Shown here: one piece after another, positions 1 through 64,000 of the stretch
Position numbering within the stretch: position 1 is the stretch's first letter
Layout: each line of letters opens with the position of its first letter
Virus record (IMG/VR): IMGVR_UViG_3300045988_106448
Direction: 5' to 3' (one strand)
Length of the DNA stretch: 64,000 bases
Source of the DNA: a virus
Made by a program: the position numbers and the translations under genes
Notes under the pieces: model-generated
Databases searched by the model: none
The model's input: the letters and a program-made list of their open reading frames with translations, nothing else
Told to the model about the DNA's origin: nothing

Positions 1-2
1 GA

Positions 3-374
3 AATTGTGAAAAGTTTCCTCAAGAATTATTTGAAAATATAGGGGGTTGGATAGTTTTAAAAGATTGTTATGATGTTCACCATATAAATGAAGACAGAAC
101 TGACAATCGGTTAGAAAATCTTGAAATTTTAACTCGAGGTAAACATACTGCAATCCACAATTTAGAAAAGACAATTATAAGAGATGATACTACGGGTAGA
201 ATAATTGGTGTCTTTAAACGAGGTGAATTGCTGGGAAGTCCAGAGGTGGATAATCAGCAGCCAAGCATTAGTAGTAATACTTTTGAAGGTTCAACGACTA
301 ACAGCCGAATCCAAACAGATAATGCTGAGGATAGTAATGCTGACACGAGTGCCTCGCCCCTATTTATAGGGTGA
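3..374 (+). CDS. HNH homing endonuclease, 5'-truncated by the window edge
   Basis: Frame 3 translates to ...WIVLKDCYDVHHINEDRTDNRLENLEILTRGKHTAIHNLEKT..., the classic HNH motif (HH..N..NL..H..H); the ORF runs off the left edge. Confidence 0.7.
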   Translation, partial: NCEKFPQELFENIGGWIVLKDCYDVHHINEDRTDNRLENLEILTRGKHTAIHNLEKTIIRDDTTGRIIGVFKRGELLGSPEVDNQQPSISSNTFEGSTTNSRIQTDNAEDSNADTSASPLFIG

Positions 375-463
375 AGATATAGTCTGAACTTTGCAAATAA
401 CCTAAAAGTAAAGCAAAGAAATAATAGGATAAAGAGCCTATTAGTGTAACAACTCCACATAAA

Positions 464-661
464 TTGGATTACCGTGGAGACGTGGGTGTGCCTCTAATTA
501 ATTTGGGACAGGACGTTGAGAAAATTGAAGATGGCGACCGTGTGGCACAAATTGTTTTCGTGCCATTCGTGCAGGCGAATTTTCAGGTGGTAGCAACCGA
601 AGCTGATCTTGGAGAAACTGAACGTGGTCAAGGAGGATTTGGACATACCGGGAAGAATTGA
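464..661 (+). CDS. dut: dUTPase C-terminal fragment (motifs III-V only), a 3'-exon-like piece
   Basis: LDYRGDVGV (motif III), RVAQIVFVPF (motif IV), RGQGGFGHTG (motif V); TTG-initiated in the ORF track, in-frame stop at 425-427; N-terminal motifs absent from the window. Confidence 0.65.
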   Translation: MDYRGDVGVPLINLGQDVEKIEDGDRVAQIVFVPFVQANFQVVATEADLGETERGQGGFGHTGKN

Positions 662-705
662 TAAAGATTTTGTCCAAGATATTAAACTTTTAAGACAAAA
701 GTAAG

Positions 706-713
706 TATATTTG
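706..713 (+). promoter_or_regulatory. Bacteroidetes-type -7 promoter box TATATTTG
   Basis: Matches TAnnTTTG, 46 nt upstream of the ATG at 759. Confidence 0.45.
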
Positions 714-758
714 TATATCGAAACATGAATTACAGTTTTAAATAAATTAAAGAAGATT

Positions 759-1463
759 ATGGCAAACGCATTAGCAACTAGAGTAAAATTCCGTAAGTAT
801 TCGGCAGAGCAACTTCAGAACGTTATCAACAATGAGGAATCAAACGAAGTAGAAATTCAGGTAGCGACAGAGTTATTGGAAAAGATGGGTGGAGCACCCG
901 CACCCAAAGAAGCCCCGGTAGCCCCCGCAAAGAAAGAGGCTCCGAAGGTAAAGAAAGCCCCGGCTCCTAAAAAGGAAGAACCGAAAGCTGAGAAAGAAGA
1001 CAAGGCTGAAAAGGAGTTACCCGCTGACAAGTCACCGGAAGCGGCTGCAAAACGTCAGAACAAAAAGACAACGGAATACGTTTCGGATGAACAATTGACT
1101 CCGGCAGAACAAGCCCGCTTAGACAAGGCTGAAAAGGAGTTTGATGAACGCCAGAAAAACCGGAAAACCCCTTCCAAGTCTGACAAAACGATGAAGGAGA
1201 AGGCTCCTAAGACTGAAAGAGCAACCAAGCGTGAAAATCTTGAGGAATCAAACGAAGTACCGGGCTTGAAGGTTGGTAGCCAAGTAACCTTGAAAGAAGG
1301 TTCCGAGGTAGGTACGATTACCCGTGTATATCTATCTTCGGATGGTAAAGAGAAATGTATGGTGAAGTTTGGTGATGCCAAACCAATCAAGAAGCGTGTG
1401 ACGGCTGTGGAACTCGCAGAAGAAGCTAAACCGAAAGCCGCCCCGAAAAAAGCTAAGAAATAG
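759..1463 (+). CDS. Lys/Ala/Pro-rich (histone H1-like low-complexity) protein with a globular C-terminal domain
   Basis: APAPKEAPVAPAKKEAPKVKKAPAPKK repeats; C-terminal GSQVTLKEGSEVGTITRVYLSSDGKEKCMVKFGD looks KOW/SH3-like. Confidence 0.5.
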   Translation: MANALATRVKFRKYSAEQLQNVINNEESNEVEIQVATELLEKMGGAPAPKEAPVAPAKKEAPKVKKAPAPKKEEPKAEKEDKAEKELPADKSPEAAAKRQNKKTTEYVSDEQLTPAEQARLDKAEKEFDERQKNRKTPSKSDKTMKEKAPKTERATKRENLEESNEVPGLKVGSQVTLKEGSEVGTITRVYLSSDGKEKCMVKFGDAKPIKKRVTAVELAEEAKPKAAPKKAKK

Positions 1464-2194
1464 TGAGCCCCACTATATATCTAGTCAAAGGTATTTCAGG
1501 AAGTGGCAAATCAACAAGGGTTTACCTATTCTTGGAATACCTTGAATCATTAGGGCTAGAATTGACACCCTTTAAATTTAAAACACTTGACGGAAAAGAA
1601 AAGGAAGTAGGAGTTTATTGTGAGGATTTGGATTTGATTTTCGTTGGGAAGTGGTACGAAAATGGCGGTGTACGCCGTTGGCAGGGGCACGACAGTATGA
1701 CGGGGCGGTTATGTCATTCTGAAGGGCTTAGCTACTTCCTAAAGAGTGTTGCACAAAAGGGTCACAGTGTTGTTTTGGATGGTGCGGGTACGACGGCAAC
1801 ATGGCGGCTTAGACCCAAATTCCTATTTGAGGACAACGGGTTTAAGAGTATTGTTCATATACGGTATGATTACAAGCCGGAGCAGTTGCAAGAATATTAT
1901 GACCGGATCGAATACCGTTCTGGCGAGCCTCCCAAGGGGGATAGTATGTGGCGTAAAAGTAAAACCTTCCTACATGACTATCAAAAGGCTGTAGAAGAGG
2001 CTAAGATGGTTGTATCGGCAGGTTGCCACGTGTCTTTACATGATGAACCATACGATACCCCGGTTTACGATTTGGGTGTTAGAATTTTGGAGCACGTGGG
2101 TTTGGAAGACGTGCAAGATGAGTTCATCGCTTATTGTCAAAATTCAGATTATCTAATTAAAAACTCCTTTAATGAATTCCAGAAAATAAAATGA
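1463..2194 (+). CDS. P-loop kinase, PNK-like, possibly a nucleotide or DNA-base kinase
   Basis: Walker A IYLVKGISGSGKST at the N-terminus; resembles the T4 polynucleotide kinase N-terminus (GCPGSGKST). Confidence 0.5.
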   Translation: MSPTIYLVKGISGSGKSTRVYLFLEYLESLGLELTPFKFKTLDGKEKEVGVYCEDLDLIFVGKWYENGGVRRWQGHDSMTGRLCHSEGLSYFLKSVAQKGHSVVLDGAGTTATWRLRPKFLFEDNGFKSIVHIRYDYKPEQLQEYYDRIEYRSGEPPKGDSMWRKSKTFLHDYQKAVEEAKMVVSAGCHVSLHDEPYDTPVYDLGVRILEHVGLEDVQDEFIAYCQNSDYLIKNSFNEFQKIK

Positions 2195-2979
2195 AATTTC
2201 GAGGGCGTATATATTGTATAGAATGTACTGTAAATCATAAGTGGTATATTGGTCAAACTTCTAGAAGTTTACAAGTTCGGATGAATGGGCATATCAAGTT
2301 AGCTCTGAGGGGAGGGGAATTTGCTTTAAGTCGTGCTATACGAAAATACGGCGTTGAAAACTTTGTAATCGAGGAAATCATGTGGGTTGAGGCTCCTAAT
2401 AAACATTCTCTAAAACAGAAACTCGATTTTCTGGAACGCCATTTTATAGCCCGTTACGACACGAAACATACGGGCTATAATATGACGGAAGGAGGAGAAG
2501 GTGTATTAGGAATTCAATTTGATGAAGAGTCTAGAATAAAAATGTCTGAATCTGCTAAAAATAGATGCGATGAAAATTTTAGAAGAAGACAATCTATTGT
2601 TGCTAAACGTTTATGGCAAAAGGAATCTTTTCAAAAGTTAAGGTCAGAAGCCGCCCATTTGAATTTATTAAATAAAGAAGTTCAGAAAAAGATGGGTTTG
2701 GCTCGCCGAGGATTAAAGTTTACTGAAGAGCATAAGAAGAAAATAGGTTTAGCCGTAAGCGGGGAAAGGAATGGTATGTATGGGAAAAGCCACCCAAAAG
2801 AATTTATTGAAAAATTTACTAAGAAAGTTTATCAATATACTCCAGAGGGGGTTTTAGTGAAAGAATGGTTTTCTATTATTGATATTAAAAGAGAATTGAA
2901 AATAGGCAGAAAATGTTTAAAGAAAGCTATTGCAAATCAATTTATTTATCATGGTTATATTTGGAAATTTAAAAGATGA
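2191..2979 (+). CDS. GIY-YIG homing endonuclease with NUMOD-like DNA-binding repeats
   Basis: IYCIECTVNHKWYIGQTSRSLQVRMNGH...YNMTEGGEG (GIY-YIG, R, E); repeated ...KMSESAKNR... and ...KKKIGLAVSGERNGMYGKSH... modules. Confidence 0.8.
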   Translation: MKFRGRIYCIECTVNHKWYIGQTSRSLQVRMNGHIKLALRGGEFALSRAIRKYGVENFVIEEIMWVEAPNKHSLKQKLDFLERHFIARYDTKHTGYNMTEGGEGVLGIQFDEESRIKMSESAKNRCDENFRRRQSIVAKRLWQKESFQKLRSEAAHLNLLNKEVQKKMGLARRGLKFTEEHKKKIGLAVSGERNGMYGKSHPKEFIEKFTKKVYQYTPEGVLVKEWFSIIDIKRELKIGRKCLKKAIANQFIYHGYIWKFKR

Positions 2980-3974
2980 AAAAGAATAAAATTATTCCAG
3001 TCCCTAACGAAAATTTTCAATATTATTTGTATTGGATTACTAAAAGAATGGAAATTTTTTGGAACAAATACGAGGGTAAACCCGCCCCATGGACGGACGA
3101 TCCTATATTACAAAAATATAAATTTTGTAATACGTACAGGTGCCTCGACAGAGTTAGTCAGTACCTGTTGAGCCACGTGATTTACAACGGTAAGGATTAC
3201 GAACCGGAAGATATGTTTTACCGCATATTGTTGTTCAAACATTTTAACAAGATAGAAACATGGGAAGCGATTGAAAAAGAATTAGGGGATATTACCCTTA
3301 ATGTGGAATTAGAAGACATTGCCAAATGTCTTGATGATATGGTAAAACGAGGCATTACCATTTATGGAAGTGCTTATATTATTAATTGTTGTTTCTACCA
3401 ATTACCGGAGTATTCCTACATGAAGGGGATGTCTAAACACCGGGCACACTTTAGCGTGTTTCAACGTGAAATTTTTGACAACGGGCATATTTATGACTTC
3501 CTAGACGCACAGTCATTAGAGGAGTTGTTTTGGGTATTCCGTAAGATGAAAATATACGGGGACTTTACGGCACAACAATACGCCATTGACATGAATTACA
3601 GCCCTCTGTTTGACTTTAACGAAAATGATTTTGTTATAACCGGACCGGGTTCAATTCGAGGAATTGAGAGGACTTTTCAGAATGCCCGTGGGTGTGATTA
3701 CGTGGGTGTGATGAAATGGGTTCTTGCCCATTTTACGGAGTTGATGTATGAACAAGAAAAGGAGAAAGGTTTCACATTTCGTCCACTTCCTAATCGTATG
3801 CCCACGTTGATAGACTTGCAAAATTGCTTCTGTGAAACGGATAAATATTTGCGGGGTGCCGGGGTTGAAACAGAAGGATTAAAAGTGAAAGGCGAGCGGA
3901 TTAAACACACTTACGAGGCGAACCGTAATAAAATTAAATACACGTTGCCACCTAAGTGGAATGTGAAACTTTAA
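2976..3974 (+). CDS. Conserved hypothetical protein, candidate nucleotide/DNA-modification enzyme
   Basis: 332 aa, aromatic-rich (FWNKYEGKPAPWTDDPIL, KFCNTYRCLDR); no motif I can assign; sits between a kinase and a TS-family hydroxymethylase. Confidence 0.35.
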   Translation: MKKNKIIPVPNENFQYYLYWITKRMEIFWNKYEGKPAPWTDDPILQKYKFCNTYRCLDRVSQYLLSHVIYNGKDYEPEDMFYRILLFKHFNKIETWEAIEKELGDITLNVELEDIAKCLDDMVKRGITIYGSAYIINCCFYQLPEYSYMKGMSKHRAHFSVFQREIFDNGHIYDFLDAQSLEELFWVFRKMKIYGDFTAQQYAIDMNYSPLFDFNENDFVITGPGSIRGIERTFQNARGCDYVGVMKWVLAHFTELMYEQEKEKGFTFRPLPNRMPTLIDLQNCFCETDKYLRGAGVETEGLKVKGERIKHTYEANRNKIKYTLPPKWNVKL

Positions 3975-5041
3975 TTTCAAGAACCATGTTTTTACAAGCT
4001 GAAAATTTAAACGAGGCATTTATTTGCCTTTGTCAAGAACTATTTTATCACGGCGAAGACGTGACCCGGCGTGGCTTTAAATGCCGGGAAATTCCTCGAG
4101 CGGTGTTAGTGGAAATTACCAATCCAGTAGACCGTTATGTGCGTGTGCCAGAGCGCAAATGGAATAAGGTGTTGGGGTGGGTTGAATCCCTATGGATCGC
4201 TCGTGGGGATAATGCTTTAGAAATGCCTGCTGCCTATGTTAAGAACCTGAAGAATTTCAGTGATGACGGCATACACATGAGAGCCGGGTACGGTCCGAGA
4301 TTCAGACATTATGGGGATAACGGGGAATTTAAACCATTGTTTAATCTTCCTATTTCAACAGGATTTCCCGTTGACCAACTTAGATTTGTCATTGAAAAAT
4401 TTAAGGAGGACATTGACACACGGGAAGCGGTGGTTACTATTCATGACCCTGTAATGGACGATTTCGGTCCCGTAGATAACAGTGGGGTGGCTCCTGTTTT
4501 ACGAACAAAGGACACTCCATGCACCCGGTCAATTCATTTCATGATTGTGAACGGTGCGATGAATTGCTACGTTGACATTCGGAGTAATGATGTTGTATGG
4601 GGCTTTAGTGCCGTGAACGTGTTTAACTTTACGTTAATGCAGGAATACGTCGCCGCTCTGGTAGGCGTGCCCGTGGGTAAGTATTACCACAAGGCTGATA
4701 ACTTGCACGTGTATGAAAACTTCTTACCGTTGGTGGAGGAGATTGCCAAGAAGTACACGGGTAACGAATACCCTTCTGGAACCCGGTTCGCTTACAAACC
4801 CTCCTACAAAACTCTTCAAGAGTTTGATGCTTACATAGGTAAACTCAGCACCTTCGAAGAATTGTGTAGAGGGAAGAAAGTTCCGGCAGAAGAATTGGAA
4901 GTGATACTTAGAACCTTTACCGATGACTTATTTAACGATTGGGCTAAAGTGTTCTTCACCTACTGGACTAAACACCCGGTAGAGTTTACCAATCCGTTGT
5001 TAAACGAAATATTTTGTTTTGATGAATTACGAGAAAATTGA
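3956..5041 (+). CDS. Thymidylate-synthase-fold deoxypyrimidylate hydroxymethylase (dUMP/dCMP hydroxymethylase family)
   Basis: Catalytic-Cys context PCTRSIHFMIVNG; DIRSNDVVWGF matches T4 dCMP hydroxymethylase NMRSNDVVFGF rather than ThyA RSCDVFLGLPFN; GWVESLWIARGDN is the TS-fold helix. Confidence 0.7.
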   Translation: MECETLISRTMFLQAENLNEAFICLCQELFYHGEDVTRRGFKCREIPRAVLVEITNPVDRYVRVPERKWNKVLGWVESLWIARGDNALEMPAAYVKNLKNFSDDGIHMRAGYGPRFRHYGDNGEFKPLFNLPISTGFPVDQLRFVIEKFKEDIDTREAVVTIHDPVMDDFGPVDNSGVAPVLRTKDTPCTRSIHFMIVNGAMNCYVDIRSNDVVWGFSAVNVFNFTLMQEYVAALVGVPVGKYYHKADNLHVYENFLPLVEEIAKKYTGNEYPSGTRFAYKPSYKTLQEFDAYIGKLSTFEELCRGKKVPAEELEVILRTFTDDLFNDWAKVFFTYWTKHPVEFTNPLLNEIFCFDELREN

Positions 5042-5561
5042 CATCCTATTAGGGATGAAGGATATCCAAAGGCTACCAAATACCCCCCACCACCGGGGGT
5101 ATAACCTTTTGGAACATGGTTTGGTAGTTGGAATGTTATTCCGGTGGTTCGCTTCAGAAGAGAACGTGGCGTACGACATTAACGTGTTTGACAAGGTTCT
5201 CCTACATGATTTCGTTGAAAGCGTCACGGGGGATTTAAACGCTTGTGTTAAGAAGTTTAACGATAAGACAGCCAAGGCGTGGGACATTATTGAATTTGAA
5301 ATATGCCACGGCAACCCGGTACTCGCCCCCTATTCTGATCAGGAAATAAAGAAAGCCATGACGGATCAGCAATATCGTCTATTTAAAATGTGCGATTATC
5401 TTGATTTGTGGATTTTCTGCCGGAACGAAATGGCGTTGGGAAACCGAGCGCAAAAGTTGGTTAAATGTTTGTCTAACTGCGAAAAGCTATTGGCTCACTA
5501 TTCTCATGAATGGGCTGAGTTTAAAAGCATCGCTAAATTCATGAAACAATATGAAGGGTAA
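5019..5561 (+). CDS. HD-domain 5'-deoxynucleotidase (YfbR-like)
   Basis: NLLEHGLVVG ... VLLHDFVESVTGDL (H...HD...D motif of HD phosphohydrolases). Confidence 0.6.
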   Translation: MMNYEKIDILLGMKDIQRLPNTPHHRGYNLLEHGLVVGMLFRWFASEENVAYDINVFDKVLLHDFVESVTGDLNACVKKFNDKTAKAWDIIEFEICHGNPVLAPYSDQEIKKAMTDQQYRLFKMCDYLDLWIFCRNEMALGNRAQKLVKCLSNCEKLLAHYSHEWAEFKSIAKFMKQYEG

Positions 5562-6231
5562 AGTTATTGGGTTGGTAGGTGTAATTGGTAGTGGAAAAAG
5601 CTATACTTTAAAACGTCTTAAAGAGGAGGCTTCCAACACCTCCAGATTATTTATAGAAGGTGACTTTAGTGAAGGTATTCGTCAATTTATCATGAACATT
5701 TACGTGGGTAATGACGTGCCGATAGATGTGAATGGTGGAGCGTATGCCAAATGGAAGGCACATCCTAATGAAATTGCGTTACCCGTGTTTAGAGATGATG
5801 CCGGGAATTTATCATGCGGTACGATTACCGGGCGCAAACTACTTCAACGGGTTGGAGAGTACATGAAGGCGATGGCAGGTAATGACGTTTGGGCTAAGTG
5901 GACGAAGACAGACGTTATGCGGGCATATAACAAGGCTTGTCTGATTTACCCCACGGCTAAGATTGAAGAAATGACAATTACTTTCGGGTCGGTGCGTTTC
6001 TTATGTGAAGCCCAAGTGGTTTTTGACGTGGCAACCCTTACCGATAAAGAACCCGTGATTATCTTTTGCAACCACAAGTCAGATTCCTACGAGTTGAATG
6101 ATCACGTTAGTGAAGCATTTGCTCGGCACTTTGTTGATTTGGGTTACAAGGACGGTCAAGACATTACCGCCGAGGTACGTAGATTATTATTAAATTCAGA
6201 AAAGGATGAAAGATTTTCTAGCATATCTTGA
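5551..6231 (+). CDS. P-loop dNMP-kinase-like protein
   Basis: MKGKVIGLVGVIGSGKSYT Walker A at the extreme N-terminus, as in the T4 gp1 dNMP kinase. Confidence 0.5.
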   Translation: MKGKVIGLVGVIGSGKSYTLKRLKEEASNTSRLFIEGDFSEGIRQFIMNIYVGNDVPIDVNGGAYAKWKAHPNEIALPVFRDDAGNLSCGTITGRKLLQRVGEYMKAMAGNDVWAKWTKTDVMRAYNKACLIYPTAKIEEMTITFGSVRFLCEAQVVFDVATLTDKEPVIIFCNHKSDSYELNDHVSEAFARHFVDLGYKDGQDITAEVRRLLLNSEKDERFSSIS

Positions 6232-9200
6232 GAGAAATTTAATGGATTATACCCTGATATCAGATTACGTTGTTGATATCGGGGGTAAGACATTCGAGTT
6301 ATACAAGCCCGCTCATGATGGAGCGTTATTCGATGACGACTTTAATTTCGTGGGGATTCCCGCTAATCCTGACCGGGCTTCGGTAGAGGAATCGTCTACG
6401 GAAACTGAATGTGATTTTTACGCTTACCGTTTCGGTGGGGTGTGGTATATGCTACCACGAGGAAAAGAGAACGAGGTAAAATTGATTCGGTTAAAATACG
6501 TGGGTGCGGCACTTCAGGAAGTTCCTACACGGGTATTTCTGGGGGTGCATGGTCAGTACGAAATGATGTCCGGGTCAGGCACGTATAAAGAATGGTGCCA
6601 GAAGGCGAAGTTTTTAGGGGTTCACACGTTAGGTATCTGTGAGAAAAACAGTTTAGCCGGGGCGTTAAAATTCCAAACGGAATGTATCGCTGCCGGGTTA
6701 AAGAGCGTGATTGGAATGGAGTGCAGCGTGTATGATGAACCAAACGATTATGCTTTCACGGCTAAGGTGTACGCTCGCAATGAAAAGGGATGGAAGGACT
6801 TGTTGACAATAAACAAGTTTATAAATTGTGACAATCCTAAATATATAGGAGTTGCCGACTTTCGGAATATTACTCGTGGCAATAATGATCTTGTGGTATT
6901 TTTAGACCCCAAGGCGTTGGACTATGACAAGATTGGAATGTTGGGTATTGCGGGGATTACCAATTTATACCAATTAGACCCGGCTATATACACCGCCGAA
7001 AAGCGTGACGAGTGGTACTTGAAGAATCTTAAAAAGTTCTTTCATGACAAGTCGCTGACAGCCGTGGCGGCTATTGATGCGTGGTATTTGGATGAAGAAT
7101 ACAGTTGTATTCGACCTCGGTTACACAGCATGGGGAACACGATAGCCTATGCAAGTGAGAATCAGTATTTCAAATCAAACGATGAATACTTGTTAGAATT
7201 GTCAGAGTTATTCCCTAAAACTGATGAAGGGTTCGAAATGGCGTATAACAAATTCATGGATGCGATAGACGTGTTGGAAAACGTTGCCGAGGCGATTACC
7301 TTTACCATAGACGTCAAGAAACGCCACTTACCCCACTACAAAATGACAAAGGAGGAGGCGGCAGAGTTTGACAACAATGAGGATCTCTTTTGGTCTCTTA
7401 TAGACAAGGGGCTTGAGGCTCATCCTGACTTAATTGAGGATTGGGGTGAAGAGGTTATTATGGAGCGTATTGAGAGGGAAGTGGGGGTTATAAAGCTAGG
7501 TGAAGCGATTGATTACTTTTTAATCACGTGGGACATTATCAATTGGTGCCACCGTAACGGTATCATGACGGGGATTAGTCGTGGGAGTGCCGGAGGTTGT
7601 TTGGTATCATATCTGTTGGGTATTACCAAACTTGATCCCATGCGGTATGACTTACTGTTCGAGCGTTTCTTGAATGCGGGTCGTGTGAAGGTTTCCCTAC
7701 CTGATATTGACTGTGATTACCCCGGTGAAGACCGTCCTCGTGTAAAGAAGTACATGGAGGAACGTTACGGGTGGAAACAGGTGTGTTCGGTAGGAACGTA
7801 CAGTGCTCTACAATTACGTGCGGCTCTTAAAGCCTTGTCACGGGTGTACGGTTTGCAATTCAAGGACGTTAACGACATGATGAAGTTGTTTGACGTGAAA
7901 GACCGTAAGCCGGAAGACCTGTTTAAGATAGCGTGTGCCCACCCCGTTGTTAAACACTTTGTCAAGGAACACCCGGATTTGATTAACGAAGCGATGCTCG
8001 TGATGCCCGCACCGTTGGCGCAGTCTATTCATGCTTGCGCCATGATGGTATTCCCAGATGAAAACGATATGTTTAGATGGGTGCCTATTCGTAAACAGGG
8101 GGACGAGTACGTTACCGAATGGGAAGGTGGTGAGATGGATGCAGCCGGGTTCTTGAAAGAAGACGTGCTAGGGGTGAAACAGTTTGACAAGTTTCAGGAC
8201 ATGGTACGTTTGATTAAAGAACATGAAGGTGTAGACCTTGATATTTTTAGCGTGCCGTTGGATGACCCTGAAGTGTACGCCTATTTCCAAAATGGGTGGA
8301 ATGAAGATAACTTCCACTTCGGCAGTAACGGGCTAACCGGGTATTGCAAGCAAATGAAGCCTGAAAATATAGAGGACTTGATTGCGGCTATATCCCTGTA
8401 CCGCCCCGGTGCGATGGAGAACAACTTCCATAATGAATACGTGTTGCGTAAGGAGGGCACTAACAAGGTAGAGTATTTCGTTGGTACGAAAGATATTCTT
8501 AAGAATACGTATGGAGTGTTCGCTTATCAGGAACAGATCATGCAGTTATGCCGAGAGTTAGGAGGGTTGTCATTGGTGGAAGCAGATGACGTGCGTAAAG
8601 CGATGGTGAAGAAGAAGTACGAGGCGTTACAGCAATACAAGGAAAGATTTATTCCCTATTACCGGGATAACTACGGCGTTAGCCAAGAATACAGCGAGAA
8701 GGTGTGGGATGCCATTGACAAGGCTTCAACGTACTTGTTTAACCGTAGCCACGCCGCCGCCTATGCCATTACCGGATACATTTCCCAATGGATTAAGGTG
8801 CATTATCCGATAGAGTATTGGTCGGTAGCGTTTAAATACGCCCAAGACTTTGATTACCCCCGGTACATTGCGGAAATTAATAAGACGGGGGTCTGCACGG
8901 TGCGTCCTGTGGATATTAACTTGTCGGCGTTGGATGTTACCATTAACTTTAAAGAAAAGGCTCTGTATTGGTCTATAACCGGAATAAAACAAGTAGCGGA
9001 AAAAGCCGCAACCCAAATTTTAAAAGAGCGTGAAGAGAATGGTGATTACTATTCGTTGGATGATTTCGTGGTTCGGCATAAATGGAAGGGTTCGGCGGTT
9101 AATAGCCGTATCATACGAAACCTAATTTTAGCGGGGGCGTTTGACAAGTTGGAAAACGTGCAGGAACCTTCAGATCGTATTGATTTGTTGATTAATTTCT

Positions 9201-9691
9201 TAGGTTCTACTAATACCGAAATTAAAGATGATGACCCGGTACTTGAAGGGGCTGACAAGCACATGGGAGATGCGTGGTGGTGGGCACTCATGCAAAAGAA
9301 AGTGTCCGGGTTGGCATTCTTTGATTATCGTGGCATTTACGAACGATACGGTGGGGGACAATTCCCGCCCGAGTACGTGTATTCTGAAATAGAGGAGTGT
9401 CAAGGTGAAACCCTTCCTAACGGTAATCAGGTTATTGTAGCCGGGTTCGTTACGGAGTTTGAACTTAAGAAGACACGTAAGGGCGAAATGATGTGTAAAA
9501 TACTGTTGGAAAATAATTATGACTTCCTAGAAGTTATGGTATTCCAATCAGAGTTTGAAACATTAAGGGACTACCTGACCGGGCGTGGGGACATCATCAT
9601 GCTGAATGGCTCGATAGCGTATGATAAACGCAAGGAAGTAAACATTTTAAGGGCGAATTTCGAAACGAATATCGTCACTTTAACGTTATAA
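6206..9691 (+). CDS. dnaE: DNA polymerase III alpha subunit (DnaE-type, N-terminal PHP domain)
   Basis: PHP motif GVHGQYEMMSGSG...LGVHTLGICEKNSLAG; LIAAISLYRPGAME; about 1160 aa with a C-terminal OB-like region. Confidence 0.8.
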   Translation: MKDFLAYLERNLMDYTLISDYVVDIGGKTFELYKPAHDGALFDDDFNFVGIPANPDRASVEESSTETECDFYAYRFGGVWYMLPRGKENEVKLIRLKYVGAALQEVPTRVFLGVHGQYEMMSGSGTYKEWCQKAKFLGVHTLGICEKNSLAGALKFQTECIAAGLKSVIGMECSVYDEPNDYAFTAKVYARNEKGWKDLLTINKFINCDNPKYIGVADFRNITRGNNDLVVFLDPKALDYDKIGMLGIAGITNLYQLDPAIYTAEKRDEWYLKNLKKFFHDKSLTAVAAIDAWYLDEEYSCIRPRLHSMGNTIAYASENQYFKSNDEYLLELSELFPKTDEGFEMAYNKFMDAIDVLENVAEAITFTIDVKKRHLPHYKMTKEEAAEFDNNEDLFWSLIDKGLEAHPDLIEDWGEEVIMERIEREVGVIKLGEAIDYFLITWDIINWCHRNGIMTGISRGSAGGCLVSYLLGITKLDPMRYDLLFERFLNAGRVKVSLPDIDCDYPGEDRPRVKKYMEERYGWKQVCSVGTYSALQLRAALKALSRVYGLQFKDVNDMMKLFDVKDRKPEDLFKIACAHPVVKHFVKEHPDLINEAMLVMPAPLAQSIHACAMMVFPDENDMFRWVPIRKQGDEYVTEWEGGEMDAAGFLKEDVLGVKQFDKFQDMVRLIKEHEGVDLDIFSVPLDDPEVYAYFQNGWNEDNFHFGSNGLTGYCKQMKPENIEDLIAAISLYRPGAMENNFHNEYVLRKEGTNKVEYFVGTKDILKNTYGVFAYQEQIMQLCRELGGLSLVEADDVRKAMVKKKYEALQQYKERFIPYYRDNYGVSQEYSEKVWDAIDKASTYLFNRSHAAAYAITGYISQWIKVHYPIEYWSVAFKYAQDFDYPRYIAEINKTGVCTVRPVDINLSALDVTINFKEKALYWSITGIKQVAEKAATQILKEREENGDYYSLDDFVVRHKWKGSAVNSRIIRNLILAGAFDKLENVQEPSDRIDLLINFLGSTNTEIKDDDPVLEGADKHMGDAWWWALMQKKVSGLAFFDYRGIYERYGGGQFPPEYVYSEIEECQGETLPNGNQVIVAGFVTEFELKKTRKGEMMCKILLENNYDFLEVMVFQSEFETLRDYLTGRGDIIMLNGSIAYDKRKEVNILRANFETNIVTLTL

Positions 9692-9707
9692 ACGTAAATA
9701 AAAGATT

Positions 9708-10244
9708 ATGGAAATACTCGTGCATTTTAACGGAGTACCCGTTACGTTACAAACAAACGGTTTCGAAGACCGTATAGACATTGACCGTTTAACTTCAATT
9801 GATTATGGTAATCTTTACGGAGAAGCCGTGACAGTTAGTGCCCTCTTGAATAAAGTGGGTATGTTACGGGCAGAAGCCGAAAAGACCATGAACGAAAAGA
9901 AGTTGGAGAAGGAGATTTACGAAGCTGACTTGCGCCGTATGTGGCGGCGTGAAGCCAACCGTAACCAAGGGCGGTTTACGATAGAAGGGGAGGAAATTAA
10001 ATTGTCTGAGAAGGCGTTGGACGAAGCGGTAATCCTCGATGAGGAATATCAGAAGATAGCCCTAGAGCATATTGAAGCCCAAAAGAATTTTAATATGCTT
10101 GATGCGTTATTGTGGGCGGTTCAGGACAAGTCTAGAAAATTGAATAATGTTTTAAAACCTGTAACTCCTACGGAATTTCTTAACGAGTTAGTGGAGGGAG
10201 CCGTAAATAGTTTTACAATAACTAGGAAAGGTTTTAACCGTTAA
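9708..10244 (+). CDS. hypothetical protein (coiled-coil)
   Basis: ORF with the typical aaagattATGg start context. Confidence 0.4.
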   Translation: MEILVHFNGVPVTLQTNGFEDRIDIDRLTSIDYGNLYGEAVTVSALLNKVGMLRAEAEKTMNEKKLEKEIYEADLRRMWRREANRNQGRFTIEGEEIKLSEKALDEAVILDEEYQKIALEHIEAQKNFNMLDALLWAVQDKSRKLNNVLKPVTPTEFLNELVEGAVNSFTITRKGFNR

Positions 10245-10255
10245 CAAAAAGAATT

Positions 10256-10561
10256 ATGGCAACAGTACATGAAATTAATTTTGACGAATACATTCAGCTA
10301 GACGATGTCTATTTTGTGAAGCCTTGCGAAAATGCAAGAGAGAGATTTGATTTATTTGAATTGAAGGAGGCTTCTAATGCAAAGCGTTACCCGGATGGTA
10401 AGATGGATGATGTAGCCTACGGCTTGACATTAGAAGGTTGTATTGAGCGGGTATGTCACATAAGAGCACAGGAAGACAATACGGAATTGGAAGGTTATTT
10501 AAACAAGTTGCGAGAAGTAAATAAGGAAATTAGAGAAACATTGATTGATTATTGTAAATAG
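10256..10561 (+). CDS. hypothetical protein
   Basis: ORF with an aagaattATGg start. Confidence 0.4.
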   Translation: MATVHEINFDEYIQLDDVYFVKPCENARERFDLFELKEASNAKRYPDGKMDDVAYGLTLEGCIERVCHIRAQEDNTELEGYLNKLREVNKEIRETLIDYCK

Positions 10562-10568
10562 AAAAATT

Positions 10569-11993
10569 ATGGCATTTGACAGAAACCAATGGAAGGCAGC
10601 TTCACTTGATACGGTGAAGAAAACTGTAAAAGAAGGTAAACAACATGACACGTTCTTCGGGAACCGCAGTGGCAACCGTGCGAACTTTTACAAGAATGAA
10701 GATGGCGTGGTAGTGAAACGTGTACTCCCACCGCACAAACCGGGGGATTCCCCATACGTTCCCTCTATGACCGCTCAGTTGGAGTGTGAAGTGGAAAAGT
10801 ATGACAAGGAAGGTAAAGTTACCGGAAAGGAAGTCGCTAACAAGAAAATTTTCATCGCTACTCTTCATGGTGGTTACGAGAAAGACCCGATTGAAGAATA
10901 CATTCGCCGAGTGTACATGAAGGCAGATGAGAACTACCAAGACAAGGAGGAAAAGGCAAAATTCTTAGCCCCTGTTACCGGGTACAGAATTAAAAGTTCT
11001 GGGAAGTGGGTATGGGGTATTAAACCTCGGTTGGAGTACGTTTGTTATATGTACATCAACAAAGAGATATACCGGGATACTTTTGACCCGAAACTGATGG
11101 AAGCACTGAACCGTGAATCTGAGAAATTGTGCGCCCAAAACGAGGACGAAACGGCAATTGATATGTTCAGTGATCCGACCACGGGTTTCCCTATTCAATG
11201 GGATCAATTCAAGGATGACAAGGGTAAACGGCAGGTAGATATCAAACCGTTACCGTTGAAACGTAACGAAACGTGGGACGAGTATTTCGAGAAACATCAG
11301 GTGCCGGATGCAGTTCTTGATAAGTTGATGGAAATGAAGAGCCTGAAAGAATTGTACGTGAATTGCTACCGCAAACGTGACTTTGAATTGGCTTTGGACG
11401 GTTTGAAACGTTTTGACGACAAGAACGGGTACGGTATATTTGCAGACGATGAATTCCTTGATTTCATCGAGGACATGGCTGCACAGGTAGAGGCAAACGA
11501 AGGAACTCAACCTGAGGAGGGTGCTGCCGATGATCTACCGTTTGAGGAAGTGCCTGAAAAAGAGGAAAAGAAGAGTGCCCCGGTTGCTAAAGTCCCTGCA
11601 AAGAAAGCCCCGACGCCTGCCAAGAAGAAAGCAGAACCTACCGATGAGGAAAAGTTGGCTATCGTGAATGTGGAATTCGTGCGGCAGTACGGTGATGACT
11701 ACGCTGAATTAGAATTAGAGGGTGAAGAACTTGAGGAGGCGTATCAATTGGCTATCAAACACGAAGACCTCGGTTATGACATTGACCATGTACCGGGTTG
11801 GGATCAACCGGAGGAAGAGCCAGAACCTGAAGAGGAGCCCGCTCCAGAACCTCCTAAAAAGACACCGGGTAAGAAAACCACGGCAGCAGCCGCCCCGGTT
11901 ACACCCCCGGCAAACGCTAACAGTAGCGATGGCAAACGGGCAGCAGATAAGATACGTGAGATGCGTGAAAGACGTAAACAACAACAGCAGTAA
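10569..11993 (+). CDS. hypothetical protein with acidic and K/A/P-rich C-terminal tails, possibly ssDNA- or DNA-binding
   Basis: Start moved to the Met at 10569 to avoid overlap; C-terminus PEEEPEPEEEPAPEPPKKTPGKK, KKSAPVAKVPAKKAPTPAKKK. Confidence 0.4.
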   Translation: MAFDRNQWKAASLDTVKKTVKEGKQHDTFFGNRSGNRANFYKNEDGVVVKRVLPPHKPGDSPYVPSMTAQLECEVEKYDKEGKVTGKEVANKKIFIATLHGGYEKDPIEEYIRRVYMKADENYQDKEEKAKFLAPVTGYRIKSSGKWVWGIKPRLEYVCYMYINKEIYRDTFDPKLMEALNRESEKLCAQNEDETAIDMFSDPTTGFPIQWDQFKDDKGKRQVDIKPLPLKRNETWDEYFEKHQVPDAVLDKLMEMKSLKELYVNCYRKRDFELALDGLKRFDDKNGYGIFADDEFLDFIEDMAAQVEANEGTQPEEGAADDLPFEEVPEKEEKKSAPVAKVPAKKAPTPAKKKAEPTDEEKLAIVNVEFVRQYGDDYAELELEGEELEEAYQLAIKHEDLGYDIDHVPGWDQPEEEPEPEEEPAPEPPKKTPGKKTTAAAAPVTPPANANSSDGKRAADKIREMRERRKQQQQ

Positions 11994-12041
11994 GAACGCA
12001 GGGAGCCCGTCTAACAAACGGGCTTCTTTAACTTCCTTAAT

Positions 12042-13076
12042 ATGGGTAAACAAGCGATAGCGATAATAAGTACCGATAAACACCTGAACGAAAACAACGC
12101 ATTAGAACTTCTTGATCTTGCGGATCAGGAAATAAATCTGGCGCATGAATTAGGTGTTAATACGGTGATATGGCTAGGGGATATCTTTGATTCCCGTATT
12201 AGCCAACGACAAGAATTGCTCACGTGCCTTGACCAGATGTTGGATATGTATGCGGATGCTGATCTTTCATTGATTTGCATACCCGGCAACCATGACAAAA
12301 CGGATTACGAGGCGGATGAAAGTTTCCTAACTCCGTACCGTCACCACCCTAATTTTGATTTAATAGAAACCCCGCAGGCACGGGTAATTGAAGGTATTGA
12401 TTTTGATTTCGTGCCCTTTTACAGTCAGGACGTGTGGTTAAAGAAGTTTGCCACGTTGACACCCCCGGCGGGTAAGAAATCCGTACTGTGTAGTCACACG
12501 GCGGTTCAGGGTTCTATTAATAATGACGGGCGTGAAGTGAGTAGTAAGATTAAATTGAAACTCCTGACCAAGTACGGCAAAGTGTTTTTAGGGCATTACC
12601 ACAACGCACAACAACCGGGAGCCACGGTGTTTCACCTACCGAGTACTCGACAAAATAATTTCGGTGAAGATGACGAAAAGGGTTTTACCGTGCTGTACAG
12701 TGACCTCTCAACAACGTTGGTAAAGGGTCAATTTAAGCCGTACAAGACGATAGCGTTGGAAGCCTCTACCGTTACCCCCAAACAGTTAAAAGAACTGTCT
12801 GAGACCGATACAGAGGAGTGTAACGTGCGGGTAGTTTTAACGGGTACACGAGAGGATGTGAAATCTATCAACAAGAAAATGTTAGAGCAGAAAGGTATCG
12901 TTATAAAAACCAAGTATGATGACATAGAAGTTGTGGAAACCGAAGAGGTTGAAGTGCTGCAAGAACTTTCTGGAAGCGATTTAAAGGAGAAATTTAAAAC
13001 CTTTTGCGAAGAGAAAGGGTACGAGTATGAAGAAGGCTTTAAACTATTAAAAGAAGTAATGAAATGGCAGGAATAG
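12042..13076 (+). CDS. sbcD: SbcD/Mre11-family nuclease (calcineurin-like phosphoesterase)
   Basis: VIWLGDIFD ... ICIPGNHDK ... GHYH metallophosphoesterase motifs. Confidence 0.75.
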   Translation: MGKQAIAIISTDKHLNENNALELLDLADQEINLAHELGVNTVIWLGDIFDSRISQRQELLTCLDQMLDMYADADLSLICIPGNHDKTDYEADESFLTPYRHHPNFDLIETPQARVIEGIDFDFVPFYSQDVWLKKFATLTPPAGKKSVLCSHTAVQGSINNDGREVSSKIKLKLLTKYGKVFLGHYHNAQQPGATVFHLPSTRQNNFGEDDEKGFTVLYSDLSTTLVKGQFKPYKTIALEASTVTPKQLKELSETDTEECNVRVVLTGTREDVKSINKKMLEQKGIVIKTKYDDIEVVETEEVEVLQELSGSDLKEKFKTFCEEKGYEYEEGFKLLKEVMKWQE

Positions 13077-14023
13077 AAGATTTAGTAAATAATTTACAAA
13101 AGAAGTTCGGTAAAGAAACCGTGGTAACTGAACCCGCTGACGTGGACTTTTGTTCATCCGGTTCTATGGGATTGGATTTGGCGTTGGGCGGTGGCTACGC
13201 TTTCGGGCGTATTATAGAGTTACGTGGGTTTGAATCTTCCGGCAAAACTACTCTAGCGCTGCACGCCATACGAGAAGCACAAAAGGCAACCGGAAAGGCG
13301 GTTGTTTACGTTGACCGTGAGAACGCTTTGGATTTAAATTACGCTTCCTCTATCGGGGTAGACGTAGACCCGTCCAAATTCATCTTATGTCAACCCGACA
13401 CGGCTGAGGAATGTCTCGAGGTGGTGCGGGAAGTAATTAAATCGAAAGACATTTGTGCGGTCGTGGTGGATAGCGTGGCAGCCATGTTTCCTAAATGCTA
13501 TTTGGACGCTGACGTGGGTGACGCCAAGATGGGGGTTCTCGCTCGTTTGATGTCCGCATGGTTACCGGGTTTCGTTGGGGATATGAAATCCAATAATATA
13601 TTAGGGATATTCATTAACCAATACCGTGAGAAGATTGGCGTCTTTTACGGTGATCCTACCACCACCCCCGGCGGTAAATCTTTGGGTTATTACGCCTCTC
13701 AGATTATTACCATAGCCAAGTCTGGAACGGTGGGTGATAAGGGTGAGGAAACTGCCATACACGTGAAATTGAAGGTGGCTAAGAACAAGGTTGCTCCTCC
13801 CCTACGGACGACTGAATTTGATATTCGCTTTGGAGAGGGTATTGACAAGCTGTCGGAACTCATAACGTTGGGAACTGAAAAGGAAGTTATCACTCGTGCG
13901 GGGGCTTTCTACCGTTTTGGTAATACCACGTTGGGTCAAGGGGCTGAACGTGCCCGGCAGTATTTGAAAGAACACCCTGACACGGCAAAGAAAATAGAGG
14001 AAGCAATTCTTAAAACGATTTAG
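13064..14023 (+). CDS. recA: RecA/UvsX-family recombinase
   Basis: GRIIELRGFESSGKTTLALH..., LCQPDTAEECLEV..., VVVDSVAAM align to RecA core motifs. Confidence 0.85.
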   Translation: MAGIEDLVNNLQKKFGKETVVTEPADVDFCSSGSMGLDLALGGGYAFGRIIELRGFESSGKTTLALHAIREAQKATGKAVVYVDRENALDLNYASSIGVDVDPSKFILCQPDTAEECLEVVREVIKSKDICAVVVDSVAAMFPKCYLDADVGDAKMGVLARLMSAWLPGFVGDMKSNNILGIFINQYREKIGVFYGDPTTTPGGKSLGYYASQIITIAKSGTVGDKGEETAIHVKLKVAKNKVAPPLRTTEFDIRFGEGIDKLSELITLGTEKEVITRAGAFYRFGNTTLGQGAERARQYLKEHPDTAKKIEEAILKTI

Positions 14024-14024
14024 T

Positions 14025-16025
14025 ATGAATTTGGTTTATTTACGTTTAGAGAATTTCCTGTCATTTAAAGAACTGTACCATGAATTTATTTCTGGTGCGG
14101 TTCTGGTACAGGGTAAGAATCTCACCGAAATAGAAAGCAAGGAAACGAACGGGGCGGGTAAGAGTAGCATGGGCGCAGCCATAGCCAAAGCCGTTCTTGA
14201 TAACGCCTTGCGTAAACAAGTCGTCGATGCCGATCTCATAACGTGGGGCGAAGAGGAGGCGCACATTTGGCTCGCCATGTACTGCCCGATCCGTAAGCAG
14301 ACGTTAGAGATACATAGAACGCTCCGTGTCAAGGGTGGGGCATCGTTGGAGTTAAAAGTAAATGAAGCCCGTGTTCAGGTGGCGACCCTTAAAGACGGCA
14401 ACAATTACATTCTAAATTGGATAGGGATAACTTCTGAGGATTTACGGAATTATTACTTTATCAATAAGGAGAATTTCAAGTCATTTGTTTCTTCATCGAA
14501 CACCGATAAACTTTCCCTAATAAGTAGGTTTATCAAAGCAGATGCCCTTGACGAAGTTGATGATATCGTGAAAGCCAAGAACGCCCCCATTAATGAACAA
14601 ATAGAGGCGGCGTTGGTAGAGGTCAACACGGTACAGGGTGAATTAAACGCTTACACCACCCAATTAGAGAATGAGAAAGGGCGTGATCTCGAGGCAGAGC
14701 GTGACCAACAAATGCAGTCTTACATAGATAGAGTGGAAGATATCGCTACCGAGTTGGAACGCCACCAGAAGGACATTGAAAATTGTAACTTAGCGATAGA
14801 GGAATCTAACAAAACGATTGCCAAAGCCCAAGAAACTATTGACGTTACAAACAAGAAATTATCCAAGTTAGAATCTATTTCTTTTGAAGAGAAATACAGT
14901 GCCATTGATAAAGAACGTGCCACGGCAGATAAGGCTCTTGCGGAAGCCCGGCAGGAAATCAACGAGGTTAAGAATTTAGGGTTGGAATGTGAAGCGGAGA
15001 TTAAACAACTTGAAACCTTCCTAAAAGGTGCTATCACGTGTCCTAAATGCGGGCATCATTTCGTACCAGATTCGGACGTGGAACTTACGGTGGAAGAGGC
15101 ACAAGCTAAGATACGTGAAAACAGGGAAGCCCAAACCCTAGCCGAAGTTGACATGGAAGAACTCAACGATCAGTTCAAAAAGTTGGCTGATCGGGTGGCA
15201 GAATTTGATAAGAAGTTTGTCAAGGTGCGCTCCGAAGAGCAAGAGAATGTTTCGGCGATGCGTGAAGTTCAGAAGTTGATAAGCCAATTAAAAGGTGATG
15301 TTGACCGTAGCAACGCCCGCATAAAGATGTATCGTGCGCAAATTGCTGATAATGAAAAGAAGATTAGCAGGTGCGCCGAGGAGGCAGATTACATTGAAGC
15401 GCAGGCTAACAAGTTGGAAAGCCAACCCCTAATCAATCCTCGTGTTGATGAACTGGAAGAACAAATTGCGCTCGCCAACGTAAAACTAAAGAAGCGTGAG
15501 AAAACGGTGGACGCTTACCGTGAACTCGTGGCTAAGAACACGCAGTGGGGGCTAAGATTGAAAGAGTTTAAGATGTCTTTGGCTGTGGAACAGTTAAAGA
15601 TTATTCAGAACTTCGCGAATCGTTCCCTACAACAGCAAAAGTCTGAACTACGGGTGGCAATAGAGGGATTCAAGAAGGATTCAAAGGGGAAGGTTAAAAG
15701 TGAAATCACGGTGTACGTGATTAACGGGGACGGTGAATATAAATCTTTCTGGTCTTTTAGCGGTGGCGAGCGTGCCCGTATTGAGATATCGTTAATCATA
15801 GCGATGGCGGAAATGATAAACAGCACGAACAAATGGGGAGGGTTACACTTCTTGCAAATTGATGAAGTGTTAGAAGGTACTGACCCGTTAGGGCTTTCCC
15901 TATTGGTAGAATCTTTATCAGATTTCACGTACCCGATTTACATCATAAGCCATGTTATGAATATAAAAACAGGAGTGAAAACATTAACAATTGTAAAGGA
16001 GAAAGGATACAGTTATGTTGAGTAA
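14025..16025 (+). CDS. sbcC: SbcC/Rad50-family ATPase
   Basis: Walker A NGAGKSS, long coiled coil, CPKCGHHF zinc hook, signature SGGERARIEISL, Walker B LHFLQIDEVLEG. Confidence 0.8.
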   Translation: MNLVYLRLENFLSFKELYHEFISGAVLVQGKNLTEIESKETNGAGKSSMGAAIAKAVLDNALRKQVVDADLITWGEEEAHIWLAMYCPIRKQTLEIHRTLRVKGGASLELKVNEARVQVATLKDGNNYILNWIGITSEDLRNYYFINKENFKSFVSSSNTDKLSLISRFIKADALDEVDDIVKAKNAPINEQIEAALVEVNTVQGELNAYTTQLENEKGRDLEAERDQQMQSYIDRVEDIATELERHQKDIENCNLAIEESNKTIAKAQETIDVTNKKLSKLESISFEEKYSAIDKERATADKALAEARQEINEVKNLGLECEAEIKQLETFLKGAITCPKCGHHFVPDSDVELTVEEAQAKIRENREAQTLAEVDMEELNDQFKKLADRVAEFDKKFVKVRSEEQENVSAMREVQKLISQLKGDVDRSNARIKMYRAQIADNEKKISRCAEEADYIEAQANKLESQPLINPRVDELEEQIALANVKLKKREKTVDAYRELVAKNTQWGLRLKEFKMSLAVEQLKIIQNFANRSLQQQKSELRVAIEGFKKDSKGKVKSEITVYVINGDGEYKSFWSFSGGERARIEISLIIAMAEMINSTNKWGGLHFLQIDEVLEGTDPLGLSLLVESLSDFTYPIYIISHVMNIKTGVKTLTIVKEKGYSYVE

Positions 16026-16069
16026 TTACAATTATAAAGGATATGACGAACCCCTAACCAATTATAACT

Positions 16070-16576
16070 ATGAACCGCAATTCTGATAATTGGACTGTGA
16101 TAGGGGTTGATCCCGGTAAGGAAGGGTATTTCACCGTGATGAAGAAATCGGGTATAACTCAATACCCGATGCCGAAGGTGGGTAAAGAGATTGACCCCCA
16201 TGCTCTAGGCGAGTTAATTACCAATCTTTCATGCGAGTGTGACCCTAATAATAGCATCGTGGTTATAGAGGACGTACACGCCATACACGGGTCAGCGGCA
16301 CAAGCCACGTTCAATTTCGGATTCGTGTGTGGTATGATTCGTTTGGGGTTCATCATTTGTGGTATGCCGATCGTTATGGTAGCCCCCAAGAAATGGCAGA
16401 AGGAAATGTACGAGGGAATAAAAGCGAACCCCGACAAGAAGGTAATGTCCGTGCTTGCGGCTAAACGCCTGTTCCCTCAGCAGAATCTTTTGAGAACGCC
16501 CAACTGCAAGAAACCCGATGATAACCTTACGGATAGTTTGTTAATAGCTGAATACGGAAGGAGGCATTACCTATGA
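16070..16576 (+). CDS. RuvC-like Holliday junction resolvase
   Basis: IGVDPGKEGYFTV..., VVIEDVHAIHGSAAQ..., DDNLTDSLLIAEYG (RuvC/YqgF acidic residues). Confidence 0.6.
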   Translation: MNRNSDNWTVIGVDPGKEGYFTVMKKSGITQYPMPKVGKEIDPHALGELITNLSCECDPNNSIVVIEDVHAIHGSAAQATFNFGFVCGMIRLGFIICGMPIVMVAPKKWQKEMYEGIKANPDKKVMSVLAAKRLFPQQNLLRTPNCKKPDDNLTDSLLIAEYGRRHYL

Positions 16577-16917
16577 AGTACGTGTTAATGTGTAGAAATC
16601 AAATGTGTGCAGTATGTGACATTCCGGTGGAAACGCCACCGTACAAGATGAAGTACGACAAACGTAAGGGTAAAATGGTTCCCTACCTTGACACGCTTGA
16701 GGTATGTTCTATTTGCGGTGAGCCCTTGCGTTTTATGGAGGAGGAAACAACTATTCCGGAGTTTGGTGTAAATGGCTTTAAGAGCCTACCAGACGACAAA
16801 AAACGTGAGATATTACGTAAACGGTTTGACAAGGATATGCGGACGGGCGGTAGCGAAGAGAAAGAGATGCGTAAAAGAAGTGCAATGAATAAATTTTTAG
16901 GAAGAGATGGGAATTAA
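16573..16917 (+). CDS. hypothetical Zn-ribbon protein
   Basis: CAVCD...CSICGE cysteine pairs. Confidence 0.4.
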   Translation: MKYVLMCRNQMCAVCDIPVETPPYKMKYDKRKGKMVPYLDTLEVCSICGEPLRFMEEETTIPEFGVNGFKSLPDDKKREILRKRFDKDMRTGGSEEKEMRKRSAMNKFLGRDGN

Positions 16918-17626
16918 AGTTTTAAGCCTTTTTGATGGCATTTCATGTGGTATGCTCGCGCTTCAACGGGCAGGAATAGAAGTTGATACTTATTATGCTA
17001 GCGAAATAGATGAATATGCTTTAAAAATTAGCCAACATCATTTTCCAGAAATTATTCAATTGGGTAATGTTGAAGAGTGGCAGAATTGGAATATTCCATG
17101 GGGTGAAATAGATTTATTGTTAGGAGGAAGTCCATGTCAAGGGTTTTCTAAAGTGGGTTTAGAGTTAAATTTTAATGATCCTCGTAGTAAATTAGTATTT
17201 GAATTTGCTGATATATTGGATCATATTAAGCAGTACAATCCTCATGTTTTATTTTTATTAGAAAACGTTAAAATGAGGGAAGAATGGGCTGATATTATTT
17301 CCCAATTAGTTGGGGAAACTTATGAAGTTTACAATTCGGCTTTAGTATCTGCCCAAAACAGAGTAAGATATTATTGGTTTAATTGGGAATCTGCCACAGT
17401 ACAAGATAGAAAAATTTGCCTGAAAGATATAATTCCGGATGCAGCTAGAAATAAAGCCAGAACAGTTCGTGTGAAAGGGGATGGGGTGAAATGGGGTGAT
17501 AAACATGAATGGGATAGAGCCAACCCCGATAGAAAATACACGATGGAAGAATTAGAAATGTTGCAAACACTTCCTATTAAATACACCGATGTAGGAGGGG
17601 GCATGGTAAACGTCGTAAGGCAATAG
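16907..17626 (+). CDS. DNA (cytosine-5)-methyltransferase with a C-terminal frameshift; motif X is encoded out of frame at 17611-17676
   Basis: Motif I LFDGISCG, IV GGSPCQGFS, VI LLENV, VIII QNRVRYYW; the downstream frame encodes RKAIGNCWTVDMIVEIFKMI* (GN.W motif X); one extra G in the G5 run at 17597-17601 would join the two frames. Confidence 0.8.
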   Translation: MGIKVLSLFDGISCGMLALQRAGIEVDTYYASEIDEYALKISQHHFPEIIQLGNVEEWQNWNIPWGEIDLLLGGSPCQGFSKVGLELNFNDPRSKLVFEFADILDHIKQYNPHVLFLLENVKMREEWADIISQLVGETYEVYNSALVSAQNRVRYYWFNWESATVQDRKICLKDIIPDAARNKARTVRVKGDGVKWGDKHEWDRANPDRKYTMEELEMLQTLPIKYTDVGGGMVNVVRQ

Positions 17627-17677
17627 GCAATTGTTGGACGGTAGATATGATTGTTGAAATTTTTAAAATGATTTAAT

Positions 17678-17995
17678 ATGATAACTAAAGAAATTTTTGA
17701 TACCTGTAAAGGGGTCGTTAAGAATGCTGGCGTGAACCTGTTACTTCTCGACGTGTTTGGGGAAGTAAAGATTTACGTTGTGAATTTCGTGGTGTTAAAA
17801 ACCCGTGAGAATCGTTATCACGAAGTACGTGATGCACAGGATGTAACATCCATTATTCATACCATTGACAGGTTTGCCACCGGGTTGACAAACATGAAAT
17901 TCATGGATAAAATTCAGTCCATTCCAATGGAAAGTTTCAAATTCGGCACCGATAATTATATCTGGATGACAAAGGTAACTGAGAGTACACGGTAG
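17678..17995 (+). CDS. hypothetical protein
   Basis: ORF followed by a hairpin terminator. Confidence 0.35.
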   Translation: MITKEIFDTCKGVVKNAGVNLLLLDVFGEVKIYVVNFVVLKTRENRYHEVRDAQDVTSIIHTIDRFATGLTNMKFMDKIQSIPMESFKFGTDNYIWMTKVTESTR

Positions 17996-18022
17996 GGAGA
18001 TTTATCCCTACTTTCTTTGTTG
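17992..18022 (+). terminator. rho-independent-type terminator
   Basis: gtaggga-gatttat-tccctac followed by tttctttgttg. Confidence 0.5.
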
Positions 18023-18071
18023 TCTGGTAAATTTGTGGTAGCTTTACAGCGTTAAAACAAATAAGCAAAAG

Positions 18072-20048
18072 ATGAAAAAGTCAGAAATAAAAGAATTACG
18101 TGAAACTTTGATAGGGCTAAACGAAGCCTATCGGGAAGGCGAACCATTGGTATCAGATTTAGAATATGATGCGCTCGTGGAGCAGTTGCGTGACGCATCT
18201 CCTAACGATGAGTTTTTCACTAAAGGTATTGTCGAAGAGGCTACCGATCGCATGGAGAAGTTACCGTTACCCATGTACAGTCTTGAAAAGATAAAGACTA
18301 TTAAAGACCTGTGCAAGTGGTTACAAAAGATGAAGGCTGCTGGGAGCGAAATGGTTGTGTTGATGCCCAAGTTTGACGGGATCAGTTTATTATGTAATGA
18401 AACTGATTCTGGAATGTTTCAAGCATGGACACGTGGCGACGGGGTAGAAGGGCAACGTAGCGACGCTCATTTTTCGCACATGGATAATGGAATATTGGAG
18501 GTTGAACACACATCCATGCACACGTGGGGGGAAGCCATAATGCCCAAGATAACATTTTCGCATTTAAAAGAGAACGCTTCAGATTTTACTTATAAGAACG
18601 CCCGTAATATGGTAGCAGGAATGTTTAATTCTCCTACCGGATGGCAGAACAGTTATATCATGGATGTTGATTACGTTCGTTACGGGTGTGATTTACCAGA
18701 AGACAAGAATCAACAGCTTGTAAAGTTGCGTTCTGAATTTGATAACGTGTCAGATTCAATAGAGGTGGAAATTGACAAGCTGTTGTTAGCCGCCACGAAT
18801 AATTTATTAAGTGATTTCATTGATAACACGGCTTATCCTAGATTCAATAAGAAATACAAGATTGACGGTATCGTGTTTGAAGTGAACGAGTATGCCGTTA
18901 AGGAAAAGCTAGGACGCCTTCCTAACGGCAACCCGGCATACTCCATAGCTTTCAAGCGTGAAGAATGGTGTGACGTGTATCAAACACGTGTTGATCACAT
19001 AGAATACGGGGTTGGTAAAACGGGCGTCATTAACCCAGTTATCATCATAGAGCCGGTAGAGATGGACGGGGCAACCGTTAGCCGGGCAACCGCCTACAAC
19101 ATGAATCAGCTTATGGAGCGGCACATTTGCCGAGGGGCGTTAATTGAAATTATCCGGTCAGGCGACGTTATTCCTAAGCACTTGCAAACGTTAGAGTACA
19201 ACGATTGGCAGTACGAAAAGATGATGGATGAAATAACCGAGTGTCCGTCATGCGGTAAGTTGTTGCATTGGGATGAGAATCATGTACACATGGTTTGTAA
19301 GAACCCCTATTGCAAGGAAAGACGCATCAGTGAAATAGTGTACTTCTTCCGCACGTTAGGGTGTGAAGAGTTTGCAGAACCTACCGTTCGTAAGATGTTT
19401 GATGCCGGGTGGATTACCGAGTTATCAATTCTGGAAGCGTCTAAAGAACAGATGCAAGAACTTTTAGGAGATGCCACGGGGGCAACCGTGTTCGACCAAA
19501 TTGGAAAAGTGGTTAATGGAGGAATTCCATACGCCCGTGTGCTGACAGCCTCTAACGTGTTTGGAGGGGTAATCGCCGAAACGTTGTGTCAAAAAATCAT
19601 TGACGGGTTGCCAGAGGATTATCAACAGTGGTTAGAAACCGGGCTACCGTTAGAAGGGGTTAACGCTCGTCAGCAATTGATAGATGCCATTACTCAAATA
19701 AAGGGTATTGGAGAAGCGTATGCCACGGCATTTGTTCACGGATTACACAAGTTCCTATTGAAACCGTACCGAAGTTTGTTCTTGATTTCCTATTTCTCAA
19801 GCACGGGTGTCGTTCCGGTGGCTGAAAATCAGATGCACGTGTGCATGACCGGGTTTAGAGATAAACAATTGGAGGAAGCGTTGAAAGCCCAAGGACACGT
19901 CGTGTTGAACGGTGTAACCAAGGAATGCGACGTGTTGGTAGTGAAAGACCTGAATAGCACGTCATCCAAAATGACAACCGCTAAACAACGAGGAATCCGA
20001 ATCGTAACTAGGGAGGAGTTTGAACGTGAGATATTGGTACAAAAATAA
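18072..20048 (+). CDS. ligA: NAD+-dependent DNA ligase (LigA)
   Basis: N-terminal Ia domain SDLEYDAL, adenylation KFDGISL (KxDG), Cys4 Zn finger CPSCGK...CKNPYC, HhH region, C-terminal BRCT-like. Confidence 0.85.
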   Translation: MKKSEIKELRETLIGLNEAYREGEPLVSDLEYDALVEQLRDASPNDEFFTKGIVEEATDRMEKLPLPMYSLEKIKTIKDLCKWLQKMKAAGSEMVVLMPKFDGISLLCNETDSGMFQAWTRGDGVEGQRSDAHFSHMDNGILEVEHTSMHTWGEAIMPKITFSHLKENASDFTYKNARNMVAGMFNSPTGWQNSYIMDVDYVRYGCDLPEDKNQQLVKLRSEFDNVSDSIEVEIDKLLLAATNNLLSDFIDNTAYPRFNKKYKIDGIVFEVNEYAVKEKLGRLPNGNPAYSIAFKREEWCDVYQTRVDHIEYGVGKTGVINPVIIIEPVEMDGATVSRATAYNMNQLMERHICRGALIEIIRSGDVIPKHLQTLEYNDWQYEKMMDEITECPSCGKLLHWDENHVHMVCKNPYCKERRISEIVYFFRTLGCEEFAEPTVRKMFDAGWITELSILEASKEQMQELLGDATGATVFDQIGKVVNGGIPYARVLTASNVFGGVIAETLCQKIIDGLPEDYQQWLETGLPLEGVNARQQLIDAITQIKGIGEAYATAFVHGLHKFLLKPYRSLFLISYFSSTGVVPVAENQMHVCMTGFRDKQLEEALKAQGHVVLNGVTKECDVLVVKDLNSTSSKMTTAKQRGIRIVTREEFEREILVQK

Positions 20049-21687
20049 GAATTATTTTCACGTCGGTTTCGACTACGATGCCGCCCTCGTGCAACAGGTA
20101 AAAAAGTTCACGGGGGCGCAATACAATCCGGCGAATAGAGAATGGTCAGTTCCATTCTCTTTATCCGTTTTAGCCCCGTTTAAAAAATGGCTAGAGGAAA
20201 ACGGGTTTACCGAGGGCGTTGTTTACCGACCCTCACAGCGTGTTTTAGAGTACCAAGAGCCGGAGGCTGTAATTACCCCGGAGGATGTGTTGCAAGCCTG
20301 TAAAGAGATCGGTTTGACCCGTACACCACGGTATTACCAAGCCGAGGGCGTTGCCTACATGATTAATCACGGTAATTGTATTAACGGGGACGACTGTGGG
20401 TTGGGGAAGACGGCACAGCAAATAATCACCATTGAATTGTTGAACGCTTTTCCGGCTCTTATTATCGTTCCGGCTTCGGTGAAATACAACTGGAAGAAGG
20501 AATGGGCTAAGTGGAATCCAAATCGAACCGTGGGGGTAATAGATAGTAAGAAACGCAAGAACGCCCCCGATCCGTGGTCGAATGACGTGGTAGTTATCAA
20601 TTATGACATATTGGGAGAAAGGGGTTTGGACACTCCTAAAGCCAAGCACCCCCAACTTCTCAAGAAATATTGGGGTGCCTGCGCTTTTGATGAGATTCAC
20701 TTTCTAAAGTCAGAGAAGGCGTTGAGAACTAAAATGGCTAAGAAGATAGCCGCCAAGATAGAGAACGTGTGGGGGCTTACCGGAACTCTTACCCAGAAAC
20801 GCCCGGCTGATCTTATACAACCGTTTAAGATAATACGGCGGTTTAAAGATATATTCGGGGATTCCATGGAATTCAAATTCAGATATTGCAACGCCAAGAA
20901 AACCATATACGGGTTTGATATTAGCGGGTTCAGTAATCTTGAAGAACTCCACGAATTGTTACGCATGGGTGGGTATATACGGCGTAACAAACGAGATGTG
21001 CTTGACGAGTTACCACCGTTAGTCACGACAACGATAGATGCTCCTATTTCTAATTTGAAAGAATACAAGAAAGCCGAAGATGACCTCGTTGCTTATTTGG
21101 AGAAGATAGATATCAACAAGGCTAACAGTGCCATAAACGCCCCGCATCTGGTGATGATGCAAACGTTGAAACGGCTTAGTGTGGAAGGCAAAATGAAATT
21201 CGTGGAGGGGTACATTAAGGATTGGCTCGAAGCCAACGAGGATAGCCCGTTGCTCGTGTTCGGGGTGCATAGGGAACCATTGCAACGTTTGGCAGCCATG
21301 TTTAAAGCCCCGGTAATACAAGGGGGAGTAGACGGTAAGAAGAAGCAGCAAATAGTAGATGAATTCAGTCAAGGGAAACATCGAGTTCTATTTGCCAACA
21401 TCAAGTCGGCGGGCACGGGTACGGATGGTCTTCAGGAAAATTGTAGCAACCTCCTATATATAGAACTTCCAGATTCCTATTCAGATATAGAACAGGTTAA
21501 TTCCCGGTTGGAGCGTATGGGGCAAAAGGGCAGCATTAACGTTACCCGTCTTCTATGCCCGGACACCATAGACGTTCAGATGAATGAAATGATGACTGAT
21601 AAGAGTTTAGTTATGGGAGTTATAAACCGAGGGGAGAGTGAAAACGTATTGTTATTGCACAAGATATTAAAAAGCAAACAGAAATGA
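20020..21687 (+). CDS. SNF2-family DEAD/H helicase
   Basis: YQAEGVAYMI...GDDCGLGKTAQ (motif I), DEIHFLKS (motif II), C-terminal helicase motifs. Confidence 0.75.
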   Translation: MNVRYWYKNKNYFHVGFDYDAALVQQVKKFTGAQYNPANREWSVPFSLSVLAPFKKWLEENGFTEGVVYRPSQRVLEYQEPEAVITPEDVLQACKEIGLTRTPRYYQAEGVAYMINHGNCINGDDCGLGKTAQQIITIELLNAFPALIIVPASVKYNWKKEWAKWNPNRTVGVIDSKKRKNAPDPWSNDVVVINYDILGERGLDTPKAKHPQLLKKYWGACAFDEIHFLKSEKALRTKMAKKIAAKIENVWGLTGTLTQKRPADLIQPFKIIRRFKDIFGDSMEFKFRYCNAKKTIYGFDISGFSNLEELHELLRMGGYIRRNKRDVLDELPPLVTTTIDAPISNLKEYKKAEDDLVAYLEKIDINKANSAINAPHLVMMQTLKRLSVEGKMKFVEGYIKDWLEANEDSPLLVFGVHREPLQRLAAMFKAPVIQGGVDGKKKQQIVDEFSQGKHRVLFANIKSAGTGTDGLQENCSNLLYIELPDSYSDIEQVNSRLERMGQKGSINVTRLLCPDTIDVQMNEMMTDKSLVMGVINRGESENVLLLHKILKSKQK

Positions 21688-21712
21688 CACAACAAATAAA
21701 AACGATTTAGTT

Positions 21713-21922
21713 ATGGTGTACGAAAAAGGAGAACTAATAAAACTTGTCATAGATGGTCGATCTATGATGGTAGAACTTAAATCTTGCTTGGTAGCGGAAA
21801 TACACGCACAGCAAGTGCATCCTATTGAAGAAACTACGGAACAGAAACAACCGGAGGCGATTGACCCCAACGCCAACAATGCGGATTTCAATCAATTCCT
21901 AAAACGTAATGGACTCGCCTAG
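21713..21922 (+). CDS. hypothetical small protein
   Basis: ORF only. Confidence 0.3.
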   Translation: MVYEKGELIKLVIDGRSMMVELKSCLVAEIHAQQVHPIEETTEQKQPEAIDPNANNADFNQFLKRNGLA

Positions 21923-22610
21923 TCGGGTAACGATATGGACGGACGGTAGTTGTACCACCAAGGGGGATCGCCGTGGGGGCTACGGGGTTTATTGCGTTTA
22001 CGACGATACTGAAATTACCGTTCGACACGGGTTCTGGAATACCACCACTTCCCGTATGGAAATGATGGCGTTGTTAGAAGCGGTTAGTATGATCAATCCG
22101 ATCGTTCCTACTGATGTTACCGTGTACAGTGATAGCCAATTCGTGGTAAACGCTTTTAACGAGGGGTGGCTCAAGAAGTGGAAGTTGATTTGTTGGAGCG
22201 GGGTGAAGAATAGGGAATTGTGGCAGCAAATTGACGCCACTATAACGGCACGCCCCCACATGAAACTCACGATGGTATGGCTGCGGGGGCACGGTTCAAA
22301 TCTTGAGGATGATATCGTGTTCGGTAACAACGTGGCGGATGCTCTTGCTAATTATAAGGATCAGGAGAAGTGGGAACAGGATTTGGATTTGGTGGGGTAC
22401 AGTTGGTTTCATCATGCGAGTTCAGATTGCGTGTTCATAGAAAAGACCAACCGATACGAAGAGATGAACAAAATGGGGGATGTTGTTCCATTGGGCAAAT
22501 GCAAGCGGGCAACGTTTGAAGAATTGTTTGACGTGGTAAATGGAACCTTTCTATTCGAATCGTTTTACAATGGCACGTTAACGATTGATTACACCGTTAA
22601 AAATATTTAG
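21909..22610 (+). CDS. rnhA: Ribonuclease H (RNase HI family)
   Basis: IWTDGSC...GGYG, SRMEMMALLEA, VYSDSQFVVN, WLRGHGSNLEDDIVFGNNVADALA (D-E-D-D). Confidence 0.8.
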   Translation: MDSPSRVTIWTDGSCTTKGDRRGGYGVYCVYDDTEITVRHGFWNTTTSRMEMMALLEAVSMINPIVPTDVTVYSDSQFVVNAFNEGWLKKWKLICWSGVKNRELWQQIDATITARPHMKLTMVWLRGHGSNLEDDIVFGNNVADALANYKDQEKWEQDLDLVGYSWFHHASSDCVFIEKTNRYEEMNKMGDVVPLGKCKRATFEELFDVVNGTFLFESFYNGTLTIDYTVKNI

Positions 22611-24072
22611 TATGGCAGAATTAGACAAGTATAAACAGGCGATAGTGGATTGCTATCGAAATACTAACAAGAATATATTTGTTAGTGCGACGGCGGGGTC
22701 AGGAAAGACGTTTACCTTGTGTCAGTTAGCGAAGATAACCCCTCCTATCAAGTCATTGATATTTCTGGCGTTTAACAAGTCAATAGCGGAAGAATTGGCT
22801 CAACGTTTACCACGTACCGTGAAATCTTCCACGTTGCATTCATGCGCTCTGTCTTCATTGCGTTCAGCGTTTAAAATGGATTTCGTGTTGAGTGAAGCCA
22901 AGAATTATAACATGGCGATGGAACAAATACGGTTTCCCGGTATTCATCGTAAGCGTTTGCCGGGCGTTATAATGAAGGTATGCAAGTTGTATGATTTGAT
23001 GCGTTTCAACCTCTCTAGCGATCTCGTAGAGGATAATATTGCGTTAGGTGAACGTTACGGTTTAGACGTTGACGAACTGATCGCACAGAAGGCGGTAGAG
23101 CTCCGTAACCTTAATAATAGGATAGCCGATCAATACTTTGACGGTGGGTGCCGGGGTAAACTCGTGATTGATTTCACCGATATGCTTGATTTGGCTGTGC
23201 GTTACATAGATGATAAGGATTTCAAACAGTACAATATCGTAATGTGTGATGAGATTCAGGATATATCGCCGTTACAGTACGCACTGATAAGAAAGCTGAA
23301 AACACCACGGGGGCGTTTGATAGGAGTGGGAGACCCGAAGCAAAGTATTTATAGTTTCATGGGTAGTAATCTAGATTCACTTCATGCCATACGTACCGCT
23401 CCTAACACGGTGGAACTTCCGTTATCAATGACTTACCGTTGCGCTCGAGCCATTGTGGATGAAGCTAACAAGGTATTTCCAGACAGTATAGAGGCGGCAC
23501 CGGGGGCGAACAAGGGAGCTATTATGGAAGGGAAGGTATCAGATGCGTTGGAAGGGGATTTCGTGTTATGCCGCAATAACGCCCCGCTCGTAGACGCTTT
23601 TATAACGTTGCTTCGACAAGGTAAGAAATGCAGTATTTTAGGGAAGGAATACGGCGATGAATTGGTCTCCCTAATAGACAGTGTTGACGATATTCTAGAT
23701 TTTGAGGATATGCTGAATAACCTCGAAGCCAAGTTAGCACGTAAAGGTATAAAGAACCCTACACGTTGCGAAGTGTACGATAAGTTGGAAGATAAAGTAA
23801 ACGTGTTGATTAGCCTGTACGAATACTTTGGTAGTCTTGAAATAGTACGTAGGAAAATTTACGATATTTTCGTGGAAAACAATACTAGTAAAGGAATCAC
23901 TCTTTCAACTATTCATAAATCGAAAGGTTTGGAGGCTAAACGTGTATTCTTCCTGAGACCCGATTTGCTTCCTAGCCCCTATGCGGTAACGGAGTTGGAA
24001 CAATACGCTGAAAAATGTTTGCGTTTTGTAGCTGTAACGAGGGCAAAAGAGTCCCTCATTTATTGTGAATAA
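22585..24072 (+). CDS. UvrD/PcrA-like SF1 DNA helicase
   Basis: FVSATAGSGKTFTL (Walker A), IVMCDEIQD, YSFMGS, LSTIHKSKGLEAKRVF. Confidence 0.75.
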   Translation: MITPLKIFSMAELDKYKQAIVDCYRNTNKNIFVSATAGSGKTFTLCQLAKITPPIKSLIFLAFNKSIAEELAQRLPRTVKSSTLHSCALSSLRSAFKMDFVLSEAKNYNMAMEQIRFPGIHRKRLPGVIMKVCKLYDLMRFNLSSDLVEDNIALGERYGLDVDELIAQKAVELRNLNNRIADQYFDGGCRGKLVIDFTDMLDLAVRYIDDKDFKQYNIVMCDEIQDISPLQYALIRKLKTPRGRLIGVGDPKQSIYSFMGSNLDSLHAIRTAPNTVELPLSMTYRCARAIVDEANKVFPDSIEAAPGANKGAIMEGKVSDALEGDFVLCRNNAPLVDAFITLLRQGKKCSILGKEYGDELVSLIDSVDDILDFEDMLNNLEAKLARKGIKNPTRCEVYDKLEDKVNVLISLYEYFGSLEIVRRKIYDIFVENNTSKGITLSTIHKSKGLEAKRVFFLRPDLLPSPYAVTELEQYAEKCLRFVAVTRAKESLIYCE

Positions 24073-24097
24073 GTTATAAAAGTTAGATATAATAATT

Positions 24098-24523
24098 ATG
24101 GAAAAAGTAGAAAAGCAAACCCCGGCGGATTTATTCGTGATGATCCCAAGGGTGAAACAAATTACACGGGAGAAGAGTAAAACGACTTTCACACTGCTGA
24201 AATGTGCCAACATTCCACAATTCGAAGGTGTCCTTCCTACTAAGGAAATTTTACAAACCCATTTTGCAACCCAACGGGTGAAAATGGAGATTGCCAAAAG
24301 GGATAAAACAGAATACATACCTCAACCCTTGTATCTTGAAATAGAAAGTGGTATATTTGTAGAGTTAATGGAAGCCATTAACAAAAAACAACCACAATTT
24401 AAATCAGCAAGTGACGGGCATAGTATTTGTTTAACTTTAGGAAATAATATGCCGTGTTGCATAATGCTTCCCCAACAGGAAGCAAAAGAAGTTTGTAATG
24501 AACCTTTAAAAGAAGAAGAATGA
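24098..24523 (+). CDS. hypothetical protein
   Basis: ORF only. Confidence 0.35.
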   Translation: MEKVEKQTPADLFVMIPRVKQITREKSKTTFTLLKCANIPQFEGVLPTKEILQTHFATQRVKMEIAKRDKTEYIPQPLYLEIESGIFVELMEAINKKQPQFKSASDGHSICLTLGNNMPCCIMLPQQEAKEVCNEPLKEEE

Positions 24524-26865
24524 TTACAGTAGACAGTAGACCCACCGTGGGAGAGTATATCTTTTTAAGCAAGTATTCTCAGACCTTTGGTGGTAAAAAG
24601 GAAACATGGAACCAAGCGGTTAACCGGGTTATGAATATGCACGTCAAGCAATATCGTAACCGGATAAAGCCGCAAGATATGCCCGAATTTTTAAGCCTGT
24701 TCGAAAAGGCTTATAAACTGTACCACGATCAGCGCATTCTGGGGGCGCAACGTGCGTTGCAATACGGGGGTGAGTTAATGACCGAGAAGGTCGCTCGTTT
24801 TTACAATTGCACGATGTCCCATTGTAACCGGGTAGAATTCTTTGAGGAAGCCATGTATCTCCTATTATGCGGTTGCGGGGTTGGGTATAGCGTGCAGAAG
24901 AAACACACCGAACAGCTACCCGTGCCGAAAGGATTTAACCATACCGTTCCAAACGAAAAAGTTGTATGTCCTGACACCATAGAAGGATGGGCGATGTGCG
25001 TGGGCACGTTGATGAAGGCGTATTACTACGGTGATGCCGAACCTGACTTTGACCTTTCCCTAATTAGGAAGAAAGGGGCTTACATACGTGGGGGATTTCG
25101 TGCTCCAGGACCGGAACCTCTTCGTCAGGCTTTGGATAAAATGAAAAGTATCTTAGTGAAGATCAAGGGGCGCAAGCTAACACCGTTTGAACTCCACTAT
25201 TTGATTTGCATATTTGCCGATAGTGTTGTGACCGGGGGCGTGCGTCGTAGTGCGATGATAGCCTTGTTTGACGCCGATGATAACGAGATGGCTACGTGCA
25301 AGACGGGCAGTTGGATGAATGAAAAGAAAGAATTATGCCGTAGCAATAATTCGGCTGTGATTCTTCCTAACACGCCCAAAGAATTGTTTGATAAAATATT
25401 CAAATCCACCAAGGCATACGGGGAACCGGGCTTCGTGTTCTTGGATGATCCAGATTACGCCGTGAATCCCTGTGGGGAAGTTGCCACCCTACCCATGTTC
25501 TTCGATCAGGAAACCTGTGAATGGAAGTCCGGTTGGGGATTCTGTAACCTTGCGGAAATCAACGGGGGTAAAGTTAAAACGGTGAAAGACTTCCATGAAG
25601 CCTGTGAAGCCGCCGCCGTGATATGCACGTTGCAGGCAGGTTACACGAATTTCAAGGTATTGTCACGGTGGTCACAGAAGATTGCCGAGCGTGATGCCCT
25701 CATTGGAGTGGGAATCACGGGGTTATGTGAGAATCCAGACATTTTATTTGATCCGGACGTTCAGCGTGAAGGGGCTGAAATCGTGGTGGCGACTAACAAG
25801 AAAGTGGCAGAACTTATCGGCATTAACCCGGCGGCACGATGCACGGTAGTGAAGCCGTCCGGTAATAGTTCACAATTGTTAGGAACTCTATCTGGGATAA
25901 CACCGGGGCACGCACGTCATTACATTCGGCACGTGCAAGCCGCCGATACGGAACAGGCGTTGCAAGCGTGGGAAGAAACCAATCCAGAATGCGTTGAACC
26001 TAGCGCATGGGCACCCGACCGAGAGAAAGTATTGGCGTTCCCCGTTACCCTCCCTAAGAACGCTTTATTGAGAGAAAATCTTTCCGCCGTGGAGTTCTTG
26101 AAGTTGGTGTTATTAACCAAGAACAATTGGATAGAATACGGAACCAACTTCGATCACCCGCAAACTCAGTACAACCCCAAACTTAGAATGAACGTTTCCA
26201 ACACGTGTACCGTTAAGGAACACGAATGGGACGAGGTACGTGAATTCCTGTGGGCACATAAAAGTGAGTTCGGCGGGGTGAGTCTTCTTTCCTACTACGG
26301 TGATTTGGACTACCCGCAAGCCCCTTATACGGAAGTTCTTGATGAACATCAATTGGCTGAACGTTACGGTGCGGGTGCGATTCTTTCAAGTGGTTTAGTA
26401 GTGGATAGTAAAGACGTGTTCAAGGACGTGTGGGAAGCCTGTAACGCTGCGATGGGATTGGCTCCTAAATTGCTTGAACTGACAGACAAGGAGATTAGCG
26501 AGTTCATCGTTAAGCACATCAAGAACGGTAAGTTCCTAATGGAGATTGACGGCGTGTGCTTCTCTGATGTTAATTGCGTGGTGGATCACTTGCGTCACAA
26601 GGTGGAAGCACGTCTGGATTGGATTCGTAGGTTCAACAGTTTCGCAGAGAAATACATGGGTGGAGATCGGCAGTTAACCGCCTACTGTTTGAAACACGTG
26701 AACGCATACCACAAGTGGCAACACATTTGTCGTTTCCAGAAGGTGGACTATTCTAACATAGTTTGGGAGCAACCGTTGAAGGAAGCGGGCAGTGAGATTG
26801 CAGCGGCGTGCAGTGGCGGCGTCTGCGAATTTCTCGCCCCCCCCAGAAGTGAAATAAATTGGTAA
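24520..26865 (+). CDS. nrdJ: Class II (adenosylcobalamin-type) ribonucleotide reductase
   Basis: Active-site NPCGEVATLP...FCNLAEIN; C-terminal Cys pair CSGGVCEF; 781 aa. Confidence 0.7.
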   Translation: MITVDSRPTVGEYIFLSKYSQTFGGKKETWNQAVNRVMNMHVKQYRNRIKPQDMPEFLSLFEKAYKLYHDQRILGAQRALQYGGELMTEKVARFYNCTMSHCNRVEFFEEAMYLLLCGCGVGYSVQKKHTEQLPVPKGFNHTVPNEKVVCPDTIEGWAMCVGTLMKAYYYGDAEPDFDLSLIRKKGAYIRGGFRAPGPEPLRQALDKMKSILVKIKGRKLTPFELHYLICIFADSVVTGGVRRSAMIALFDADDNEMATCKTGSWMNEKKELCRSNNSAVILPNTPKELFDKIFKSTKAYGEPGFVFLDDPDYAVNPCGEVATLPMFFDQETCEWKSGWGFCNLAEINGGKVKTVKDFHEACEAAAVICTLQAGYTNFKVLSRWSQKIAERDALIGVGITGLCENPDILFDPDVQREGAEIVVATNKKVAELIGINPAARCTVVKPSGNSSQLLGTLSGITPGHARHYIRHVQAADTEQALQAWEETNPECVEPSAWAPDREKVLAFPVTLPKNALLRENLSAVEFLKLVLLTKNNWIEYGTNFDHPQTQYNPKLRMNVSNTCTVKEHEWDEVREFLWAHKSEFGGVSLLSYYGDLDYPQAPYTEVLDEHQLAERYGAGAILSSGLVVDSKDVFKDVWEACNAAMGLAPKLLELTDKEISEFIVKHIKNGKFLMEIDGVCFSDVNCVVDHLRHKVEARLDWIRRFNSFAEKYMGGDRQLTAYCLKHVNAYHKWQHICRFQKVDYSNIVWEQPLKEAGSEIAAACSGGVCEFLAPPRSEINW

Positions 26866-26869
26866 TACA

Positions 26870-26891
26870 GGGAACCGGATATCCGGTTCCC
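26870..26891 (+). terminator. perfect 22-bp palindrome hairpin after the reductase gene
   Basis: gggaaccggat|atccggttccc. Confidence 0.4.
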
Positions 26892-26933
26892 ACGTTATAA
26901 TAACACGCAAGACTAATTAAAACGATATAATAA

Positions 26934-28547
26934 ATGGACATTAAAGTATTATTTGACGATTCAGCCCGTGAAGGCTTGTATGAAGGGGTGAAACAAATTA
27001 CCCGTGCCGTGGCTTCTACACTCGGACCGAAAGGACACACGGTTATCATTGATAAAGGTTATGGCATTCCCCACGTGACCAAAGACGGGGTAACGGTGGC
27101 TCGTGCCTTTGATACGGATGACACCGTGGCTCGCATGGGTGCAACCCTCGTTAAGATGGCAGCCGCTAAAACGTGTGACGAAGCCGGAGACGGTACCACT
27201 ACCGCCACCATTCTTACGGAAGCTCTCATACGGTTAGGGATGGAAAAGATGCACCTCGTGAAAAATCCACAACAATTTAAACGAGGAATTGAACGTGCTT
27301 GTGAAGAGGCGGTAGCCTTCATTGACAATTTGAAATATGAAATCGATCCTACGGATTTTACCCGGTTAGAACAAATTGCTACCATTTCAGCGAATGGAGA
27401 CGTGGAGATAGGAAAGGTAATTACCGGGGCTATTCAACAAGTGGGCAACGATGGGATCATCACCGTGGAAGAAGGTGATAACTCTTCTGAGATAACGGTT
27501 GATATCACGACAGGATTCCAATGGTCAAAGGGGCTTGTCAATCCCTATTTCGTAACCGATCGAGAACGTATTGAATGCGTGTTAGACAATCCATACGTTC
27601 TAATACTAGGGCAGAAAGCCAATTACCCGCAAGAAATTCTTCCGGTGGTTCAAACCGTGTACACCGCTAAACGTAGTTTACTTATTGTCGCTCCAGACGC
27701 CTCTAACGACGTCATAAAGTTCCTCGTAACGAACATTGCCAAGGAAAACGGGTTAAAGGCTTGCTTCGTTAAAGCCCCCGGCTATGGACAGGTTCAGAAG
27801 GATATGTTGGAAGACCTAGCCGTGAAGATGGGCGGTAAGGTGGTTGGAGGGGAATCCGCTCAAACCATTGAACAACTAGGTACAGATTGGTTAGGTGAAT
27901 GTGATAGAGCGGTTGTCACCTCTACTCAAACCACCCTAGTTGGAGGGGCGGGTACCGAAGAGGAAATTCAAACCCGTGTCAAGGCTATCAAGAACCAGAT
28001 TGATGACACCTCTAACACCTTTGATAAAGAGAAGTACCGTGAACGCATTAGCAAGTTAACCGGGGGAGCCGCCGTGATACACGTTGGAGCCACTAGCGAG
28101 GTTGAGATGAAGGAACGCAAAGACCGAGTAGACGATGCCATAGCCGCCACACGTGCAGCCATTGACGAGGGCTACGTGCCGGGTGGAGGTATGATGCCAT
28201 ATCAGGCAGCACAATATCTAACGGGTTGGACAACCAATACCACGGAGGATGAACGTGTGGGAATTGAAGTGGTAATCGGGGCTTTACGTGCACCTTTCCG
28301 TCAATTGTGCATGAATGCCGGGGTAAACCCTGATAAATACGAAGCGGTAATAGAAACCAAAATCGGAAGTGAGTGGCGCAAGGGGATTGACTTTTCTTCC
28401 ATGTGCATCGTGAATTTGTTTGAGATTGGGGTAATTGACCCCGTTAAGGTTACACGCCTTGCGTTGCAGAACGCCGTGAGCGTTGCCATACAGTTCCTAA
28501 ATACTTCGTGTGTTATGGCTGAGCCGCCTAAAGACAAGAAGTCATGA
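26934..28547 (+). CDS. groEL: GroEL/Hsp60 chaperonin
   Basis: AREGLYEGVKQITRAVASTLGPKGHTVII..., GDGTTTATILTEAL; full-length 537 aa. Confidence 0.9.
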   Translation: MDIKVLFDDSAREGLYEGVKQITRAVASTLGPKGHTVIIDKGYGIPHVTKDGVTVARAFDTDDTVARMGATLVKMAAAKTCDEAGDGTTTATILTEALIRLGMEKMHLVKNPQQFKRGIERACEEAVAFIDNLKYEIDPTDFTRLEQIATISANGDVEIGKVITGAIQQVGNDGIITVEEGDNSSEITVDITTGFQWSKGLVNPYFVTDRERIECVLDNPYVLILGQKANYPQEILPVVQTVYTAKRSLLIVAPDASNDVIKFLVTNIAKENGLKACFVKAPGYGQVQKDMLEDLAVKMGGKVVGGESAQTIEQLGTDWLGECDRAVVTSTQTTLVGGAGTEEEIQTRVKAIKNQIDDTSNTFDKEKYRERISKLTGGAAVIHVGATSEVEMKERKDRVDDAIAATRAAIDEGYVPGGGMMPYQAAQYLTGWTTNTTEDERVGIEVVIGALRAPFRQLCMNAGVNPDKYEAVIETKIGSEWRKGIDFSSMCIVNLFEIGVIDPVKVTRLALQNAVSVAIQFLNTSCVMAEPPKDKKS

Positions 28548-28768
28548 GCCAAAAACAAATCGGACCGGGAGACATTTGTCGTATCCGCCACAATGAAAGC
28601 GGACACCACTTTCCTGAAAACACGTTAGTGGTAGTGAAAGAATGCTACCCACGGTTTTCAGAGTTTCCCACCCGGTTCAAGGTGGCAACTCGTAAAGAAT
28701 GGTGGTACGTGGTATTAGAAGATTTAACCCTATTTGCCAAAAACAAAGATGAAGATGGCGAATACTAA
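28544..28768 (+). CDS. hypothetical protein (not GroES-like)
   Basis: ORF only. Confidence 0.35.
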   Translation: MSQKQIGPGDICRIRHNESGHHFPENTLVVVKECYPRFSEFPTRFKVATRKEWWYVVLEDLTLFAKNKDEDGEY

Positions 28769-28779
28769 ACAAAAAGATT

Positions 28780-29262
28780 ATGCTAAATTTTGAAGTAAGG
28801 ACAAAAAGATTAATCGTTACTGAGAGTAACAGATACAAGACAATCAAGGAAACCCGTTTGTTTCAGGGGGAAAACTATTCGGAAGTAGAAATGAAAGCCC
28901 TCGCCCACATGGCTGAGCATTTTCCGGGTGAGGACATTAAAATAGTGAAGATTACCCAAAGTAAGATCACCGATATAAGTGTGGAAGGCACGGGTAACAT
29001 TTTGTACAAATCCAAGGTTACAACCATTGAAACCTCTGATAGTGGAAAAGACATCAAGACCTCCTATTACATTTTGGTGGATGCCAACACCATTGAAGAA
29101 GCTACGGAAAACGTTCAACATTACATTGATGGATGGGCGTTCGGTGCTGACATTAACAAGATAGAGGAAACCAAACTCGTTGAAGTAATCGTGAATCCGG
29201 GCACTGAGGAACCTGAAGAACAGCCAGAACCCACCCCTAAAAAGAAGGGTAAGAAGAAATAG
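28780..29262 (+). CDS. hypothetical protein with a KKKGKKK tail
   Basis: ORF with an aaagattATG start. Confidence 0.4.
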   Translation: MLNFEVRTKRLIVTESNRYKTIKETRLFQGENYSEVEMKALAHMAEHFPGEDIKIVKITQSKITDISVEGTGNILYKSKVTTIETSDSGKDIKTSYYILVDANTIEEATENVQHYIDGWAFGADINKIEETKLVEVIVNPGTEEPEEQPEPTPKKKGKKK

Positions 29263-29304
29263 TTTTCATTAGCCCCGTTCCGGCGGGGCACAATACAATA
29301 CGCC

Positions 29305-29775
29305 ATGAATAATTTAATGTACAATTTACTCGGATTCGGTCTGGTTGCACTTATCGGATATATAGTTATTTATTGTAAAAAGAATCGTAGACGGTGGCGG
29401 TGTAAACGTGTGAAACGGTATCTGTTAAGACACCCTTCTAACGGGGTTCCTTCAGAATTCTTCATCAACGCTTTGGAACGTAAATTAAAGGATATACGAA
29501 TAGACGAGTTCTCAGATAAAATACGGTTAATGAAATATTCGCAGTATTCTTTTAATATCTGGTGTCAAAATGGCGTGTTACACACGTCGTTGGTGTACCC
29601 TTTCGGTAATATGAAGTATAGGAATACTCAACCGTTCCTTCGAACACCCGAAAGGGAAATAATGGCGACCCGTGAGGTTGATAAAGAGATACGGATGTTA
29701 TATCAAATGGATGGGGAACCCGAATGGAAAGTGGTAACTCAATTAATGAATTGCGGAATATACTGTATGAAATAA
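29305..29775 (+). CDS. hypothetical membrane-anchored protein
   Basis: N-terminal TM segment LLGFGLVALIGYIVIY. Confidence 0.4.
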   Translation: MNNLMYNLLGFGLVALIGYIVIYCKKNRRRWRCKRVKRYLLRHPSNGVPSEFFINALERKLKDIRIDEFSDKIRLMKYSQYSFNIWCQNGVLHTSLVYPFGNMKYRNTQPFLRTPEREIMATREVDKEIRMLYQMDGEPEWKVVTQLMNCGIYCMK

Positions 29776-29776
29776 T

Positions 29777-31282
29777 ATGGCAGAAACAAAGGAAAAGAGG
29801 GTATGTACCCAAGAGGATAAAGACCGGATCATGCGGGATGCTCCAGATTACATTCTGGAGTCAACCGATATGATTAAAGACCTTTATTTGGCTAGCGAAT
29901 GGGCGAAAGAGAAACGTGATCTCAGTGAGGAGCGTTACTTTACCCTCCTAATCAATGAAGGTCTCGATGATGAACGTACCATTGAGATAGACTTCCAACA
30001 AACGGTAAACGTTAGTGCCTACGTGAAAACGCACGGTGGAGATTTGGAAGCGGTACGCAAGGCGAATGGAAAACGTTTGGCATACCTGCGGTTAGACCGG
30101 GCGTATCAAAACGCCGTCTTGGAATTAAACAAGGCGTTAGGAAAGAAAACCCACCGAGCACGTAACATCGTGGATTACACGGGTACGATTCTGGAATTGT
30201 TTGGTAAGTTCTACACGGTGAATGACGTTGCCAAAGTGATGGGTAAGGAGTACCGCATCAAGATTCCAGAAGAAGAACTTAAGAAGTTTTACGTTGACAA
30301 CCGTGATTTAATCAGTCGCCGTCGTGCTGAATACATCCTACAAAACAAAGATTTTCGTATAGCAACGGAAACCGGACGTTTGGAAGTGCTTAACAAGTTG
30401 CTAATAGATGCTGAATTGAAGAATAAGGCACAAGGGGGTGGAAACACCGAACTCGCTAACCTTATCATTCGTATCATCGAACAGGCACGTAAGGAAGTCA
30501 AGGGTAACGAAATCAAGATGACCGTTGACGGTCGAATAGACATCAATGCCACTCTACACGCCGAAGGTAACATTAACTCCGCTATGGCACAACTATCCGT
30601 TAACGCCCTTGTGATAGGATTAACAGCCGCAAAAGCCGGGCTTAACCCCGCCGTGCTTATAGGGCAGTTGGCTAACAGTTGGTACAAGCAATTTAACGGA
30701 TTCAACGGTAACGTCATGGATGGAACCACGGTTGAATTACCGAGTGCCCTTATACGCAGTTACGATTGGGGTAAGATAGAAACGGCTTCCCAAAAATTTA
30801 TAGATGAATTCACTCCTATTACTGACGTGACGGAGGAGAAGGAAGAAGCCAAAGCTATGACGGCTGAAGAACGCCGTAAACAGATGCTTCAACGGTTGAA
30901 AGCAATAAAGGAAGCCAAACGGGTGGAGGACGAACGTGCCAACCCGGTAACACCCGACGACACGGGTTTAAACGTGCTCACCGAGGGCGTGGTATTGCAA
31001 CCCACAGACCCAACCGTTGAGGAGCCGACAGGGGAGTTTCCTATCGACTACGACCTTAATAAAAAGTACCGCCAACAAAAAGGTATGTACATAAAAGGGG
31101 CGATAGGGGAGTCTATCGCTCGTCACAAGCAAGCAAAGGAAGAGGGTGAAGTAAACATACTGAAGGATGAAGCCCGTCGCAAAAAAGAGGCTGCACGACA
31201 GCGCAAAATGCGAAGGGAAAAGAAGAAGCGGGAACAGGAGGAAAAGAAGAAGGGTAAGAAACCAGAAGATAGCGAAGAATAA
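29777..31282 (+). CDS. hypothetical protein with a K/E-rich C-terminus
   Basis: ORF only. Confidence 0.4.
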   Translation: MAETKEKRVCTQEDKDRIMRDAPDYILESTDMIKDLYLASEWAKEKRDLSEERYFTLLINEGLDDERTIEIDFQQTVNVSAYVKTHGGDLEAVRKANGKRLAYLRLDRAYQNAVLELNKALGKKTHRARNIVDYTGTILELFGKFYTVNDVAKVMGKEYRIKIPEEELKKFYVDNRDLISRRRAEYILQNKDFRIATETGRLEVLNKLLIDAELKNKAQGGGNTELANLIIRIIEQARKEVKGNEIKMTVDGRIDINATLHAEGNINSAMAQLSVNALVIGLTAAKAGLNPAVLIGQLANSWYKQFNGFNGNVMDGTTVELPSALIRSYDWGKIETASQKFIDEFTPITDVTEEKEEAKAMTAEERRKQMLQRLKAIKEAKRVEDERANPVTPDDTGLNVLTEGVVLQPTDPTVEEPTGEFPIDYDLNKKYRQQKGMYIKGAIGESIARHKQAKEEGEVNILKDEARRKKEAARQRKMRREKKKREQEEKKKGKKPEDSEE

Positions 31283-31308
31283 AGGGGGCGAAAGCCCCCT
31301 CTTTTGTT
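31283..31308. terminator. bidirectional rho-independent terminator between convergent genes
   Basis: agggggc-gaaa-gccccct then cttttgtt. Confidence 0.7.
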
Positions 31309-31870
31309 AGTTGCCCGCCGGGGTAACGTTGTAGGAACGATTCATCCACGCTTCTTTTTCCATGGATTCTATCATGTCTTCCAGAAAATTCAGGGTAGCC
31401 AAATCATTTTCAGGAATCTGAGCGTGAATATCACGAATAACACGCACCATTCTGTCCCAGTCATCCCTAATGTGTTTCCACATATCAATTTCCTGTGGAA
31501 CGGCTTCCGTCATGGAAAATTCTGGAATATGGTTATGGCTTAACATGGCTTCCATACTTCCTAACGGGCGGTGACCCAAAGCCCGTACACGTTCAGCCAC
31601 GTCGTCAACTCGTTCGATTTCCGCCTCGTATAACTTTAACATGGCTTCATGATATGAACCAAATGATTCTCCTACCACGTTCCAATGGAACTGCCACGTC
31701 TTGAGCATCAAGGTAAAATGGTCAGCGAGTAAACCATTCAATAATTTAGCACTCCTTTCAAGTTCTTCAGGAGTTAATCCGGTATTAATACTCATAATTA
31801 AAATGATTAGATTGTTTATAAACAAATAATATACGGTAATGACAAAATAAAGTTTGTAACCTTGTAACAA
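31307..31870 (-). CDS. Dps/ferritin-like DNA-protection protein
   Basis: LNGLLADHFTLMLKTWQFHWNVVGESFGSYHEAMLKLYEAEIERVDDVAERVRALGHRP matches Dps ferroxidase-site helices. Confidence 0.7.
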   Translation of the reverse strand: MLQGYKLYFVITVYYLFINNLIILIMSINTGLTPEELERSAKLLNGLLADHFTLMLKTWQFHWNVVGESFGSYHEAMLKLYEAEIERVDDVAERVRALGHRPLGSMEAMLSHNHIPEFSMTEAVPQEIDMWKHIRDDWDRMVRVIRDIHAQIPENDLATLNFLEDMIESMEKEAWMNRSYNVTPAGN

Positions 31871-31937
31871 AATATTTTCACCCCACGTATTAGTATTGTG
31901 TTTATCACATAATAGTTTTAGGGTTTATTGTTTGTCA

Positions 31938-31967
31938 TGGATGAGCCAATCGGCTCATCCTCTTTTT
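31938..31967 (+). terminator. hairpin plus T-run terminator/insulator between the Dps gene and the next + gene
   Basis: ggatgagcc-aatc-ggctcatcc then tctttttg. Confidence 0.55.
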
Positions 31968-32014
31968 GAATAATAAAATATCCGCAATATCTTGCACACC
32001 TAAAATATTTACCC

Positions 32015-32022
32015 TATATTTG
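32015..32022 (+). promoter_or_regulatory. -7 box TATATTTG
   Basis: 28 nt upstream of the ATG at 32050. Confidence 0.45.
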
Positions 32023-32049
32023 CATTACAAACTAATAAACAATAAAACA

Positions 32050-32535
32050 ATGAAAACTCCAGAACAAATTATCGTAAATGTAACTGATAAAACACAGTGG
32101 ACGTTAACACGTATTAATTCCATTCCTACAATGGAATGCTCGATTAAGGTACCGTATAATAACACTGAATATACTATATTCAGTACAAGTGAACAAATTC
32201 ATGATTGCCAGATAGCCTATACGGGACGTTCTTTGATTGAGAGGGGTTGGGAAATTTCAGTCACCCTTTATCATCCCCATGCGGCGGGGCGTTACCGGGT
32301 TTTATTTATCGTACAGCGTCCAAACGGTAAAGAATGTTCTCAATATGGTTTACTTGTAGATTACGATGGGCGTTGTCCGCTTATACTCACGGGTGTAAAT
32401 TTGGTTACAGGGAAGAAAGTGGGCGGACCTCAAGCGGTGAACATGGCCATTACTATGGAAGCGTTATTTAGCGAATTATTTTGTAAACCTAGGAGAAACG
32501 GACTAACTATCCTCCCTAATCCACGTATGCTATAA
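32050..32535 (+). CDS. hypothetical protein
   Basis: Start placed at the internal Met downstream of the promoter box. Confidence 0.4.
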   Translation: MKTPEQIIVNVTDKTQWTLTRINSIPTMECSIKVPYNNTEYTIFSTSEQIHDCQIAYTGRSLIERGWEISVTLYHPHAAGRYRVLFIVQRPNGKECSQYGLLVDYDGRCPLILTGVNLVTGKKVGGPQAVNMAITMEALFSELFCKPRRNGLTILPNPRML

Positions 32536-32568
32536 CACAGTTAAACAATATATAAGAAATCCAGAATT

Positions 32569-32919
32569 ATGTTAGACTTAAAGATTTTTGCTCAAGAAGA
32601 GATTGAAGACCTAGTGAAAGGAGATATCGTTTGTTATCCGGAAGCGATGCAATTTATAATGACCCGGTTAGAGTGTACGGAAGAGGAGTTGAGGGTGGTT
32701 AAGCCTCAACACAAGCCCACCACGCCAACAGACATCGAAGCGTGGTTCCCTAACGAACCCGATGAACCCCTAATGATTTGGGAAGTACCCGGTTATGACG
32801 CTGAATTAATAGAGATACATTACCGGGGTGTGAGCCTGATTGGCTTGCGTGACGAGTGTCCCTACATGGTTTATATGAACGTAAAAGATTTGCAACATGA
32901 GAAACAAAATGTAGCGTGA
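32569..32919 (+). CDS. hypothetical protein
   Basis: ORF only. Confidence 0.4.
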   Translation: MLDLKIFAQEEIEDLVKGDIVCYPEAMQFIMTRLECTEEELRVVKPQHKPTTPTDIEAWFPNEPDEPLMIWEVPGYDAELIEIHYRGVSLIGLRDECPYMVYMNVKDLQHEKQNVA

Positions 32920-32955
32920 AGTTTGTAGTTTTCATATAGTTTATAGTTTAGTGAA

Positions 32956-32990
32956 GCGTGCCGGGTGAATAACATTCGGCACGCATTTTT
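32956..32990 (+). terminator. rho-independent terminator
   Basis: gcgtgccg-(13 nt)-cggcacgc then attttt. Confidence 0.6.
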
Positions 32991-33024
32991 ACGGATGTTT
33001 CCTTGTGGTTTTAAATATAATGCT

Positions 33025-33032
33025 TACATTTG
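33025..33032 (+). promoter_or_regulatory. -7 box TACATTTG
   Basis: 25 nt upstream of the ATG at 33057. Confidence 0.45.
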
Positions 33033-33056
33033 CATAAACAATAAAAACTAAACAAG

Positions 33057-33344
33057 ATGGAAACACAGAACGAACACTTACAAGAATTTAAATTTAGTAC
33101 CGGGGTAAAACCCTACATTCACACCCCGCAGGCTCCAATCTCCAATCCGTATGAATACGTGGATGGTAACGGCGTGAAAATAATTCTATTTTATTGTACT
33201 GACGTGCCGGAAGGCGCAACCTTCTTATTCGCTAGTAGCAACCCCAATTGTCCAGAAGGCGAAGCTAACAACGTTATTGTTAGAAGAATTATAAAGGGTG
33301 GATTGGCGAGTGAATACGCCTATTTCAGAATAAACAAACAATGA
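33057..33344 (+). CDS. hypothetical protein
   Basis: ORF only. Confidence 0.35.
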   Translation: METQNEHLQEFKFSTGVKPYIHTPQAPISNPYEYVDGNGVKIILFYCTDVPEGATFLFASSNPNCPEGEANNVIVRRIIKGGLASEYAYFRINKQ

Positions 33345-33350
33345 ATTCCT

Positions 33351-33953
33351 ATGGCAACACAAGATAAAGCTATCTTATTGAAGATAAAGAAAGTGAAAGC
33401 CCTAGCGGAACAGGGCGTGAGCGGTGAAAAGGAAGCCGCCCAACAACTTTTAGAGAGGTTATGCGCCCGGTACGGCATCACCCTAGAAGAGTTAAACGAA
33501 GGTGAAGCCCGTCGGGTATATCATTTCCACGTTCGTACTTCCGTTTACAAATTATTCTTACAAGTGTTCACTCACCTGTACGGGGTTGGTGACAGATTTC
33601 GTAACGAAGTAAAGGTGTACCAAGCAAAGAACGGTCGTGACATTCAGGTGTCGTTCACTCCTACCGAATACATAGAATTTAATATCTTCTTCGAATGGCA
33701 CAGGCAAAACTATCTGAAGGAACGCCGCCGAATGCGTGAAATATTTTACAGTGGGTATCTTGAAAAACATAAACTCTACCCGTGTAAAACTGATGAGGAT
33801 TTCGATAAAATGTGGGAAGAAAAGAAGAGTAAGAAAGATTTATGGGAAGAAATGATGGCGGTGAGTGCCATGACTAAAATGATGACGGATGCCACGTTCC
33901 ACAAGCAAATAGGAAGCGAAGAAAATTCTTACGGGGAAGATGACGAAGATTAA
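33351..33953 (+). CDS. hypothetical protein
   Basis: ORF only. Confidence 0.4.
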   Translation: MATQDKAILLKIKKVKALAEQGVSGEKEAAQQLLERLCARYGITLEELNEGEARRVYHFHVRTSVYKLFLQVFTHLYGVGDRFRNEVKVYQAKNGRDIQVSFTPTEYIEFNIFFEWHRQNYLKERRRMREIFYSGYLEKHKLYPCKTDEDFDKMWEEKKSKKDLWEEMMAVSAMTKMMTDATFHKQIGSEENSYGEDDED

Positions 33954-33987
33954 TCCCTATTTTCTTTGCCGTTTACAAAGTAAACAC

Positions 33988-33995
33988 TACATTTG
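33988..33995 (+). promoter_or_regulatory. -7 box TACATTTG
   Basis: Upstream of the ATG at 34028. Confidence 0.45.
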
Positions 33996-34027
33996 TAGCA
34001 GTAATAAACACTAAAACAGTAAACATT

Positions 34028-34282
34028 ATGACAACAATTCAAGATTTATTAAGTATTTGGGATGATAATTCTGAAGCCATAGAACAAATACAAGAATGTT
34101 TATGGGAAGCCGAAGACATTATTAATGAAAAATACGGTTCGGATGTGGAGGTTGAGGTTGAAGAAGTAGACGAAGGTGAATATGAAATCGTAATTGAGGG
34201 CTGTACAGCAGAAATCCAAGAAGAACTTCTTGAAGAAGCCACGAATTACGCTTCAGAAAATTATCCTGAATTATTCTTCTAA
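34028..34282 (+). CDS. small highly acidic protein (candidate sigma-factor partner)
   Basis: 84 aa rich in E/D (EEVDEGEYEIVIEGCTAEIQEELLEEAT); stop lies 2 nt before the sigma-factor ATG. Confidence 0.4.
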   Translation: MTTIQDLLSIWDDNSEAIEQIQECLWEAEDIINEKYGSDVEVEVEEVDEGEYEIVIEGCTAEIQEELLEEATNYASENYPELFF

Positions 34283-34284
34283 TT

Positions 34285-34890
34285 ATGGATGCTAAAGAGG
34301 TGGATGCTGCCCTAGTAAAAGAGGCACTCGATGGGAGCCAAAAGGCATACGAAAAACTATTCAATAAATACCGCTATTCCTTGCGGTATTCAATTTTACA
34401 AATTGTGAGGGATGAGGAAACCGCCAACGATTTACTCATGGAATCTTTTAGTAGAGCCTTTCTAAACCTGAAACGTTACACTACGGATTTCGCCTTTAGT
34501 ACATGGTTATTCCGCATAGGGGTAAACTGTGCGATAGATTATAAACGCAAGCACGGGCGGGTAGTGATGTGCCGTATAGAACAGGACGATCCCGATAGGG
34601 AAGACCGCCCGATGTTCGTTATTCCTGACCCTGACCGTACCCCGGCGGATGCTGCCATACAAAGACAACGTGTCGATTTAGTGCGAGGCGTTATCGCACA
34701 ATTGCCGGAACCTTTCTACACTATGGTTCACCTACGGTACATAGACGGGTTTGCCTATGATGAGATAGCCGATGAGTTAGACGTGCCGTTAGGCACCGTT
34801 AAAGCCTCGCTACACAGGGCGAAACAATTGTTGTGGGAACGCCTCGCTGAAGACAAAAGGTATAAGGAGATACTAACCGAGGAGATATAA
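34285..34890 (+). CDS. ECF-type sigma-70 family sigma factor
   Basis: Region 2 YRYSLRYSILQIVRDEETANDLLMESF...FSTWLFRIGVNCAIDYKR; region 4 HTH YDEIADELDVPLGTVKASLHRAKQLL. Confidence 0.75.
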   Translation: MDAKEVDAALVKEALDGSQKAYEKLFNKYRYSLRYSILQIVRDEETANDLLMESFSRAFLNLKRYTTDFAFSTWLFRIGVNCAIDYKRKHGRVVMCRIEQDDPDREDRPMFVIPDPDRTPADAAIQRQRVDLVRGVIAQLPEPFYTMVHLRYIDGFAYDEIADELDVPLGTVKASLHRAKQLLWERLAEDKRYKEILTEEI

Positions 34891-34938
34891 GTGCGTATAT
34901 ACATGGCATAGTAATTAACAATTAAATATAATAGAATT

Positions 34939-35364
34939 ATGACAGAAACAATTTTATTGACCATTTTAGGCACGTTGCTCGTGTTATGGGTAACGTTACA
35001 CGTGTACCAAAGGCGTAAACGTTTAAACTTTAGGAAACGTTTTCTTGAAGCCATTACTGACATGATGGCGTTCCCTACCAAGGAAATAGCCGTGTGCGGG
35101 CAGAAATACCTCGTGTCATTCGTGTGCCCGCCCAATCCGGATGCTTATAATGTGTTTACTGATTCTTCTTTAAAAGAATATCAAGAAGAGATAGATGAAG
35201 ATAAAAACGACTACACGTGGGGAGTGTTCTGCGGGGCTGACATGGCTGCAATAGAAACATTCATAAGTTACAATCCAGACGTTACCGTGTTAAACATACC
35301 GACGGAGCAAATGAAAGTGAATTTCCCCAAGAGAGCGATGTACAAGGTAGTGAAAATTAAATAA
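34939..35364 (+). CDS. N-terminally membrane-anchored protein (candidate anti-sigma or regulator)
   Basis: TM segment ILLTILGTLLVLWVTLHVY directly downstream of the sigma factor. Confidence 0.35.
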   Translation: MTETILLTILGTLLVLWVTLHVYQRRKRLNFRKRFLEAITDMMAFPTKEIAVCGQKYLVSFVCPPNPDAYNVFTDSSLKEYQEEIDEDKNDYTWGVFCGADMAAIETFISYNPDVTVLNIPTEQMKVNFPKRAMYKVVKIK

Positions 35365-35371
35365 CGAGGGG

Positions 35372-35695
35372 ATGAATACCGTGGCGAAAGAACAAACCAA
35401 ATTCGTGATGAGCAAAATGCAAATCCCAATACCTTCAGTGATAGAAGAATTAATTAGAAAACGTTACGCCGATTCCCCCGTGTTACACGTGGGTGTAACC
35501 ATACAACGGGACGCCATTAGCCGGGATGGCGTGCCCGCATTGTACACCGTTAGTGACGTTGACCCGCTCCTATTGTTGGAGGAAATAAGGGACATTATTA
35601 ACAATAAACGCCTCGATTTAGCCGACAAAATTATGGACGTGCACAAGGTATTACAGAAAATAGAAAAGACGCATGAAGCAAGTAAAGGTTATTAG
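35372..35695 (+). CDS. hypothetical protein
   Basis: ORF only. Confidence 0.35.
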   Translation: MNTVAKEQTKFVMSKMQIPIPSVIEELIRKRYADSPVLHVGVTIQRDAISRDGVPALYTVSDVDPLLLLEEIRDIINNKRLDLADKIMDVHKVLQKIEKTHEASKGY

Positions 35696-36047
35696 TATTG
35701 GTAGTTCTCCAAATTATGAACAGGTGAACCACATACAAGAGTTGCTAAACACGGGATGGGAAATACAGGCTTGTACTAGCACGTATATTTTACTCATCTT
35801 AGAATCCACAGATCGAGTTCAAGAACTAGAACCTACCACTTTCAAAGAACGGTTGCAGATAGAGGAACAGGAGCTAAACATCAAGCTAACAAAACTCACA
35901 CGGTTTCTAGACAAAACGTTCCTAACCGAGGACACGAAATTAGACCCTACACAGCTTGAATTAATGGTTGCTCAACAGCAACACATGGAACAATACCTAA
36001 CAATATTGCACGAAAGAATGAAACTATTGGGCATCCCCACCGTATAA
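35673..36047 (+). CDS. hypothetical protein
   Basis: ORF only. Confidence 0.35.
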   Translation: MKQVKVISIGSSPNYEQVNHIQELLNTGWEIQACTSTYILLILESTDRVQELEPTTFKERLQIEEQELNIKLTKLTRFLDKTFLTEDTKLDPTQLELMVAQQQHMEQYLTILHERMKLLGIPTV

Positions 36048-36089
36048 TTCCGTACTGTTTTCATATTTATTAGATAATTAATATTTCTT

Positions 36090-36117
36090 GCCGCTCCCAT
36101 GTCGGGGGCGGTTTTAT
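36090..36117 (+). terminator. hairpin plus T-run terminator
   Basis: ccgctccc-atgtc-gggggcgg then ttttatt. Confidence 0.45.
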
Positions 36118-36308
36118 TATGGTTGCCATTTTGGCGACCGGAAATAAGGCGTTTTAAGGGATTATTACGCCGTGGTAATACCCCAACATTACCACATATT
36201 ACAGTACCTTAAACGGGCTAACAATCGGTAAACAAAACGGGGATGTTATATTGGGGAAGGGAAATAGAGGTTGCGGCGGTTGCACCATACCACTACCAAC
36301 AACAAAAA

Positions 36309-36330
36309 CACCGGGGTATATACCCCGGTG
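36309..36330. terminator. perfect palindrome hairpin, likely the terminator for the minus-strand gene that ends at 36389
   Basis: caccggggtata|taccccggtg; on the minus strand it is followed by tttttgttgttgg. Confidence 0.5.
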
Positions 36331-36388
36331 CAAACACTATGTAAAACAAACCAAACAATAAATTCCTATTTTAGTGACCAGAAATAGA

Positions 36389-36691
36389 TTATTTAACCAC
36401 TTCCATTTCTTTATTAAATTCAAAATTACTGATTACTTGCCATTTTAGCAAATTGTTTGAATGCACTTCAACCATTAACCAATCACCCACGAATATATCG
36501 TATTCATCTTTATTTATATCCGTTAAAACTAAATCGGGGTTGGGAAAATGGGGGTCACAGTCTATTTCTACCGTGGTAAAGTTGGGTTCAAAATTCTTTA
36601 CCCATTCTTGCAGTTCTTCAAGGTTCTTTCCGTCGTACTGTATGGCGTACATTGTAACGGGGTTTTTCGGTTTTACTTGTAATAGTTTCAT
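36389..36691 (-). CDS. hypothetical protein
   Basis: ORF; a TACATTTG box lies on the minus strand at 36754-36761. Confidence 0.35.
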   Translation of the reverse strand: MKLLQVKPKNPVTMYAIQYDGKNLEELQEWVKNFEPNFTTVEIDCDPHFPNPDLVLTDINKDEYDIFVGDWLMVEVHSNNLLKWQVISNFEFNKEMEVVK

Positions 36692-36782
36692 GGTTTCGTA
36701 TTTTAGGGATGGGAAATTGTAACTTTTAGCCCGTGCACAACGTTACACGGGTACAAATGTAGTAACTAAACAAGGTAACAAT

Positions 36783-37022
36783 ATGTTATGTAGAGCAATT
36801 TTAAGCGTGCCTAACAGCCCCGCAAACCGGATTAGGCTAAGTATGTTACAAAACACGGGAACGATTGAACCCCCCGTTTTACACGCCGACGGGAACACTT
36901 ACACGGTAGTAACCACCACCGCCAACGTGCCGGACGGCGTGCGTGCCCGTGCCAAATGGTTACGGGAACTAAGCCTGTACGGGGCTAAAGTGGTAGACCA
37001 CATGAGCCCTAAACACGGGTAA
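36783..37022 (+). CDS. hypothetical small protein
   Basis: ORF only. Confidence 0.3.
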   Translation: MLCRAILSVPNSPANRIRLSMLQNTGTIEPPVLHADGNTYTVVTTTANVPDGVRARAKWLRELSLYGAKVVDHMSPKHG

Positions 37023-37075
37023 AGGGTGCGTTATACAGCGCACCCGGTTTGTATCATGGAGAACCGAAATAGGGG

Positions 37076-37363
37076 TTATAACAGGTTTGTTGCGGCGTAA
37101 TAATGTGGGTACCTTCCTAATTGCGTGTTGCAATTGTAGCTCGTGAATGCGTTCACCATGCTATCAAACGGCACGTTATCGCATTCCTTTGCATTCGTCG
37201 TGTACAATAAACCCCACGGAGTATTTATGTTCATTCGGCACGGTAACAAGTGTATTTCATGCCCGGCGTTGTACAACCGTTTTGCAACGGTTTTGTTCAC
37301 TTGCTTTACCTGTACTTTCTTGCCGTACACGGTAACGGTTAAGATTTGGTTCTTGTGTAACAT
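37076..37363 (-). CDS. hypothetical protein
   Basis: ORF only. Confidence 0.3.
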   Translation of the reverse strand: MLHKNQILTVTVYGKKVQVKQVNKTVAKRLYNAGHEIHLLPCRMNINTPWGLLYTTNAKECDNVPFDSMVNAFTSYNCNTQLGRYPHYYAATNLL

Positions 37364-37399
37364 GGCTTTTGTATTTTGGGTGTGGGAAATAGGGTTAAT

Positions 37400-37951
37400 T
37401 TACAGGTTACAACCGGGCACGTAGGTACGCAAACGGTAACTATATCGTTTTCTAAAGTTGCTTATTTCGGCTTGCAATTTGGCGGCGGCTTGCCGTACTT
37501 CGTCATATTGGCGCATATCCCGCCGCACTTCGTCAACCTTGTCTAATAGTTGTAATTGCGTGGTGGTAATGTTTTCCACGGTTGCGGGGGCGTTTACACG
37601 TTGCGTGTCCTTATCTATGGCTATAATGGCTTTTGCCGTGTCGTCAGTAACGTACCCCGTTGTGTAGTAACCGTTGCGGTCGGGGCTGCTAGCACGGTAG
37701 GCACGGTTTTCGCCGTCATAAACTGTAAGCGCAACGCCGTTATAATTACCCCAATCTAATCGTACTATTATATTTTGGGTGGGATGCACACGCTTTATCT
37801 CGCCATCTATGGCTTTCAGCAAACGTGCGTTTAATACCTTGCCGTTAAAACTTGCTTTTATTTCCTGTTTGGCAACGTTTAATATTTCAACTTGTGTTTC
37901 GTAAACCTTTATTTGTGCGGCGCACATTGCGCAAAATACCGTGTAATTCAT
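37400..37951 (-). CDS. hypothetical protein
   Basis: ORF only. Confidence 0.4.
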   Translation of the reverse strand: MNYTVFCAMCAAQIKVYETQVEILNVAKQEIKASFNGKVLNARLLKAIDGEIKRVHPTQNIIVRLDWGNYNGVALTVYDGENRAYRASSPDRNGYYTTGYVTDDTAKAIIAIDKDTQRVNAPATVENITTTQLQLLDKVDEVRRDMRQYDEVRQAAAKLQAEISNFRKRYSYRLRTYVPGCNL

Positions 37952-38000
37952 AATTGCTTGTTTTTAGAGGTTAAACATTGGATTTGCCGTGTGCAGGCGG

Positions 38001-38639
38001 TTAAGCCTGCACGGGTACTAAAGCGGTTGTTTCAACGGTTTCCGGGGCGGTTTCCGCAACCACAACGCCGGGGTTATACGTTTGTAGTGCCGGGTGCATT
38101 TCGGCAACGGGTACCAACCCCAAAGCCTTGTTAGCACGTGCAATTTTGCGGTTTAGGCTCGCAATGCGCTTGCGTATTGCTTTAGCTTCGGGCTTGCTTA
38201 ACGCCTTGTATTCCTCGGTTGCAACGAAAGCGGTTTTTTGTTCCAGTTCGGCGGTGTACATGGTCAGGCGGGTTTGTGCGTCGGGGCGTTTCGTGCCCGT
38301 GGCGGCTTTTTCCTTTTTGGCTTTCGGTGCCTTCTTTGGTTGCGGTTCTGCAACGCAACCGGGGTTGCTCTTAACAAATACCGTGTAGGCGGCGCACATT
38401 TCGGCGTACATGGTTCCTAATTTGGCTTTACCTAGTTTAACGTTAGGTTTATTCTTGGGTAGTGCCTCGGCGGTTGGGTTAATGGCGGTTAAGGTGTTGT
38501 ACACGGCTAACACTTCCTTTAGTAACAATTGCGCCGGGGTTTTCATTGGGTTTTCAAGTATTTCAGTGTTTACACTGTAAGCGTTTACAACTACGTTTTC
38601 AACTTGTTTTGCGGTGGTGTTTTCAACTTGTGTTTTCAT
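38001..38639 (-). CDS. hypothetical protein with a Lys/Ala/Pro-rich segment
   Basis: PQPKKAPKAKKEKAATGTKRP segment. Confidence 0.4.
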   Translation of the reverse strand: MKTQVENTTAKQVENVVVNAYSVNTEILENPMKTPAQLLLKEVLAVYNTLTAINPTAEALPKNKPNVKLGKAKLGTMYAEMCAAYTVFVKSNPGCVAEPQPKKAPKAKKEKAATGTKRPDAQTRLTMYTAELEQKTAFVATEEYKALSKPEAKAIRKRIASLNRKIARANKALGLVPVAEMHPALQTYNPGVVVAETAPETVETTALVPVQA

Positions 38640-38768
38640 AATGTTTAGTTTTTAATTGTTTATTGTTTGTTTTGGGTGGGGGCTTTGTGCCCCCTGTTTG
38701 TTATTACAAATGTACAACTTTTATTTGTATCTGCAATGAAATTTAAGATATTTTCTTAATAATTTCGG

Positions 38769-39356
38769 TTATTCAAGCGTTATCCTGTAATAGGTTTCCA
38801 ATACCCGTGCGAAAATGGCATTAATAGCGGGTGAAAACGCTTTTACAAGAGTATTCTCGAGCAAGTACGTTTCCTCAAAGTACTCCCGCAATAATTGTAC
38901 TCCCATGCGGAGATCGGCGGCATCCGTGCAACAAAAGTACGGGAAAATAAAGTTTACAATATAATTGGCAGCGGGCGAAAAATCACCATGCCCCGGGGCG
39001 AACACGGGGTTTGTACCTAATTGCGCTTGTAAAGCCGTTGTAATGGTGTTTACCGCTTGTTTGGTGGCGTACAAATCTACCCGCCTGTTAAGCAAATAAG
39101 GCGTTAAGCGTTTACGCACGTAATTAGCCGGGGTAACGGGGTACCCGAGCGGGCACAGTACCACGCTATTCGGAGTTACCCGTATTAGGGTGTACGGCAC
39201 GGGGCATTTACCGTGCACAAAATACACCGCCATACCGGGTTGAATTAAGGTTTGCAAAGCGTAGGCAAATGTAGGGAGTTCCCCCTTAACGGGTGCGGTT
39301 GCGTTGTTTATAACTTGTTGCGGGTTAAACGTGTTTAGGGTGTTGTATGTTGCCAT
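38769..39356 (-). CDS. hypothetical protein
   Basis: ORF only. Confidence 0.4.
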   Translation of the reverse strand: MATYNTLNTFNPQQVINNATAPVKGELPTFAYALQTLIQPGMAVYFVHGKCPVPYTLIRVTPNSVVLCPLGYPVTPANYVRKRLTPYLLNRRVDLYATKQAVNTITTALQAQLGTNPVFAPGHGDFSPAANYIVNFIFPYFCCTDAADLRMGVQLLREYFEETYLLENTLVKAFSPAINAIFARVLETYYRITLE

Positions 39357-39479
39357 TTTATTTAAGTTTTAAAGGTTATTACTGTTTGTTACCGGGGCTA
39401 GCCCCGTTGTGTTATTTGCATATACAAATATAATACAATTATTTGGTACTACAATAAGTTAGCACAATTAATTCAACTT

Positions 39480-40001
39480 TTAGGGCTTATTTATATCCAT
39501 TATAAACAATTCCAGCGGGTAGCGGCTATTGTATAACCGGGGGTTATTGGTTATGCGGATTAGGTATAACAAAAAGTTATTCTTAATATTATTGCAGCCG
39601 TTAAGGCTGCATATACAGGCGTGCCACCTATACGGGCACACGGGGGTCGTATAGCCCGGTAGGGGCGTTATTGGGGTGTAAAGGGTGTAACAGGTAGGCG
39701 GGGTATATTGGGACGTGCCGTGGATACCAAAACGAGCGGGAATTAATTTTGCTCCTAGCCAACCGGGGTAAAAATATTTTGGGGCATAACTTTTGGTTAT
39801 CGGGGTATAACTAAAAGTTATAGGAGTAAGGGGTAACGGACGTGGAGGGGGCGTGGTAACTACACGTACCCACAGGGGAATAGGGTGGGAACGAATGCGG
39901 GGTTGCCCCTGACAGGGGGTTATATTAGGGAATGGAATTGGTTTTGGGCGGTACCCGATAAAAACATTTTGGGCAACCCACAGCCCGATAGGGCTACGCA
40001 T
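39480..40001 (-). CDS. doubtful ORF (Pro/Thr/Tyr-rich) lying in hairpin-rich DNA
   Basis: YTPIT-type repeats; the DNA carries repeated ataacttttggttat / tataactaaaagttata inverted repeats. Confidence 0.2.
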   Translation of the reverse strand: MRSPIGLWVAQNVFIGYRPKPIPFPNITPCQGQPRIRSHPIPLWVRVVTTPPPRPLPLTPITFSYTPITKSYAPKYFYPGWLGAKLIPARFGIHGTSQYTPPTCYTLYTPITPLPGYTTPVCPYRWHACICSLNGCNNIKNNFLLYLIRITNNPRLYNSRYPLELFIMDINKP

Positions 40002-41388
40002 ACAGGGGCTAGTAATAGTATAGGGTAATAGGGTACACGGGTATCGAGGGGAGGTGTACGGGGTGTTTTGAGGGGTGCGGTTTAGGGTAGTTTGAGAGGT
40101 TGATAGGGTGTTACGGGCGGGGTTGATAGGGTAATTTGAGCGGTTTGGTTTAACCGCTAGGAACGTTTTTACGAGTGGTTATTTGGGGTATTTTGAGCGG
40201 TTTTGTTGCGGGCGTGTTTCCCAATACTAGCGCCAAAGCACGCAACACCCTCCCAATCCTTCCCCACTCAACCGCCCTGTAACCCCGCCAACAAGTCTCC
40301 ACAGTTTACCCCCGTCCATTACCCCTCTACCCTATGCCCGTGCCATGCCCCACGGTTATACTGATAACGTGCGGGCTTGTGTGTAGTTGGTGGGTGCGCT
40401 GCGTGTCCACGGCGCACCCGTGGAATGCGTGTGCCCGGTTTACAGACTGTAAGCAAAACCACCGCAAAAAGTTACAAATTGTAATCATTGCTAGGTATTA
40501 CAATATATAAGCAAAACGGGTCATTTTGATTACAAATTGTAAGTTTAGGGATAAAATACGGATGCGGTTTTACCCGCCAAACATAGCCCCTAACAGATCG
40601 GAGAGAGTGTCACGGAGGGGTACACCACCCCCTCCCCCGGAGATCATGAACGTCGTGTAAATCCGGAAGCTACAATAGACGGCGTAAAGGGCTCGTGGAG
40701 GCAAAGAAAGGAACCTCCCCGAATAAAACCCCCGAGAGCAACCTCCTAATCCTATACAGACATTATAGAGATCTCCAAGAAACCCCTGACTCCCATCCCT
40801 AATCCCATTGAAACACGTCAGTCATTTGCAGTAGAACCCCTGAGAATAATCCTCAACCTCCTCCCCCGAAAACCAACCCCAACAATATATCTGGAGAACC
40901 CCTTGTCGAAACCCTGATACCTACCCCTGCCTCTATTACCCCATGTAGCCCTATACCCCTACCCCATGTCATCAGTATCCAAAACACATTTTCTTTTTGT
41001 GATAACCTACTCCACCCCCGGATGATTACACGTGGAGAATCCTAGCGTCGATAAATCCTAAAACCGAATTTTCAAATTTTTAGAAATTCCGCCTGATCCG
41101 AAATTGTCATTTACCGATTTCACGGATGGTGTTGGAAGTCGGCTCGGTAGATGACACGCTTCTCCTACACACCCCTCTCCACGCCTCTTTTCGTCTAGAA
41201 AGAGAATAACACGGGTGTCGACACGTGGACATACTGTTTGTCCACGGTGAAATAACGGATTCACTCTGAAGTCACATCGGTAATTGGGAACGTGATAGGA
41301 ACCCTCCTATCGAATTCCTATACCCCTCCCCGCACCACTATCGTTCCCGTCAGAATATCATATCATCGACAGATTTTCCTATCCAAAA
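40002..41388. other. approximately 1.4 kb ORF-free control region: degenerate 21-23 bp direct repeats, palindromes, and a switch from G-rich to C-rich composition; candidate origin or divergent promoter region
   Basis: No ORF of 60 aa or more apart from one implausible minus-strand ORF; repeats of the form GGTnnTTTGAGnGGTTGATAG; the palindrome ttacaa-a-ttgtaa occurs twice. Confidence 0.55.
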
Positions 41389-41469
41389 TTGCAACTCTCC
41401 ACGTCGACACGGCGTATAGGGGTTGTATTTAATCGCCTGTTGGCACTAACACTTAAAACGAGAAAGATT

Positions 41470-42090
41470 ATGACAGACAATCAAGCACTCAATCTTGGCA
41501 TGGCAATGCACCTCCTATTCAACTCTCTAAGCTACGGTCGCGACATCGTAAACAAATCCATGGAATGCCACAGCCATGACCGTAACAACACGGTCACGAT
41601 CAACTACTCCTTCATCGGTGGACACCTCACTATCAATTGGGTCACCGTGGGTGATAACAGAGATGACGACATGACCATTGCTCTGCGACGGATGGTTGCC
41701 ACACTCGAGGATGGGGAGGACTCTACCACGCCCCTGTTCAACATCGATCGATGCAACGGTCTTTACAATAGTCCATTCCACACCCTAGCGGATGACGAGA
41801 AGGAATGGGCACGTGAAACCATAGCAAATCACAACACCACGTATCAGCAGTGTTCACTTTCTATCATCGGTCGTGGACTGCCTCCGAGCACGCCAAAACA
41901 TTCCCCCACGTTGACACCTTCCTATTTACAGCATCAACGCATGAAACTTGCCACGAAACTCTATTCCCAATTCCTCAGTGAGTACACGGGTTCGATCGCT
42001 GACGTGGAGGATGACAGCAAGAAATTGGCATCCGTAGCCGTGGCATCGGCTGATATACTTATCAACCAACTTAAATCTCAGGAATCATGA
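41470..42090 (+). CDS. hypothetical protein
   Basis: Start set at the Met with the aaagattATG context (ORF opens at 41389). Confidence 0.4.
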   Translation: MTDNQALNLGMAMHLLFNSLSYGRDIVNKSMECHSHDRNNTVTINYSFIGGHLTINWVTVGDNRDDDMTIALRRMVATLEDGEDSTTPLFNIDRCNGLYNSPFHTLADDEKEWARETIANHNTTYQQCSLSIIGRGLPPSTPKHSPTLTPSYLQHQRMKLATKLYSQFLSEYTGSIADVEDDSKKLASVAVASADILINQLKSQES

Positions 42091-42365
42091 CAAATCATCA
42101 AATTCAAGAAAATTTTACATTTCCTCAGGAAACATATCAGGCGATTGGCGTGACGTACTATCGCAAGATACCCCCACGGGGCACTATAACCGGACCGATA
42201 ATAGTATCAGCGTGGGTAACGGTGAAAACGAAGTACCAACTGAACTCCCTATTCATCACTGAACTCGCACGAGAACAGATTCCAGACTTCGATAGATTAT
42301 TTCATCCGGAAAGTTATAACACCCCGGCGGCAAACGAACGTTTAACTCGATTACATCTGTTGTGA
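42087..42365 (+). CDS. hypothetical protein
   Basis: ORF only. Confidence 0.35.
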   Translation: MTNHQIQENFTFPQETYQAIGVTYYRKIPPRGTITGPIIVSAWVTVKTKYQLNSLFITELAREQIPDFDRLFHPESYNTPAANERLTRLHLL

Positions 42366-42366
42366 T

Positions 42367-42504
42367 ATGGACGCTAAAAATTTTCGCAAGCAATTGATAG
42401 AAGTGGTTCAGTTCCTAATCCTTGGATTAATCCTAGTTCTAGGCGGCATGGTGATAGGCTTCGTTTTCGTGAAGGGCATGGACATTTTAATAGGTTTTAG
42501 ATAA
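42367..42504 (+). CDS. small membrane protein, 45 aa, first member of the tandem array
   Basis: MDAKNFRKQLIEVVQFLILGLILVLGGMVIGFVFVKGMDILIGFR; its stop TAA overlaps the next ATG (taATG). Confidence 0.4.
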   Translation: MDAKNFRKQLIEVVQFLILGLILVLGGMVIGFVFVKGMDILIGFR

Positions 42505-42755
42505 TGAGAAAGAGAAATAGACGCCTTACCCCTGATGACATTCAGCAAATCATCGTGTTTGGCTGCATGATAATCGGCATAATTGTCACTCACCTATTCT
42601 ACACGCCGTGGTCAGAAATATTTAACGAACACCCGTTCTTCACGGCGTGTTGGGGCATCATCGTGTACACGTTCGCTGGATTGATATTCGGTGAAGTGGT
42701 AGGCATCATCCTATGGTTGTTTTATGACTGCATAACTGATGATAGTATTGATTAA
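42504..42755 (+). CDS. small 2-TM membrane protein with an acidic C-tail (array member)
   Basis: ...TPWSEIF...; ends FYDCITDDSID. Confidence 0.55.
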   Translation: MRKRNRRLTPDDIQQIIVFGCMIIGIIVTHLFYTPWSEIFNEHPFFTACWGIIVYTFAGLIFGEVVGIILWLFYDCITDDSID

Positions 42756-42776
42756 TAACAAGAAAAAGGAAAAATA

Positions 42777-43016
42777 ATGGAAAATGGATACAAAGACCTC
42801 GGTATAAAAACGTTCGCATGGTGCTGGATCATCTGTGCCATTATCGGTAACATGATAATGTTACCGTGGAGCGAAATATTCGCCGGACAGCACTCCCTAC
42901 TCGACATCGTGTGGAATGTTTTCGTCATCAGCTTATGTAGCTTTTTCGTGGCGGTAGCCCTTGCGATATTTATCGACATACTGTGCGAAGATGATGATGG
43001 TACAAGCGGTTATTAA
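42777..43016 (+). CDS. small 2-TM membrane protein with an acidic C-tail (array member)
   Basis: ...LPWSEIF... shared with the previous member; ends LCEDDDGTSGY. Confidence 0.55.
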   Translation: MENGYKDLGIKTFAWCWIICAIIGNMIMLPWSEIFAGQHSLLDIVWNVFVISLCSFFVAVALAIFIDILCEDDDGTSGY

Positions 43017-43028
43017 TAAATAAAGATT

Positions 43029-43235
43029 ATGAAAATAGATTGGGTTTTCGTTAGATACATTACTATCGGCATCGTGGCTGGAATACTCGTGTTTAACGGC
43101 ATAGGAGAAAACGTATGGAGACTAGAAGAGCCTCCCTATTTATTTCTAACCGGGCTGTCAGCGTTGGGCGGCTTCTTCGGGTGGATGTTTGGATATATTG
43201 CTTATGATTCTAAAGATGATAATTATGACTACTGA
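43029..43235 (+). CDS. small 2-TM membrane protein with an acidic C-tail (array member)
   Basis: LGGFFGWMFGYIAYDSKDDNYDY. Confidence 0.55.
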   Translation: MKIDWVFVRYITIGIVAGILVFNGIGENVWRLEEPPYLFLTGLSALGGFFGWMFGYIAYDSKDDNYDY

Positions 43236-43452
43236 AAAGAAATTTATATTTGTAGGAGCCGTGGTGGGCTTCATTCTAGTACTGTTAATCATACTGATCC
43301 CTATGTGGTATTGCGCTGAGGATTTGCATGATAGTGAACAGCTAATTAAACTATGCACGGGAACGGCGGTTTTCGTGGTGTTGGGAGCGTTCTTTGGCGG
43401 ATTTGGAGGTTGGGGCTTGTACGATATGATGACCGATGATTCTTTAAACTGA
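43216..43452 (+). CDS. small 2-TM membrane protein with an acidic C-tail (array member)
   Basis: LGAFFGGFGGWGLYDMMTDDSLN; start taken at an internal Met, overlapping the stop of the previous gene. Confidence 0.5.
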   Translation: MIIMTTEKKFIFVGAVVGFILVLLIILIPMWYCAEDLHDSEQLIKLCTGTAVFVVLGAFFGGFGGWGLYDMMTDDSLN

Positions 43453-43458
43453 TGAATT

Positions 43459-43665
43459 ATGAAGAAGAAAAATTACTCGTTAGCGGGGCTAATTATAGGG
43501 CTCGTATTCATTAACGCTCTGTTTATTCCTATATGGTTTATCACGGACGATTGGCAATATGACACCAACAAATTATTCAAATTGATTTATGGCATGATTA
43601 TCATGAATCTAGGATTCGGAGCGTTAGGTTTGGTTGCCGGGTGGGGGTTGAGCCAGGATGATTAA
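43459..43665 (+). CDS. small 2-TM membrane protein with an acidic C-tail (array member)
   Basis: LGFGALGLVAGWGLSQDD. Confidence 0.55.
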   Translation: MKKKNYSLAGLIIGLVFINALFIPIWFITDDWQYDTNKLFKLIYGMIIMNLGFGALGLVAGWGLSQDD

Positions 43666-43723
43666 TTATTGAACCAGAATTTTAGGATGTTTCCTTGGGA
43701 TTCCTATTTTTACCGCTAACTTT

Positions 43724-44335
43724 GTGGCGTTAACTAATAAGACAAACATTATGAGAACAGTCAAAGACAATTTTTCAAAGGTACGTAGAATTTATCTATG
43801 CAGTAACTCACGGCTAAAGATGCCTTTTGAAAAGGCGATACAACAAATCAGAGCGGTTGATTCTGATGCTGAAATCATTAATATTTCGGATTATCAACGT
43901 AAGGAAATAAAATCGCTTGTTGCTAATTACGATGAAGTTGTGTTAATATCAGACAATTTAAAAAGCATGAACACGGCGGGTGTAACCTTCCTATTATTGG
44001 AACAGAATTACTCTACTGGGTATTTCTTTGACATGATAGATAAAATTATGTATCTTTCCGAGGATGATGCTGTTTTCTTCGAAAAGTACTATTATTTACA
44101 AAATTCTATCCAGATGGAAAAGAATCATGTAAACGATGGCATTAATTCATTTTATCTATCATCTGGAAGTTTCCACACGTTATATGCTTGCGTGTATGAC
44201 CTTGATAATATCAATGAAAACACGAAAAACAATTTATTCAGTTTTATTGAAGACCCTCGTGAAGTTTATCTGATACCCTGCCGTGACGTTTCAGATTTAA
44301 CAGTATTAGCAAATTTTGAAAATTACGATAAATAA
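43724..44335 (+). CDS. hypothetical protein
   Basis: ORF only. Confidence 0.4.
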   Translation: MALTNKTNIMRTVKDNFSKVRRIYLCSNSRLKMPFEKAIQQIRAVDSDAEIINISDYQRKEIKSLVANYDEVVLISDNLKSMNTAGVTFLLLEQNYSTGYFFDMIDKIMYLSEDDAVFFEKYYYLQNSIQMEKNHVNDGINSFYLSSGSFHTLYACVYDLDNINENTKNNLFSFIEDPREVYLIPCRDVSDLTVLANFENYDK

Positions 44336-44627
44336 AATTATGTCAGGAGTACACATTTTATATCAGAAGAGTTGCCGTTGCGTTGAAGCGATACAGTATG
44401 ACGGGAAAAACGGCAGGGACATTAACAAGTGGCTCAAGGAATCTACCAATGGAGCCGCCGTGGTGGCGTTCGACGAAGTCGACGTTGAGATTATCATTAA
44501 TGACGGAGAAGACCGCCTCCTCCATGCTATACCGGGCGATTGGGTGGTATATGAAGAATGTCCCATTGGTAGCACTCCAGAAGTATGGGTGATGCCTAAC
44601 GTGGATAGAGTAGAACATTTTAAATAA
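44316..44627 (+). CDS. hypothetical protein
   Basis: ORF only. Confidence 0.35.
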   Translation: MKITINKIMSGVHILYQKSCRCVEAIQYDGKNGRDINKWLKESTNGAAVVAFDEVDVEIIINDGEDRLLHAIPGDWVVYEECPIGSTPEVWVMPNVDRVEHFK

Positions 44628-44635
44628 CATGAATT

Positions 44636-45025
44636 ATGACAAAGCCTTATTACATGAGACCGAAACCCACGACAGTTCCTTCCAATATGAACGCATGGGT
44701 TGACCTGCAAAGTTTCTGTGTTCATCGTGTGTCACACACGGCAGAGAAGCAATCCCGTTTCCTATGTCGCCTCGGTACTGATGGCACCCCGTGTAAACAC
44801 GTGAATTGTCCTCTGAAAGACGTTCAGCTAGGCACGGACAACCTCGAGAAACTGTATCAAGAAATGCTAAGCATCGAGGAAGAGTTCGTGAGTTATGACC
44901 CCGCTACCGGAAAGCGTAATAACGCCAGACCGATAGCACTGAAACACATGACGCATGATCCTATCATCATGAAGCAATTGAAAGCCTACATTAAGATACG
45001 GAAGGAGGATGTCGATGAATCGTAA
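44636..45025 (+). CDS. hypothetical Cys/His-rich protein
   Basis: ORF only. Confidence 0.35.
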   Translation: MTKPYYMRPKPTTVPSNMNAWVDLQSFCVHRVSHTAEKQSRFLCRLGTDGTPCKHVNCPLKDVQLGTDNLEKLYQEMLSIEEEFVSYDPATGKRNNARPIALKHMTHDPIIMKQLKAYIKIRKEDVDES

Positions 45026-45566
45026 AGAACTCGTAGCCGCTCTTAAACAGTTGGTAATACAAAGACCAGATTATCGTATCGTTGCAACGCCCTTGGCGTC
45101 CACGTGGCTAAGCCCGGAAATGAATCCGGTGTTAACTTATCCCTATCGTGCTCCTAACTTTAAAGAAATTTCCAAGTACATCATAGAAATATGTAATAAA
45201 TTGGGTGTAGGATTTGGAACGTCCAAAATTCCTTCCGGTGGTGAATTGCTTGCCAGATGGGAGTTCGACATGACGCCTTTCGACGTAATTGATAAGAAAG
45301 ACTATATCGAAAACATGATACGTTGCCTCCTACCAGAATGTCGCATTAAAATGCACTATCAGTATAGTTCCACGTTCACGGGCATCGTAGTTGGGGTACG
45401 TGATGATTGTTTGCAGTTAAATGTCATTAAAGATAATGATCAGATGTTTTACGGTGAGGTTTCCATGAGGGATATTGAAGATATCGATTTGGAACATGGG
45501 AAGGTAGCGTTACTTCCAGATGCCATTATTAGTTTGACGGCACTTGAACGATTAAGATATATGTGA
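45009..45566 (+). CDS. hypothetical protein
   Basis: ORF only. Confidence 0.4.
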   Translation: MSMNRKELVAALKQLVIQRPDYRIVATPLASTWLSPEMNPVLTYPYRAPNFKEISKYIIEICNKLGVGFGTSKIPSGGELLARWEFDMTPFDVIDKKDYIENMIRCLLPECRIKMHYQYSSTFTGIVVGVRDDCLQLNVIKDNDQMFYGEVSMRDIEDIDLEHGKVALLPDAIISLTALERLRYM

Positions 45567-45606
45567 GATTTTACGGATAAATCCTTGCACTCCTAATTTA
45601 AGGTGT

Positions 45607-45614
45607 TACATTTG
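45607..45614 (+). promoter_or_regulatory. -7 box TACATTTG
   Basis: 22 nt upstream of the ATG at 45636. Confidence 0.45.
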
Positions 45615-45635
45615 TACTATAAACACTGAAAAACT

Positions 45636-46106
45636 ATGAAGAAATTCAAATTGCAGACGATAACCATAGAGGGGGTAGACGGTACAACCCACACCCTACA
45701 AATGACCTCTCTTAGATACTCTCAAAGCGGTGAAGTTACAATAGTGGGGCAGTTAACCGACCAATCCAGTATTGATTACATAAACGAGCCGTTGGACATT
45801 CCAAAGGGCAAACTTCGCCCGACCATGTGGTGCAGCGCACTAGTACGGTTTAATCTAGACGGCGTTCGTAGGACTGCCGCCATAACGCATACCACGTGCC
45901 GGGCGTGGCGTATCATCAATCTGGATTTAGGAGTGGCATGGGTTCCGGCGAACGCTTTCAGATGGTCAGAATCCTCTAAACAATTCATTCTTAACCCCGG
46001 TTACGAACCTGATTTCACTACGGATGTTGCCGAAGGTATGATGCAATACCCGTATCGTATGGAAGTTGAATCCGAGGAATTACGTTACGATTATAAAATA
46101 GATTAA
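45636..46106 (+). CDS. hypothetical protein
   Basis: ORF only. Confidence 0.4.
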   Translation: MKKFKLQTITIEGVDGTTHTLQMTSLRYSQSGEVTIVGQLTDQSSIDYINEPLDIPKGKLRPTMWCSALVRFNLDGVRRTAAITHTTCRAWRIINLDLGVAWVPANAFRWSESSKQFILNPGYEPDFTTDVAEGMMQYPYRMEVESEELRYDYKID

Positions 46107-46107
46107 T

Positions 46108-46674
46108 ATGGTTAAAGCAATACGTATTACAAGCCTGTACGGAGTTGACCCTCATGACCCTCCTATTACAGAAAGTAAATCTTTTGAAACCGCTTCTACA
46201 ATTGAAGAATTAGGACAGAAGTTGACAGGGATTTACGCATCAATGTATCGCCAACATTTTCAATGGGATTTGATTCTTAGAGATGACTATCGTATCATTC
46301 ATGTTATTGGTACAGAATCCACTTTTATTAACCCCACAAGCAAAACAGGTTCGGGTTGCCATTTAAAAATTTCTGATTACTTCTTAATTATAGGAGAAGA
46401 AGATATCTATTCAGATACGAATGCTTGTGCTGAAGAAATTGCTGAAAAAGAAGAAGAGGAATATACAAAAGCATATCAAAGAGAAGTAAAACGAATAGCA
46501 GAAGCCTGTAACGAAATTAACCAGAACGAAGAGGCTCGTAGTTGGGCTGAATGGTGGATTGATAAGCATACACCATGGATAGGTGAATTAATGCTAAAAG
46601 GAAGTTTTCACGACCTCCTAACAGAAGTTATTATGAACGTTTATAAAAGATTGAAAGATGTGGATCAAGATTAA
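46108..46674 (+). CDS. hypothetical protein
   Basis: ORF only. Confidence 0.4.
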   Translation: MVKAIRITSLYGVDPHDPPITESKSFETASTIEELGQKLTGIYASMYRQHFQWDLILRDDYRIIHVIGTESTFINPTSKTGSGCHLKISDYFLIIGEEDIYSDTNACAEEIAEKEEEEYTKAYQREVKRIAEACNEINQNEEARSWAEWWIDKHTPWIGELMLKGSFHDLLTEVIMNVYKRLKDVDQD

Positions 46675-47011
46675 TGGAACTCCGGTGCAAGCCATGGACA
46701 TTGAAGAAGTTTGTGTTTTTAATTGGTGGGACACAAAGCGTGTGTTAAACATGGATGCCTTTACACTGGAGGAATTTGAAACCAAATATCCAAACCACAT
46801 GACTTCTTATTTCGTGGTTGTTTACATGAAGCCACAATCTACTGGAGTTAATTCGTGGTCGAGAATGAAATATTTCTCAAAGCCTTTTCCAACACGTTGG
46901 GAAGCGGAACAAGTACGTGATGAACTCCTAACCAAACTGAATACGATAGAAGTTCAAATAGAAAACTTTAGTATTAACCCAAGACCAAAACAAAATGACA
47001 TCGAAAATTGA
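46658..47011 (+). CDS. hypothetical protein
   Basis: ORF only. Confidence 0.35.
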   Translation: MWIKINGTPVQAMDIEEVCVFNWWDTKRVLNMDAFTLEEFETKYPNHMTSYFVVVYMKPQSTGVNSWSRMKYFSKPFPTRWEAEQVRDELLTKLNTIEVQIENFSINPRPKQNDIEN

Positions 47012-47546
47012 ACCTATGAACTCAGCCCGGCTTAAACCCTTCAAAGCGTGGATGCTCACCTTTGAATGGCTCACGATAGTGGTCGTGGTTATTATTCTTA
47101 CGATGATCGCTCGATCGTGTGAGGAAGAACACATGGAATCATTATTTGCCGAATACGATGCCCCGGTAATAAATACTGATAGCCTGTCTTTGGCTGATAG
47201 CGTGTACACGTGTATTTTCTTGCTTAGGATAGAACACCCTGACATCGTGATGGCACAATGTATAGAAGAAAGCGGAGGATTTACTTCCCTACTGTTTAAA
47301 GAGGGAAACAACTGTACCGGAATGCGTGTACCCGCTCAACGCCCAACGTTAGCAACCGGAGCACTATACAATCATGCCCGTTTTGCCTCGTGGCGGGAAT
47401 GCCTAGCCGATTACGCTATTTGGCAAAGCATTTATGCCCGTGGGCTAACAAGGGAGGATTATCTGGCTTATTTAGACCGTGTTTACGCCGAGAAGAAAGG
47501 GTATAGCGAAAGACTGAAGAAAATTATTAACGATAAAAATTTGTGA
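46995..47546 (+). CDS. Endolysin: glucosaminidase (GH73/FlgJ-like) peptidoglycan hydrolase with an N-terminal signal-anchor
   Basis: TM WMLTFEWLTIVVVVIILTMIA; catalytic region QCIEESGGFTSLLFKEGNNCTGMRV (E-S-G...NN.fG pattern of the glucosaminidase family). Confidence 0.6.
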   Translation: MTSKIEPMNSARLKPFKAWMLTFEWLTIVVVVIILTMIARSCEEEHMESLFAEYDAPVINTDSLSLADSVYTCIFLLRIEHPDIVMAQCIEESGGFTSLLFKEGNNCTGMRVPAQRPTLATGALYNHARFASWRECLADYAIWQSIYARGLTREDYLAYLDRVYAEKKGYSERLKKIINDKNL

Positions 47547-47549
47547 ACC

Positions 47550-47738
47550 ATGTTTGAACAAAAATTAGTAAGAGTTGAGAATAATGATATGGAAGAATTG
47601 AATTCTCTATTAGAAGATGGATGGATTATTAAGAGTATGTCTGCCTGTGGTACCGGAGCGGATGGAGGAAGCCGTCCTAGATATGGAAGTAGCTATTGTT
47701 ACGTTTGGTTAGAAAGGAGGGCACATGAAGGCAATTAA
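47550..47738 (+). CDS. hypothetical small protein
   Basis: ORF only. Confidence 0.3.
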   Translation: MFEQKLVRVENNDMEELNSLLEDGWIIKSMSACGTGADGGSRPRYGSSYCYVWLERRAHEGN

Positions 47739-47970
47739 CATCACACGAATCATTCTTTTGATTGTTTGGCTTATTTCGTGTTCGGCTTGCGACCCCAATG
47801 CGGCAACCTGTAAACGTTCTAAACAAACAATGAAACGTTTTGATAGCACGAAGGATAAAGAGTTTAAAGCCGTGTACGTTCATAGGCAATATATAGTAGC
47901 TTACGTGATAGAATATGAAGGAAAGCAATACCTTCTGAGCACGGATGGCGGAATTATAGAAATTAAATAA
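47725..47970 (+). CDS. predicted lipoprotein (o-spanin-like candidate)
   Basis: Signal peptide followed by the lipobox LISC (MKAINITRIILLIVWLISCSAC). Confidence 0.45.
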   Translation: MKAINITRIILLIVWLISCSACDPNAATCKRSKQTMKRFDSTKDKEFKAVYVHRQYIVAYVIEYEGKQYLLSTDGGIIEIK

Positions 47971-47980
47971 ATCTTAAACC

Positions 47981-48454
47981 ATGAAAAGAATTTTGTTAAT
48001 AGCCGGGTTAATGATGCTGTGGGTTACGGCTCATTCCCAAATCGCCTACTATAAAACGGGGTGGAAACTTGCTGATCAAGAGAAGGTACACGTTTATAGC
48101 ACGAATAATGGCAGCGTCGAGTTCGAAATAGCTGATGGAGGTGAATACCGTATTCGGGGGTATAACATTGATCTTAAAACCGATTCTTTAGTATTAACCT
48201 TTAAAATTCATTGCGTGTTTATATCATACGATGAACAGATGGGTGGTTACGTGTACAAAGCCACCGTGTTTGATTTCCTAAACCTTAAATATACCAAGTC
48301 ATTTATCTTTTCTAAGAAGAAATTAAGCGAATTTCAATCTGGTCTTACTTTAAATGACGGTATGCTGATTTCAGCTTTTCGTGAAGGAAGCGATGGGAAA
48401 TGGTATCCACAACGTAGATTCGTATTAACCTTTCATAAACGTTTACCAAAATGA
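47981..48454 (+). CDS. secreted protein (signal peptide)
   Basis: MKRILLIAGLMMLWVTAHSQ. Confidence 0.4.
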   Translation: MKRILLIAGLMMLWVTAHSQIAYYKTGWKLADQEKVHVYSTNNGSVEFEIADGGEYRIRGYNIDLKTDSLVLTFKIHCVFISYDEQMGGYVYKATVFDFLNLKYTKSFIFSKKKLSEFQSGLTLNDGMLISAFREGSDGKWYPQRRFVLTFHKRLPK

Positions 48455-48675
48455 GCAACGAAGAACAATTTCAGGAATGGCTCTCAGAGCATAAAGAAGA
48501 ATTAGAAGATGCGGTACTTGATCAATTCTTGGGTTATCACCCCGGTAAAATGGAAAACCCGTGCACCGAAACTTCGGTAACCCAAACTACCCCTCTAACC
48601 ACGAAAATATTCTATGGAATTATAGTGGTGTGTTTCGTGTATCTAGTAATTTGTATTTTAACGCATTATTTGTAA
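48451..48675 (+). CDS. small protein with a C-terminal TM anchor
   Basis: ...IFYGIIVVCFVYLVICILTHYL. Confidence 0.35.
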   Translation: MSNEEQFQEWLSEHKEELEDAVLDQFLGYHPGKMENPCTETSVTQTTPLTTKIFYGIIVVCFVYLVICILTHYL

Positions 48676-48957
48676 GATTATGATTTATGGAGTTTATTTA
48701 GCTTATAACAAATGGGACGTTTTACCTGACTAAGAATGTAGAAACCCAGACATTCCTAATTACCCTCCAGAAATTGCTAGGGTTAGAATTTATAGAAGTA
48801 AATTAGAACAGATGGAAGCCTATGCTAACACGCATTGCCCCGCTTCTCAAACAATAGAAGCTACAACCGAGGCAGAATTCAATCAGAAAGTATAACAAAT
48901 GAAAAAGAATTTTCTTAATAAAGAATGGCTAGAAGAAAATATTAACCCTTACATATA

Positions 48958-49236
48958 ATGAAAGAAGAATTAGAACTTAGAATTAAAATGGATGTAAACT
49001 ACATCAAGGTAGCTTTACAGATACTTGCGCTAGGCGATGACAAAATAGAGGTCATCGTGAATAATTTACCCGAAGATGGGGAATTGGTTATCGATGTGAA
49101 TGGCTTTAGCAATCCCAAATTGGCTCAGATGATTTCTTCTGAAGAGATGTTACAGGTGAAACTCCTGTTATCCTCTCTTGTTGCGGCGCAAGTTGCCATG
49201 AATTTGGAAAAGAAAACGGATACCGTGAAACCTTAG
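48958..49236 (+). CDS. hypothetical protein
   Basis: ORF only. Confidence 0.3.
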   Translation: MKEELELRIKMDVNYIKVALQILALGDDKIEVIVNNLPEDGELVIDVNGFSNPKLAQMISSEEMLQVKLLLSSLVAAQVAMNLEKKTDTVKP

Positions 49237-49287
49237 TGTCGGTCTCCGCATATAAAGTTTGCATAGTTAAATAACTAAATTTAAAAT

Positions 49288-49599
49288 TTGAACAAGATGA
49301 AGAAAAGTGAATTTATTTCAGCAACTGCCAAAAAGGCAGAATTGACCCAAAAAGAAATGGAACGTGCTTTGGACGCCATGTGCGAAGTCATTACGGAAGA
49401 GTGTATTGAAAAGGGTGAGGAAGTTTCCTTCTCTATTGGTAAATTCAAACGTAAAGTGAACCCGGCAAGAACCGGAACCAACCCGTTGACCCAAAAACCG
49501 TTGGACGTTCCAGAAAGCCATACGATTGCTTTCAAACCTTCTAAAACTATCAAGAAGGTGATCGAAGCTGCCCCGGCTAAAAAGGGTAAAAAGAAATAA
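49288..49599 (+). CDS. hup: HU/IHF-family DNA-binding protein with a KKGKKK tail
   Basis: MNKMKKSEFISATAKKAELTQKEMERALDAM...GKFKRKVNPARTGTNPLTQKPLDVPESHTIAFKPSK. Confidence 0.8.
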   Translation: MNKMKKSEFISATAKKAELTQKEMERALDAMCEVITEECIEKGEEVSFSIGKFKRKVNPARTGTNPLTQKPLDVPESHTIAFKPSKTIKKVIEAAPAKKGKKK

Positions 49600-49626
49600 G
49601 ATAAATTTTGCCATTTATTACACAGA

Positions 49627-49668
49627 AAAGAGGGGTCGGGCGGAAACGTGTGGCTCCTCTTTTATTTT
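49627..49668 (+). terminator. rho-independent terminator
   Basis: aagaggggtc...gctcctctttt then attttaa. Confidence 0.5.
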
Positions 49669-49681
49669 AAAGTATTTCGTT

Positions 49682-50050
49682 ATGGATTCAAAGCCAACCC
49701 CGCTATTTGACCACCCTATTAGTATGTCAGAATGGGTGCTCGCAGACTTTAAAAGATTGATGTTTCCACCACGTGAACCAGACCCTAAAGCTATCGCACG
49801 AATGTTTTCGTGTTCCTTTAATAAGATTCGTATAGGGCGGTACATAACCAACTACGACCTATTAAACCAACCCCGCCCAAACCGTTACGTTATTATCTAT
49901 GGAGACCCAAAAGACGATCCATTTAGGGAGTTCATGGGTCAGCTTGTTTACACTTCTGAACACGGCAGAATATACCAATCCTCAGTGAAAATAGTTTTTG
50001 ACGAGTGGAATACCGAATTTGAGGAGGAAATCTTTGGCGTTCCTATTTAA
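49682..50050 (+). CDS. hypothetical protein
   Basis: ORF only. Confidence 0.35.
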   Translation: MDSKPTPLFDHPISMSEWVLADFKRLMFPPREPDPKAIARMFSCSFNKIRIGRYITNYDLLNQPRPNRYVIIYGDPKDDPFREFMGQLVYTSEHGRIYQSSVKIVFDEWNTEFEEEIFGVPI

Positions 50051-50087
50051 TTACTTACCTTTGGCGTATCACAAATAAATAAACATT

Positions 50088-50381
50088 ATGACACCAGAAG
50101 AATTTTACGATGACGAAATGAAAGCCCTTGAAACGGCAATCGAAGAGGAAAAACGGCGTATCGTATTGGAATATGCCAAAATGAAAAACAAGTTTCCGGC
50201 CGGCACCATTATAGAGGATCATATTGGAAAGGGTGAAGTAATTTCCTTTAAAGTAAGTTATTCGCTAACCGGATACCCTGATTTAGTGTACAAGTGCCGG
50301 GCTCTTACTAAAGAGGGTAAACCCACTAAGAAATTAGAATATCGAAGTATTTATTTAAGTAATGTCACAACAAATGATTAA
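50088..50381 (+). CDS. hypothetical protein
   Basis: ORF only. Confidence 0.35.
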   Translation: MTPEEFYDDEMKALETAIEEEKRRIVLEYAKMKNKFPAGTIIEDHIGKGEVISFKVSYSLTGYPDLVYKCRALTKEGKPTKKLEYRSIYLSNVTTND

Positions 50382-50838
50382 GAAAACTCCTCCTTCACGG
50401 AAAGTGACATCTGTGGTCACTATTGATGTAAAGAAACCTTGTAATATGTTTGAACACGTTGCATATATGCACCGTAATTTACCTACTTATATTGATGTAA
50501 AGAAAAGTAGGGCTCGACAAGGAATTGTAACGGTTCAAACGAATGCAGTTGACAACGAAATTCAATTTTTCAAATGCAGCCTTCAGAACTTGGCTAGAGT
50601 GTGGGCAAACAAAGGTGAAAAGATATTAGCCGTTTCTTACGTTTCCAATTCAGTATGGATTTTGAATTGGGACTGGATTATGGAATTCGACATAATAAAG
50701 AAAACTTTGAAACCAGACAAGTACCCCTCCTACACGGAAGTTTTGGATTACACCTGTATAGGCAAATACCTATTGGATGATTTAAAAGAGAAAGTAAAAA
50801 ACAAAGAAGTGAATTTATTAGGATTGAAATTGAAATGA
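50362..50838 (+). CDS. hypothetical protein
   Basis: ORF only. Confidence 0.35.
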   Translation: MSQQMIKKTPPSRKVTSVVTIDVKKPCNMFEHVAYMHRNLPTYIDVKKSRARQGIVTVQTNAVDNEIQFFKCSLQNLARVWANKGEKILAVSYVSNSVWILNWDWIMEFDIIKKTLKPDKYPSYTEVLDYTCIGKYLLDDLKEKVKNKEVNLLGLKLK

Positions 50839-51062
50839 GTGAATCTACTGCGTCTCAAAGTGCTTACGCCCGTATAAATATGCGTGATGCCGTGCAAGTG
50901 TACAAGGATAAATTCCTAACCGAACCTAACGCTTTAGTGAAGGTTTCTGACGTGTATTACGTCTTAAACAGGCTTGAAGTTATCATTAATAACTTGGCTA
51001 CTGCAAACGATGAATTAAAACGGGATGTGCAACGGTTGAAACAGAAAAACAAGATATTATGA
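50835..51062 (+). CDS. hypothetical coiled-coil protein
   Basis: ORF only. Confidence 0.3.
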   Translation: MSESTASQSAYARINMRDAVQVYKDKFLTEPNALVKVSDVYYVLNRLEVIINNLATANDELKRDVQRLKQKNKIL

Positions 51063-51280
51063 ATGAAGAAAACGATCTGCTGAAACAGATTAAGGCGAAT
51101 GTTGCTAATTTGCGAAATGCTTTAGGGTTCATCAGCCCTAATGAAAATCCAGCTATTATATCAAATAAAATGGTAAGGGCTATGCACCAAACACAATCAT
51201 GTCTATATGCAATTACGTCATATATAGAACAATTAGATACACGCCTTAAAACTTTAGAAAATGAATGCAAGAACGATTGA
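51059..51280 (+). CDS. hypothetical protein
   Basis: ORF only. Confidence 0.3.
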   Translation: MNEENDLLKQIKANVANLRNALGFISPNENPAIISNKMVRAMHQTQSCLYAITSYIEQLDTRLKTLENECKND

Positions 51281-52037
51281 ATTATTACAACAATACGCCG
51301 CACGATACGAAACCCCCGAATTCGTGCTTGATGACCCGGTACAATTTCCACGGCGTTTCACAAATGTTCGTGACATTGAAATAGCAGGATTCATCGCTCA
51401 GTGGTTGGCTTACGGTAGCCGCAAAGCCTTTATCAAAGTTGCTAATCAATTGTTTGAAACTATGGCTTCCTACACTACTTCTCCGTACACGTTTATTTCA
51501 GGGGGTTATTACTACCAAATGAGAAAAAATTACCCAGATACTCAGCGTTTATACCGCTTCTTCACTTACGGTAATTTTTACGACTTGTGCGAGGGGCTTG
51601 CTTGCGTGTACCGTATTTACAACACGTTAGAGGATGCGGTACTATATGAAGCCAATCGTGACAAATACAACGGTTGCAATATACGTTATCTGATAGGTTT
51701 GATAAACGTGTTCTTTTACCTACGTGGTAAGCCGATAAAAGGTATTCCAAAAGATTGGTCATCGGCGTGCAAGCGTTTAAATATGTTCTTGCGATGGATG
51801 GTGCGTAGGAATAGCCCGGTTGACCTTGGGGTGTGGCATTTTGATCCTAACGCCTTGTTAATACCGCTAGACACGCACGTTGCACGGGTGGCACGTGAAT
51901 TGGGTCTAATAACTAGTAAAAGCAACGATATGGCCACGGTGATACAACTTAGCGAGGTATTACGTAAAGTGTTTCCTAAAGACCCCGCACGAGGTGATTT
52001 TGCGTTATTTGGTTATGGAATAAACAATAAAAAGTAA
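51261..52037 (+). CDS. HhH-GPD-superfamily DNA-glycosylase-like protein (Bacteroidetes DUF2400/TIGR02757-like)
   Basis: LLIPLDTHVARVARELGLI resembles the endonuclease III hairpin follower VDTHVfRVanRLGL; no Fe-S Cys cluster. Confidence 0.45.
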   Translation: MNARTIELLQQYAARYETPEFVLDDPVQFPRRFTNVRDIEIAGFIAQWLAYGSRKAFIKVANQLFETMASYTTSPYTFISGGYYYQMRKNYPDTQRLYRFFTYGNFYDLCEGLACVYRIYNTLEDAVLYEANRDKYNGCNIRYLIGLINVFFYLRGKPIKGIPKDWSSACKRLNMFLRWMVRRNSPVDLGVWHFDPNALLIPLDTHVARVARELGLITSKSNDMATVIQLSEVLRKVFPKDPARGDFALFGYGINNKK

Positions 52038-52039
52038 AT

Positions 52040-52327
52040 ATGGCAAATTATCTTATTCATGAAGAAGCCGAAAGGTTCTTCCATAACAAGTTAAAAGAAT
52101 TGAACGTCCCACCTCATCATCAAGAAGTGGATAGTGATTACTACAATGCCGTCATCCAAGCGATAATAGGGTACGCTAAACAAAAGGTAGAAGATGATGA
52201 CAACGGGTATTGTTGTGAATGTGGTGCCAAGTTGCAGCCCGGAGAAGGTTACGAAACACAAATCGATGGCATAGTTTGCGATAATTGTCGTATGAATTAT
52301 ACCGATGACGGTTCATGGAAGTGGTAA
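52040..52327 (+). CDS. hypothetical Zn-ribbon protein
   Basis: CCECG...CDNC. Confidence 0.35.
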   Translation: MANYLIHEEAERFFHNKLKELNVPPHHQEVDSDYYNAVIQAIIGYAKQKVEDDDNGYCCECGAKLQPGEGYETQIDGIVCDNCRMNYTDDGSWKW

Positions 52328-52459
52328 TCTTCCCTATAAAGATACCGTACTAGGTAAAGGTATTCTATAATGTTTGAATTTATATTATTTAGGTTTGTTA
52401 TGTTATTTTGACAACGGGCGTGTAACTGTCGTGAGATAGATACACGCTATTTTATTTTG

Positions 52460-52505
52460 TTCAAATTAAAGTATATTTGTGACGATATATCAACTTTAAT
52501 TTGAA
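52460..52505 (+). promoter_or_regulatory. promoter box TATATTTG (52473-52480) embraced by a perfect 13-bp inverted repeat (operator-like)
   Basis: ttcaaattaaagt at 52460-52472 and actttaatttgaa at 52493-52505 are exact reverse complements. Confidence 0.5.
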
Positions 52506-52511
52506 ATAATT

Positions 52512-52733
52512 ATGGAAAAAGATTTCTTAACTATCACGCCCGAATCGGGTAGTGGTAATGGTTCATTGAACGTGGTGGCGGCAGCGAACACCGGAGCCGC
52601 TCGTAGTACAACCGTTAACATCGGTGGGAGTGGTATCAGTAAAACTGTAACAGTTAGTCAAGAAAAGGGTGCAGTTAATGTTCTTATTGCAGGCTGGTAT
52701 GGTACCCTTGCAAAGATAGAAATTCCTAGATAA
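52512..52733 (+). CDS. short BACON-like domain protein
   Basis: ITPESGSGNGSLNVVAAANTGAARSTTVNIGGSGISKTVTVSQ matches the C-terminal half of the Bacteroidetes BACON domain. Confidence 0.5.
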   Translation: MEKDFLTITPESGSGNGSLNVVAAANTGAARSTTVNIGGSGISKTVTVSQEKGAVNVLIAGWYGTLAKIEIPR

Positions 52734-52758
52734 ATGTATAATTATTAAAGTATATGTT

Positions 52759-53607
52759 ATGGCAACAGTAAAAAATACAAAATGGAGGCATTTTGCTTAT
52801 GGTAATGGAATGTATGTTGTAGGTGGAGAGAATGCTATAGATAGTAACATAGCATATTCAACGGATGGTATTAATTGGACTCCGGTGGATACTAGTGTAT
52901 ATAGGATAGATTCAATGGCTTATGGAAATGGTAAATTTATAGCTTGTGGTATGGGTAAACGAGGGGATGCTAGTAATACTGATGTTTCCATGGGTTATTC
53001 AAACGATGGGAAAAGTTGGTCGTTTACTACGCTAGGGTATTATACAGATTATAGAAAATTAGGTATAATATTTGCTGAAAATAGATTTGTTGCTGGTGGT
53101 AAAAATAGAGTTGTAGAGTATTCTACAGATGGTGTAACTTGGAATTCAGTTACCGTGGTTAATTATGATATTTCATATTCTCTAATTGCGTACGGTAACG
53201 GCATATATATTGCATTAGAAAATGCATCCCCTAGTCAAGCTAGATATTCTATTTCACGTAATGGTTTAACAGGTTCTTGGACTTCTGGAAACTTAGCATC
53301 GGAACAATCCATTAAAAATGTGGTCGATGTAATCTTTAATGTAGAGGAATTTGTAATTATTGCTGGAAAGACCATATATACTACACCGGATTTTATAACT
53401 TTTACACGAAAGTCTAGTGTAAGTGGTAGACTTTTAAAAGCAAGTTATAAAGATGGATTATACGTCATAGTTGGTAAGCAGGGTAGCAACGACAATGCTT
53501 ATTTAGCATATTCCACTGATTTAACAGAATGGACAGAAATAAACCCTATCATTGATGAAACAGGAAAGACTGTAACTGATGAGCTAGACGGAGTTCTAAT
53601 TATGTAG
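52759..53607 (+). CDS. BNR/Asp-box repeat beta-propeller protein (sialidase-like fold; candidate receptor-binding or glycan-binding)
   Basis: Repeated YSTDGINWT, YSNDGKSWS, YSTDGVTWN, YSTDLTEWT (S-x-D-x-G-x-T-W) alternating with AYGNG(M/K/I)Y. Confidence 0.6.
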   Translation: MATVKNTKWRHFAYGNGMYVVGGENAIDSNIAYSTDGINWTPVDTSVYRIDSMAYGNGKFIACGMGKRGDASNTDVSMGYSNDGKSWSFTTLGYYTDYRKLGIIFAENRFVAGGKNRVVEYSTDGVTWNSVTVVNYDISYSLIAYGNGIYIALENASPSQARYSISRNGLTGSWTSGNLASEQSIKNVVDVIFNVEEFVIIAGKTIYTTPDFITFTRKSSVSGRLLKASYKDGLYVIVGKQGSNDNAYLAYSTDLTEWTEINPIIDETGKTVTDELDGVLIM

Positions 53608-53693
53608 TAATGTATAAACGAATTAATTATGGACACCGTATAACGGGTGTTCTATTTTTGATTTTATAACTGACAATATTGGTTATTAATCTC

Positions 53694-53730
53694 TGCCCTG
53701 ACCGTCGTGATGATGGACAGGGGTTTTTCA
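53694..53730 (+). terminator. strong rho-independent terminator
   Basis: ccctgac-...-gacagggg then ttttt. Confidence 0.6.
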
Positions 53731-53867
53731 TTTACAAAACTTTTCACAAGGTGCTCCGTACAGTACCGTGCAATTAACATACGAAGCTGCTGAAAATATC
53801 ATTCGTATGCAAATTGTATTCTTCGGAATTAAAATGAATAATGGTTTGAACTATTTGAATTTCAGAG

Positions 53868-53914
53868 TTTCCGGATTTTTCTTTGCATATATCCAAAAGT
53901 ATATTATATTTGTA
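53868..53914 (+). repeat. 47-bp promoter-bearing element, copy 1 (contains TATATTTG at 53905-53912)
   Basis: tttccggatttttctttgcatatatccaaaagtAtattatatttgt; identical bar one base to 59098-59144. Confidence 0.7.
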
Positions 53915-53949
53915 TTGTTATTAAATGTCAAACATAAAACCAAAACACA

Positions 53950-54192
53950 ATGGAATTAAAGATTGAAAATCAAGTTGAAAACTTAACCGCTACTAAAGCA
54001 GTTTGTTTCGTGGAGGTTATCAATAGCGTGCTCAAGGCAGCCGACGAGCAAACGTTATGTTATTTAATGTCTCGTTTAGCTTCTACAACCCCTCTAACGG
54101 TTTACTTTGACTACGGTTTCGGTGCTCACCACTTTTGGATGGCAGACCTTGATTCTAAGACAAAATCACGTGTTTTATTTGCAGAGTTTTAA
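53950..54192 (+). CDS. hypothetical protein
   Basis: ORF downstream of repeat copy 1. Confidence 0.3.
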   Translation: MELKIENQVENLTATKAVCFVEVINSVLKAADEQTLCYLMSRLASTTPLTVYFDYGFGAHHFWMADLDSKTKSRVLFAEF

Positions 54193-54266
54193 CCACGGGG
54201 GCGCAAGCCCCCACAACCAGATATCGACATATAACGTATTAAGACTAATTTTAATAACTAAAAATT

Positions 54267-55040
54267 ATGGACATTTCAGCAAAGAAAATTATTTTGATTG
54301 ACATGGACGGAACGCTTATCAATACTCGTTCCGGTGCAACGTTTCCAAAAGGAACGTGGGATATGACCCTTAACATGGATGTATTCGAAAGACTTCGTGA
54401 CCTTCACCCTCTTGCAATTCTTATCAACACGAATCAAGGCGGTATTGAATTAGGAATCGTCAACCCCGTGTTTTTCGAATGTAAATTGAGGTTCGTGTTG
54501 GCTTCCCTACAAGAATTCGTGGGGCAATACACTCAGGTAGCCGCCCGGTACTGCCCGGCTAACGCTAAGGAAGACCCCATGCGCAAACCGAACCCCGGTA
54601 TGCTTAACACGTTGGTTTCCGAATTCGCTACCCAATTAGGAAGGGACATTGATAACAAGGAATGTATTATGATCGGTGACGCTTCTGGCTTGCCGGGCGA
54701 TCATAGCGATAGTGATTTGCAAGCCGCTCGGAATTTCGGTTGCGAGTATCTCGACGTTAACGAATTTATCAAAATGGAAATTCCTGAACCTAAATATCGT
54801 TTGGTATTTATGGAAAACGGTAAAGATTTCCCAGAATGTAATAACCCCGGCACCTTGTACACCAAAGAAGAAGTCGAAAAGGAAATCTCCAAACAAAAAG
54901 AAAAAGGTATAGAATTATGTGCCGTGCCTGAAAAGTGGGAACTTCCTAACATTGTTGAAGAACGTCGTAGTGCGGTAGCCGAGCAACAACCCCAGAAGGG
55001 CAAGAAAGTTATCATGAAACCGAAAACCCGTAAACGTTAA
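54267..55040 (+). CDS. HAD-superfamily phosphatase (subfamily IIIA; polynucleotide 3'-phosphatase/GmhB-like)
   Basis: ILIDMDGTL (DxDGT), RKPNPGM, IGDASG...D. Confidence 0.65.
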   Translation: MDISAKKIILIDMDGTLINTRSGATFPKGTWDMTLNMDVFERLRDLHPLAILINTNQGGIELGIVNPVFFECKLRFVLASLQEFVGQYTQVAARYCPANAKEDPMRKPNPGMLNTLVSEFATQLGRDIDNKECIMIGDASGLPGDHSDSDLQAARNFGCEYLDVNEFIKMEIPEPKYRLVFMENGKDFPECNNPGTLYTKEEVEKEISKQKEKGIELCAVPEKWELPNIVEERRSAVAEQQPQKGKKVIMKPKTRKR

Positions 55041-55044
55041 GACT

Positions 55045-55632
55045 ATGCCACTACTAGGAGAAAACATGGCTACGAAAATCGCTCGTCGTTTACGTGAACG
55101 TAATTTCGATGAGGATATTGATAAATTGGTAGATAAACTAACGGTAGCTTTGGAAAATGCCACTGTTAGATATACTCCCGATTGCATCAAGAATTTACCC
55201 CCTGACGTGCAAGAAAAGTTCTTGGATTACCACGATTATGTATATATTTCACCCACCAATAATCCTTGGTCTAAAACGTGGAACTTAAAAGAGAAGCCGT
55301 CTAGTTATTTACATATCAACGTCAGATTCCCAAATAAAACTATTAAATGGGAAGGGTGGGAGGAATGTGTGGCAATGGATGTCACGGTGCAATCTATCTT
55401 ACAAGAAATCTGGGAAAAGAAATTAGAAGCCCATTATTTCCTGAACAAAACCAAATGCGTTATCATGAATACCCTGAACAACCTTACTCTTCTAAAGAAG
55501 AACTTCCCGGAGGCGTACGAGGCTTACAAGGAAATTCATAAAGTTGACGCTGAGAAAATACAGCAACAACGTAGCCAACCCGTTTGTGACGACGTTGAAG
55601 AATTACGTGCGAAACTTAAAACGAATCAGTGA
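55045..55632 (+). CDS. hypothetical protein
   Basis: ORF only. Confidence 0.35.
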   Translation: MPLLGENMATKIARRLRERNFDEDIDKLVDKLTVALENATVRYTPDCIKNLPPDVQEKFLDYHDYVYISPTNNPWSKTWNLKEKPSSYLHINVRFPNKTIKWEGWEECVAMDVTVQSILQEIWEKKLEAHYFLNKTKCVIMNTLNNLTLLKKNFPEAYEAYKEIHKVDAEKIQQQRSQPVCDDVEELRAKLKTNQ

Positions 55633-55958
55633 TGTTAACGAAAGCCTTCAAATTAAGCATATTAAAGAAATGGTGGTTCCGTTATTGGGTACACCCGTTC
55701 GAATACAAGGCGGTAGGCAAAGACCTGTTCGACCGAACCATGCTCTGGAACGAATTCCTAAAACAGTTCTTTGACACCGAAATTGTTTGGAACGTGAACG
55801 CTATCACGAATGAAGCTGACCCTTTCATTAACGTGAAAGAAAGAAACGGTAATCGTATGGTCATGGCGAAGAAATATGTTGATACAGACATTTATCAATT
55901 ACCGGGTCAGTACCGTATTTACAGGCACGACAAGGGAATTATTTTTGAAATCAACTAA
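55629..55958 (+). CDS. hypothetical protein
   Basis: ORF only. Confidence 0.35.
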   Translation: MMLTKAFKLSILKKWWFRYWVHPFEYKAVGKDLFDRTMLWNEFLKQFFDTEIVWNVNAITNEADPFINVKERNGNRMVMAKKYVDTDIYQLPGQYRIYRHDKGIIFEIN

Positions 55959-55964
55959 CAATAT

Positions 55965-56309
55965 ATGAGAAAGTTTAGACCAAATATGAAATACGCCGAT
56001 GCACAAATTAGAGCGATTCTAAAGTTCAATGAATCTTTAAACGCCAATGAACACCGAATGCACCGTGTACCGCATAACCATACCAAATCTGAAGAACAAT
56101 TAGGAATTCCAATCGATATGGTAATAGTGGACGCTGAATTTTCGGATTGGTTTCATATTTCCTTTCCTCTATTTAGTATGAAAGATCATGTTGTGGTACT
56201 TAAAGACGAGTATTATCAACTCAAGATGCTTCTACATCAATGGGAAAGAAAATCTGAACTAGAACGTGCGAAATGGCTAAAAGCACATTGGTCTAACCCT
56301 TTCTTATAA
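55965..56309 (+). CDS. hypothetical protein
   Basis: ORF only. Confidence 0.35.
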   Translation: MRKFRPNMKYADAQIRAILKFNESLNANEHRMHRVPHNHTKSEEQLGIPIDMVIVDAEFSDWFHISFPLFSMKDHVVVLKDEYYQLKMLLHQWERKSELERAKWLKAHWSNPFL

Positions 56310-56321
56310 ACTAACATCGTT

Positions 56322-56663
56322 ATGGGAACAAAACGGCGTCAACCATATCAGTATAAGAGACCCTCTAATAACACTGAATTACGGGTTTCGGTGGGGCAGC
56401 TAATAAAGTGTAAAGGTAAAAAGTATATCGTTGCCCCAGAAGCCCGTGAGAACGGTCTACAAATGGGTTGTTGGGGTTGCGCCTTTAACATGGCTCCTAA
56501 ACGTGAGGAATTCACGATTCCGCCTTGTAAATGTTCCCTAAAAAACGACTTCACCCCGGTAGCGGTGTATATCACCAAAAGAAACCGTGAACTCGTGTAT
56601 ACCTGTCATGACTTGTTTCTGGCGTGTACGGGTAAACAATCAGTTATTTACATAAAGAAATAG
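56322..56663 (+). CDS. hypothetical Cys-rich protein
   Basis: ORF only. Confidence 0.35.
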   Translation: MGTKRRQPYQYKRPSNNTELRVSVGQLIKCKGKKYIVAPEARENGLQMGCWGCAFNMAPKREEFTIPPCKCSLKNDFTPVAVYITKRNRELVYTCHDLFLACTGKQSVIYIKK

Positions 56664-56666
56664 ATT

Positions 56667-57041
56667 ATGTTTGTATTTATAAAACCAACTAAAGATAACA
56701 CGCAATTCAAATCGTTTCCAATACTCCTTTCAGGGATTAACTTGACTGGAGTAATAAGTTTGGAGAAGGGATTTGGATTCAGTCTTCAGTATTCACTCGG
56801 TGAATCATACTATATCGTTTATTCCTCTCCTCATCCTAAAAAGGAAGATGCCGAAATGGCTTTGGTGAATTGCGTTAATTTGATAAATGCCATTAAGATG
56901 GCGTACGAAAGATACATTCATGGCGCATCCGTTAACGTTCAATTTTTCGAATTAAAAGTGAACGAAGAAGGGAAGCCGGAATACGTGTGGCACAAAATTT
57001 CTGAAGCAGATTTAACTCAACCAATTACAATTGAAATTTAA
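56667..57041 (+). CDS. hypothetical protein
   Basis: ORF only. Confidence 0.35.
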   Translation: MFVFIKPTKDNTQFKSFPILLSGINLTGVISLEKGFGFSLQYSLGESYYIVYSSPHPKKEDAEMALVNCVNLINAIKMAYERYIHGASVNVQFFELKVNEEGKPEYVWHKISEADLTQPITIEI

Positions 57042-57046
57042 CCAAT

Positions 57047-57757
57047 ATGAAAGAACCTAAAAAAATTTTGTTTAACGTTCACTACGTGTCCAACAAGGAT
57101 AATAAAGAATGCAAGTTTCCAATTTACTTTACATTGGATGACACTTTTGATGCCGAAAAGGTGTATAGCACCGTTACATCGTTCATGAACGCCAACGGAT
57201 TACAGGGGTATCCAACTCAAGCCGTTCCAGCCGTTGATTGGGTGGCAACGTTTACCTTTCCAAAACCGAAAGAGGCTCCTAAGGAAGAAAATGTTAAAGA
57301 ACAGATCAAGTTGTACGATCACGTGTACCGGGTAACTATTTACAAGAATATAGATGACGGGGTAAGCCGTAAATGTTCTACATTTGAAATGGCTATCACT
57401 GGAACCAGAGAACTACCTTCGGTGTATGAAATAGTACAACAAATTAACAAGGAAATGGTTAATCATGTTGAAATAGAGGACTTGGACGGTTGGAAAATTG
57501 AATATTTCACGCACATAGCTGATCATCCCATTATAATTCCCGTAGCCCCTTTCATTCCTAAATTGGTATGGGCTAGAGTAAACGGAGTTGTACCCGGAAA
57601 CCAAGACATACCCTATTGGATTCCAGCTTACACCCGTGAGGATGGCACGTTAGAAAGTGTGCTTGGTGAATTAAGCAGTCCAGACAGTGAAGATGACACA
57701 CGCCCGTTTACCAAATGTCCTTTCGAAGATTACGAAATAACGTACAGACCCAAATAA
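57047..57757 (+). CDS. hypothetical protein
   Basis: ORF only. Confidence 0.4.
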   Translation: MKEPKKILFNVHYVSNKDNKECKFPIYFTLDDTFDAEKVYSTVTSFMNANGLQGYPTQAVPAVDWVATFTFPKPKEAPKEENVKEQIKLYDHVYRVTIYKNIDDGVSRKCSTFEMAITGTRELPSVYEIVQQINKEMVNHVEIEDLDGWKIEYFTHIADHPIIIPVAPFIPKLVWARVNGVVPGNQDIPYWIPAYTREDGTLESVLGELSSPDSEDDTRPFTKCPFEDYEITYRPK

Positions 57758-57782
57758 CCAACGACAAATTTATGAAAATGAT

Positions 57783-57810
57783 GAGGAGGGAAATTCCCTC
57801 CTTTTTCTTT
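57783..57810 (+). terminator. rho-independent terminator
   Basis: gaggaggg-aaatt-ccctcct then ttttcttt. Confidence 0.65.
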
Positions 57811-57830
57811 GCCGTTACGTTTTATTAGGT

Positions 57831-57838
57831 TACATTTG
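57831..57838 (+). promoter_or_regulatory. -7 box TACATTTG
   Basis: 26 nt upstream of the ATG at 57864. Confidence 0.45.
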
Positions 57839-57863
57839 TAATATCAAAATAAAGTATAACATT

Positions 57864-58163
57864 ATGGAACCAACGTTAGAAGTTATTAAAACAACGATAA
57901 AAGAAGAGTATGGCAAAAGTGGCAAACCCTACGCCACCCTAGTAAGGTGCAAAACGGAAGTCGGGTTTATAGACTCCACGGGCGTTTATTTACGGTTGTA
58001 CAACCCCGGTACCCCTTACGGGGTGTTATGGCGTGTAGACAGCGTTAACGACCTGTCTTTTGCTAAATACGTGCAATTTGTTGTTAAACATTGGGACGCC
58101 ATTTGGGATAGATACGATTTCGCTATAAAGCACGGAAATGATACTAGAAGGATTACCTTTTAG
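57864..58163 (+). CDS. hypothetical protein
   Basis: ORF only. Confidence 0.35.
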   Translation: MEPTLEVIKTTIKEEYGKSGKPYATLVRCKTEVGFIDSTGVYLRLYNPGTPYGVLWRVDSVNDLSFAKYVQFVVKHWDAIWDRYDFAIKHGNDTRRITF

Positions 58164-58203
58164 ACATTAATCTGTTTTTCATTATGTTTTCATTTGTTTA
58201 GCT

Positions 58204-58250
58204 AAGGAGCCGGGTTTCACTAATTTTTCCGGCTCCTTTATTGTATCTTT
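58204..58250 (+). terminator. rho-independent terminator
   Basis: aaggagccgg-(15 nt)-ccggctcctt then tattgtatctttt. Confidence 0.55.
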
Positions 58251-58310
58251 TACCAATAATCCACGTAATATAACTATATTTGCAGCTAGTAACTAAAACA
58301 AAATAATGAA

Positions 58311-59022
58311 ATGAACAAGGATTTTATCTCCGTCACCCCCGATTCGGGGGGGTAACGGTTCATTAAGCGTCACGGCGCAAGCTAATACAACCCCAAACAC
58401 TCGTAATACTTCAGTAGTGATATCTGGAAGTGGTATCACTAAAACCATATCCGTTTCTCAACCGGGTAAACCATTTTCAGAAATTTTGAAATTCACGGGT
58501 AACGGTGGTCCCGTTATGGTTGGATTAAACAGTGATGTTTACAATAATCTAGCGGCTTTCGTGGAGGATGAAAATGGATTGAAAACCAATTTAGAACTTA
58601 CAAGCGGTAATATGGTCAGTGTTATTTGTAACTCTGATACAGAGTATTCCGTTTACTTGAATGAAATTGCTAATTCTTGCACTCACGTAACTGTTCAAGG
58701 AACTTCTGGTTTGGCAATGTTTGCCGTGACTGACATGGACATTTTGTGTAACGTTTTAGCTGATACAGGTGCAGTAGAAAACGTTCGCTTCGGTTTTTAT
58801 CAACCGAGTACTTTTCCAGCCTTATTTTGGCAATCAATTTACCAAAATTATCTCTCTATGTTAGAGCACATTGGGCAGTCTGCGGATAAATTACAAAAGA
58901 CTGTCAATTTGACCATACAACAGAATACTGATGGTTCATATTTAACCACTGATATGCAAAATGGTTTGCTAAACATAGTTTCTCAACACTCTTATTTAAC
59001 TTTGAAATTCATAGGAGCATAA
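58311..59022 (+). CDS. BACON-like domain protein, paralog of 52512..52733, interrupted by a frameshift in a G7 run (58346-58352)
   Basis: MNKDFISVTPDSGG* in frame 0, then GNGSLSVTAQANTTPNTRNTSVVISGSGITKTISVSQ... in the next frame; removing one G gives a continuous paralog. Confidence 0.5.
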
Positions 59023-59097
59023 CGATACCCCTGCCGTGATGGCAGTTATTTTTCGTTAAAGTTGATATATCATTAAATCCGGGATTTCTTTTTAGAT

Positions 59098-59144
59098 TTT
59101 CCGGATTTTTCTTTGCATATATCCAAAAGTGTATTATATTTGTG
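59098..59144 (+). repeat. 47-bp promoter-bearing element, copy 2 (TATATTTG at 59135-59142)
   Basis: tttccggatttttctttgcatatatccaaaagtGtattatatttgt. Confidence 0.7.
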
Positions 59145-59172
59145 GCAGGTTAAACAACAAATAAACACAGAT

Positions 59173-59571
59173 ATGACACCATTAATAATCACGGGAACTT
59201 GCAAGGAACTTTATAATTGTGAGAAACTCCTACGACGTTTCGGGTACATACCCGAAGACTGTAATTTAAAAACCGCTGATAATCATGAATCTGGATTCAT
59301 CGTTATAAATAGGGAAGGGGAATTCTCCTTTCATAAAGTTAATCCTCACCCGGATTACCCCCGGTTAATAACCGCCTGTGATTTCATGAAGAATTACGGG
59401 TTGCTTGGGATACGCACCATGTACACGTTTAGCAACATTTACACGGTAGTTACTATTTGCCTCTTTTTAACGAGTATAGAGGGAAGCACTTGGGCGGGTC
59501 GGTTGGTGTTGCTTGCGTTGCTTTTGGTTAATATACCGCTCCATTGGAAGTCTATTCGTAAACTTAATTAA
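59173..59571 (+). CDS. hypothetical protein with a C-terminal TM segment
   Basis: Start taken at an internal Met 30 nt after the promoter element. Confidence 0.3.
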   Translation: MTPLIITGTCKELYNCEKLLRRFGYIPEDCNLKTADNHESGFIVINREGEFSFHKVNPHPDYPRLITACDFMKNYGLLGIRTMYTFSNIYTVVTICLFLTSIEGSTWAGRLVLLALLLVNIPLHWKSIRKLN

Positions 59572-59578
59572 TACAGTT

Positions 59579-59728
59579 ATGGCAAAGAAACGTAAAGAGA
59601 AGGTGGTTTACATTCCTAATCAGCTAGCCTATCAGCAAACCTTTTACAATCGTGGAGAAAATGATTATCTCCACAACAAACATCTAAGTCAACAATATCA
59701 GTATAAACTTGCTAAAAAGAAGAAATAA
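59579..59728 (+). CDS. small basic protein
   Basis: MAKKRKEK... Confidence 0.25.
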   Translation: MAKKRKEKVVYIPNQLAYQQTFYNRGENDYLHNKHLSQQYQYKLAKKKK

Positions 59729-59729
59729 C

Positions 59730-60134
59730 ATGAAACCATTTGATATTGAACTAGCGAAACAGGGTAAGCCCGTGTGCACGAGAGACGGTAGACCCGTGAG
59801 AATATTGTGTTACGATTTTAAATCTTTAGAAAACACGCCAATAGTGGCGTTAATAAGATTAAACGAACATCAAGAAGGTGTTGTCCATTATTATATTGAT
59901 GGGAAACATTTTGAAAATGGAATAAATGATCTTGACCTGATGATGGTTTCCGGTCAAAAGGAGGGGTGGATAAATGTCTGCCGGGATAGAGAAGACAACA
60001 AACCATTTTGTCATCATGGCAAAATTTTCGAAACTAAAGAAGATGCAAGGGCGTATTTAAAGCAAATGGCAACAATGGCTCCTAAAACCTTTCCTAACGT
60101 AATAGAAACCGTTCAAATATATTGGGAGGAATAA
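59730..60134 (+). CDS. hypothetical protein
   Basis: ORF only. Confidence 0.35.
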   Translation: MKPFDIELAKQGKPVCTRDGRPVRILCYDFKSLENTPIVALIRLNEHQEGVVHYYIDGKHFENGINDLDLMMVSGQKEGWINVCRDREDNKPFCHHGKIFETKEDARAYLKQMATMAPKTFPNVIETVQIYWEE

Positions 60135-60255
60135 TGACAAGTGAATTAAAACAAATGTATCAAACGTATTGTTTCTGGACTTTAAATCAGGGTAAAACCC
60201 CCGTGCCTTACTCGAAATGGAAGAAAGCAATTATCAAACATAAAAATAAGAAATC

Positions 60256-60834
60256 ATGAAAGGATTAATTTTATTAGACAAGTGGGAAGTAAACGGTCAG
60301 AACCGTGTAGAAGAGGCAGAAGAACTCATCCTGCAACTTCCTAAAGACAACCCCGCTCGAAACGCATGGTTATTCAAGTACGGCATTAGTGAAGAAGCCG
60401 TGCAATTGCGGGCTACCAACAATCCCTACGTAAACTTTAACGAAATGTTTCGAAAGTGTGACACGGGTTCTCTAAATACCCCGTACCTTGATTCCAGGAT
60501 TATTACAGTTATCGCTGACTTGATAGAAGTTCAGACAGAACAAGAAGAACCTCTAAAAGATGAACTATGGTTTCCAACGCCAAAAGATTTTCGTTTTAGA
60601 AGTCCTATGGGTGGGTTTTACGCCATGCACTTCTTTCCTAACGGGTTAGGCGTGCAAGTTCGTAAGATAGGTGAGAACAAATATCTTACTTTTTCTTTGA
60701 AGTTATTGATTGGTACGCCTGAAGATTACAAGGAGTATATCAATTTAGAATTAAATCCCCAGAATTTAGGGTATGATGCCAACAAGTTACAGAAGCAACT
60801 TGAAAAGATTAGAACTTACAAATTAGACAAGTGA
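60256..60834 (+). CDS. hypothetical protein
   Basis: ORF only. Confidence 0.35.
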   Translation: MKGLILLDKWEVNGQNRVEEAEELILQLPKDNPARNAWLFKYGISEEAVQLRATNNPYVNFNEMFRKCDTGSLNTPYLDSRIITVIADLIEVQTEQEEPLKDELWFPTPKDFRFRSPMGGFYAMHFFPNGLGVQVRKIGENKYLTFSLKLLIGTPEDYKEYINLELNPQNLGYDANKLQKQLEKIRTYKLDK

Positions 60835-61280
60835 TGGAAGATCGTAAACTCGCTGAATTGTTGGTGATCTTTGAAACTGACTTCGAGGATTTAACACGGG
60901 GACAACTGCAATTTCTACGCATTCGCTATCGTGAGGAAACGGGCATTAAAGACACGCTAACCAAAGAACAGTTATTCGAAGCGTATCTTAATCTTAAAAG
61001 GAAGTATTTTAATGATTACGAAATGTTATTGTTTTGTCCTCGCACCCGCATGGTGGATTACGGGGCGTTTGGTGGGTGTAAGCTAGAAGTAAGTAAGATT
61101 ACAGTCCCCACGTATGCCTCTCTAACGGGGCACAGCGTGGGTCAATTTACCGTAACCGGACACACGTCCCTGCCCGTGTTAAACGTGTCTATAACGCCCG
61201 ATAAGACGGTTGTTTACTGTATCGCACCGGATGGGGAGTTTTGTAAAATAAGTAGTACCGATTTTGACTTTGAAATATGA
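60831..61280 (+). CDS. hypothetical protein
   Basis: ORF only. Confidence 0.35.
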   Translation: MMEDRKLAELLVIFETDFEDLTRGQLQFLRIRYREETGIKDTLTKEQLFEAYLNLKRKYFNDYEMLLFCPRTRMVDYGAFGGCKLEVSKITVPTYASLTGHSVGQFTVTGHTSLPVLNVSITPDKTVVYCIAPDGEFCKISSTDFDFEI

Positions 61281-61413
61281 ATTATTCTTTAGAAATGGTA
61301 CAAGATTTGTATCGTATAGGTACACGAAAATGGATTGATAAAATTACTAATGCCACTGATATAGAAAAATTGGCTTAAGATATTTTTAATATTACCACCC
61401 TTTATAAAATGGA

Positions 61414-61614
61414 TTGGAGAAAAACTCCAGATTCACAAGCGGAAATAAACTGGATAAAAATGCACGAAAAGAAGGTGTTTTAGGTATTGAAATATTGGCT
61501 CGTAATATTATCATTCATTATTTAGGATGCAGATACGCATCCACTAAAGAAATACATGATTGGTTGAATGAAGAATTACACCGGGTGAACGATTTAAGTT
61601 TTCGTTTACAATAG
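61414..61614 (+). CDS. hypothetical small protein
   Basis: ORF only. Confidence 0.25.
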   Translation: MEKNSRFTSGNKLDKNARKEGVLGIEILARNIIIHYLGCRYASTKEIHDWLNEELHRVNDLSFRLQ

Positions 61615-61617
61615 AAA

Positions 61618-61645
61618 ACGCCCGGCAAACACCGGGCGTAATTTC
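61618..61645. terminator. bidirectional terminator between convergent genes
   Basis: acgcccgg-caaac-accgggcgt then aatttc. Confidence 0.6.
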
Positions 61646-61688
61646 AAGACTAACCGAAATACATGAACCACGTTTCAGCGGTTCAAAA

Positions 61689-62264
61689 TTACAAAATTCT
61701 TTGCTTATACTTTTCAACCATTTCCTTGTATTCGTCAGTAGGAAAACGTTTTCCGAGACGATCAGCCCACGCTTCGGTGTAGAATTCATGGTACTCTTCA
61801 GGATCGTTACAGAAGGTGCATTTAACGGCACTCGGTATCCCTATAACGAAAAGATATAACCACCCTAGCATACGGCTCTGGCGGGTGTGACCCCACTCGT
61901 GGGCGCATAGAGCGGGCTTGTGCATGAAGCCGCTATGAGTAACGAAAACGAACTGTCCTAATGACACGCAACCAGTACCGTTCTTTGTGAAAAACATCAC
62001 CCCTCCGATAATACCTTGGTAGCCCCACCCCGTGAAACACGCTACAAGCAATCCCACGAAGTTCTGGGGGGCTTGCCATATAGCAAGTAATACGTTTACT
62101 AGGATAGCCCAAAAGGATCGCTTAGAAGGCTTGTTTGACTCCTCCGGTGGTGTTGGCACGGGGTCAGAACCCCCTGAAACGTAATAATCGGGGTCGTCCT
62201 TCCCCGAAAATCTTTCTGAATTTTTAGTGTGTAATTGTTCCATAATTAAAACTATTTTAGCCAC
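61689..62264 (-). CDS. putative membrane-associated HExxH zinc metallopeptidase
   Basis: ALCAHEWGHTRQ (HExxH) plus hydrophobic segments. Confidence 0.45.
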   Translation of the reverse strand: MAKIVLIMEQLHTKNSERFSGKDDPDYYVSGGSDPVPTPPEESNKPSKRSFWAILVNVLLAIWQAPQNFVGLLVACFTGWGYQGIIGGVMFFTKNGTGCVSLGQFVFVTHSGFMHKPALCAHEWGHTRQSRMLGWLYLFVIGIPSAVKCTFCNDPEEYHEFYTEAWADRLGKRFPTDEYKEMVEKYKQRIL

Positions 62265-62268
62265 TAAA

Positions 62269-62772
62269 TTACTCGTTTTCTAAACGTTGTGCAAGTGCTT
62301 CCTCCTCTTCGGGGGTAAGTGGACGTATCTTAAGAATGTTTAGAATCTTAAGTTCGGCTTTGCTAATTGGGAAATATAGTCGTGTGTTACCCGTTTCTGA
62401 ACGATAACATTTTTCACGATCATCCCTAAACAATAGCAAATCAGGCTCATCATCTTCGATGAATAACTCGTCAGTGTAGGCGTACATGAAATCTTCCCAT
62501 TCTTCTTCAAGCCCCGTGCCTTCCCCGGTGGCAAACGTGTTAGGAAGGGAAGGGTCAAGAAACTCCTCCAGAGTATCAGCCTTTATCTGCACGAGGCGTC
62601 CCTGCTGTTTGCTTTCTTTTCTAAAATAATCCAGTTCATCCTGCAACTGGGTTATCTCGCTAATAAGTTCATTTTCACGAAGAGTTCTGTCGTTAAGTTC
62701 TTCGTTAAGCCGTCGTATTTCACGATCCTGAAATAATATCTTTCTTTGAAGTTCTTCTACTTGACTACTCAT
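62269..62772 (-). CDS. coiled-coil protein
   Basis: Heptad-like EELQRKILFQDREIRRLNEELNDRTLRENELISEITQLQDEL. Confidence 0.35.
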   Translation of the reverse strand: MSSQVEELQRKILFQDREIRRLNEELNDRTLRENELISEITQLQDELDYFRKESKQQGRLVQIKADTLEEFLDPSLPNTFATGEGTGLEEEWEDFMYAYTDELFIEDDEPDLLLFRDDREKCYRSETGNTRLYFPISKAELKILNILKIRPLTPEEEEALAQRLENE

Positions 62773-63028
62773 TATTCACCAATTTTAAAATGAAATCATC
62801 ACTTATACACAAAATTCCGGTGCAATTCATTTTATCAAGACAGCAATCAGAACAAAACCCACCGTTGCAGTCTTTACGAACCGTGAAAGTTTTAGCACAC
62901 TTCTGAATAATCTTGGGTCTACTTTTGGTGATGTCTACCAAATCTAACGAAATAGAACACGTTTCTCCATGCTCTAAAGCGTTCACGGCATCCGCCGATT
63001 TATTTTGTATTTTAAATGTTTGAGCCAT
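62765..63028 (-). CDS. small Cys-rich protein
   Basis: CNGGFCSDCCLDKMNCTGILC. Confidence 0.3.
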   Translation of the reverse strand: MAQTFKIQNKSADAVNALEHGETCSISLDLVDITKSRPKIIQKCAKTFTVRKDCNGGFCSDCCLDKMNCTGILCISDDFILKLVNNE

Positions 63029-63032
63029 AGCT

Positions 63033-63851
63033 TTATTTCTTTTGTTTTATATACTCTTCCTCCCAATTATCGTTTACAAAATCATCGCATTCTTTTTGAT
63101 ATTTCTTATCATATATTTTAAACACCACGGTATCAAGTTTTTTACGACCTCTACGTTTGTATTCACCTCTGGAAACCAAACAATATTTAAACATTAATCT
63201 AGATTCAGAATTGTTTGCAAGTTCCTTTTTGGCGGGCAATAGTACTCTTTTTTCAAAGTCTTGAATTGTGTAATTAGGAGTTGTTAAACTGTACGCAAGT
63301 TCATCCACCGACACTTCCAAAATTCGTTTAGAATACTTTCCGCTTAATAATTGAAAAATACGTTTGGCATAAGTACCACTTAACGCTAATACAGAATTTT
63401 TATCATACAAAGTCCCTCCAACGCCTTTACCGTAATAGATGAGCCACCGTAAAGCCGCCACCGGAATTCCTAATTTTACTTTATCACCGTCATCACTCAA
63501 ATCCATAGTTTGAATTAAATGGCACGTTCTATGAAATACTTCTCCCTTTTCATCAGTATAAGTGTAATACACATTTTGATTGAAAAGTTTCTTAATTTCG
63601 TTAAGTACCGCGACCCCATGCCTATTTCTTTCAACATCATCGGGGTCAATTTCTATCTCTAAAGTTCCGTCTTTAGAGAGGTTTAAATGTTTACGAAATT
63701 CATCAAAATCGGCTGTTAACCAACTAACATCAGTTGTCATAGCGGGTTGCAATTGATCTACTATATTTACAAGACAATTTATTTGCCAACTTGAAAACTT
63801 ATAACGACCATAAGTCACTAAGTTTGATTGCATTATTGTTTCCTTTTTCAT
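63033..63851 (-). CDS. Rep_3/RepB-family theta-replication initiator-like protein
   Basis: Central LRWLIYYGKGVGG...LALSGTYAKRIFQLLSGKYSKRILEVSVDELAYSL...DFEKRVLLPAKKELA matches the winged-helix pattern of plasmid Rep_3 initiators; iterons lie just upstream. Confidence 0.55.
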   Translation of the reverse strand: MKKETIMQSNLVTYGRYKFSSWQINCLVNIVDQLQPAMTTDVSWLTADFDEFRKHLNLSKDGTLEIEIDPDDVERNRHGVAVLNEIKKLFNQNVYYTYTDEKGEVFHRTCHLIQTMDLSDDGDKVKLGIPVAALRWLIYYGKGVGGTLYDKNSVLALSGTYAKRIFQLLSGKYSKRILEVSVDELAYSLTTPNYTIQDFEKRVLLPAKKELANNSESRLMFKYCLVSRGEYKRRGRKKLDTVVFKIYDKKYQKECDDFVNDNWEEEYIKQKK

Positions 63852-63873
63852 ACTTTAAATTTTAATTTGCTGC

Positions 63874-63881
63874 AAATGTAC
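63874..63881 (-). promoter_or_regulatory. -7 box TACATTTG on the minus strand, for the rep-like gene
   Basis: caaatgta on the + strand, 23 nt upstream of the minus-strand ATG at 63851. Confidence 0.45.
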
Positions 63882-63945
63882 AACAATAAATTTACATGGC
63901 AAAGAAAAATTGTGCCTTTTAATTAAAGGGCGAAACATAGTTCCC

Positions 63946-64000
63946 CCTGTTTATTTGCGCACAGACGCCTGTTTATTTGCGCACAGACGCCTGTTTATTT
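63946..64000. repeat. iterons: 22-bp direct repeat cctgtttatttgcgcacagacg, at least 2.5 copies (truncated by the window edge)
   Basis: Exact tandem copies at 63946-63967 and 63968-63989, with a partial copy to 64000. Confidence 0.8.

Follow-up and report, generated by a model that had tools for sequence, protein, structure and literature searches.

Near the left end of the 64-kb stretch of phage DNA analysed here (hereafter the window), the 3' part of a dUTPase gene (dut) lies beside part of an HNH endonuclease gene. Such an arrangement raises the question whether dut is interrupted by an intron or has been broken by the endonuclease gene. The first-pass annotation, made from the letters of the window, proposed a group I intron carrying an HNH endonuclease, with the 5' exon of dut lying to the left of the window, and named disruption of the gene by an endonuclease insertion as the alternative. 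Both gene pieces were recovered by translation and Pfam searches where it had placed them, and the coding features it described are real, far beyond chance. The match of the intervening sequence to an Rfam family, its covarying helices and the existence of intron-less alleles with exactly the predicted junction make it very probable that the locus is an otherwise intact trimeric-type dUTPase gene interrupted by a group I intron which carries an HNH homing endonuclease.

Exons, splice sites and the spliced dUTPase

Within the window, the dUTPase profile matched nucleotides 428-658 over Pfam positions 70-129 of 129 (E 6.2e-12), and thus covers only the C-terminal part of the protein. The frame of this piece has stop codons at 422-427 and a TTG at 464; the stretch 375-463 is without an ORF. 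The TTG had been taken as a start codon, but the intron ends with G466 and the exon starts only at 467. Likewise, dUTPase motifs III to V had been assigned to the piece. Motifs IV (RVAQIVF) and V (RGQGGFGHTG) are complete; of motif III only the second half (DYRGD) is present, since the intron splits this motif.

The 5' part of the gene was located on the 112.5-kb contig k115_60666 (ENA ERZ27334113; hereafter L003), the longest of five contigs found by looking up a neighbouring 243-aa protein. Positions 1-200 and 401-700 of the window are identical to L003 at an offset of +8538. An exact 50-mer search of IMG/VR returned 0 matches. On L003, a 91-aa ORF with a dUTPase domain (PF00692) extends from 7880 to 8155, and the gene order is dUTPase exon 1, HNH ORF, exon 2. 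Exon 1 comprises 85 codons and ends 403 nt left of the window; within it, motifs I (AGADL) and II (PRSG) are followed by the opening half of motif III (GVIDA), so that the 5' exon lies where it had been expected. The intron occupies L003 8135-9004 (870 nt). It is preceded by U and its last base, at window 466, is the G expected of a group I intron; all 11 homologous introns (11/11) end in G.

Joining L003 7880-8134 to 9005-9199 yields a 149-aa dUTPase with all five motifs (AGADL, PRSG, GVIDADYRGD, RVAQIVF and RGQGGFGHTG) that scores 97.7 bits against PF00692 over positions 4-129 of 129. Its residues 86-149 correspond to window 467-658 (tblastn), and the intron falls between codons 85 and 86, inside motif III (GVIDA|DYRGD). 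A scan of IMG/VR with the spliced protein retrieved 45 uninterrupted dut genes. Two of them, on contigs L008 and L009, encode a Dut with 97% amino acid identity, and their genomes are colinear with L003 over 6447 nt without gaps at 98.1% identity. In both, dut is a contiguous gene of 447 nt in which the site reads GACGCT|GATTA, exactly the predicted ligated junction; no alternative splice register reproduces this sequence. The intron-less alleles thus fix the splice sites unambiguously, after U and after G. A second dut gene was not found in the 72.5 kb examined (the 64-kb window and 8.5 kb upstream) of the 112.5-kb contig.

Structure and covariation of the ribozyme

The group I model of Rfam (RF00028) matched window 167-408 over model positions 1-253 of 253 with 58.7 bits and an E value of 1.2e-13, above the gathering score of 50, and was the sole gathering-level Rfam hit in the 64-kb window. 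The score is only modestly over the threshold, and the general model is a weak judge either way. It missed the dut intron of p-crAssphage (L001) and those of L062 and L063 even at E <= 1e-3; these introns are clear homologues of the one in the window, with every helix intact. The general Rfam model is thus insensitive to the dut-intron family.

The helices and splice-site guides are listed in Table 1. P7.1 and P7.1a form a two-segment helix between P7 and P3', and the J8/7 sequence, AAGAUAUAGUC, is the exact Rfam consensus. The stretch of roughly 90 nt between the two coding regions, previously described as a non-coding gap, turned out to be the 3' third of the ribozyme (P7', P9 and P9.1).

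Table 1 Features of the dut locus and of related introns (positions refer to the window unless a locus is named)
Feature	Position	Strand	Evidence or remark
3' 466 nt of the 870-nt intron	1..466	+	L003 match, RF00028, intron-less alleles; intron start 403 nt left of window
HNH endonuclease, C-terminal part	3..374	+	123 codons and TGA stop; frame 3, no internal stop
HNH catalytic motif DVHHINEDRTDNRLENLEILTRGKHTAIH	72..158	+	DVHH..N...DN...NL......H...H; Pfam match at fragment residues 23-48
Guide sequence P10' (UAAUU)	202-206	+	pairs with first 5 nt of exon 2
Guide sequence P1' (GGUGUCU)	207-213	+	pairs with last 7 nt of exon 1, AGACGCU; U.G at splice site
Catalytic core	219..384	+	P3-P8, including P3/P7 pseudoknot
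P3	219-223/352-356	+	Rfam alignment, covariation
P4	229-234/254-259	+	Rfam alignment; invariant in 9 sequences
P5	239-242/247-250	+	Rfam alignment, covariation
P6	261-262/288-289	+	Rfam alignment; invariant in 9 sequences
P6a, GUAA loop	270-273/278-281	+	Rfam alignment, covariation
P7	296-300/380-384	+	Rfam alignment; invariant in 9 sequences
P7.1	302-305/339-342	+	Rfam alignment, covariation
P7.1a	309-312/329-332	+	Rfam alignment
P8	358-362/367-371	+	hairpin in every homologue, sequence differs each time
J8/7	372-379	+	Rfam alignment
Peripheral 3' helices P9, P9.1	389..442	+	pair counts (P9.1), hairpin check (P9)
P9	389-394/413-418	+	hairpin in every homologue
P9.1, conserved loop AUAAAGAG	423-428/437-442	+	compensatory change in 4/6 pairs
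Terminal G (omega-G)	466..466	+	3' splice site between 466 and 467; intron-less alleles
dUTPase exon 2	467..661	+	64 codons (467-658) and TGA stop (659-661)
Intron in AAA/P-loop ATPase gene	L064 1721-2762		LAGLIDADG ORF
Intron in DnaB-like helicase gene	L065 1730-2784		GIY-YIG ORF
Intron in another DnaB-like gene	L066 1721-2740		LAGLIDADG ORF
9-mer TTATATTTG	L001 2295-2303; L056 2460-2468; L058 2271-2279
9-mer TTATATTTG	L062 2339-2347; L065 1707-1715; L066 1742-1750

Covariation was assessed in an alignment of nine distinct homologues, in which each sequence combined the exon ends with the last 270 nt of the intron. Over 52 pairs in 12 helices, 98.9% of the positions are paired, and compensatory changes occur in 20 of the 52 pairs. 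Sliding the partners by 1-3 columns left 28-47% paired (at most 46.9%). None of 500 shuffles equalled the observed percentage of pairing or the covariation score; the nine sequences are related, which inflates these shuffle statistics, an effect offset by the slid controls and by the guide tests in other genes described below. P8 and P9 were left out of the pair count and checked sequence by sequence, since their covariation is so strong that MAFFT misaligned the columns.

P1 is 100% paired in the nine sequences, with compensatory changes in three of its seven pairs and a splice-site U.G invariant in 9/9. The exon/guide variants are AGACGCU/GGUGUCU, UGACGCU/GGCGUCA, AGACUAU/GUAGUCU, AGACUUU/GAAGUCU and CGACGCU/GGUGUCG. 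P10 (5 bp) is 93% paired and has one covarying pair. A guide sequence was searched for in the first 80 nt of the intron and none was found there. Instead, it lies downstream of the HNH ORF, whose 3' end runs on into the ribozyme; the ORF is therefore placed in the P1 loop, and the P1 pairing must span ~600 nt. No account of the structure of this ribozyme, or of its guide following the ORF, was found in the literature that we searched. As a candidate for P1, a 12-bp pairing of exon 1 with intron sequence was considered and rejected; its z value is +0.9 in the window's intron, and it is absent in crAssphage. In L056, positions 2399-2410 pair perfectly over 12 bp with 2438-2449 (exon 1 -15 to -4 with intron 25-36; duplex z -5.6), a pairing that would compete with P1 and is weaker in L054 and L057.

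No P2 helix could be placed, as there are just 5 nt between P1' and P3 (UUAAA, window 214-218). Rfam draws a P2 at 171-193, which was discarded for its mismatches and its position upstream of the guide sequence. Most group I introns have a P2, yet it is not a universal defining feature, so the assignment to group I stands despite its lack. The 870-nt intron is probably self-splicing.

The intron-encoded HNH endonuclease

The whole HNH ORF encodes 232 aa, from an ATG at L003 8214, chosen as the one aligned with the starts of the homologues, to 8912. Its 123-aa portion within the window matched Pfam HNH_3 (PF13392) with 32.8 bits (E 5.5e-08), and the full protein did so with 31.5 bits (E 1.3e-07), both over the cut-off of 24.8; HNH endonuclease families of PHROG matched the full protein with E values down to 4.7e-12. 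Residues H135, H136, N144, N148, H157 and H161 are invariant in eight homologues. A CxxC...CSxxC zinc finger precedes the HNH motif and is likewise invariant in the eight homologues, which are 46-78% identical to this protein. Searches of the PDB sequences with the protein and with its profile returned nothing significant.

Left out of the first-pass annotation was the overlap of this ORF with the ribozyme. It extends over 173 nt (P10', P1' and P3-P8), and the UGA stop lies in J8/7 (window 372-374). Among homologues the overlap ranges from 128 to 191 nt, with the stop codon at three different places. Translation through the ribozyme core could hinder its folding. Overlap of an endonuclease ORF with a ribozyme is known as 'core creep', and the tabulated cases range from 0 to 81 nt (Edgell et al. 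2011, PMC3073962).

Host phage and neighbouring genes

The DnaE-type polymerase encoded in the window has its nearest relatives in Tenacibaculum, Cellulophaga and Chryseobacterium phages (36-39% identity), and the nearest cultured relatives of the terminase are those of the Bacteroides phages DAC19-23 and SJC03 (36.6%). Given these relatives, the host phage of the intron is not crAss-like; it probably infects Bacteroidota.

Several other features of the genome deserve mention. The large terminase (L003 2686-4785, about 4-6 kb left of the window) contains a Hom_end_hint domain, i.e. an intein; the terminases of the Bacteroides DAC phages align with it in two pieces, consistent with their having no intein. 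A free-standing GIY-YIG/NUMOD3 homing endonuclease gene (window 2191-2979) overlaps each of its neighbours by 4 nt. These encode the 5-hmdU DNA kinase domains HMUD2 (1463-2194) and HMUDK_hel (2976-3974), and the endonuclease gene might have split one kinase system or have been inserted between its parts. A cluster directly downstream of dut, at window 1463-5041 and about 5020-5560, comprises a 5-hmdU DNA kinase P-loop domain, a kinase helical domain, a YfbR-like nucleotidase and a thymidylate-synthase-family protein that may be a dUMP hydroxymethylase. This composition suggests a thymidine hypermodification pathway beside dut. dUTPase supplies dUMP; if the cluster has this function, the pathway depends on correct splicing of the intron.

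A phage-encoded GroEL-like chaperonin is present at window 26934-28547 (PHROG 5725, E 4e-141). Over about 20 kb (window 31300-51200), no ORF of at least 250 aa occurs on either strand, and the region is apparently made up of small genes. Stop-codon recoding was considered for 31-51 kb and dismissed, for reading TAG or TGA as sense adds just one ORF of at least 300 aa. No tRNA genes were found in the window.

Distribution and probable mobility of the intron

The intron is present in five contigs and missing from two near-identical ones, whose genomes are ~98% identical. Between L003 and the intron-less L009, 122 differences were counted over 6447 nt, 19 of which fall in the 100-nt bin at the junction (other bins, 0-8); 20 codons of dut differ, 16 of them synonymously. 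Thirteen of the 53 differences between L008 and L009, both intron-less, also lie at the junction spot. Judged from these sequences, the clustering fits co-conversion of exon flanks during homing, escape from cleavage, or both. In L063 most of the ORF is deleted, leaving an intron derivative of 356 nt, in keeping with the usual gain-and-loss cycle.

A search with the HNH protein yielded 14 related loci in IMG/VR, and blastn relatives of the intron were p-crAssphage, CrAssphage LMMB, cr50_1 and cr1_1. In every locus bearing the HNH ORF, dUTPase homology breaks at residue 85|86. The same dut codon is interrupted in at least eight other phage lineages, with Dut proteins 24-67% identical. Since the host phage is not crAss-like, we infer a spread across phage lineages; the intron has probably moved between unrelated phages that share Bacteroidota hosts, recognising the conserved DNA that encodes motif III.

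Proposed mechanism and alternative readings

By its predicted structure, the intron would follow the standard group I splicing pathway. The end of exon 1 (AGACGCU) and the guide GGUGUCU would form P1 with the U.G wobble at the cleavage site, and an external guanosine held in P7 would attack 3' of the splice-site U. Guide bases 202-206 would hold exon 2 via P10, and the freed 3'-OH of exon 1 would then attack after G466, so that the exons are ligated to a dut mRNA of 149 codons; without splicing, only the 91-aa Dut stub could be made. The P1 loop (~600 nt) carries the 232-aa HNH gene, the product of which is predicted to cut or nick intron-less dut alleles in a mixed infection. Repair from the intron-bearing copy would spread the intron together with short flanking stretches of the exons. 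We infer the activity of the endonuclease and its target from sequence.

Could dut instead be dead, its pieces the decaying remnants of a gene into which an endonuclease cassette was inserted? Gene callers do report the locus as three separate ORFs, and exon 1, read past the junction, meets a stop 21 nt into the intron. However, neither exon is damaged, and ligating them in frame yields a full-length Pfam dUTPase with five motifs. Between them lies a group I ribozyme whose helices covary and whose splice sites have the canonical U and G, the arrangement is kept with intact exons in many lineages, and the 72.5 kb examined yielded no replacement dut. Such a disruption, the alternative of the first-pass annotation, is very improbable. 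Hardly credible, and the least probable of the readings, is a Dut made as two polypeptides that assemble after translation without RNA splicing. Two ORFs with dUTPase domains flanking an endonuclease gene do resemble the splits caused by free-standing endonucleases, but here the coding sequence is broken within motif III, and a credible start is missing from exon 2, as the TTG overlaps the terminal G and the homologues have no start codon there. Moreover, the pieces are separated by a complete ribozyme, the guide of which fits both exons.

A reading closer to the favoured one is that the intron splices but is immobile, the HNH protein being nuclease-inactive or kept for another role such as help in RNA folding. 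The nuclease activity is deduced from sequence, the ORF shares 173 nt with the ribozyme core, its loss is possible, as the ORF-less derivative shows, and the HNH protein has no solved relative detectable by sequence. Against this stand the HNH residues and zinc finger, invariant in eight homologues, the polymorphic presence of the intron among genomes that are 98% identical, and the clustering of exon differences around the junction, which recent homing or cleavage escape would produce. In addition, between lineages the HNH protein (45% aa identity) and the core (76-85% nt) are far better conserved than Dut (24-29% aa). We consider an immobile intron unlikely, and retain the intact dut gene with a mobile, endonuclease-carrying group I intron as the preferred interpretation.

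Related introns in other host genes

The same ribozyme core was detected in three further host genes (nhmmer E 1e-37 to 1e-54; Table 1). In each of these introns the guide at the equivalent position fits the end of its own exon in 7/7 positions, again with a U.G pair. Joining the exons restores a Walker A motif in L065 (GASSKV|GKT) and a DnaB-like motif in L066 (PYQD|ADVVLGL). In all four combinations of endonuclease and host gene (4/4), which involve three endonuclease families, the ORF occupies the P1-loop slot and runs in frame through guide and core. The encoded proteins have a common C-terminal peptide, K(R/Q)GELL..NQQPS.SSN..EGSTTNS.IQTDNAEDSNADTSA (..GELL..NQQPS.SSN..EGSTTNS.IQTDNAEDSN..TS). 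It is conceivable, albeit rather unlikely, that the intron is part of a modular 'chassis' of gut Bacteroidota phages whose ribozyme-encoded tail is a functional protein module rather than passive 'core creep'. Such a module may serve, for example, in binding of the intron RNA or in coupling translation to splicing.

In most family members, irrespective of endonuclease and host gene, the 9-mer TTATATTTG is located 2-45 nt upstream of the endonuclease ATG. The version in the window's intron, at L003 8186-8193 to the left of the window, is TAACTTTG. The 9-mer fits TAnnTTTG, the -7 promoter consensus of Bacteroides, which suggests that the endonuclease may have its own promoter. The generic TAnnTTTG is not enriched in the window (79 matches versus 66.6 +/- 7.4 expected).

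Comparison with known systems

An intron in dut has already been annotated in crAss-like phages, and the present locus is a well-documented, ordinary case of it. In p-crAssphage (Carjivirus communis, BK010471), gp34 is labelled 'Dut dUTPase, contains intron insertion' and gp35 'intron-encoded HNH endonuclease', and the split dut gene was described by Rossi et al. 2020 (PMC7551546). CrAssphage LMMB, cr50_1 (Cohcovirus) and cr1_1 (Culoivirus) carry the same annotation. The two introns interrupt the same gene at the same site, after the codon following the motif III Asp (GTLDY|GYRGE in p-crAssphage, GVIDA|DYRGD here). Their ribozymes are homologous, with a core identity of 76-85% at the nucleotide level and the same helices, their HNH proteins share 45% of the amino acids, and in both the ORF sits in the P1 loop and is read through the core. 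In contrast, the host phage described here is not crAss-like and has a DnaE-type polymerase, and the Dut proteins are only 24-29% identical. The guide is GGUGUCU here and GUAGUCU in p-crAssphage, with compensating changes. The HNH protein has one N-terminal zinc finger, whereas gp35 has two, and the ORF, which in p-crAssphage ends after P7', stops in J8/7 here. The interruption of the same motif III codon in crAss-like phages and in one unrelated lineage provides a clean example of a homing element that tracks a conserved protein-coding site through phage families of a common host niche. The splitting of dut into three ORFs by gene callers, together with the failure of Rfam to detect close homologues, means that this intron family is under-annotated. 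The understanding of group I introns as such is unchanged by the dut case.

The phage T4 td intron with its endonuclease I-TevI similarly is a group I intron in a conserved gene of nucleotide metabolism, with the 3' end of the homing endonuclease gene overlapping the core (PMC3073962). Both have an extra helix between P7 and P3'. Unlike in td, there is no P2 helix in the dut intron; moreover, in td the GIY-YIG enzyme I-TevI is encoded in the P6 loop with a core overlap of 20 nt, whereas here an HNH enzyme is encoded in the P1 loop and the overlap is 173 nt (PMC3073962). An ORF in P1, as in our case, is found in the introns of the Synechocystis tRNA-fMet gene (I-Ssp6803I) and of Physarum PpLSU3 (I-PpoI) (PMC3073962, Table 1). 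These introns belong to other host genes and carry other endonuclease families, and their overlaps, listed as 61 nt and 0 nt (PMC3073962), contrast with the 128-191 nt of the present intron family.

Follow-up and report, generated by a model that had tools for sequence, protein, structure and literature searches.

Gene content and organization of the locus

The window, i.e., the whole stretch of DNA analyzed here, comprises 64,000 nucleotides of IMG/VR virus record IMGVR_UViG_3300045988_106448, and belongs to a large phage of Bacteroidota. Positions 1463-6231 form a single tight operon on the plus strand, which lies, as had been noted in the initial annotation of this DNA, directly upstream of a gene for a DnaE-type polymerase. 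The locus contains the following features:

167..408, plus strand: group I intron splitting the dUTPase gene (Rfam RF00028, 58.7 bits vs. a gathering score of 50)
464..661, plus strand: dUTPase exon 2 (PF00692, E 5.7e-12, profile positions 71-129 of 129)
759..1463, plus strand: Lys/Ala/Pro/Glu-rich 234-aa protein, its stop overlapping the kinase start
1463..2194, plus strand: predicted 5-hmdU DNA kinase of the HMUD2 class, P-loop (PF18747)
2191..2979, plus strand: GIY-YIG/NUMOD3 free-standing homing endonuclease (PF01541, PF07460; phrog_314, E 4.7e-26)
2976..3974, plus strand: clade-1 aGPT-Pplase-like protein, 332 aa (Pfam HMUDK_hel, PF18723)
3986..5041, plus strand: predicted dUMP hydroxymethylase, thymidylate-synthase fold (PF00303, E 1.4e-17; phrog_5131, E 7.7e-61)
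5022..5561, plus strand: YfbR-like HD 5'-deoxynucleotidase (PF12917, E 7.4e-15)
5551..6231, plus strand: P-loop protein, tentative dNMP kinase (phrog_139)
6206..9691, plus strand: DnaE-type replicative polymerase (1161-aa ORF)

All open reading frames of the initial annotation were recovered at or near the positions given there, with two starts revised: the thymidylate-synthase-fold gene likely begins at ATG 3986 rather than at the upstream in-frame GTG 3956, and the HD gene at ATG 5022 rather than at TTG 5019. The homing endonuclease gene had been overlooked. Family searches with the 234-aa protein gave no match, and the protein is 61% identical in L008, where its position is kept. The DnaE shares 39% identity with DnaE of Tenacibaculum and Cellulophaga phages, and PHP, DNA_pol3_alpha, finger and HHH_6 domains were identified on the identical gene in L003.

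Two mobile elements interrupt the locus. The dUTPase gene reported at the left edge is present there as exon 2, exon 1 lying left of the window; in L003, exon 1 lies at 7880-8155 and an HNH ORF at 8214-8912. The RF00028 match to the intron covers the full model length, window positions 210-390 share 85% identity with the dUTPase intron/HNH region of crAssphage, and the insert is missing from a 98%-identical IMG/VR genome. The homing endonuclease gene is a mobile insert between the kinase and clade-1 genes and not a pathway enzyme; its GC content is 0.34, vs. 0.38-0.47 in the neighbor genes, and it is flanked on either side by ATGA overlaps.

A predicted dUMP hydroxymethylase and neighboring nucleotide enzymes

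In the thymidylate-synthase-fold protein, Cys189 (PCTRS) aligns with C146 of Escherichia coli ThyA and with the active-site Cys of T4 gp42, and the segment RSNDVVWGF aligns with RSNDVVFGF of T4 gp42, vs. RSCDVFLGLPFN in ThyA, so that both the retained catalytic Cys and the motifs given in the initial annotation proved accurate. The Asn at the specificity position, which had been taken as a hint of a uracil substrate, is indeed shared with SPO1 gp29, SP10 gp188 and ThyA (N177), whereas the cytosine-specific T4 gp42 ('ND') and MilA ('SD') have Asp. A T4-type dCMP hydroxymethylase was rejected on the basis of this Asn and of 19% identity to gp42.

The best phage matches (34-36% identity, E ~1e-33) were SPO1 gp29 (34% identity, E 7e-34, ~138 bits) and the SP10 dUMP hydroxymethylase. 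The closest proteins were the hydroxymethylases of the hmU phages SPO1, SP82G and CP-51, and further matches were annotated as deoxyuridylate hydroxymethyltransferase. MilA was the best match in the PDB (75.8 bits), with ThyA structures scoring 36 bits at most. Canonical ThyA was rejected, as the protein fell below the cut-off of all seven equivalog models (at best 65.9 bits vs. 174.55 for NCBIfam TIGR03283; 34-48 bits vs. cut-offs of 108-427 for the other six). Clustering with ThyA had been named beforehand among the outcomes that would speak against such a module; what was found is a grouping with experimentally known dUMP hydroxymethylases (SPO1 gp29, SP10 gp188). The protein is predicted to be a dUMP hydroxymethylase rather than ThyA by this clustering, and not by a diagnostic residue.

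The assignment of the HD protein as a YfbR-like 5'-deoxynucleotidase was upheld by PF12917 and by a match to E. coli YfbR (2paq, E 6e-8). Its gene adjoins the thymidylate-synthase-fold gene in all five related phage contigs, and the protein is a candidate dTMP/dNMP phosphatase. For the P-loop protein at 5551-6231, the dNMP-kinase assignment comes from a single match (phrog_139 'dNMP kinase', E 2.8e-9, residues 1-127), the Pfam matches being to generic AAA only. A tblastn search against cultured phages gave no match, and PDB sequence and profile searches no relative, while the protein is conserved in L008 and L010. We tentatively regard it as a candidate hmdUMP kinase.

A DNA kinase and a clade-1 protein

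The P-loop protein at 1463-2194 had been labeled PNK-like, which was incorrect: it matches PF18747 ("5-hmdU DNA kinase 2") with E 1.9e-24 (86.8 bits, cut-off 25), and proteins with a P-loop and either PF18748 or PF18747 were classed here as 5-hmdU DNA kinases. Its Walker A is GISGSGKST, and this motif, together with the RSG, R117/P118 and D77 invariants, is common to the window protein and the ViI-like kinases. BLASTP identified gp243 of Salmonella phage ViI (YP_004327565) as a full-length homolog (E 6e-21 over 260 aa), and gp243 has been shown to transfer one phosphate to 5-hmdU in DNA in vitro (PMC8989533).

The profile searches suggested at the outset, against 5-HMUDK models for the kinase and against aGPT-Pplase models for the 332-aa protein, were both positive. 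The latter protein, correctly described as aromatic-rich (Phe, Tyr and Trp make up 15.9%), matches PF18723 with E 1.2e-79 (268 bits, cut-off 25), the family previously named aGPT-Pplase clade 1. It is homologous to M6 gp55, to ViI gp160 (pairwise E 1e-24, nearly full length) and to the C-terminal half of SP10 gp186 (E 7e-23 for its clade-1 domain). In gp186 of SP10, a 5-hmdU DNA kinase (residues 35-197) and the clade-1 domain (residues 317-630) are naturally joined in one polypeptide. The AlphaFold2 model (pLDDT 92.6) is a single all-helical domain. Across 44 homologs (43-85% identity), 23 columns are invariant, including C286, E287 and K290, and the FCE..KY motif is kept in ViI gp160. The protein is predicted to work by base flipping, with 5-phosphomethyl-dU in DNA as its substrate.

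A profile-profile comparison of clades 1 and 2 was not significant, and Cys286 is therefore not equated with the catalytic Cys247 of PaMx11 gp46. Besides, the 332-aa protein had neither sequence nor profile similarity to M6 gp51 and PaMx11 gp46, and a role as amino acid:DNA transferase or 5-PmdU glycinyltransferase was rejected, as it is not a member of PF18724. We know of no clade-1 protein with a demonstrated enzymatic activity. The clade-1 protein M6 gp55 is dispensable in vitro for the synthesis of N-alpha-glycinylthymidine (PMC8989533).

The proposal that the locus encodes a DNA kinase and a pyrophosphorylase-type transferase stands insofar as PF18747 and PF18723 are matched, but the proven transferase family is absent. 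That family, PF18724 (clade-2 aGPT-Pplase), provides the amino acid:DNA transferase in every reconstituted pathway. It had no match in the ~68 ORFs of the window and none in 38 ORFs of the 98%-identical IMG/VR genome, from which the 47 kb upstream of the window were read, and phmmer with M6 gp51 as query found no clade-2 relative. Overall, ~111 of the ~113 kb of the genome yielded neither a clade-2 amino-acid:DNA transferase nor a PLP or radical-SAM enzyme. Since ~2 kb were unseen and ~40 ORFs of the window have no family, a transferase of unrecognisable sequence could exist.

Distribution in related phages

Each of the five related phage contigs carries the clade-1, thymidylate-synthase-fold and HD genes (43-64% identity), and four of them also carry the HMUD2 kinase gene. 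Ahead of the clade-1 gene lies a cassette that is swapped between phages of the lineage, and that consists of HMUD2 alone, of HMUD2 with a pair of unknown proteins, of which one weakly matches clade 3, or of an APH/choline-kinase-like protein, a cytidylyltransferase and a GT1 glycosyltransferase. This swapping suggests several different chemistries. The lineage comprises dozens of IMG/VR contigs, with some protein clusters holding thousands of member sequences, and its hosts are Bacteroidota, probably of the gut. A published metavirome survey was queried with HMUD1-type kinases (PMC8989533), and from this we infer that phages with HMUD2 only were probably missed.

Proposed pathway for thymidine replacement and hypermodification

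The swap of thymine for 5-hydroxymethyluracil, followed by modification of the base, is a known anti-restriction strategy of phages, which we predict to be used, in a reduced version, by the new lineage described here. We consider it probable that the module encodes a two-stage pathway of thymidine replacement and hypermodification, of the kind established for SP10, PhiW-14, ViI and M6, in which 5-hmdU is converted via 5-PmdU to an adduct (Lee et al. 2018, 2021). In the first stage, judging from homology, the dUTPase would provide dUMP, which the thymidylate-synthase-fold enzyme would hydroxymethylate to 5-hmdUMP, and the P-loop dNMP-kinase-like protein, together with the host NDP kinase, would yield 5-hmdUTP, while the HD nucleotidase would drain dTMP. 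With this supply and this drain, the adjacent DnaE is proposed to build DNA in which 5-hmdU replaces T. In the second stage, on the DNA polymer, the HMUD2 kinase, by its homology to a characterized enzyme, would convert 5-hmdU to 5-phosphomethyl-dU by phosphorylation of its 5-hydroxymethyl group. Judging from its fold, its conservation and the linkage of its gene, the clade-1 protein would then flip out the base and displace the phosphate, probably via the invariant Cys286, and either a nucleophile (an amino acid, an amine or another metabolite, as in SP10) would become attached or another product would form. As clade-2 transferase, PLP and radical-SAM tailoring enzymes were not found, the final base cannot be named.

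If this prediction is correct, the virion DNA of this lineage carries a modified thymidine, which would make restriction enzymes, and possibly other nucleases, less effective, and which could skew the sequencing of these phages and their enzymatic library preparation. With one kinase, one clade-1 protein and no proven clade-2 transferase, the system is unusually minimal, and thus offers a clean test bed for clade-1 function, including the role of ViI gp160, M6 gp55 and the C-terminal half of SP10 gp186.

For the outcome of the second stage, we tentatively put forward that the stand-alone clade-1 enzyme, with the HMUD2 kinase alone, performs a group transfer that installs a chemically undescribed thymidine hypermodification in this widespread ~100-110-kb DnaE phage lineage. 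A rather unlikely alternative is that the replacement is transient, i.e., that the phage replicates with 5-hmdU and that the kinase and clade-1 protein then reductively restore thymine, so that the packaged DNA has largely or wholly normal T. Part of the 5-hmdU is converted to thymine at the polymer level in SP10, PhiW-14, ViI and M6 by an enzyme that has not been identified (PMC8989533), and an aG/PT-PPlase-type gene is listed for all four (PMC5889632, Table 3), three of which we confirmed as clade-1 (M6 gp55, the C-terminal half of SP10 gp186 and ViI gp160). The window phage likewise has clade 1 and no proven transferase, and hydride transfer to a Cys-dependent exocyclic-methylene intermediate, as proposed for PaMx11 gp46 (PMC11472151), is conceivable in principle. 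On the other hand, neither a hydride donor nor a cofactor-binding domain is evident in the all-helical 332-aa protein, full reversion would make for a costly pathway without lasting protection, and a reversion role for clade 1 is our own suggestion and not a published one.

It is improbable that the phage is of the SPO1 type, with plain 5-hmdU in its DNA and the kinase and clade-1 genes inactive or otherwise used. The nearest hydroxymethylases are those of hmU phages, and genes for a dUTPase, a nucleotidase and a kinase-like protein make up the classic hmU set (PMC8989533), but both the kinase gene and the clade-1 gene are intact and translationally coupled, and they remain strongly conserved in contigs with identities as low as 43%, where their proteins keep invariant catalytic-type residues. 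Moreover, hypermodifying ViI-like, M6-like and SP10-like phages, and no SPO1-like phage, are among the listed matches of the two proteins. That a divergent thymidylate synthase, kinases, nucleotidase and dUTPase serve to boost dTTP, with canonical DNA throughout, is very improbable. Many annotation pipelines do label the genes as thymidylate synthase and guanylate kinase, and phages commonly encode a thymidylate synthase and a dUTPase. However, the thymidylate-synthase-fold protein fell short of the ThyA equivalog models by wide margins, ThyA structures scored far below MilA and SPO1 gp29, and the specificity of both PF18747 and PF18723 is for hmU-DNA modification systems.

Comparison with known systems

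The two-stage pathway proposed above shares elements with several known systems. SPO1-type Bacillus hmU phages, which have a dUMP hydroxymethylase (gp29 in SPO1) and enzymes that exclude dTTP, have the same pre-replicative logic, the closest hydroxymethylases and the long C-terminal extension, and differ in that their records are absent among the listed matches of the window DNA kinase and clade-1 protein. In the Pseudomonas phages M6/PaMx11, the system consists of the gp54/gp49 kinase and the gp51/gp46 glycine:DNA transferase, with gp55 as the clade-1 protein of M6; the kinase is of a class other than the HMUD2 of the window, and gp51/gp46 are unlike the 332-aa protein.

The 5-NeOmdU pathway of ViI involves the kinases gp67 and gp243, the clade-1 protein gp160, the serine:DNA transferase gp247 and the PLP decarboxylase gp226. 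The window encodes homologs of gp243 and gp160, and in ViI-like phages, too, the kinase gene has as neighbors the DNA polymerase gene and one of the 5'-nucleotidase family (NT5C in the ViI-like phage pSal-SNUABM-02). The HMUD1 kinase, clade-2 transferase and PLP enzyme that carry out the reconstituted chemistry in ViI (PMC8989533) have no detectable counterpart in the window.

As no clade-2, PLP or radical-SAM enzyme was found, the minimal kinase and clade-1 system most resembles that of Bacillus phage SP10, which makes alpha-glutamylthymidine. In Table 3 of PMC5889632, the second of the rows for aG/PT-PPlase gives none for this phage. SP10 differs from the window in its host (Bacillus vs. Bacteroidota), in the large radical-SAM-related gp185 adjoining gp186, for which no radical-SAM counterpart was detected in the window phage, and in its HMUD1-type kinase, which is fused to the clade-1 domain in gp186, whereas the HMUD2 kinase and clade-1 protein of the window are separate, their genes split by the homing endonuclease. 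Nevertheless, both phages combine a dUMP hydroxymethylase (gp188 in SP10, 33% identity), a 5-hmdU DNA kinase and a clade-1 domain, with the modification genes clustered near the DNA polymerase.

Gene organization and mobile elements

We conclude that the module at 1463-6231 is a genuine gene set for thymidine replacement and hypermodification, as the initial annotation had correctly inferred from the raw sequence. It lies within a single co-directional, closely packed series of genes (window 1-9691), in which neighbouring genes share overlaps of a few bases with ATGA-type junctions:

464-661, dUTPase, exon 2 only
759-1463, Lys-rich 234-aa protein
1463-2194, 243-aa P-loop protein
2191-2979, GIY-YIG/NUMOD3 homing endonuclease, 262 aa
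2976-3974, 332-aa protein
3986-5041, thymidylate-synthase-fold protein
5022-5561, YfbR-like HD protein
5551-6231, 226-aa P-loop protein
6206-9691, DnaE

Three details of the earlier gene list change: the thymidylate-synthase-fold gene is present, with ATG 3986 a likelier start than 3956; the homing endonuclease had been overlooked; and the dUTPase at the left edge is there as an exon rather than a whole gene, with a group I intron at 167-408 (58.7 bits, Rfam). The interrupted dUTPase gene, whose first exon is found in a database locus with a DnaE gene identical to that of the window (L003 7880-9199), carries an HNH endonuclease ORF in its intron (window 167-408, exon 2 at 464-661). Over bases 210-390 the sequence has 85% identity to the intron/HNH region in the dUTPase gene of crAssphage, and this intron was the sole match to cultured phages in a megablast search with window 1-10000. 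The allele of a 98%-identical IMG/VR genome (IMGVR_UViG_3300045988_093070) has no intron.

The gene of the homing endonuclease has a low GC content (0.34) and is also located between the kinase and clade-1 genes in the related phage contig L008. Homologous kinases of some ViI-like phages carry a fused N-terminal GIY-YIG domain (listed beside a further locus, L018 6302-7900). Because of this adjacency and this fusion, homing endonucleases seem to have been repeatedly drawn to this kinase gene. In the IMG/VR relative, DnaE contains a 1.1-kb insertion at the position of window 7687-7703, which is absent from the window, and the large terminase contains an additional 1.26-kb insertion, the terminase of L003 (2686-4785) already having a Hint/intein domain. 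In both cases a mobile element in an essential gene is polymorphic, being present in some genomes and absent from others. The 234-aa protein, encoded immediately ahead of the kinase, is conserved, Lys/Ala/Pro-rich and histone-H1-like.

Kinase and clade-1 protein

The initial annotation had proposed a 5-hmdU DNA kinase and a pyrophosphorylase-type transferase for two proteins of the module, and Pfam profile searches gave matches for both: the 243-aa protein to PF18747 "5-hmdU DNA kinase 2" (HMUD2; E 1.9e-24) and the 332-aa protein to PF18723 "HMUDK_hel" (E 1.2e-79). Current Pfam names were tied to those of the literature by scanning the proteins of phage M6, in which gp51 belongs to PF18724 (now "amino acid:DNA transferase", earlier aGPT-Pplase2; clade 2), gp54 to PF18748 and gp55 to PF18723, and PF18723 is therefore the family once called aGPT-Pplase clade 1. 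The 'Kinase2' of SP10 (gp218; PMC5889632) was considered as a counterpart of the window kinase and rejected as an unrelated 156-aa P-loop protein, so the kinase was compared directly with ViI gp243 (YP_004327565; E 6e-21 across 260 residues). In the same way, the 332-aa protein matched ViI gp160 (E 1e-24), in which the FCE..KY motif is conserved, and residues 317-630 of SP10 gp186 (E 7e-23), a protein whose N-terminal portion is an M6 gp54-like kinase. At the level of sequence, these comparisons confirm both predicted assignments. Both ViI gp243 and SP10 gp186 transfer a single phosphate to 5-hmdU in DNA (PMC8989533), and the fusion in SP10 gp186 independently supports joint action of the kinase and the clade-1 domain.

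The initial annotation had described the 332-aa protein as aromatic-rich, and 15.9% of its residues are indeed aromatic. Its AlphaFold2 model, built from 44 homologs, is all-helical (mean pLDDT 92.6), and a Foldseek search of the PDB with this model found nothing. Across the 44 homologs, 23 positions are invariant, among them C286, E287 and K290, all three within the final long helix, as well as D205, D58, R24 and K154. Many of these positions are polar, and the pattern is what would be expected of an enzyme and not of a passive "helical domain"; we found no functional evidence behind the Pfam name 'HMUDK_hel' ('helical domain') and no activity assigned to clade 1 in the literature consulted. 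M6 gp55 was dispensable for the formation of N-alpha-glycinylthymidine in vitro (PMC8989533). In PaMx11 gp46, a cysteine (Cys247) attacks C6 and phosphate is expelled (PMC11472151). Cys286 is at most a candidate for its structural equivalent, because the profile-profile comparison between clades 1 and 2 was not significant, whether hhalign paired the clade-1 alignment with M6 gp51 by itself or with 32 aligned clade-2 sequences. The mechanism that we propose for the 332-aa protein is therefore putative.

Two alternatives bear on the roles of these proteins. The same kinase and clade-1 protein might turn 5-hmdU back to thymine, which we consider unlikely, and it is more doubtful still that the DNA contains plain 5-hmdU.

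Thymidylate-synthase-fold protein

The sequence features noted initially for this protein were borne out by alignment. The Cys of PCTRS falls in the same column as the catalytic Cys of both E. coli ThyA and T4 gp42, and RSNDVVWGF aligns with RSNDVVFGF of T4 gp42, where ThyA has RSCDVFLGLPFN. The specificity position is occupied by Asn, as in ThyA, SPO1 gp29 and SP10 gp188, and by Asp in the cytosine-specific T4 gp42 and MilA.

The closest cultured-phage matches of the protein are SPO1 gp29, SP10 gp188 and their relatives, and the ViI-like/M6-like hydroxymethylases (26-36% identity, E down to ~1e-36). Its top PDB match is the CMP hydroxymethylase MilA (75.8 bits), compared with at most 36 bits for true thymidylate synthases; all seven NCBIfam ThyA equivalog models score it far under their cut-offs; and, like SPO1 gp29 and SP10 gp188, it has a long C-terminal extension. 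It therefore does not cluster with bona fide ThyA, and its clustering with hydroxymethylases suggests that it would hydroxymethylate rather than methylate. Ordinary nucleotide metabolism, the least likely of the three alternatives to a hypermodification module, is very improbable. The 226-aa dNMP-kinase-like protein (5551-6231) had no matches by tblastn or in the PDB.

Further modification enzymes and cassette variation

Pfam scans of ~68 window ORFs detected no PF18724 protein, PLP-dependent enzyme or radical-SAM enzyme, and phmmer searches with M6 gp51, gp52 and gp53 found nothing. The window belongs to a 112.5-kb ENA contig, and 61 kb of IMGVR_UViG_3300045988_093070 was rebuilt by stepwise walking through related loci. 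Its upstream 47 kb holds 38 ORFs, which code for portal, capsid and baseplate proteins, a holin, NUDIX functions and an intein, with no modification enzymes among them. The phage therefore has a minimal set, HMUD2 plus clade 1.

The clade-1 protein has 1853 relatives in the database (E <= 1e-5), the nearest on contigs of 80-113 kb. Its gene and those of the thymidylate-synthase-fold and HD proteins are constant in five phage contigs (43-64% identity), and the genes upstream of it differ: the 234-aa protein, HMUD2 and GIY-YIG endonuclease in the window and L008; HMUD2 and two proteins without a known family, one of them matching aGPT-Pplase3 below threshold (E 0.004), in L010 (6376-10004) and L016 (7785-10038); and, in L017 (7046-9992), which lacks HMUD2, a protein weakly matching APH/choline kinase together with a cytidylyltransferase and a GT1 glycosyltransferase. 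This upstream region looks like a swappable modification cassette. On a 763-kb bacterial contig (L011 6989-13458), a clade-1 homolog (45% identity) is flanked by an Nmad2 protein and a radical-SAM/SPASM enzyme, with TIR/ThsB genes and an IS66 element adjoining, an arrangement suggesting that the clade-1 family also serves in a cellular island for DNA modification or defence.

Host and other genes

The cultured phages with the most similar DnaE infect Tenacibaculum, Cellulophaga, Chryseobacterium and Bacteroides, and the window phage carries a Bacteroidales-like DUF2400 and a crAss001_48-related protein. Based on these genes and on the 85%-identical crAssphage dUTPase intron, we infer that the host is probably a gut member of the Bacteroidota. 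A literature search on hmU or hypermodification in phages of Bacteroides/Bacteroidetes found nothing relevant.

Other genes include a C-5 cytosine DNA methyltransferase (16907-17626, 239 aa) whose match to the Pfam and TIGR models is limited to their N-terminal half. It may be a truncated or split enzyme, or one of unusually small size, and the 105-aa ORF following it (17678-17995) had no match. A PNK3P/HAD-type polynucleotide 3'-phosphatase-like protein is encoded at 54267-55040, distant from the module. The window also encodes a GroEL-type chaperonin (26934-28547), a sigma-70-family factor (34285-34890) and, on the minus strand, a Rep3-type initiator (63033-63851). This right-end protein has no relative in IMG/VR, though the remaining genome is well represented there.

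Comparison with known systems

The system belongs to an already known kind (Lee et al. 2018, 2021), and what is new here is the lineage and the minimal kinase-2/clade-1 composition. Table 3 of PMC5889632 has no entry for SP10 in its second aG/PT-PPlase row, and it is the set of SP10 to which the HMUD2 and clade-1 set of the window phage is closest.

What the first reader, a model, noticed from the sequence alone, without database searches (positions are those of the whole stretch)
40002..41388. 1.4 kb ORF-free control region: iteron-like repeats, palindromes, and an abrupt switch from G-rich to C-rich composition (candidate origin or divergent regulatory hub)
Positions 40002-40230 are G-rich on the + strand and carry about five degenerate 21-23 bp direct repeats (ggtgttttgaggggtgcggtttag / ggtagtttgagaggttgatag / ggtgttacgggcggggttgatag / ggtaatttgagcggtttggttta / ggtattttgagcggttttgttg). 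From about 40240 the + strand becomes strongly C-rich with many CCCC runs (ccccctcccccgg, cctcctcccccg) for more than 1 kb. Embedded in the region are two copies of the palindrome ttacaa-a-ttgtaa (about 40476 and 40521), each preceded by taagcaaaac; the hairpin tccacgg-cgcac-ccgtgga; and a recurring CCACGG/CGTCGACACG motif (41216, 41401). The region separates a minus-strand gene block from a + strand block. Candidate roles are a replication origin, a packaging or terminal region, or a large non-coding RNA.
Basis: seen in the sequence. Interest (0 to 1): 0.7.

Follow-up and report, generated by a model that had tools for sequence, protein, structure and literature searches.

The report
Conserved non-coding control region in gut phage
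A 2.1-kb gene-free stretch between two oppositely transcribed gene blocks of an uncultured human-gut phage is real, packed with clustered repeats and unusually well conserved, but it is probably a DNA-level control region and not the main replication origin, which lies 23 kb away next to a Rep initiator gene.

Summary
The ORF-free span is 39357-41469, because the 173-aa minus-strand ORF at 39480-40001 is frameshifted in relatives. It holds the most extreme positive and negative GC skew of the 64-kb window and 4 of its 5 canonical G4 motifs. Several motif clusters occur nowhere else in the window.

About 15 related human-gut phage contigs keep a 2.0-2.3 kb gene-free gap at this position. Blocks of the gap are 96-100% identical, while neighbouring genes are only 82-92% identical at third codon positions.

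The origin reading is weakened. A textbook Rep_3 initiator with perfect 22-bp iterons lies at 63033-64000. Those iterons are absent from the finding. The local "iterons" vary from 1 to 4 copies, have no AT-rich flank and no DnaA boxes, and the skew polarity is terminus-like.

The edges carry a host-type leftward promoter (39455-39425) and a phage-ECF-sigma-type rightward promoter (41390-41418). Rfam found nothing, and no covariation supports an RNA.

Best reading (about 40%): a multi-operator DNA control or insulator region. A sister clade has its Rep_3 iteron origin at the syntenic position, so an auxiliary or ancestral origin role stays open (about 20%).

The parts
39357..41469 (.). The whole gene-free region between the leftward block (stop/start at 39356) and the rightward block (ATG at 41470)
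   Evidence: for this window. A gap of 2.0-2.3 kb lies at the same place in all relatives.
39425..39455 (-). Predicted host-type (Bacteroidota) promoter for the leftward block: ATTG-N19-TATATTTG
   Evidence: One mismatch to this phage's rigid [TC]TTG-N19-TAnnTTTG consensus. The 39406-39444 block is retained even in relatives that lack the adjacent gene.
39531..40005 (+). G-rich conserved block, overlapped by a spurious 173-aa minus-strand ORF
   Evidence: It is 96.6-98.7% identical in 7 relatives whose neighbouring genes are 82-95% identical at codon position 3. 1-nt indels break the ORF.
39533..39580 (.). First pair of ATAAC-N5-GTTAT palindromes (39533-39547, 39566-39580)
   Evidence: Only four exact copies exist in the 64-kb window, all here. 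Substitutions among relatives fall in the 5-nt spacers.
39786..39821 (.). Second pair of ATAAC-N5-GTTAT palindromes (39786-39800, 39807-39821)
   Evidence: Most relatives carry a fifth copy near 40350.
40023..40131 (+). Two canonical G-quadruplex motifs on the + strand (40023-40051, 40106-40131)
   Evidence: Regex scan; only 5 such motifs occur in the window.
40061..40202 (+). Iteron-like direct repeats GGGTAnTTTGAGnGGTT (40061, 40085, degenerate about 40107, 40129, 40186)
   Evidence: Relatives carry 1-4 copies. This is the least conserved block (71-94%), although the last copy is invariant.
40204..40245 (.). Central imperfect inverted repeat (GTTGCGGGCGTG ... CACGCAAC) that spans the G-rich to C-rich switch
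   Evidence: Read; skew profile. The 40186-40345 block is 94-98% conserved.
40406..40424 (.). Hairpin or palindrome TCCACGG-CGCAC-CCGTGGA
   Evidence: Conserved in all relatives, including L006.
40440..40542 (.). Four TTACAnAnTGTAA palindromes (40440, 40472, 40498, 40530) arranged as a 58-nt duplicated unit with TAAGCAAAAC
   Evidence: The block is 99-100% identical in 6 relatives. In L010, L014 and L006 it is replaced by another allele that still carries 3 GTTACAAnTTGTAAC-type palindromes.
40661..40716 (.). Invariant 56-nt block (AAGCTACAATAGACGGCGTAAAGGGCTCGTGGAGGCAAAGAAAGGAACCT)
   Evidence: Identical in every relative, including the more divergent L006. A 22-mer from it retrieved 6 human-gut metagenome contigs.
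40717..40944 (+). C-rich, indel-prone module with AACCCCTGA-type repeats and two minus-strand G4 motifs (40783-40806, 40939-40965)
   Evidence: Largely deleted in L001, L007 and L008. Motifs.
40945..41165 (.). Conserved block r3
   Evidence: 96-100% identical in relatives and alignable in L006.
41122..41282 (+). Two copies of ACGGAT-N7-GAAGTC-N3-TCGGTA (41122-41149, 41255-41282) that flank the GTGTCGACAC palindrome (41215-41224)
   Evidence: Read. GTCGACAC is unique to this region. An indel hot spot lies between the two copies.
41390..41418 (+). Predicted phage ECF-sigma promoter TGCAAC-N17-CGTATA, 52 nt upstream of the ATG at 41470
   Evidence: The motif has 3 matches in the window against 0.34 expected (P about 0.007), all on the + strand at gene boundaries. 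Ten other loci keep it with changes only in the spacer. The phage's sigma factor is ECF-type. Caveat: L001 and L016 have a 4-nt insertion in the spacer.

Best explanation
The finding is a conserved, non-coding, DNA-level control region of about 2.1 kb (39357-41469). It lies between two divergently transcribed blocks of small genes in an uncultured human-gut phage of roughly 113-118 kb, judging by the longest related contigs. The promoter type points to a Bacteroidota host.

Its two edges carry the promoters of the flanking blocks. A host-sigma promoter faces left, and a promoter of the type read by the phage's own ECF sigma factor faces right.

The roughly 1.9-kb core has no recognisable promoter. 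It is a mosaic of clustered binding-site-like motifs:
- 4-5 ATAAC-N5-GTTAT palindromes
- 3-4 TTACAA-N-TTGTAA palindromes
- 1-4 GGGTAnTTTGAGnGG direct repeats
- GTCGACAC palindromes

These motifs sit in mirrored G-run and C-run DNA.

The inferred mechanism is that sequence-specific dimeric DNA-binding proteins, not yet identified, occupy these arrays. They build a higher-order, possibly looped, complex that times and insulates expression of the two blocks. The G/C-run, G4-prone DNA would act as a structural or barrier element.

The region is not the Rep-dependent origin, which lies at about 63.9-64.5 kb.

Shown: the anatomy, the conservation, the absence of coding capacity, and the existence of a separate Rep_3 origin. 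Inferred: promoter activity, protein binding, and the switch or insulator function.
For: - Position. The region lies between divergent blocks in the window and in every relative.
- Edge promoters. The host-type consensus in this phage is rigid ([TC]TTG-N19-TAnnTTTG). It occurs once in the region, at 39455(-), facing the leftward genes. TGnAAC-N16/17-CGTAT occurs 3 times against 0.34 expected. One copy sits 52 nt before the 41470 gene, and in relatives only its spacer varies. The phage sigma factor at 34285-34890 is ECF-type and has its own host-type promoter.
- Motif clusters. They are unique within the 64-kb window. Substitutions fall in palindrome spacers, not in half-sites. The palindrome family survives wholesale allelic replacement of its block.
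- Purifying selection. Blocks are 96-100% identical where neighbouring genes are 82-92% identical at codon position 3.
- Non-coding status. The indel spectrum, stop codons in all frames, and frameshifts in the only long ORF all point the same way.
- DNA-level function is favoured over RNA. The core has no canonical or ECF-type promoter, no Rfam hit and no covariation.
- The origin role is assigned elsewhere. A Rep_3 gene, perfect iterons and an AT-rich tract lie at the window's right end, and the iteron co-varies with the Rep allele.
Against: - Size. Two kilobases is far more than a promoter/operator switch usually needs.
- Distance. The palindrome clusters lie 80-950 nt from the predicted promoters and do not overlap them.
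- No binder. No regulator gene was identified. The neighbouring proteins have no Pfam or PHROG hits, and the AF2 model of the 206-aa neighbour is poor.
- Unexplained conservation. Long stretches without recognisable motifs are almost invariant. The extreme mirrored G/C composition is also not explained by operator function.
- Promoter caveat. The ECF-type promoter has a 4-nt spacer insertion in L001 and L016.
- Sister clade. The syntenic non-coding region there holds a Rep_3 iteron origin, which favours an origin-related history.
Confidence: 0.4

Rival explanations
1. The region is an auxiliary or second replication origin, or a still-active descendant of an ancestral one. The repeat and palindrome arrays would recruit an unidentified initiator. 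Alternatively, inward transcription of the G-rich strands would form R-loops that prime the phage's T4-like replisome. The Rep_3 origin at about 64 kb would then serve another phase, such as plasmid-like or early theta replication.
For: - In the sister clade (L023, L024) the syntenic non-coding region adjoins a Rep_3-like gene. That gene is 26% identical to this phage's Rep_3 (E = 2e-13). The region carries 5-10 phased 22-bp iterons plus TACAAATTGT-type palindromes and G5/C5 runs.
- One short motif, GTAATAGTATAGGG(T)AATAG, is shared beyond all shuffles.
- The local repeats have a 22-24 bp period and keep their consensus despite changes in copy number.
- The region lies between divergent operons, as does the 2.7-kb non-coding region that holds the origin of the V. 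cholerae satellite PLE (PMC7145576).
- The phage encodes UvsX, SbcCD, Dda-type helicase and RNase H, so several initiation modes are plausible.
Against: - A complete Rep_3/iteron/AT-rich origin exists elsewhere, and its iterons do not occur here.
- No initiator gene or Rep pseudogene is adjacent.
- There are no DnaA boxes.
- GC content is 44-52% around the repeats, with no AT-rich unwinding element.
- The repeat array is the least conserved module and drops to 1-2 copies in L008 and L013.
- Skew polarity is terminus-like.
- nhmmer finds no homology to the sister-clade region.
Confidence: 0.2
2. The region encodes one or more long non-coding RNAs, or a very long 5' leader of the rightward operon. 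The conserved blocks would be RNA structure or protein-binding platforms.
For: - Conservation of a non-coding sequence is extreme.
- In several small hairpins the variation is confined to the loop, for example GCAGCC-GTTAA-GGCTGC. In another hairpin the stem changes give G-U pairs on the + strand.
- Weak (2-mismatch) host-type promoter matches face inward at 39415(+) and 41103(-).
- Three terminator-like hairpins lie on the minus strand of the right half.
Against: - Rfam gives no hit even at E <= 5.
- Covariation is not above the shuffle controls: 85/500 and 134/500, with 1 compensatory pair out of 148. Power is low because divergence is small.
- The core has no good promoter of either type.
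- The right half is too G-poor (skew down to -0.54) to fold extensively.
- Large internal modules are deleted or swapped between relatives.
Confidence: 0.12
3. The region is the junction of the virion DNA ends (cos, pac or a terminal-repeat boundary), or a programmed break site. The mirrored G-rich motifs would be oriented like Chi-type end-protection signals around a double-strand end near 40.2 kb. By analogy it could also be a T5-like injection-stop region next to early genes.
For: - The G-rich polar motifs lie on the + strand to the left and on the - strand to the right of 40230. By established RecBCD/Chi orientation rules, this is the orientation in which Chi-like sites would face nucleases entering at a central end.
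[quoted passage not shown] This matches the description of the 1662-bp T5 iss region (10.1101/866236).
- The long assemblies break at the Rep iterons and not at physical ends, so the true termini are unknown.
Against: - There is no evidence on termini. Contig breakpoints inside the region are scattered: 39615, 39636, 40114, about 40275, 40733, 41070, 41169 and 41459.
- The paired DnaA boxes of the T5 iss are absent.
- No terminase gene lies in the 64-kb window.
- The Chi sequence of the presumed host is unknown.
Confidence: 0.1

Closest known systems
Large untranslated repeat region (Repeat Region 3, iss) of phage T5 and T5-like phages
   Same: Both are untranslated stretches of more than 1.5 kb full of stop codons. 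[quoted passage not shown] Both are conserved better than the surrounding ORFs and sit next to small early-type genes (10.1101/866236; here).
   Different: The T5 region lies in the left terminal repeat about 8% from a defined end and carries 8 paired DnaA boxes. Here no DnaA boxes are present, the termini are unknown, and the mirrored G-run/C-run composition has no T5 counterpart.
[quoted passage not shown]
   Same: Both are multi-kilobase non-coding regions between divergently transcribed operons with several repeat families (PMC7145576).
   Different: The PLE region works with an adjacent RepA_N initiator whose iterons lie inside it. Here the only initiator gene found (Rep_3) is 23 kb away and has its own, unrelated iterons.
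Rep_3-type iteron origins (R6K, pPS10, F, P1), including this phage's own origin at 63.9-64.5 kb and the sister-clade origin
   Same: Direct repeats with a period of about 22 bp, as in R6K and pPS10 (PMC4980987). The position is syntenic with the sister clade's Rep_3 origin. From my own recollection, not a test: the local repeats contain TGAGnG, a hexamer shared by several Rep_3 iterons.
   Different: The copies are degenerate and number 1-4. There is no adjacent rep gene, no AT-rich unwinding element, and no match to the cognate iterons.
Divergent promoter/operator (immunity-type) regions of temperate phages such as lambda OL/OR
   Same: Arrays of 13-17 bp palindromes, in pairs 21-33 bp apart, lie between divergent transcription units. 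Mosaic allele replacement occurs between related phages.
   Different: No repressor gene lies inside or beside the region. The palindromes do not overlap the predicted promoters. The region is several-fold larger and strongly strand-skewed. No lysogeny genes were seen in the window.

Membership tests
Iteron (Rep_3-type) replication origin | Three or more phased direct repeats of 17-22 bp that are well conserved among copies | tested here: inconclusive
   There are 4 copies plus 1 degenerate copy. Spacing is 24, 22, 22 and 57 nt, and TRF reports 67% match. Relatives carry 1-4 copies.
Iteron (Rep_3-type) replication origin | A cognate initiator gene adjacent to the iterons, with the iterons matching that initiator's binding sites | tested here: not met
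   The flanking proteins have no Rep domain, and no Rep pseudogene is present. The genome's Rep_3 gene (63033-63851) has its own iterons, AAATAAACAGGCGTCTGTGCGC, which are absent from the region.
Iteron (Rep_3-type) replication origin | An AT-rich DNA-unwinding element beside the iterons | tested here: not met
   GC content is 0.485-0.52 across 39900-40299. For contrast, an AT-rich tract of about 75% A+T flanks the true iterons in L020 at 700-775.
Iteron (Rep_3-type) replication origin | DnaA boxes or origin-type GC-skew polarity (a cumulative minimum) | tested here: not met
   No TTATCCACA match with up to 1 mismatch lies in 39357-41469. The region is a local cumulative-skew maximum.
Iteron (Rep_3-type) replication origin | Supports initiation of replication | not testable with these tools
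   This needs marker-frequency analysis or a plasmid replication assay.
T5-type injection-stop (iss) untranslated repeat region | [quoted passage not shown] | tested here: met
   Description of the T5 region.
T5-type injection-stop (iss) untranslated repeat region | Pairs of DnaA boxes inside the inverted repeats | tested here: not met
T5-type injection-stop (iss) untranslated repeat region | Location inside a long terminal repeat near the end that enters first | not testable with these tools
   The assemblies break at the Rep iterons and not at physical ends. No read data are available.
Divergent promoter/operator control region | Divergent transcription units with outward-facing promoters at the edges | tested here: met
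   Gene orientation. Motif-level promoters lie at 39455-39425(-) and 41390-41418(+). These are predictions, not measured start sites.
Divergent promoter/operator control region | Palindromic operators that overlap or adjoin the promoters, with a cognate regulator encoded nearby | tested here: not met
   The nearest palindromes are about 80 nt (ATAAC-N5-GTTAT) to more than 800 nt from the promoters. No HTH or regulator domain appears in the flanking genes.
Structured non-coding RNA (any Rfam family, e.g. GOLLD, ROOL, HEARO) | A match to a covariance model | tested here: not met
   No hit at the gathering threshold or at E <= 5.
Structured non-coding RNA (any Rfam family, e.g. GOLLD, ROOL, HEARO) | Covariation that supports a conserved fold | tested here: inconclusive
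   There is 1 compensatory pair out of 148, and the scores do not exceed the shuffles. The sequences differ by only 1-4%, so power is low.

The most novel reading that the evidence does not exclude
The region could be an initiator-independent replication and recombination start site. Mirrored arrays of G4-prone G-runs and palindromes converge on a central inverted repeat near 40.2 kb. There an R-loop or a programmed double-strand break would form, for example through the phage's own SbcCD-like nuclease acting on extruded structures. The flanking polar G-rich motifs, oriented like Chi sites, would protect the two new ends. UvsX and a Dda-type helicase would then start recombination-dependent replication. 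On this reading it is a second origin that works without a Rep protein and has replaced the Rep_3 origin found at this position in the sister clade.
Probability: 0.08. Interest if true: 0.8.

Novelty: new variant of a known kind. Interest (0 to 1): 0.45.

Why it matters
Large, strongly conserved non-coding regions are rare in phage genomes. [quoted passage not shown]

This one belongs to an uncultured clade seen in many human-gut metagenomes. It combines near-invariant blocks with swappable modules and the most extreme strand-mirrored G/C-run composition in the 64-kb window. Nothing in Rfam, Pfam or PHROGs accounts for it.

Knowing what binds it, or whether it replicates, is transcribed or is cut, would show how this phage group organises its early programme. 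The region also offers compact cis-elements and a candidate phage ECF-sigma promoter for Bacteroidota genetics. The practical result here is to move the 'origin' label to the Rep_3/iteron locus at the window's right end.

Tried and rejected
- Stop-codon recoding (TAG, TGA or TAA reassigned). All three stop codons occur in all six frames, so this was rejected.
- The 173-aa ORF at 39480-40001 as a real gene. It is frameshifted by 1-nt indels in relatives, has low-complexity composition and no family hit, so this was rejected.
- Small conserved ORFs inside the region. Each candidate is interrupted by indels in relatives.
- Rfam at the gathering threshold and at E <= 5. Nothing lies in the region.
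- RNAalifold and pair counting on 39531-40005, both strands. No significant covariation was found.
- tRNA and tmRNA search. None found.
- Nucleotide similarity to GenBank phages. None found.
- IMG/VR. It gave only one relative (L001/L011). L012 was a chance 19-mer match.
- A GTDB genome scan with the 212-aa neighbour. It found nothing, so no host or prophage clue emerged.
- DnaA boxes. None in the region.
- Rep iterons inside the region. None.
- A Rep_3 pseudogene in the region. None.
- nhmmer and local alignment against the sister-clade non-coding regions. Only one 20-nt motif exceeded the shuffles.
- A long-range left/right inverted repeat. Only short matches explicable by composition were found, and the fold z-score was a modest -2.4.
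- The idea that the ends of full-length contigs mark genome termini. Contigs end in the Rep iterons, so this was rejected.
- AlphaFold2 model of the 206-aa neighbour. Mean pLDDT was 52.6, too poor for a fold search.
- Sigma-70-type promoter and terminator scan. Hits were no more frequent than in shuffles.
Full report
**What the window is.** The window comes from a large tailed-phage genome. It encodes a DnaE-type polymerase, NAD ligase, class II RNR, UvsX-like recombinase, SbcCD, Dda-type and other helicases, RNase H, GroEL, ferritin, HU and an ECF-type sigma factor. Its best protein matches are to Tenacibaculum, Cellulophaga and Chryseobacterium phages at about 39% identity. No GenBank phage matches at the nucleotide level. 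Its promoters have the Bacteroidota form, [TC]TTG-N19-TAnnTTTG. Relatives come from human-gut metagenomes, on contigs of up to 113-118 kb.

**Checking the observation.** The region is truly non-coding and larger than reported.
- All six frames carry all three stop codons.
- Only 22 of 112 indels among relatives are multiples of three.
- The adjoining 173-aa minus-strand ORF (39480-40001) is low-complexity, has no family hit, and is frameshifted by 1-nt indels in six relatives.

The gene-free span is therefore 39357-41469. Every relative has a gap of 2.0-2.3 kb at the same place.

The compositional switch is the strongest in the window.
- The maximum 200-nt GC skew is +0.67 at 40001 and the minimum is -0.54 at 40801. 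The window mean is 0.11 with SD 0.15.
- GGGG runs reach 24.6/kb on the left and CCCC runs 18.5/kb on the right, against 4.3 and 2.1/kb elsewhere.
- Four of the window's five canonical G4 motifs lie here.

I add four ATAAC-N5-GTTAT palindromes at 39533, 39566, 39786 and 39807, the only exact copies in the window. I also add a duplicated ACGGAT-N7-GAAGTC-N3-TCGGTA unit at 41122 and 41255, read.

**Conservation.** The region is a mosaic across 11-14 related loci.
- Near-invariant blocks: 39531-40005 at 96.6-98.7% identity, 40441-40564 at 99-100%, and 40945-41165 at 96-100%. A 56-nt stretch at 40661-40716 is identical everywhere.
- Indel-prone or swapped blocks lie between them. The iteron-like array is only 71-94% identical and has 1-4 copies. 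The C-rich 40717-40944 module is largely deleted in three relatives. The palindrome block is replaced wholesale in L010, L014 and L006 by another allele that still holds three palindromes of the same family.
- Neighbouring genes in the same genomes are only 82-92% identical at third codon positions and 90-97% at first and second positions.

Most of the core is therefore under strong purifying selection. Among closely related genomes the block diverges independently of its flanks, which points to recombination between modules.

**Is it the origin?** The window's right end answers much of this.
- The gene at 63033-63851(-) is a Rep_3 initiator with WH1 and WH2 domains.
- It has a consensus host-type promoter and, upstream, perfect 22-bp iterons AAATAAACAGGCGTCTGTGCGC. 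Two full copies lie in the window; L020 and L021 show three full copies plus a partial fourth, next to an AT-rich tract.
- A relative whose Rep is 79% identical has a correspondingly altered iteron.
- Short-read contigs end exactly in this array.

This is the textbook origin of the genome. Its iterons do not occur in the finding.

The finding itself lacks the defining features of such an origin.
- It has no adjacent initiator gene and no Rep pseudogene.
- It has no DnaA boxes and no AT-rich element beside its repeats.
- Its skew polarity is terminus-like and purely local.
- Its repeat array is the least conserved part.

One finding keeps the origin idea alive. A sister clade of about 103-107 kb (L023, L024) has conserved gene order: ferritin, sigma factor, HU and PNK phosphatase. 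In that clade the syntenic non-coding region adjoins a Rep_3-like gene. It carries 5-10 phased 22-bp iterons, TACAAATTGT-type palindromes and G5/C5 runs. Sequence homology to the finding is nearly absent; one 20-nt motif stands out. The sister region also has no strand-mirrored skew.

**Transcription signals.**
- The only good host-type promoter in the region faces left at 39455-39425. It is retained even where the adjacent gene is missing.
- No host-type promoter lies directly upstream of the 41470 gene. TGCAAC-N17-CGTATA sits at 41390-41418.
- This ECF-type motif (AAC at -35, CGT at -10, which is established ECF-sigma knowledge) occurs three times in the window against 0.34 expected (P about 0.007). 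All three copies are on the + strand at gene boundaries.
- Two of the three copies could be checked in relatives. In both, the hexamers are kept while the spacers vary.
- One lineage (L001, L016) has a 4-nt spacer insertion in the 41390 copy, which is a caveat.
- The roughly 1.9-kb core between these promoters has no match with fewer than two mismatches to either promoter type.

**RNA hypothesis.** Rfam gives nothing, even at E <= 5. RNAalifold structures on either strand of 39531-40005 show one compensatory pair out of 148, and the covariation measures do not exceed the shuffles. Power is low because the sequences differ by only a few percent. The right half is too G-poor to fold extensively. 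Together with the lack of promoters, this favours a DNA-level function.

**Best explanation (confidence about 0.4).** The region is a DNA-level control region. The promoters of the two divergent blocks lie at its edges. Its core consists of arrays of binding-site-like palindromes and repeats that unidentified proteins would occupy to time and insulate expression. The G/C-run, G4-prone DNA may act as a structural barrier.

**Rivals.**
- Auxiliary or ancestral origin (about 0.2), supported mainly by synteny with the sister clade and by analogy with the PLE non-coding region.
- Long ncRNA or leader (about 0.12).
- Virion-end, packaging, break-site or T5-iss-like region (about 0.1). This is suggested by the Chi-like convergent orientation of the G-rich motifs and by the close anatomical resemblance to the T5 untranslated repeat region. 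It cannot be tested without reads.

**Novelty and interest.** The kind of element is known: a long, repeat-laden, conserved non-coding control region in a phage. This variant is undescribed. Its features are mirrored G/C runs, unique motif families, modular alleles, presence across an uncultured clade seen in many human-gut metagenomes, and separation from the Rep origin. It matches no curated family. Interest is moderate: the conservation and composition are unexplained, but no mechanism is demonstrated, and the main origin role is better assigned to the Rep_3/iteron locus at the window's right end.

Noticed in passing
window 63033-64000 (minus strand); L020 1-943; L025 1-130: A textbook iteron origin lies at the window's right end. 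It comprises a Rep_3 (WH1+WH2) initiator gene, a consensus host-type promoter (63903-63873), and perfect 22-bp iterons AAATAAACAGGCGTCTGTGCGC. The window's end cuts the array; L020 shows three full copies plus a partial fourth and an AT-rich tract. The iteron sequence co-varies with the Rep allele, and short-read contigs end in the array.
   Followed up: yes
L023 6050-7757; L024 5416-7503: A sister phage clade of about 103-107 kb has a Rep_3-like gene at the position syntenic to the finding. Next to it lie 10 tandem 22-bp iterons (CCCCCATTTGGGGGGTTTTATA) or 5 copies of a second iteron type (ACCCCCAnnnnTTTGTAnTATC).
   Followed up: partly
window 167-408 (+): A group I intron (Rfam RF00028, 58.7 bits). 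It is 85% identical at the nucleotide level to the crAssphage dUTPase / intron-HNH region. A GIY-YIG homing-endonuclease-like ORF lies at 2191-2979.
   Followed up: no
window 34285-34890; 31863-31890; 36019-36045; 41390-41418: The phage encodes an ECF-type sigma factor driven by a host-type promoter at 33965. The candidate cognate promoter motif TGnAAC-N16/17-CGTAT occurs three times. The copy at 36019 reads into a G-rich non-coding gap and is followed by a terminator-like hairpin near 36098-36125, so it may produce a small RNA.
   Followed up: partly
window 36048-36388 and 37023-37399: Two further gene-poor, G-rich gaps of 341 and 377 nt lie left of the finding. They share AATAGGG-type motifs with it. 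The first is less conserved (about 78-81% identity where alignable).
   Followed up: no
window 38769-39356 (minus): The gene immediately left of the region is a variable cargo slot. It is absent in L001 and L009 and is replaced by unrelated genes of 90, 133 or 257 aa in L008, L007, L005 and L010.
   Followed up: partly
window 33002, 33965, 43694, 45584, 50033, 53882, 57808, 59112, 63903(-): Host-type promoters in this phage have an unusually rigid architecture, [TC]TTG-N19-TAnnTTTG, often extended to TTTTTCTTTGC. They are scattered within the rightward gene block as well as at operon starts.
   Followed up: partly
window 26934-28547; 31307-31870(-); 35673-36047: The phage encodes a GroEL chaperonin, a ferritin, and a protein related to crAss001_48 (the Pfam family shown as 'Sequestin' in precomputed hits).
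   Followed up: no
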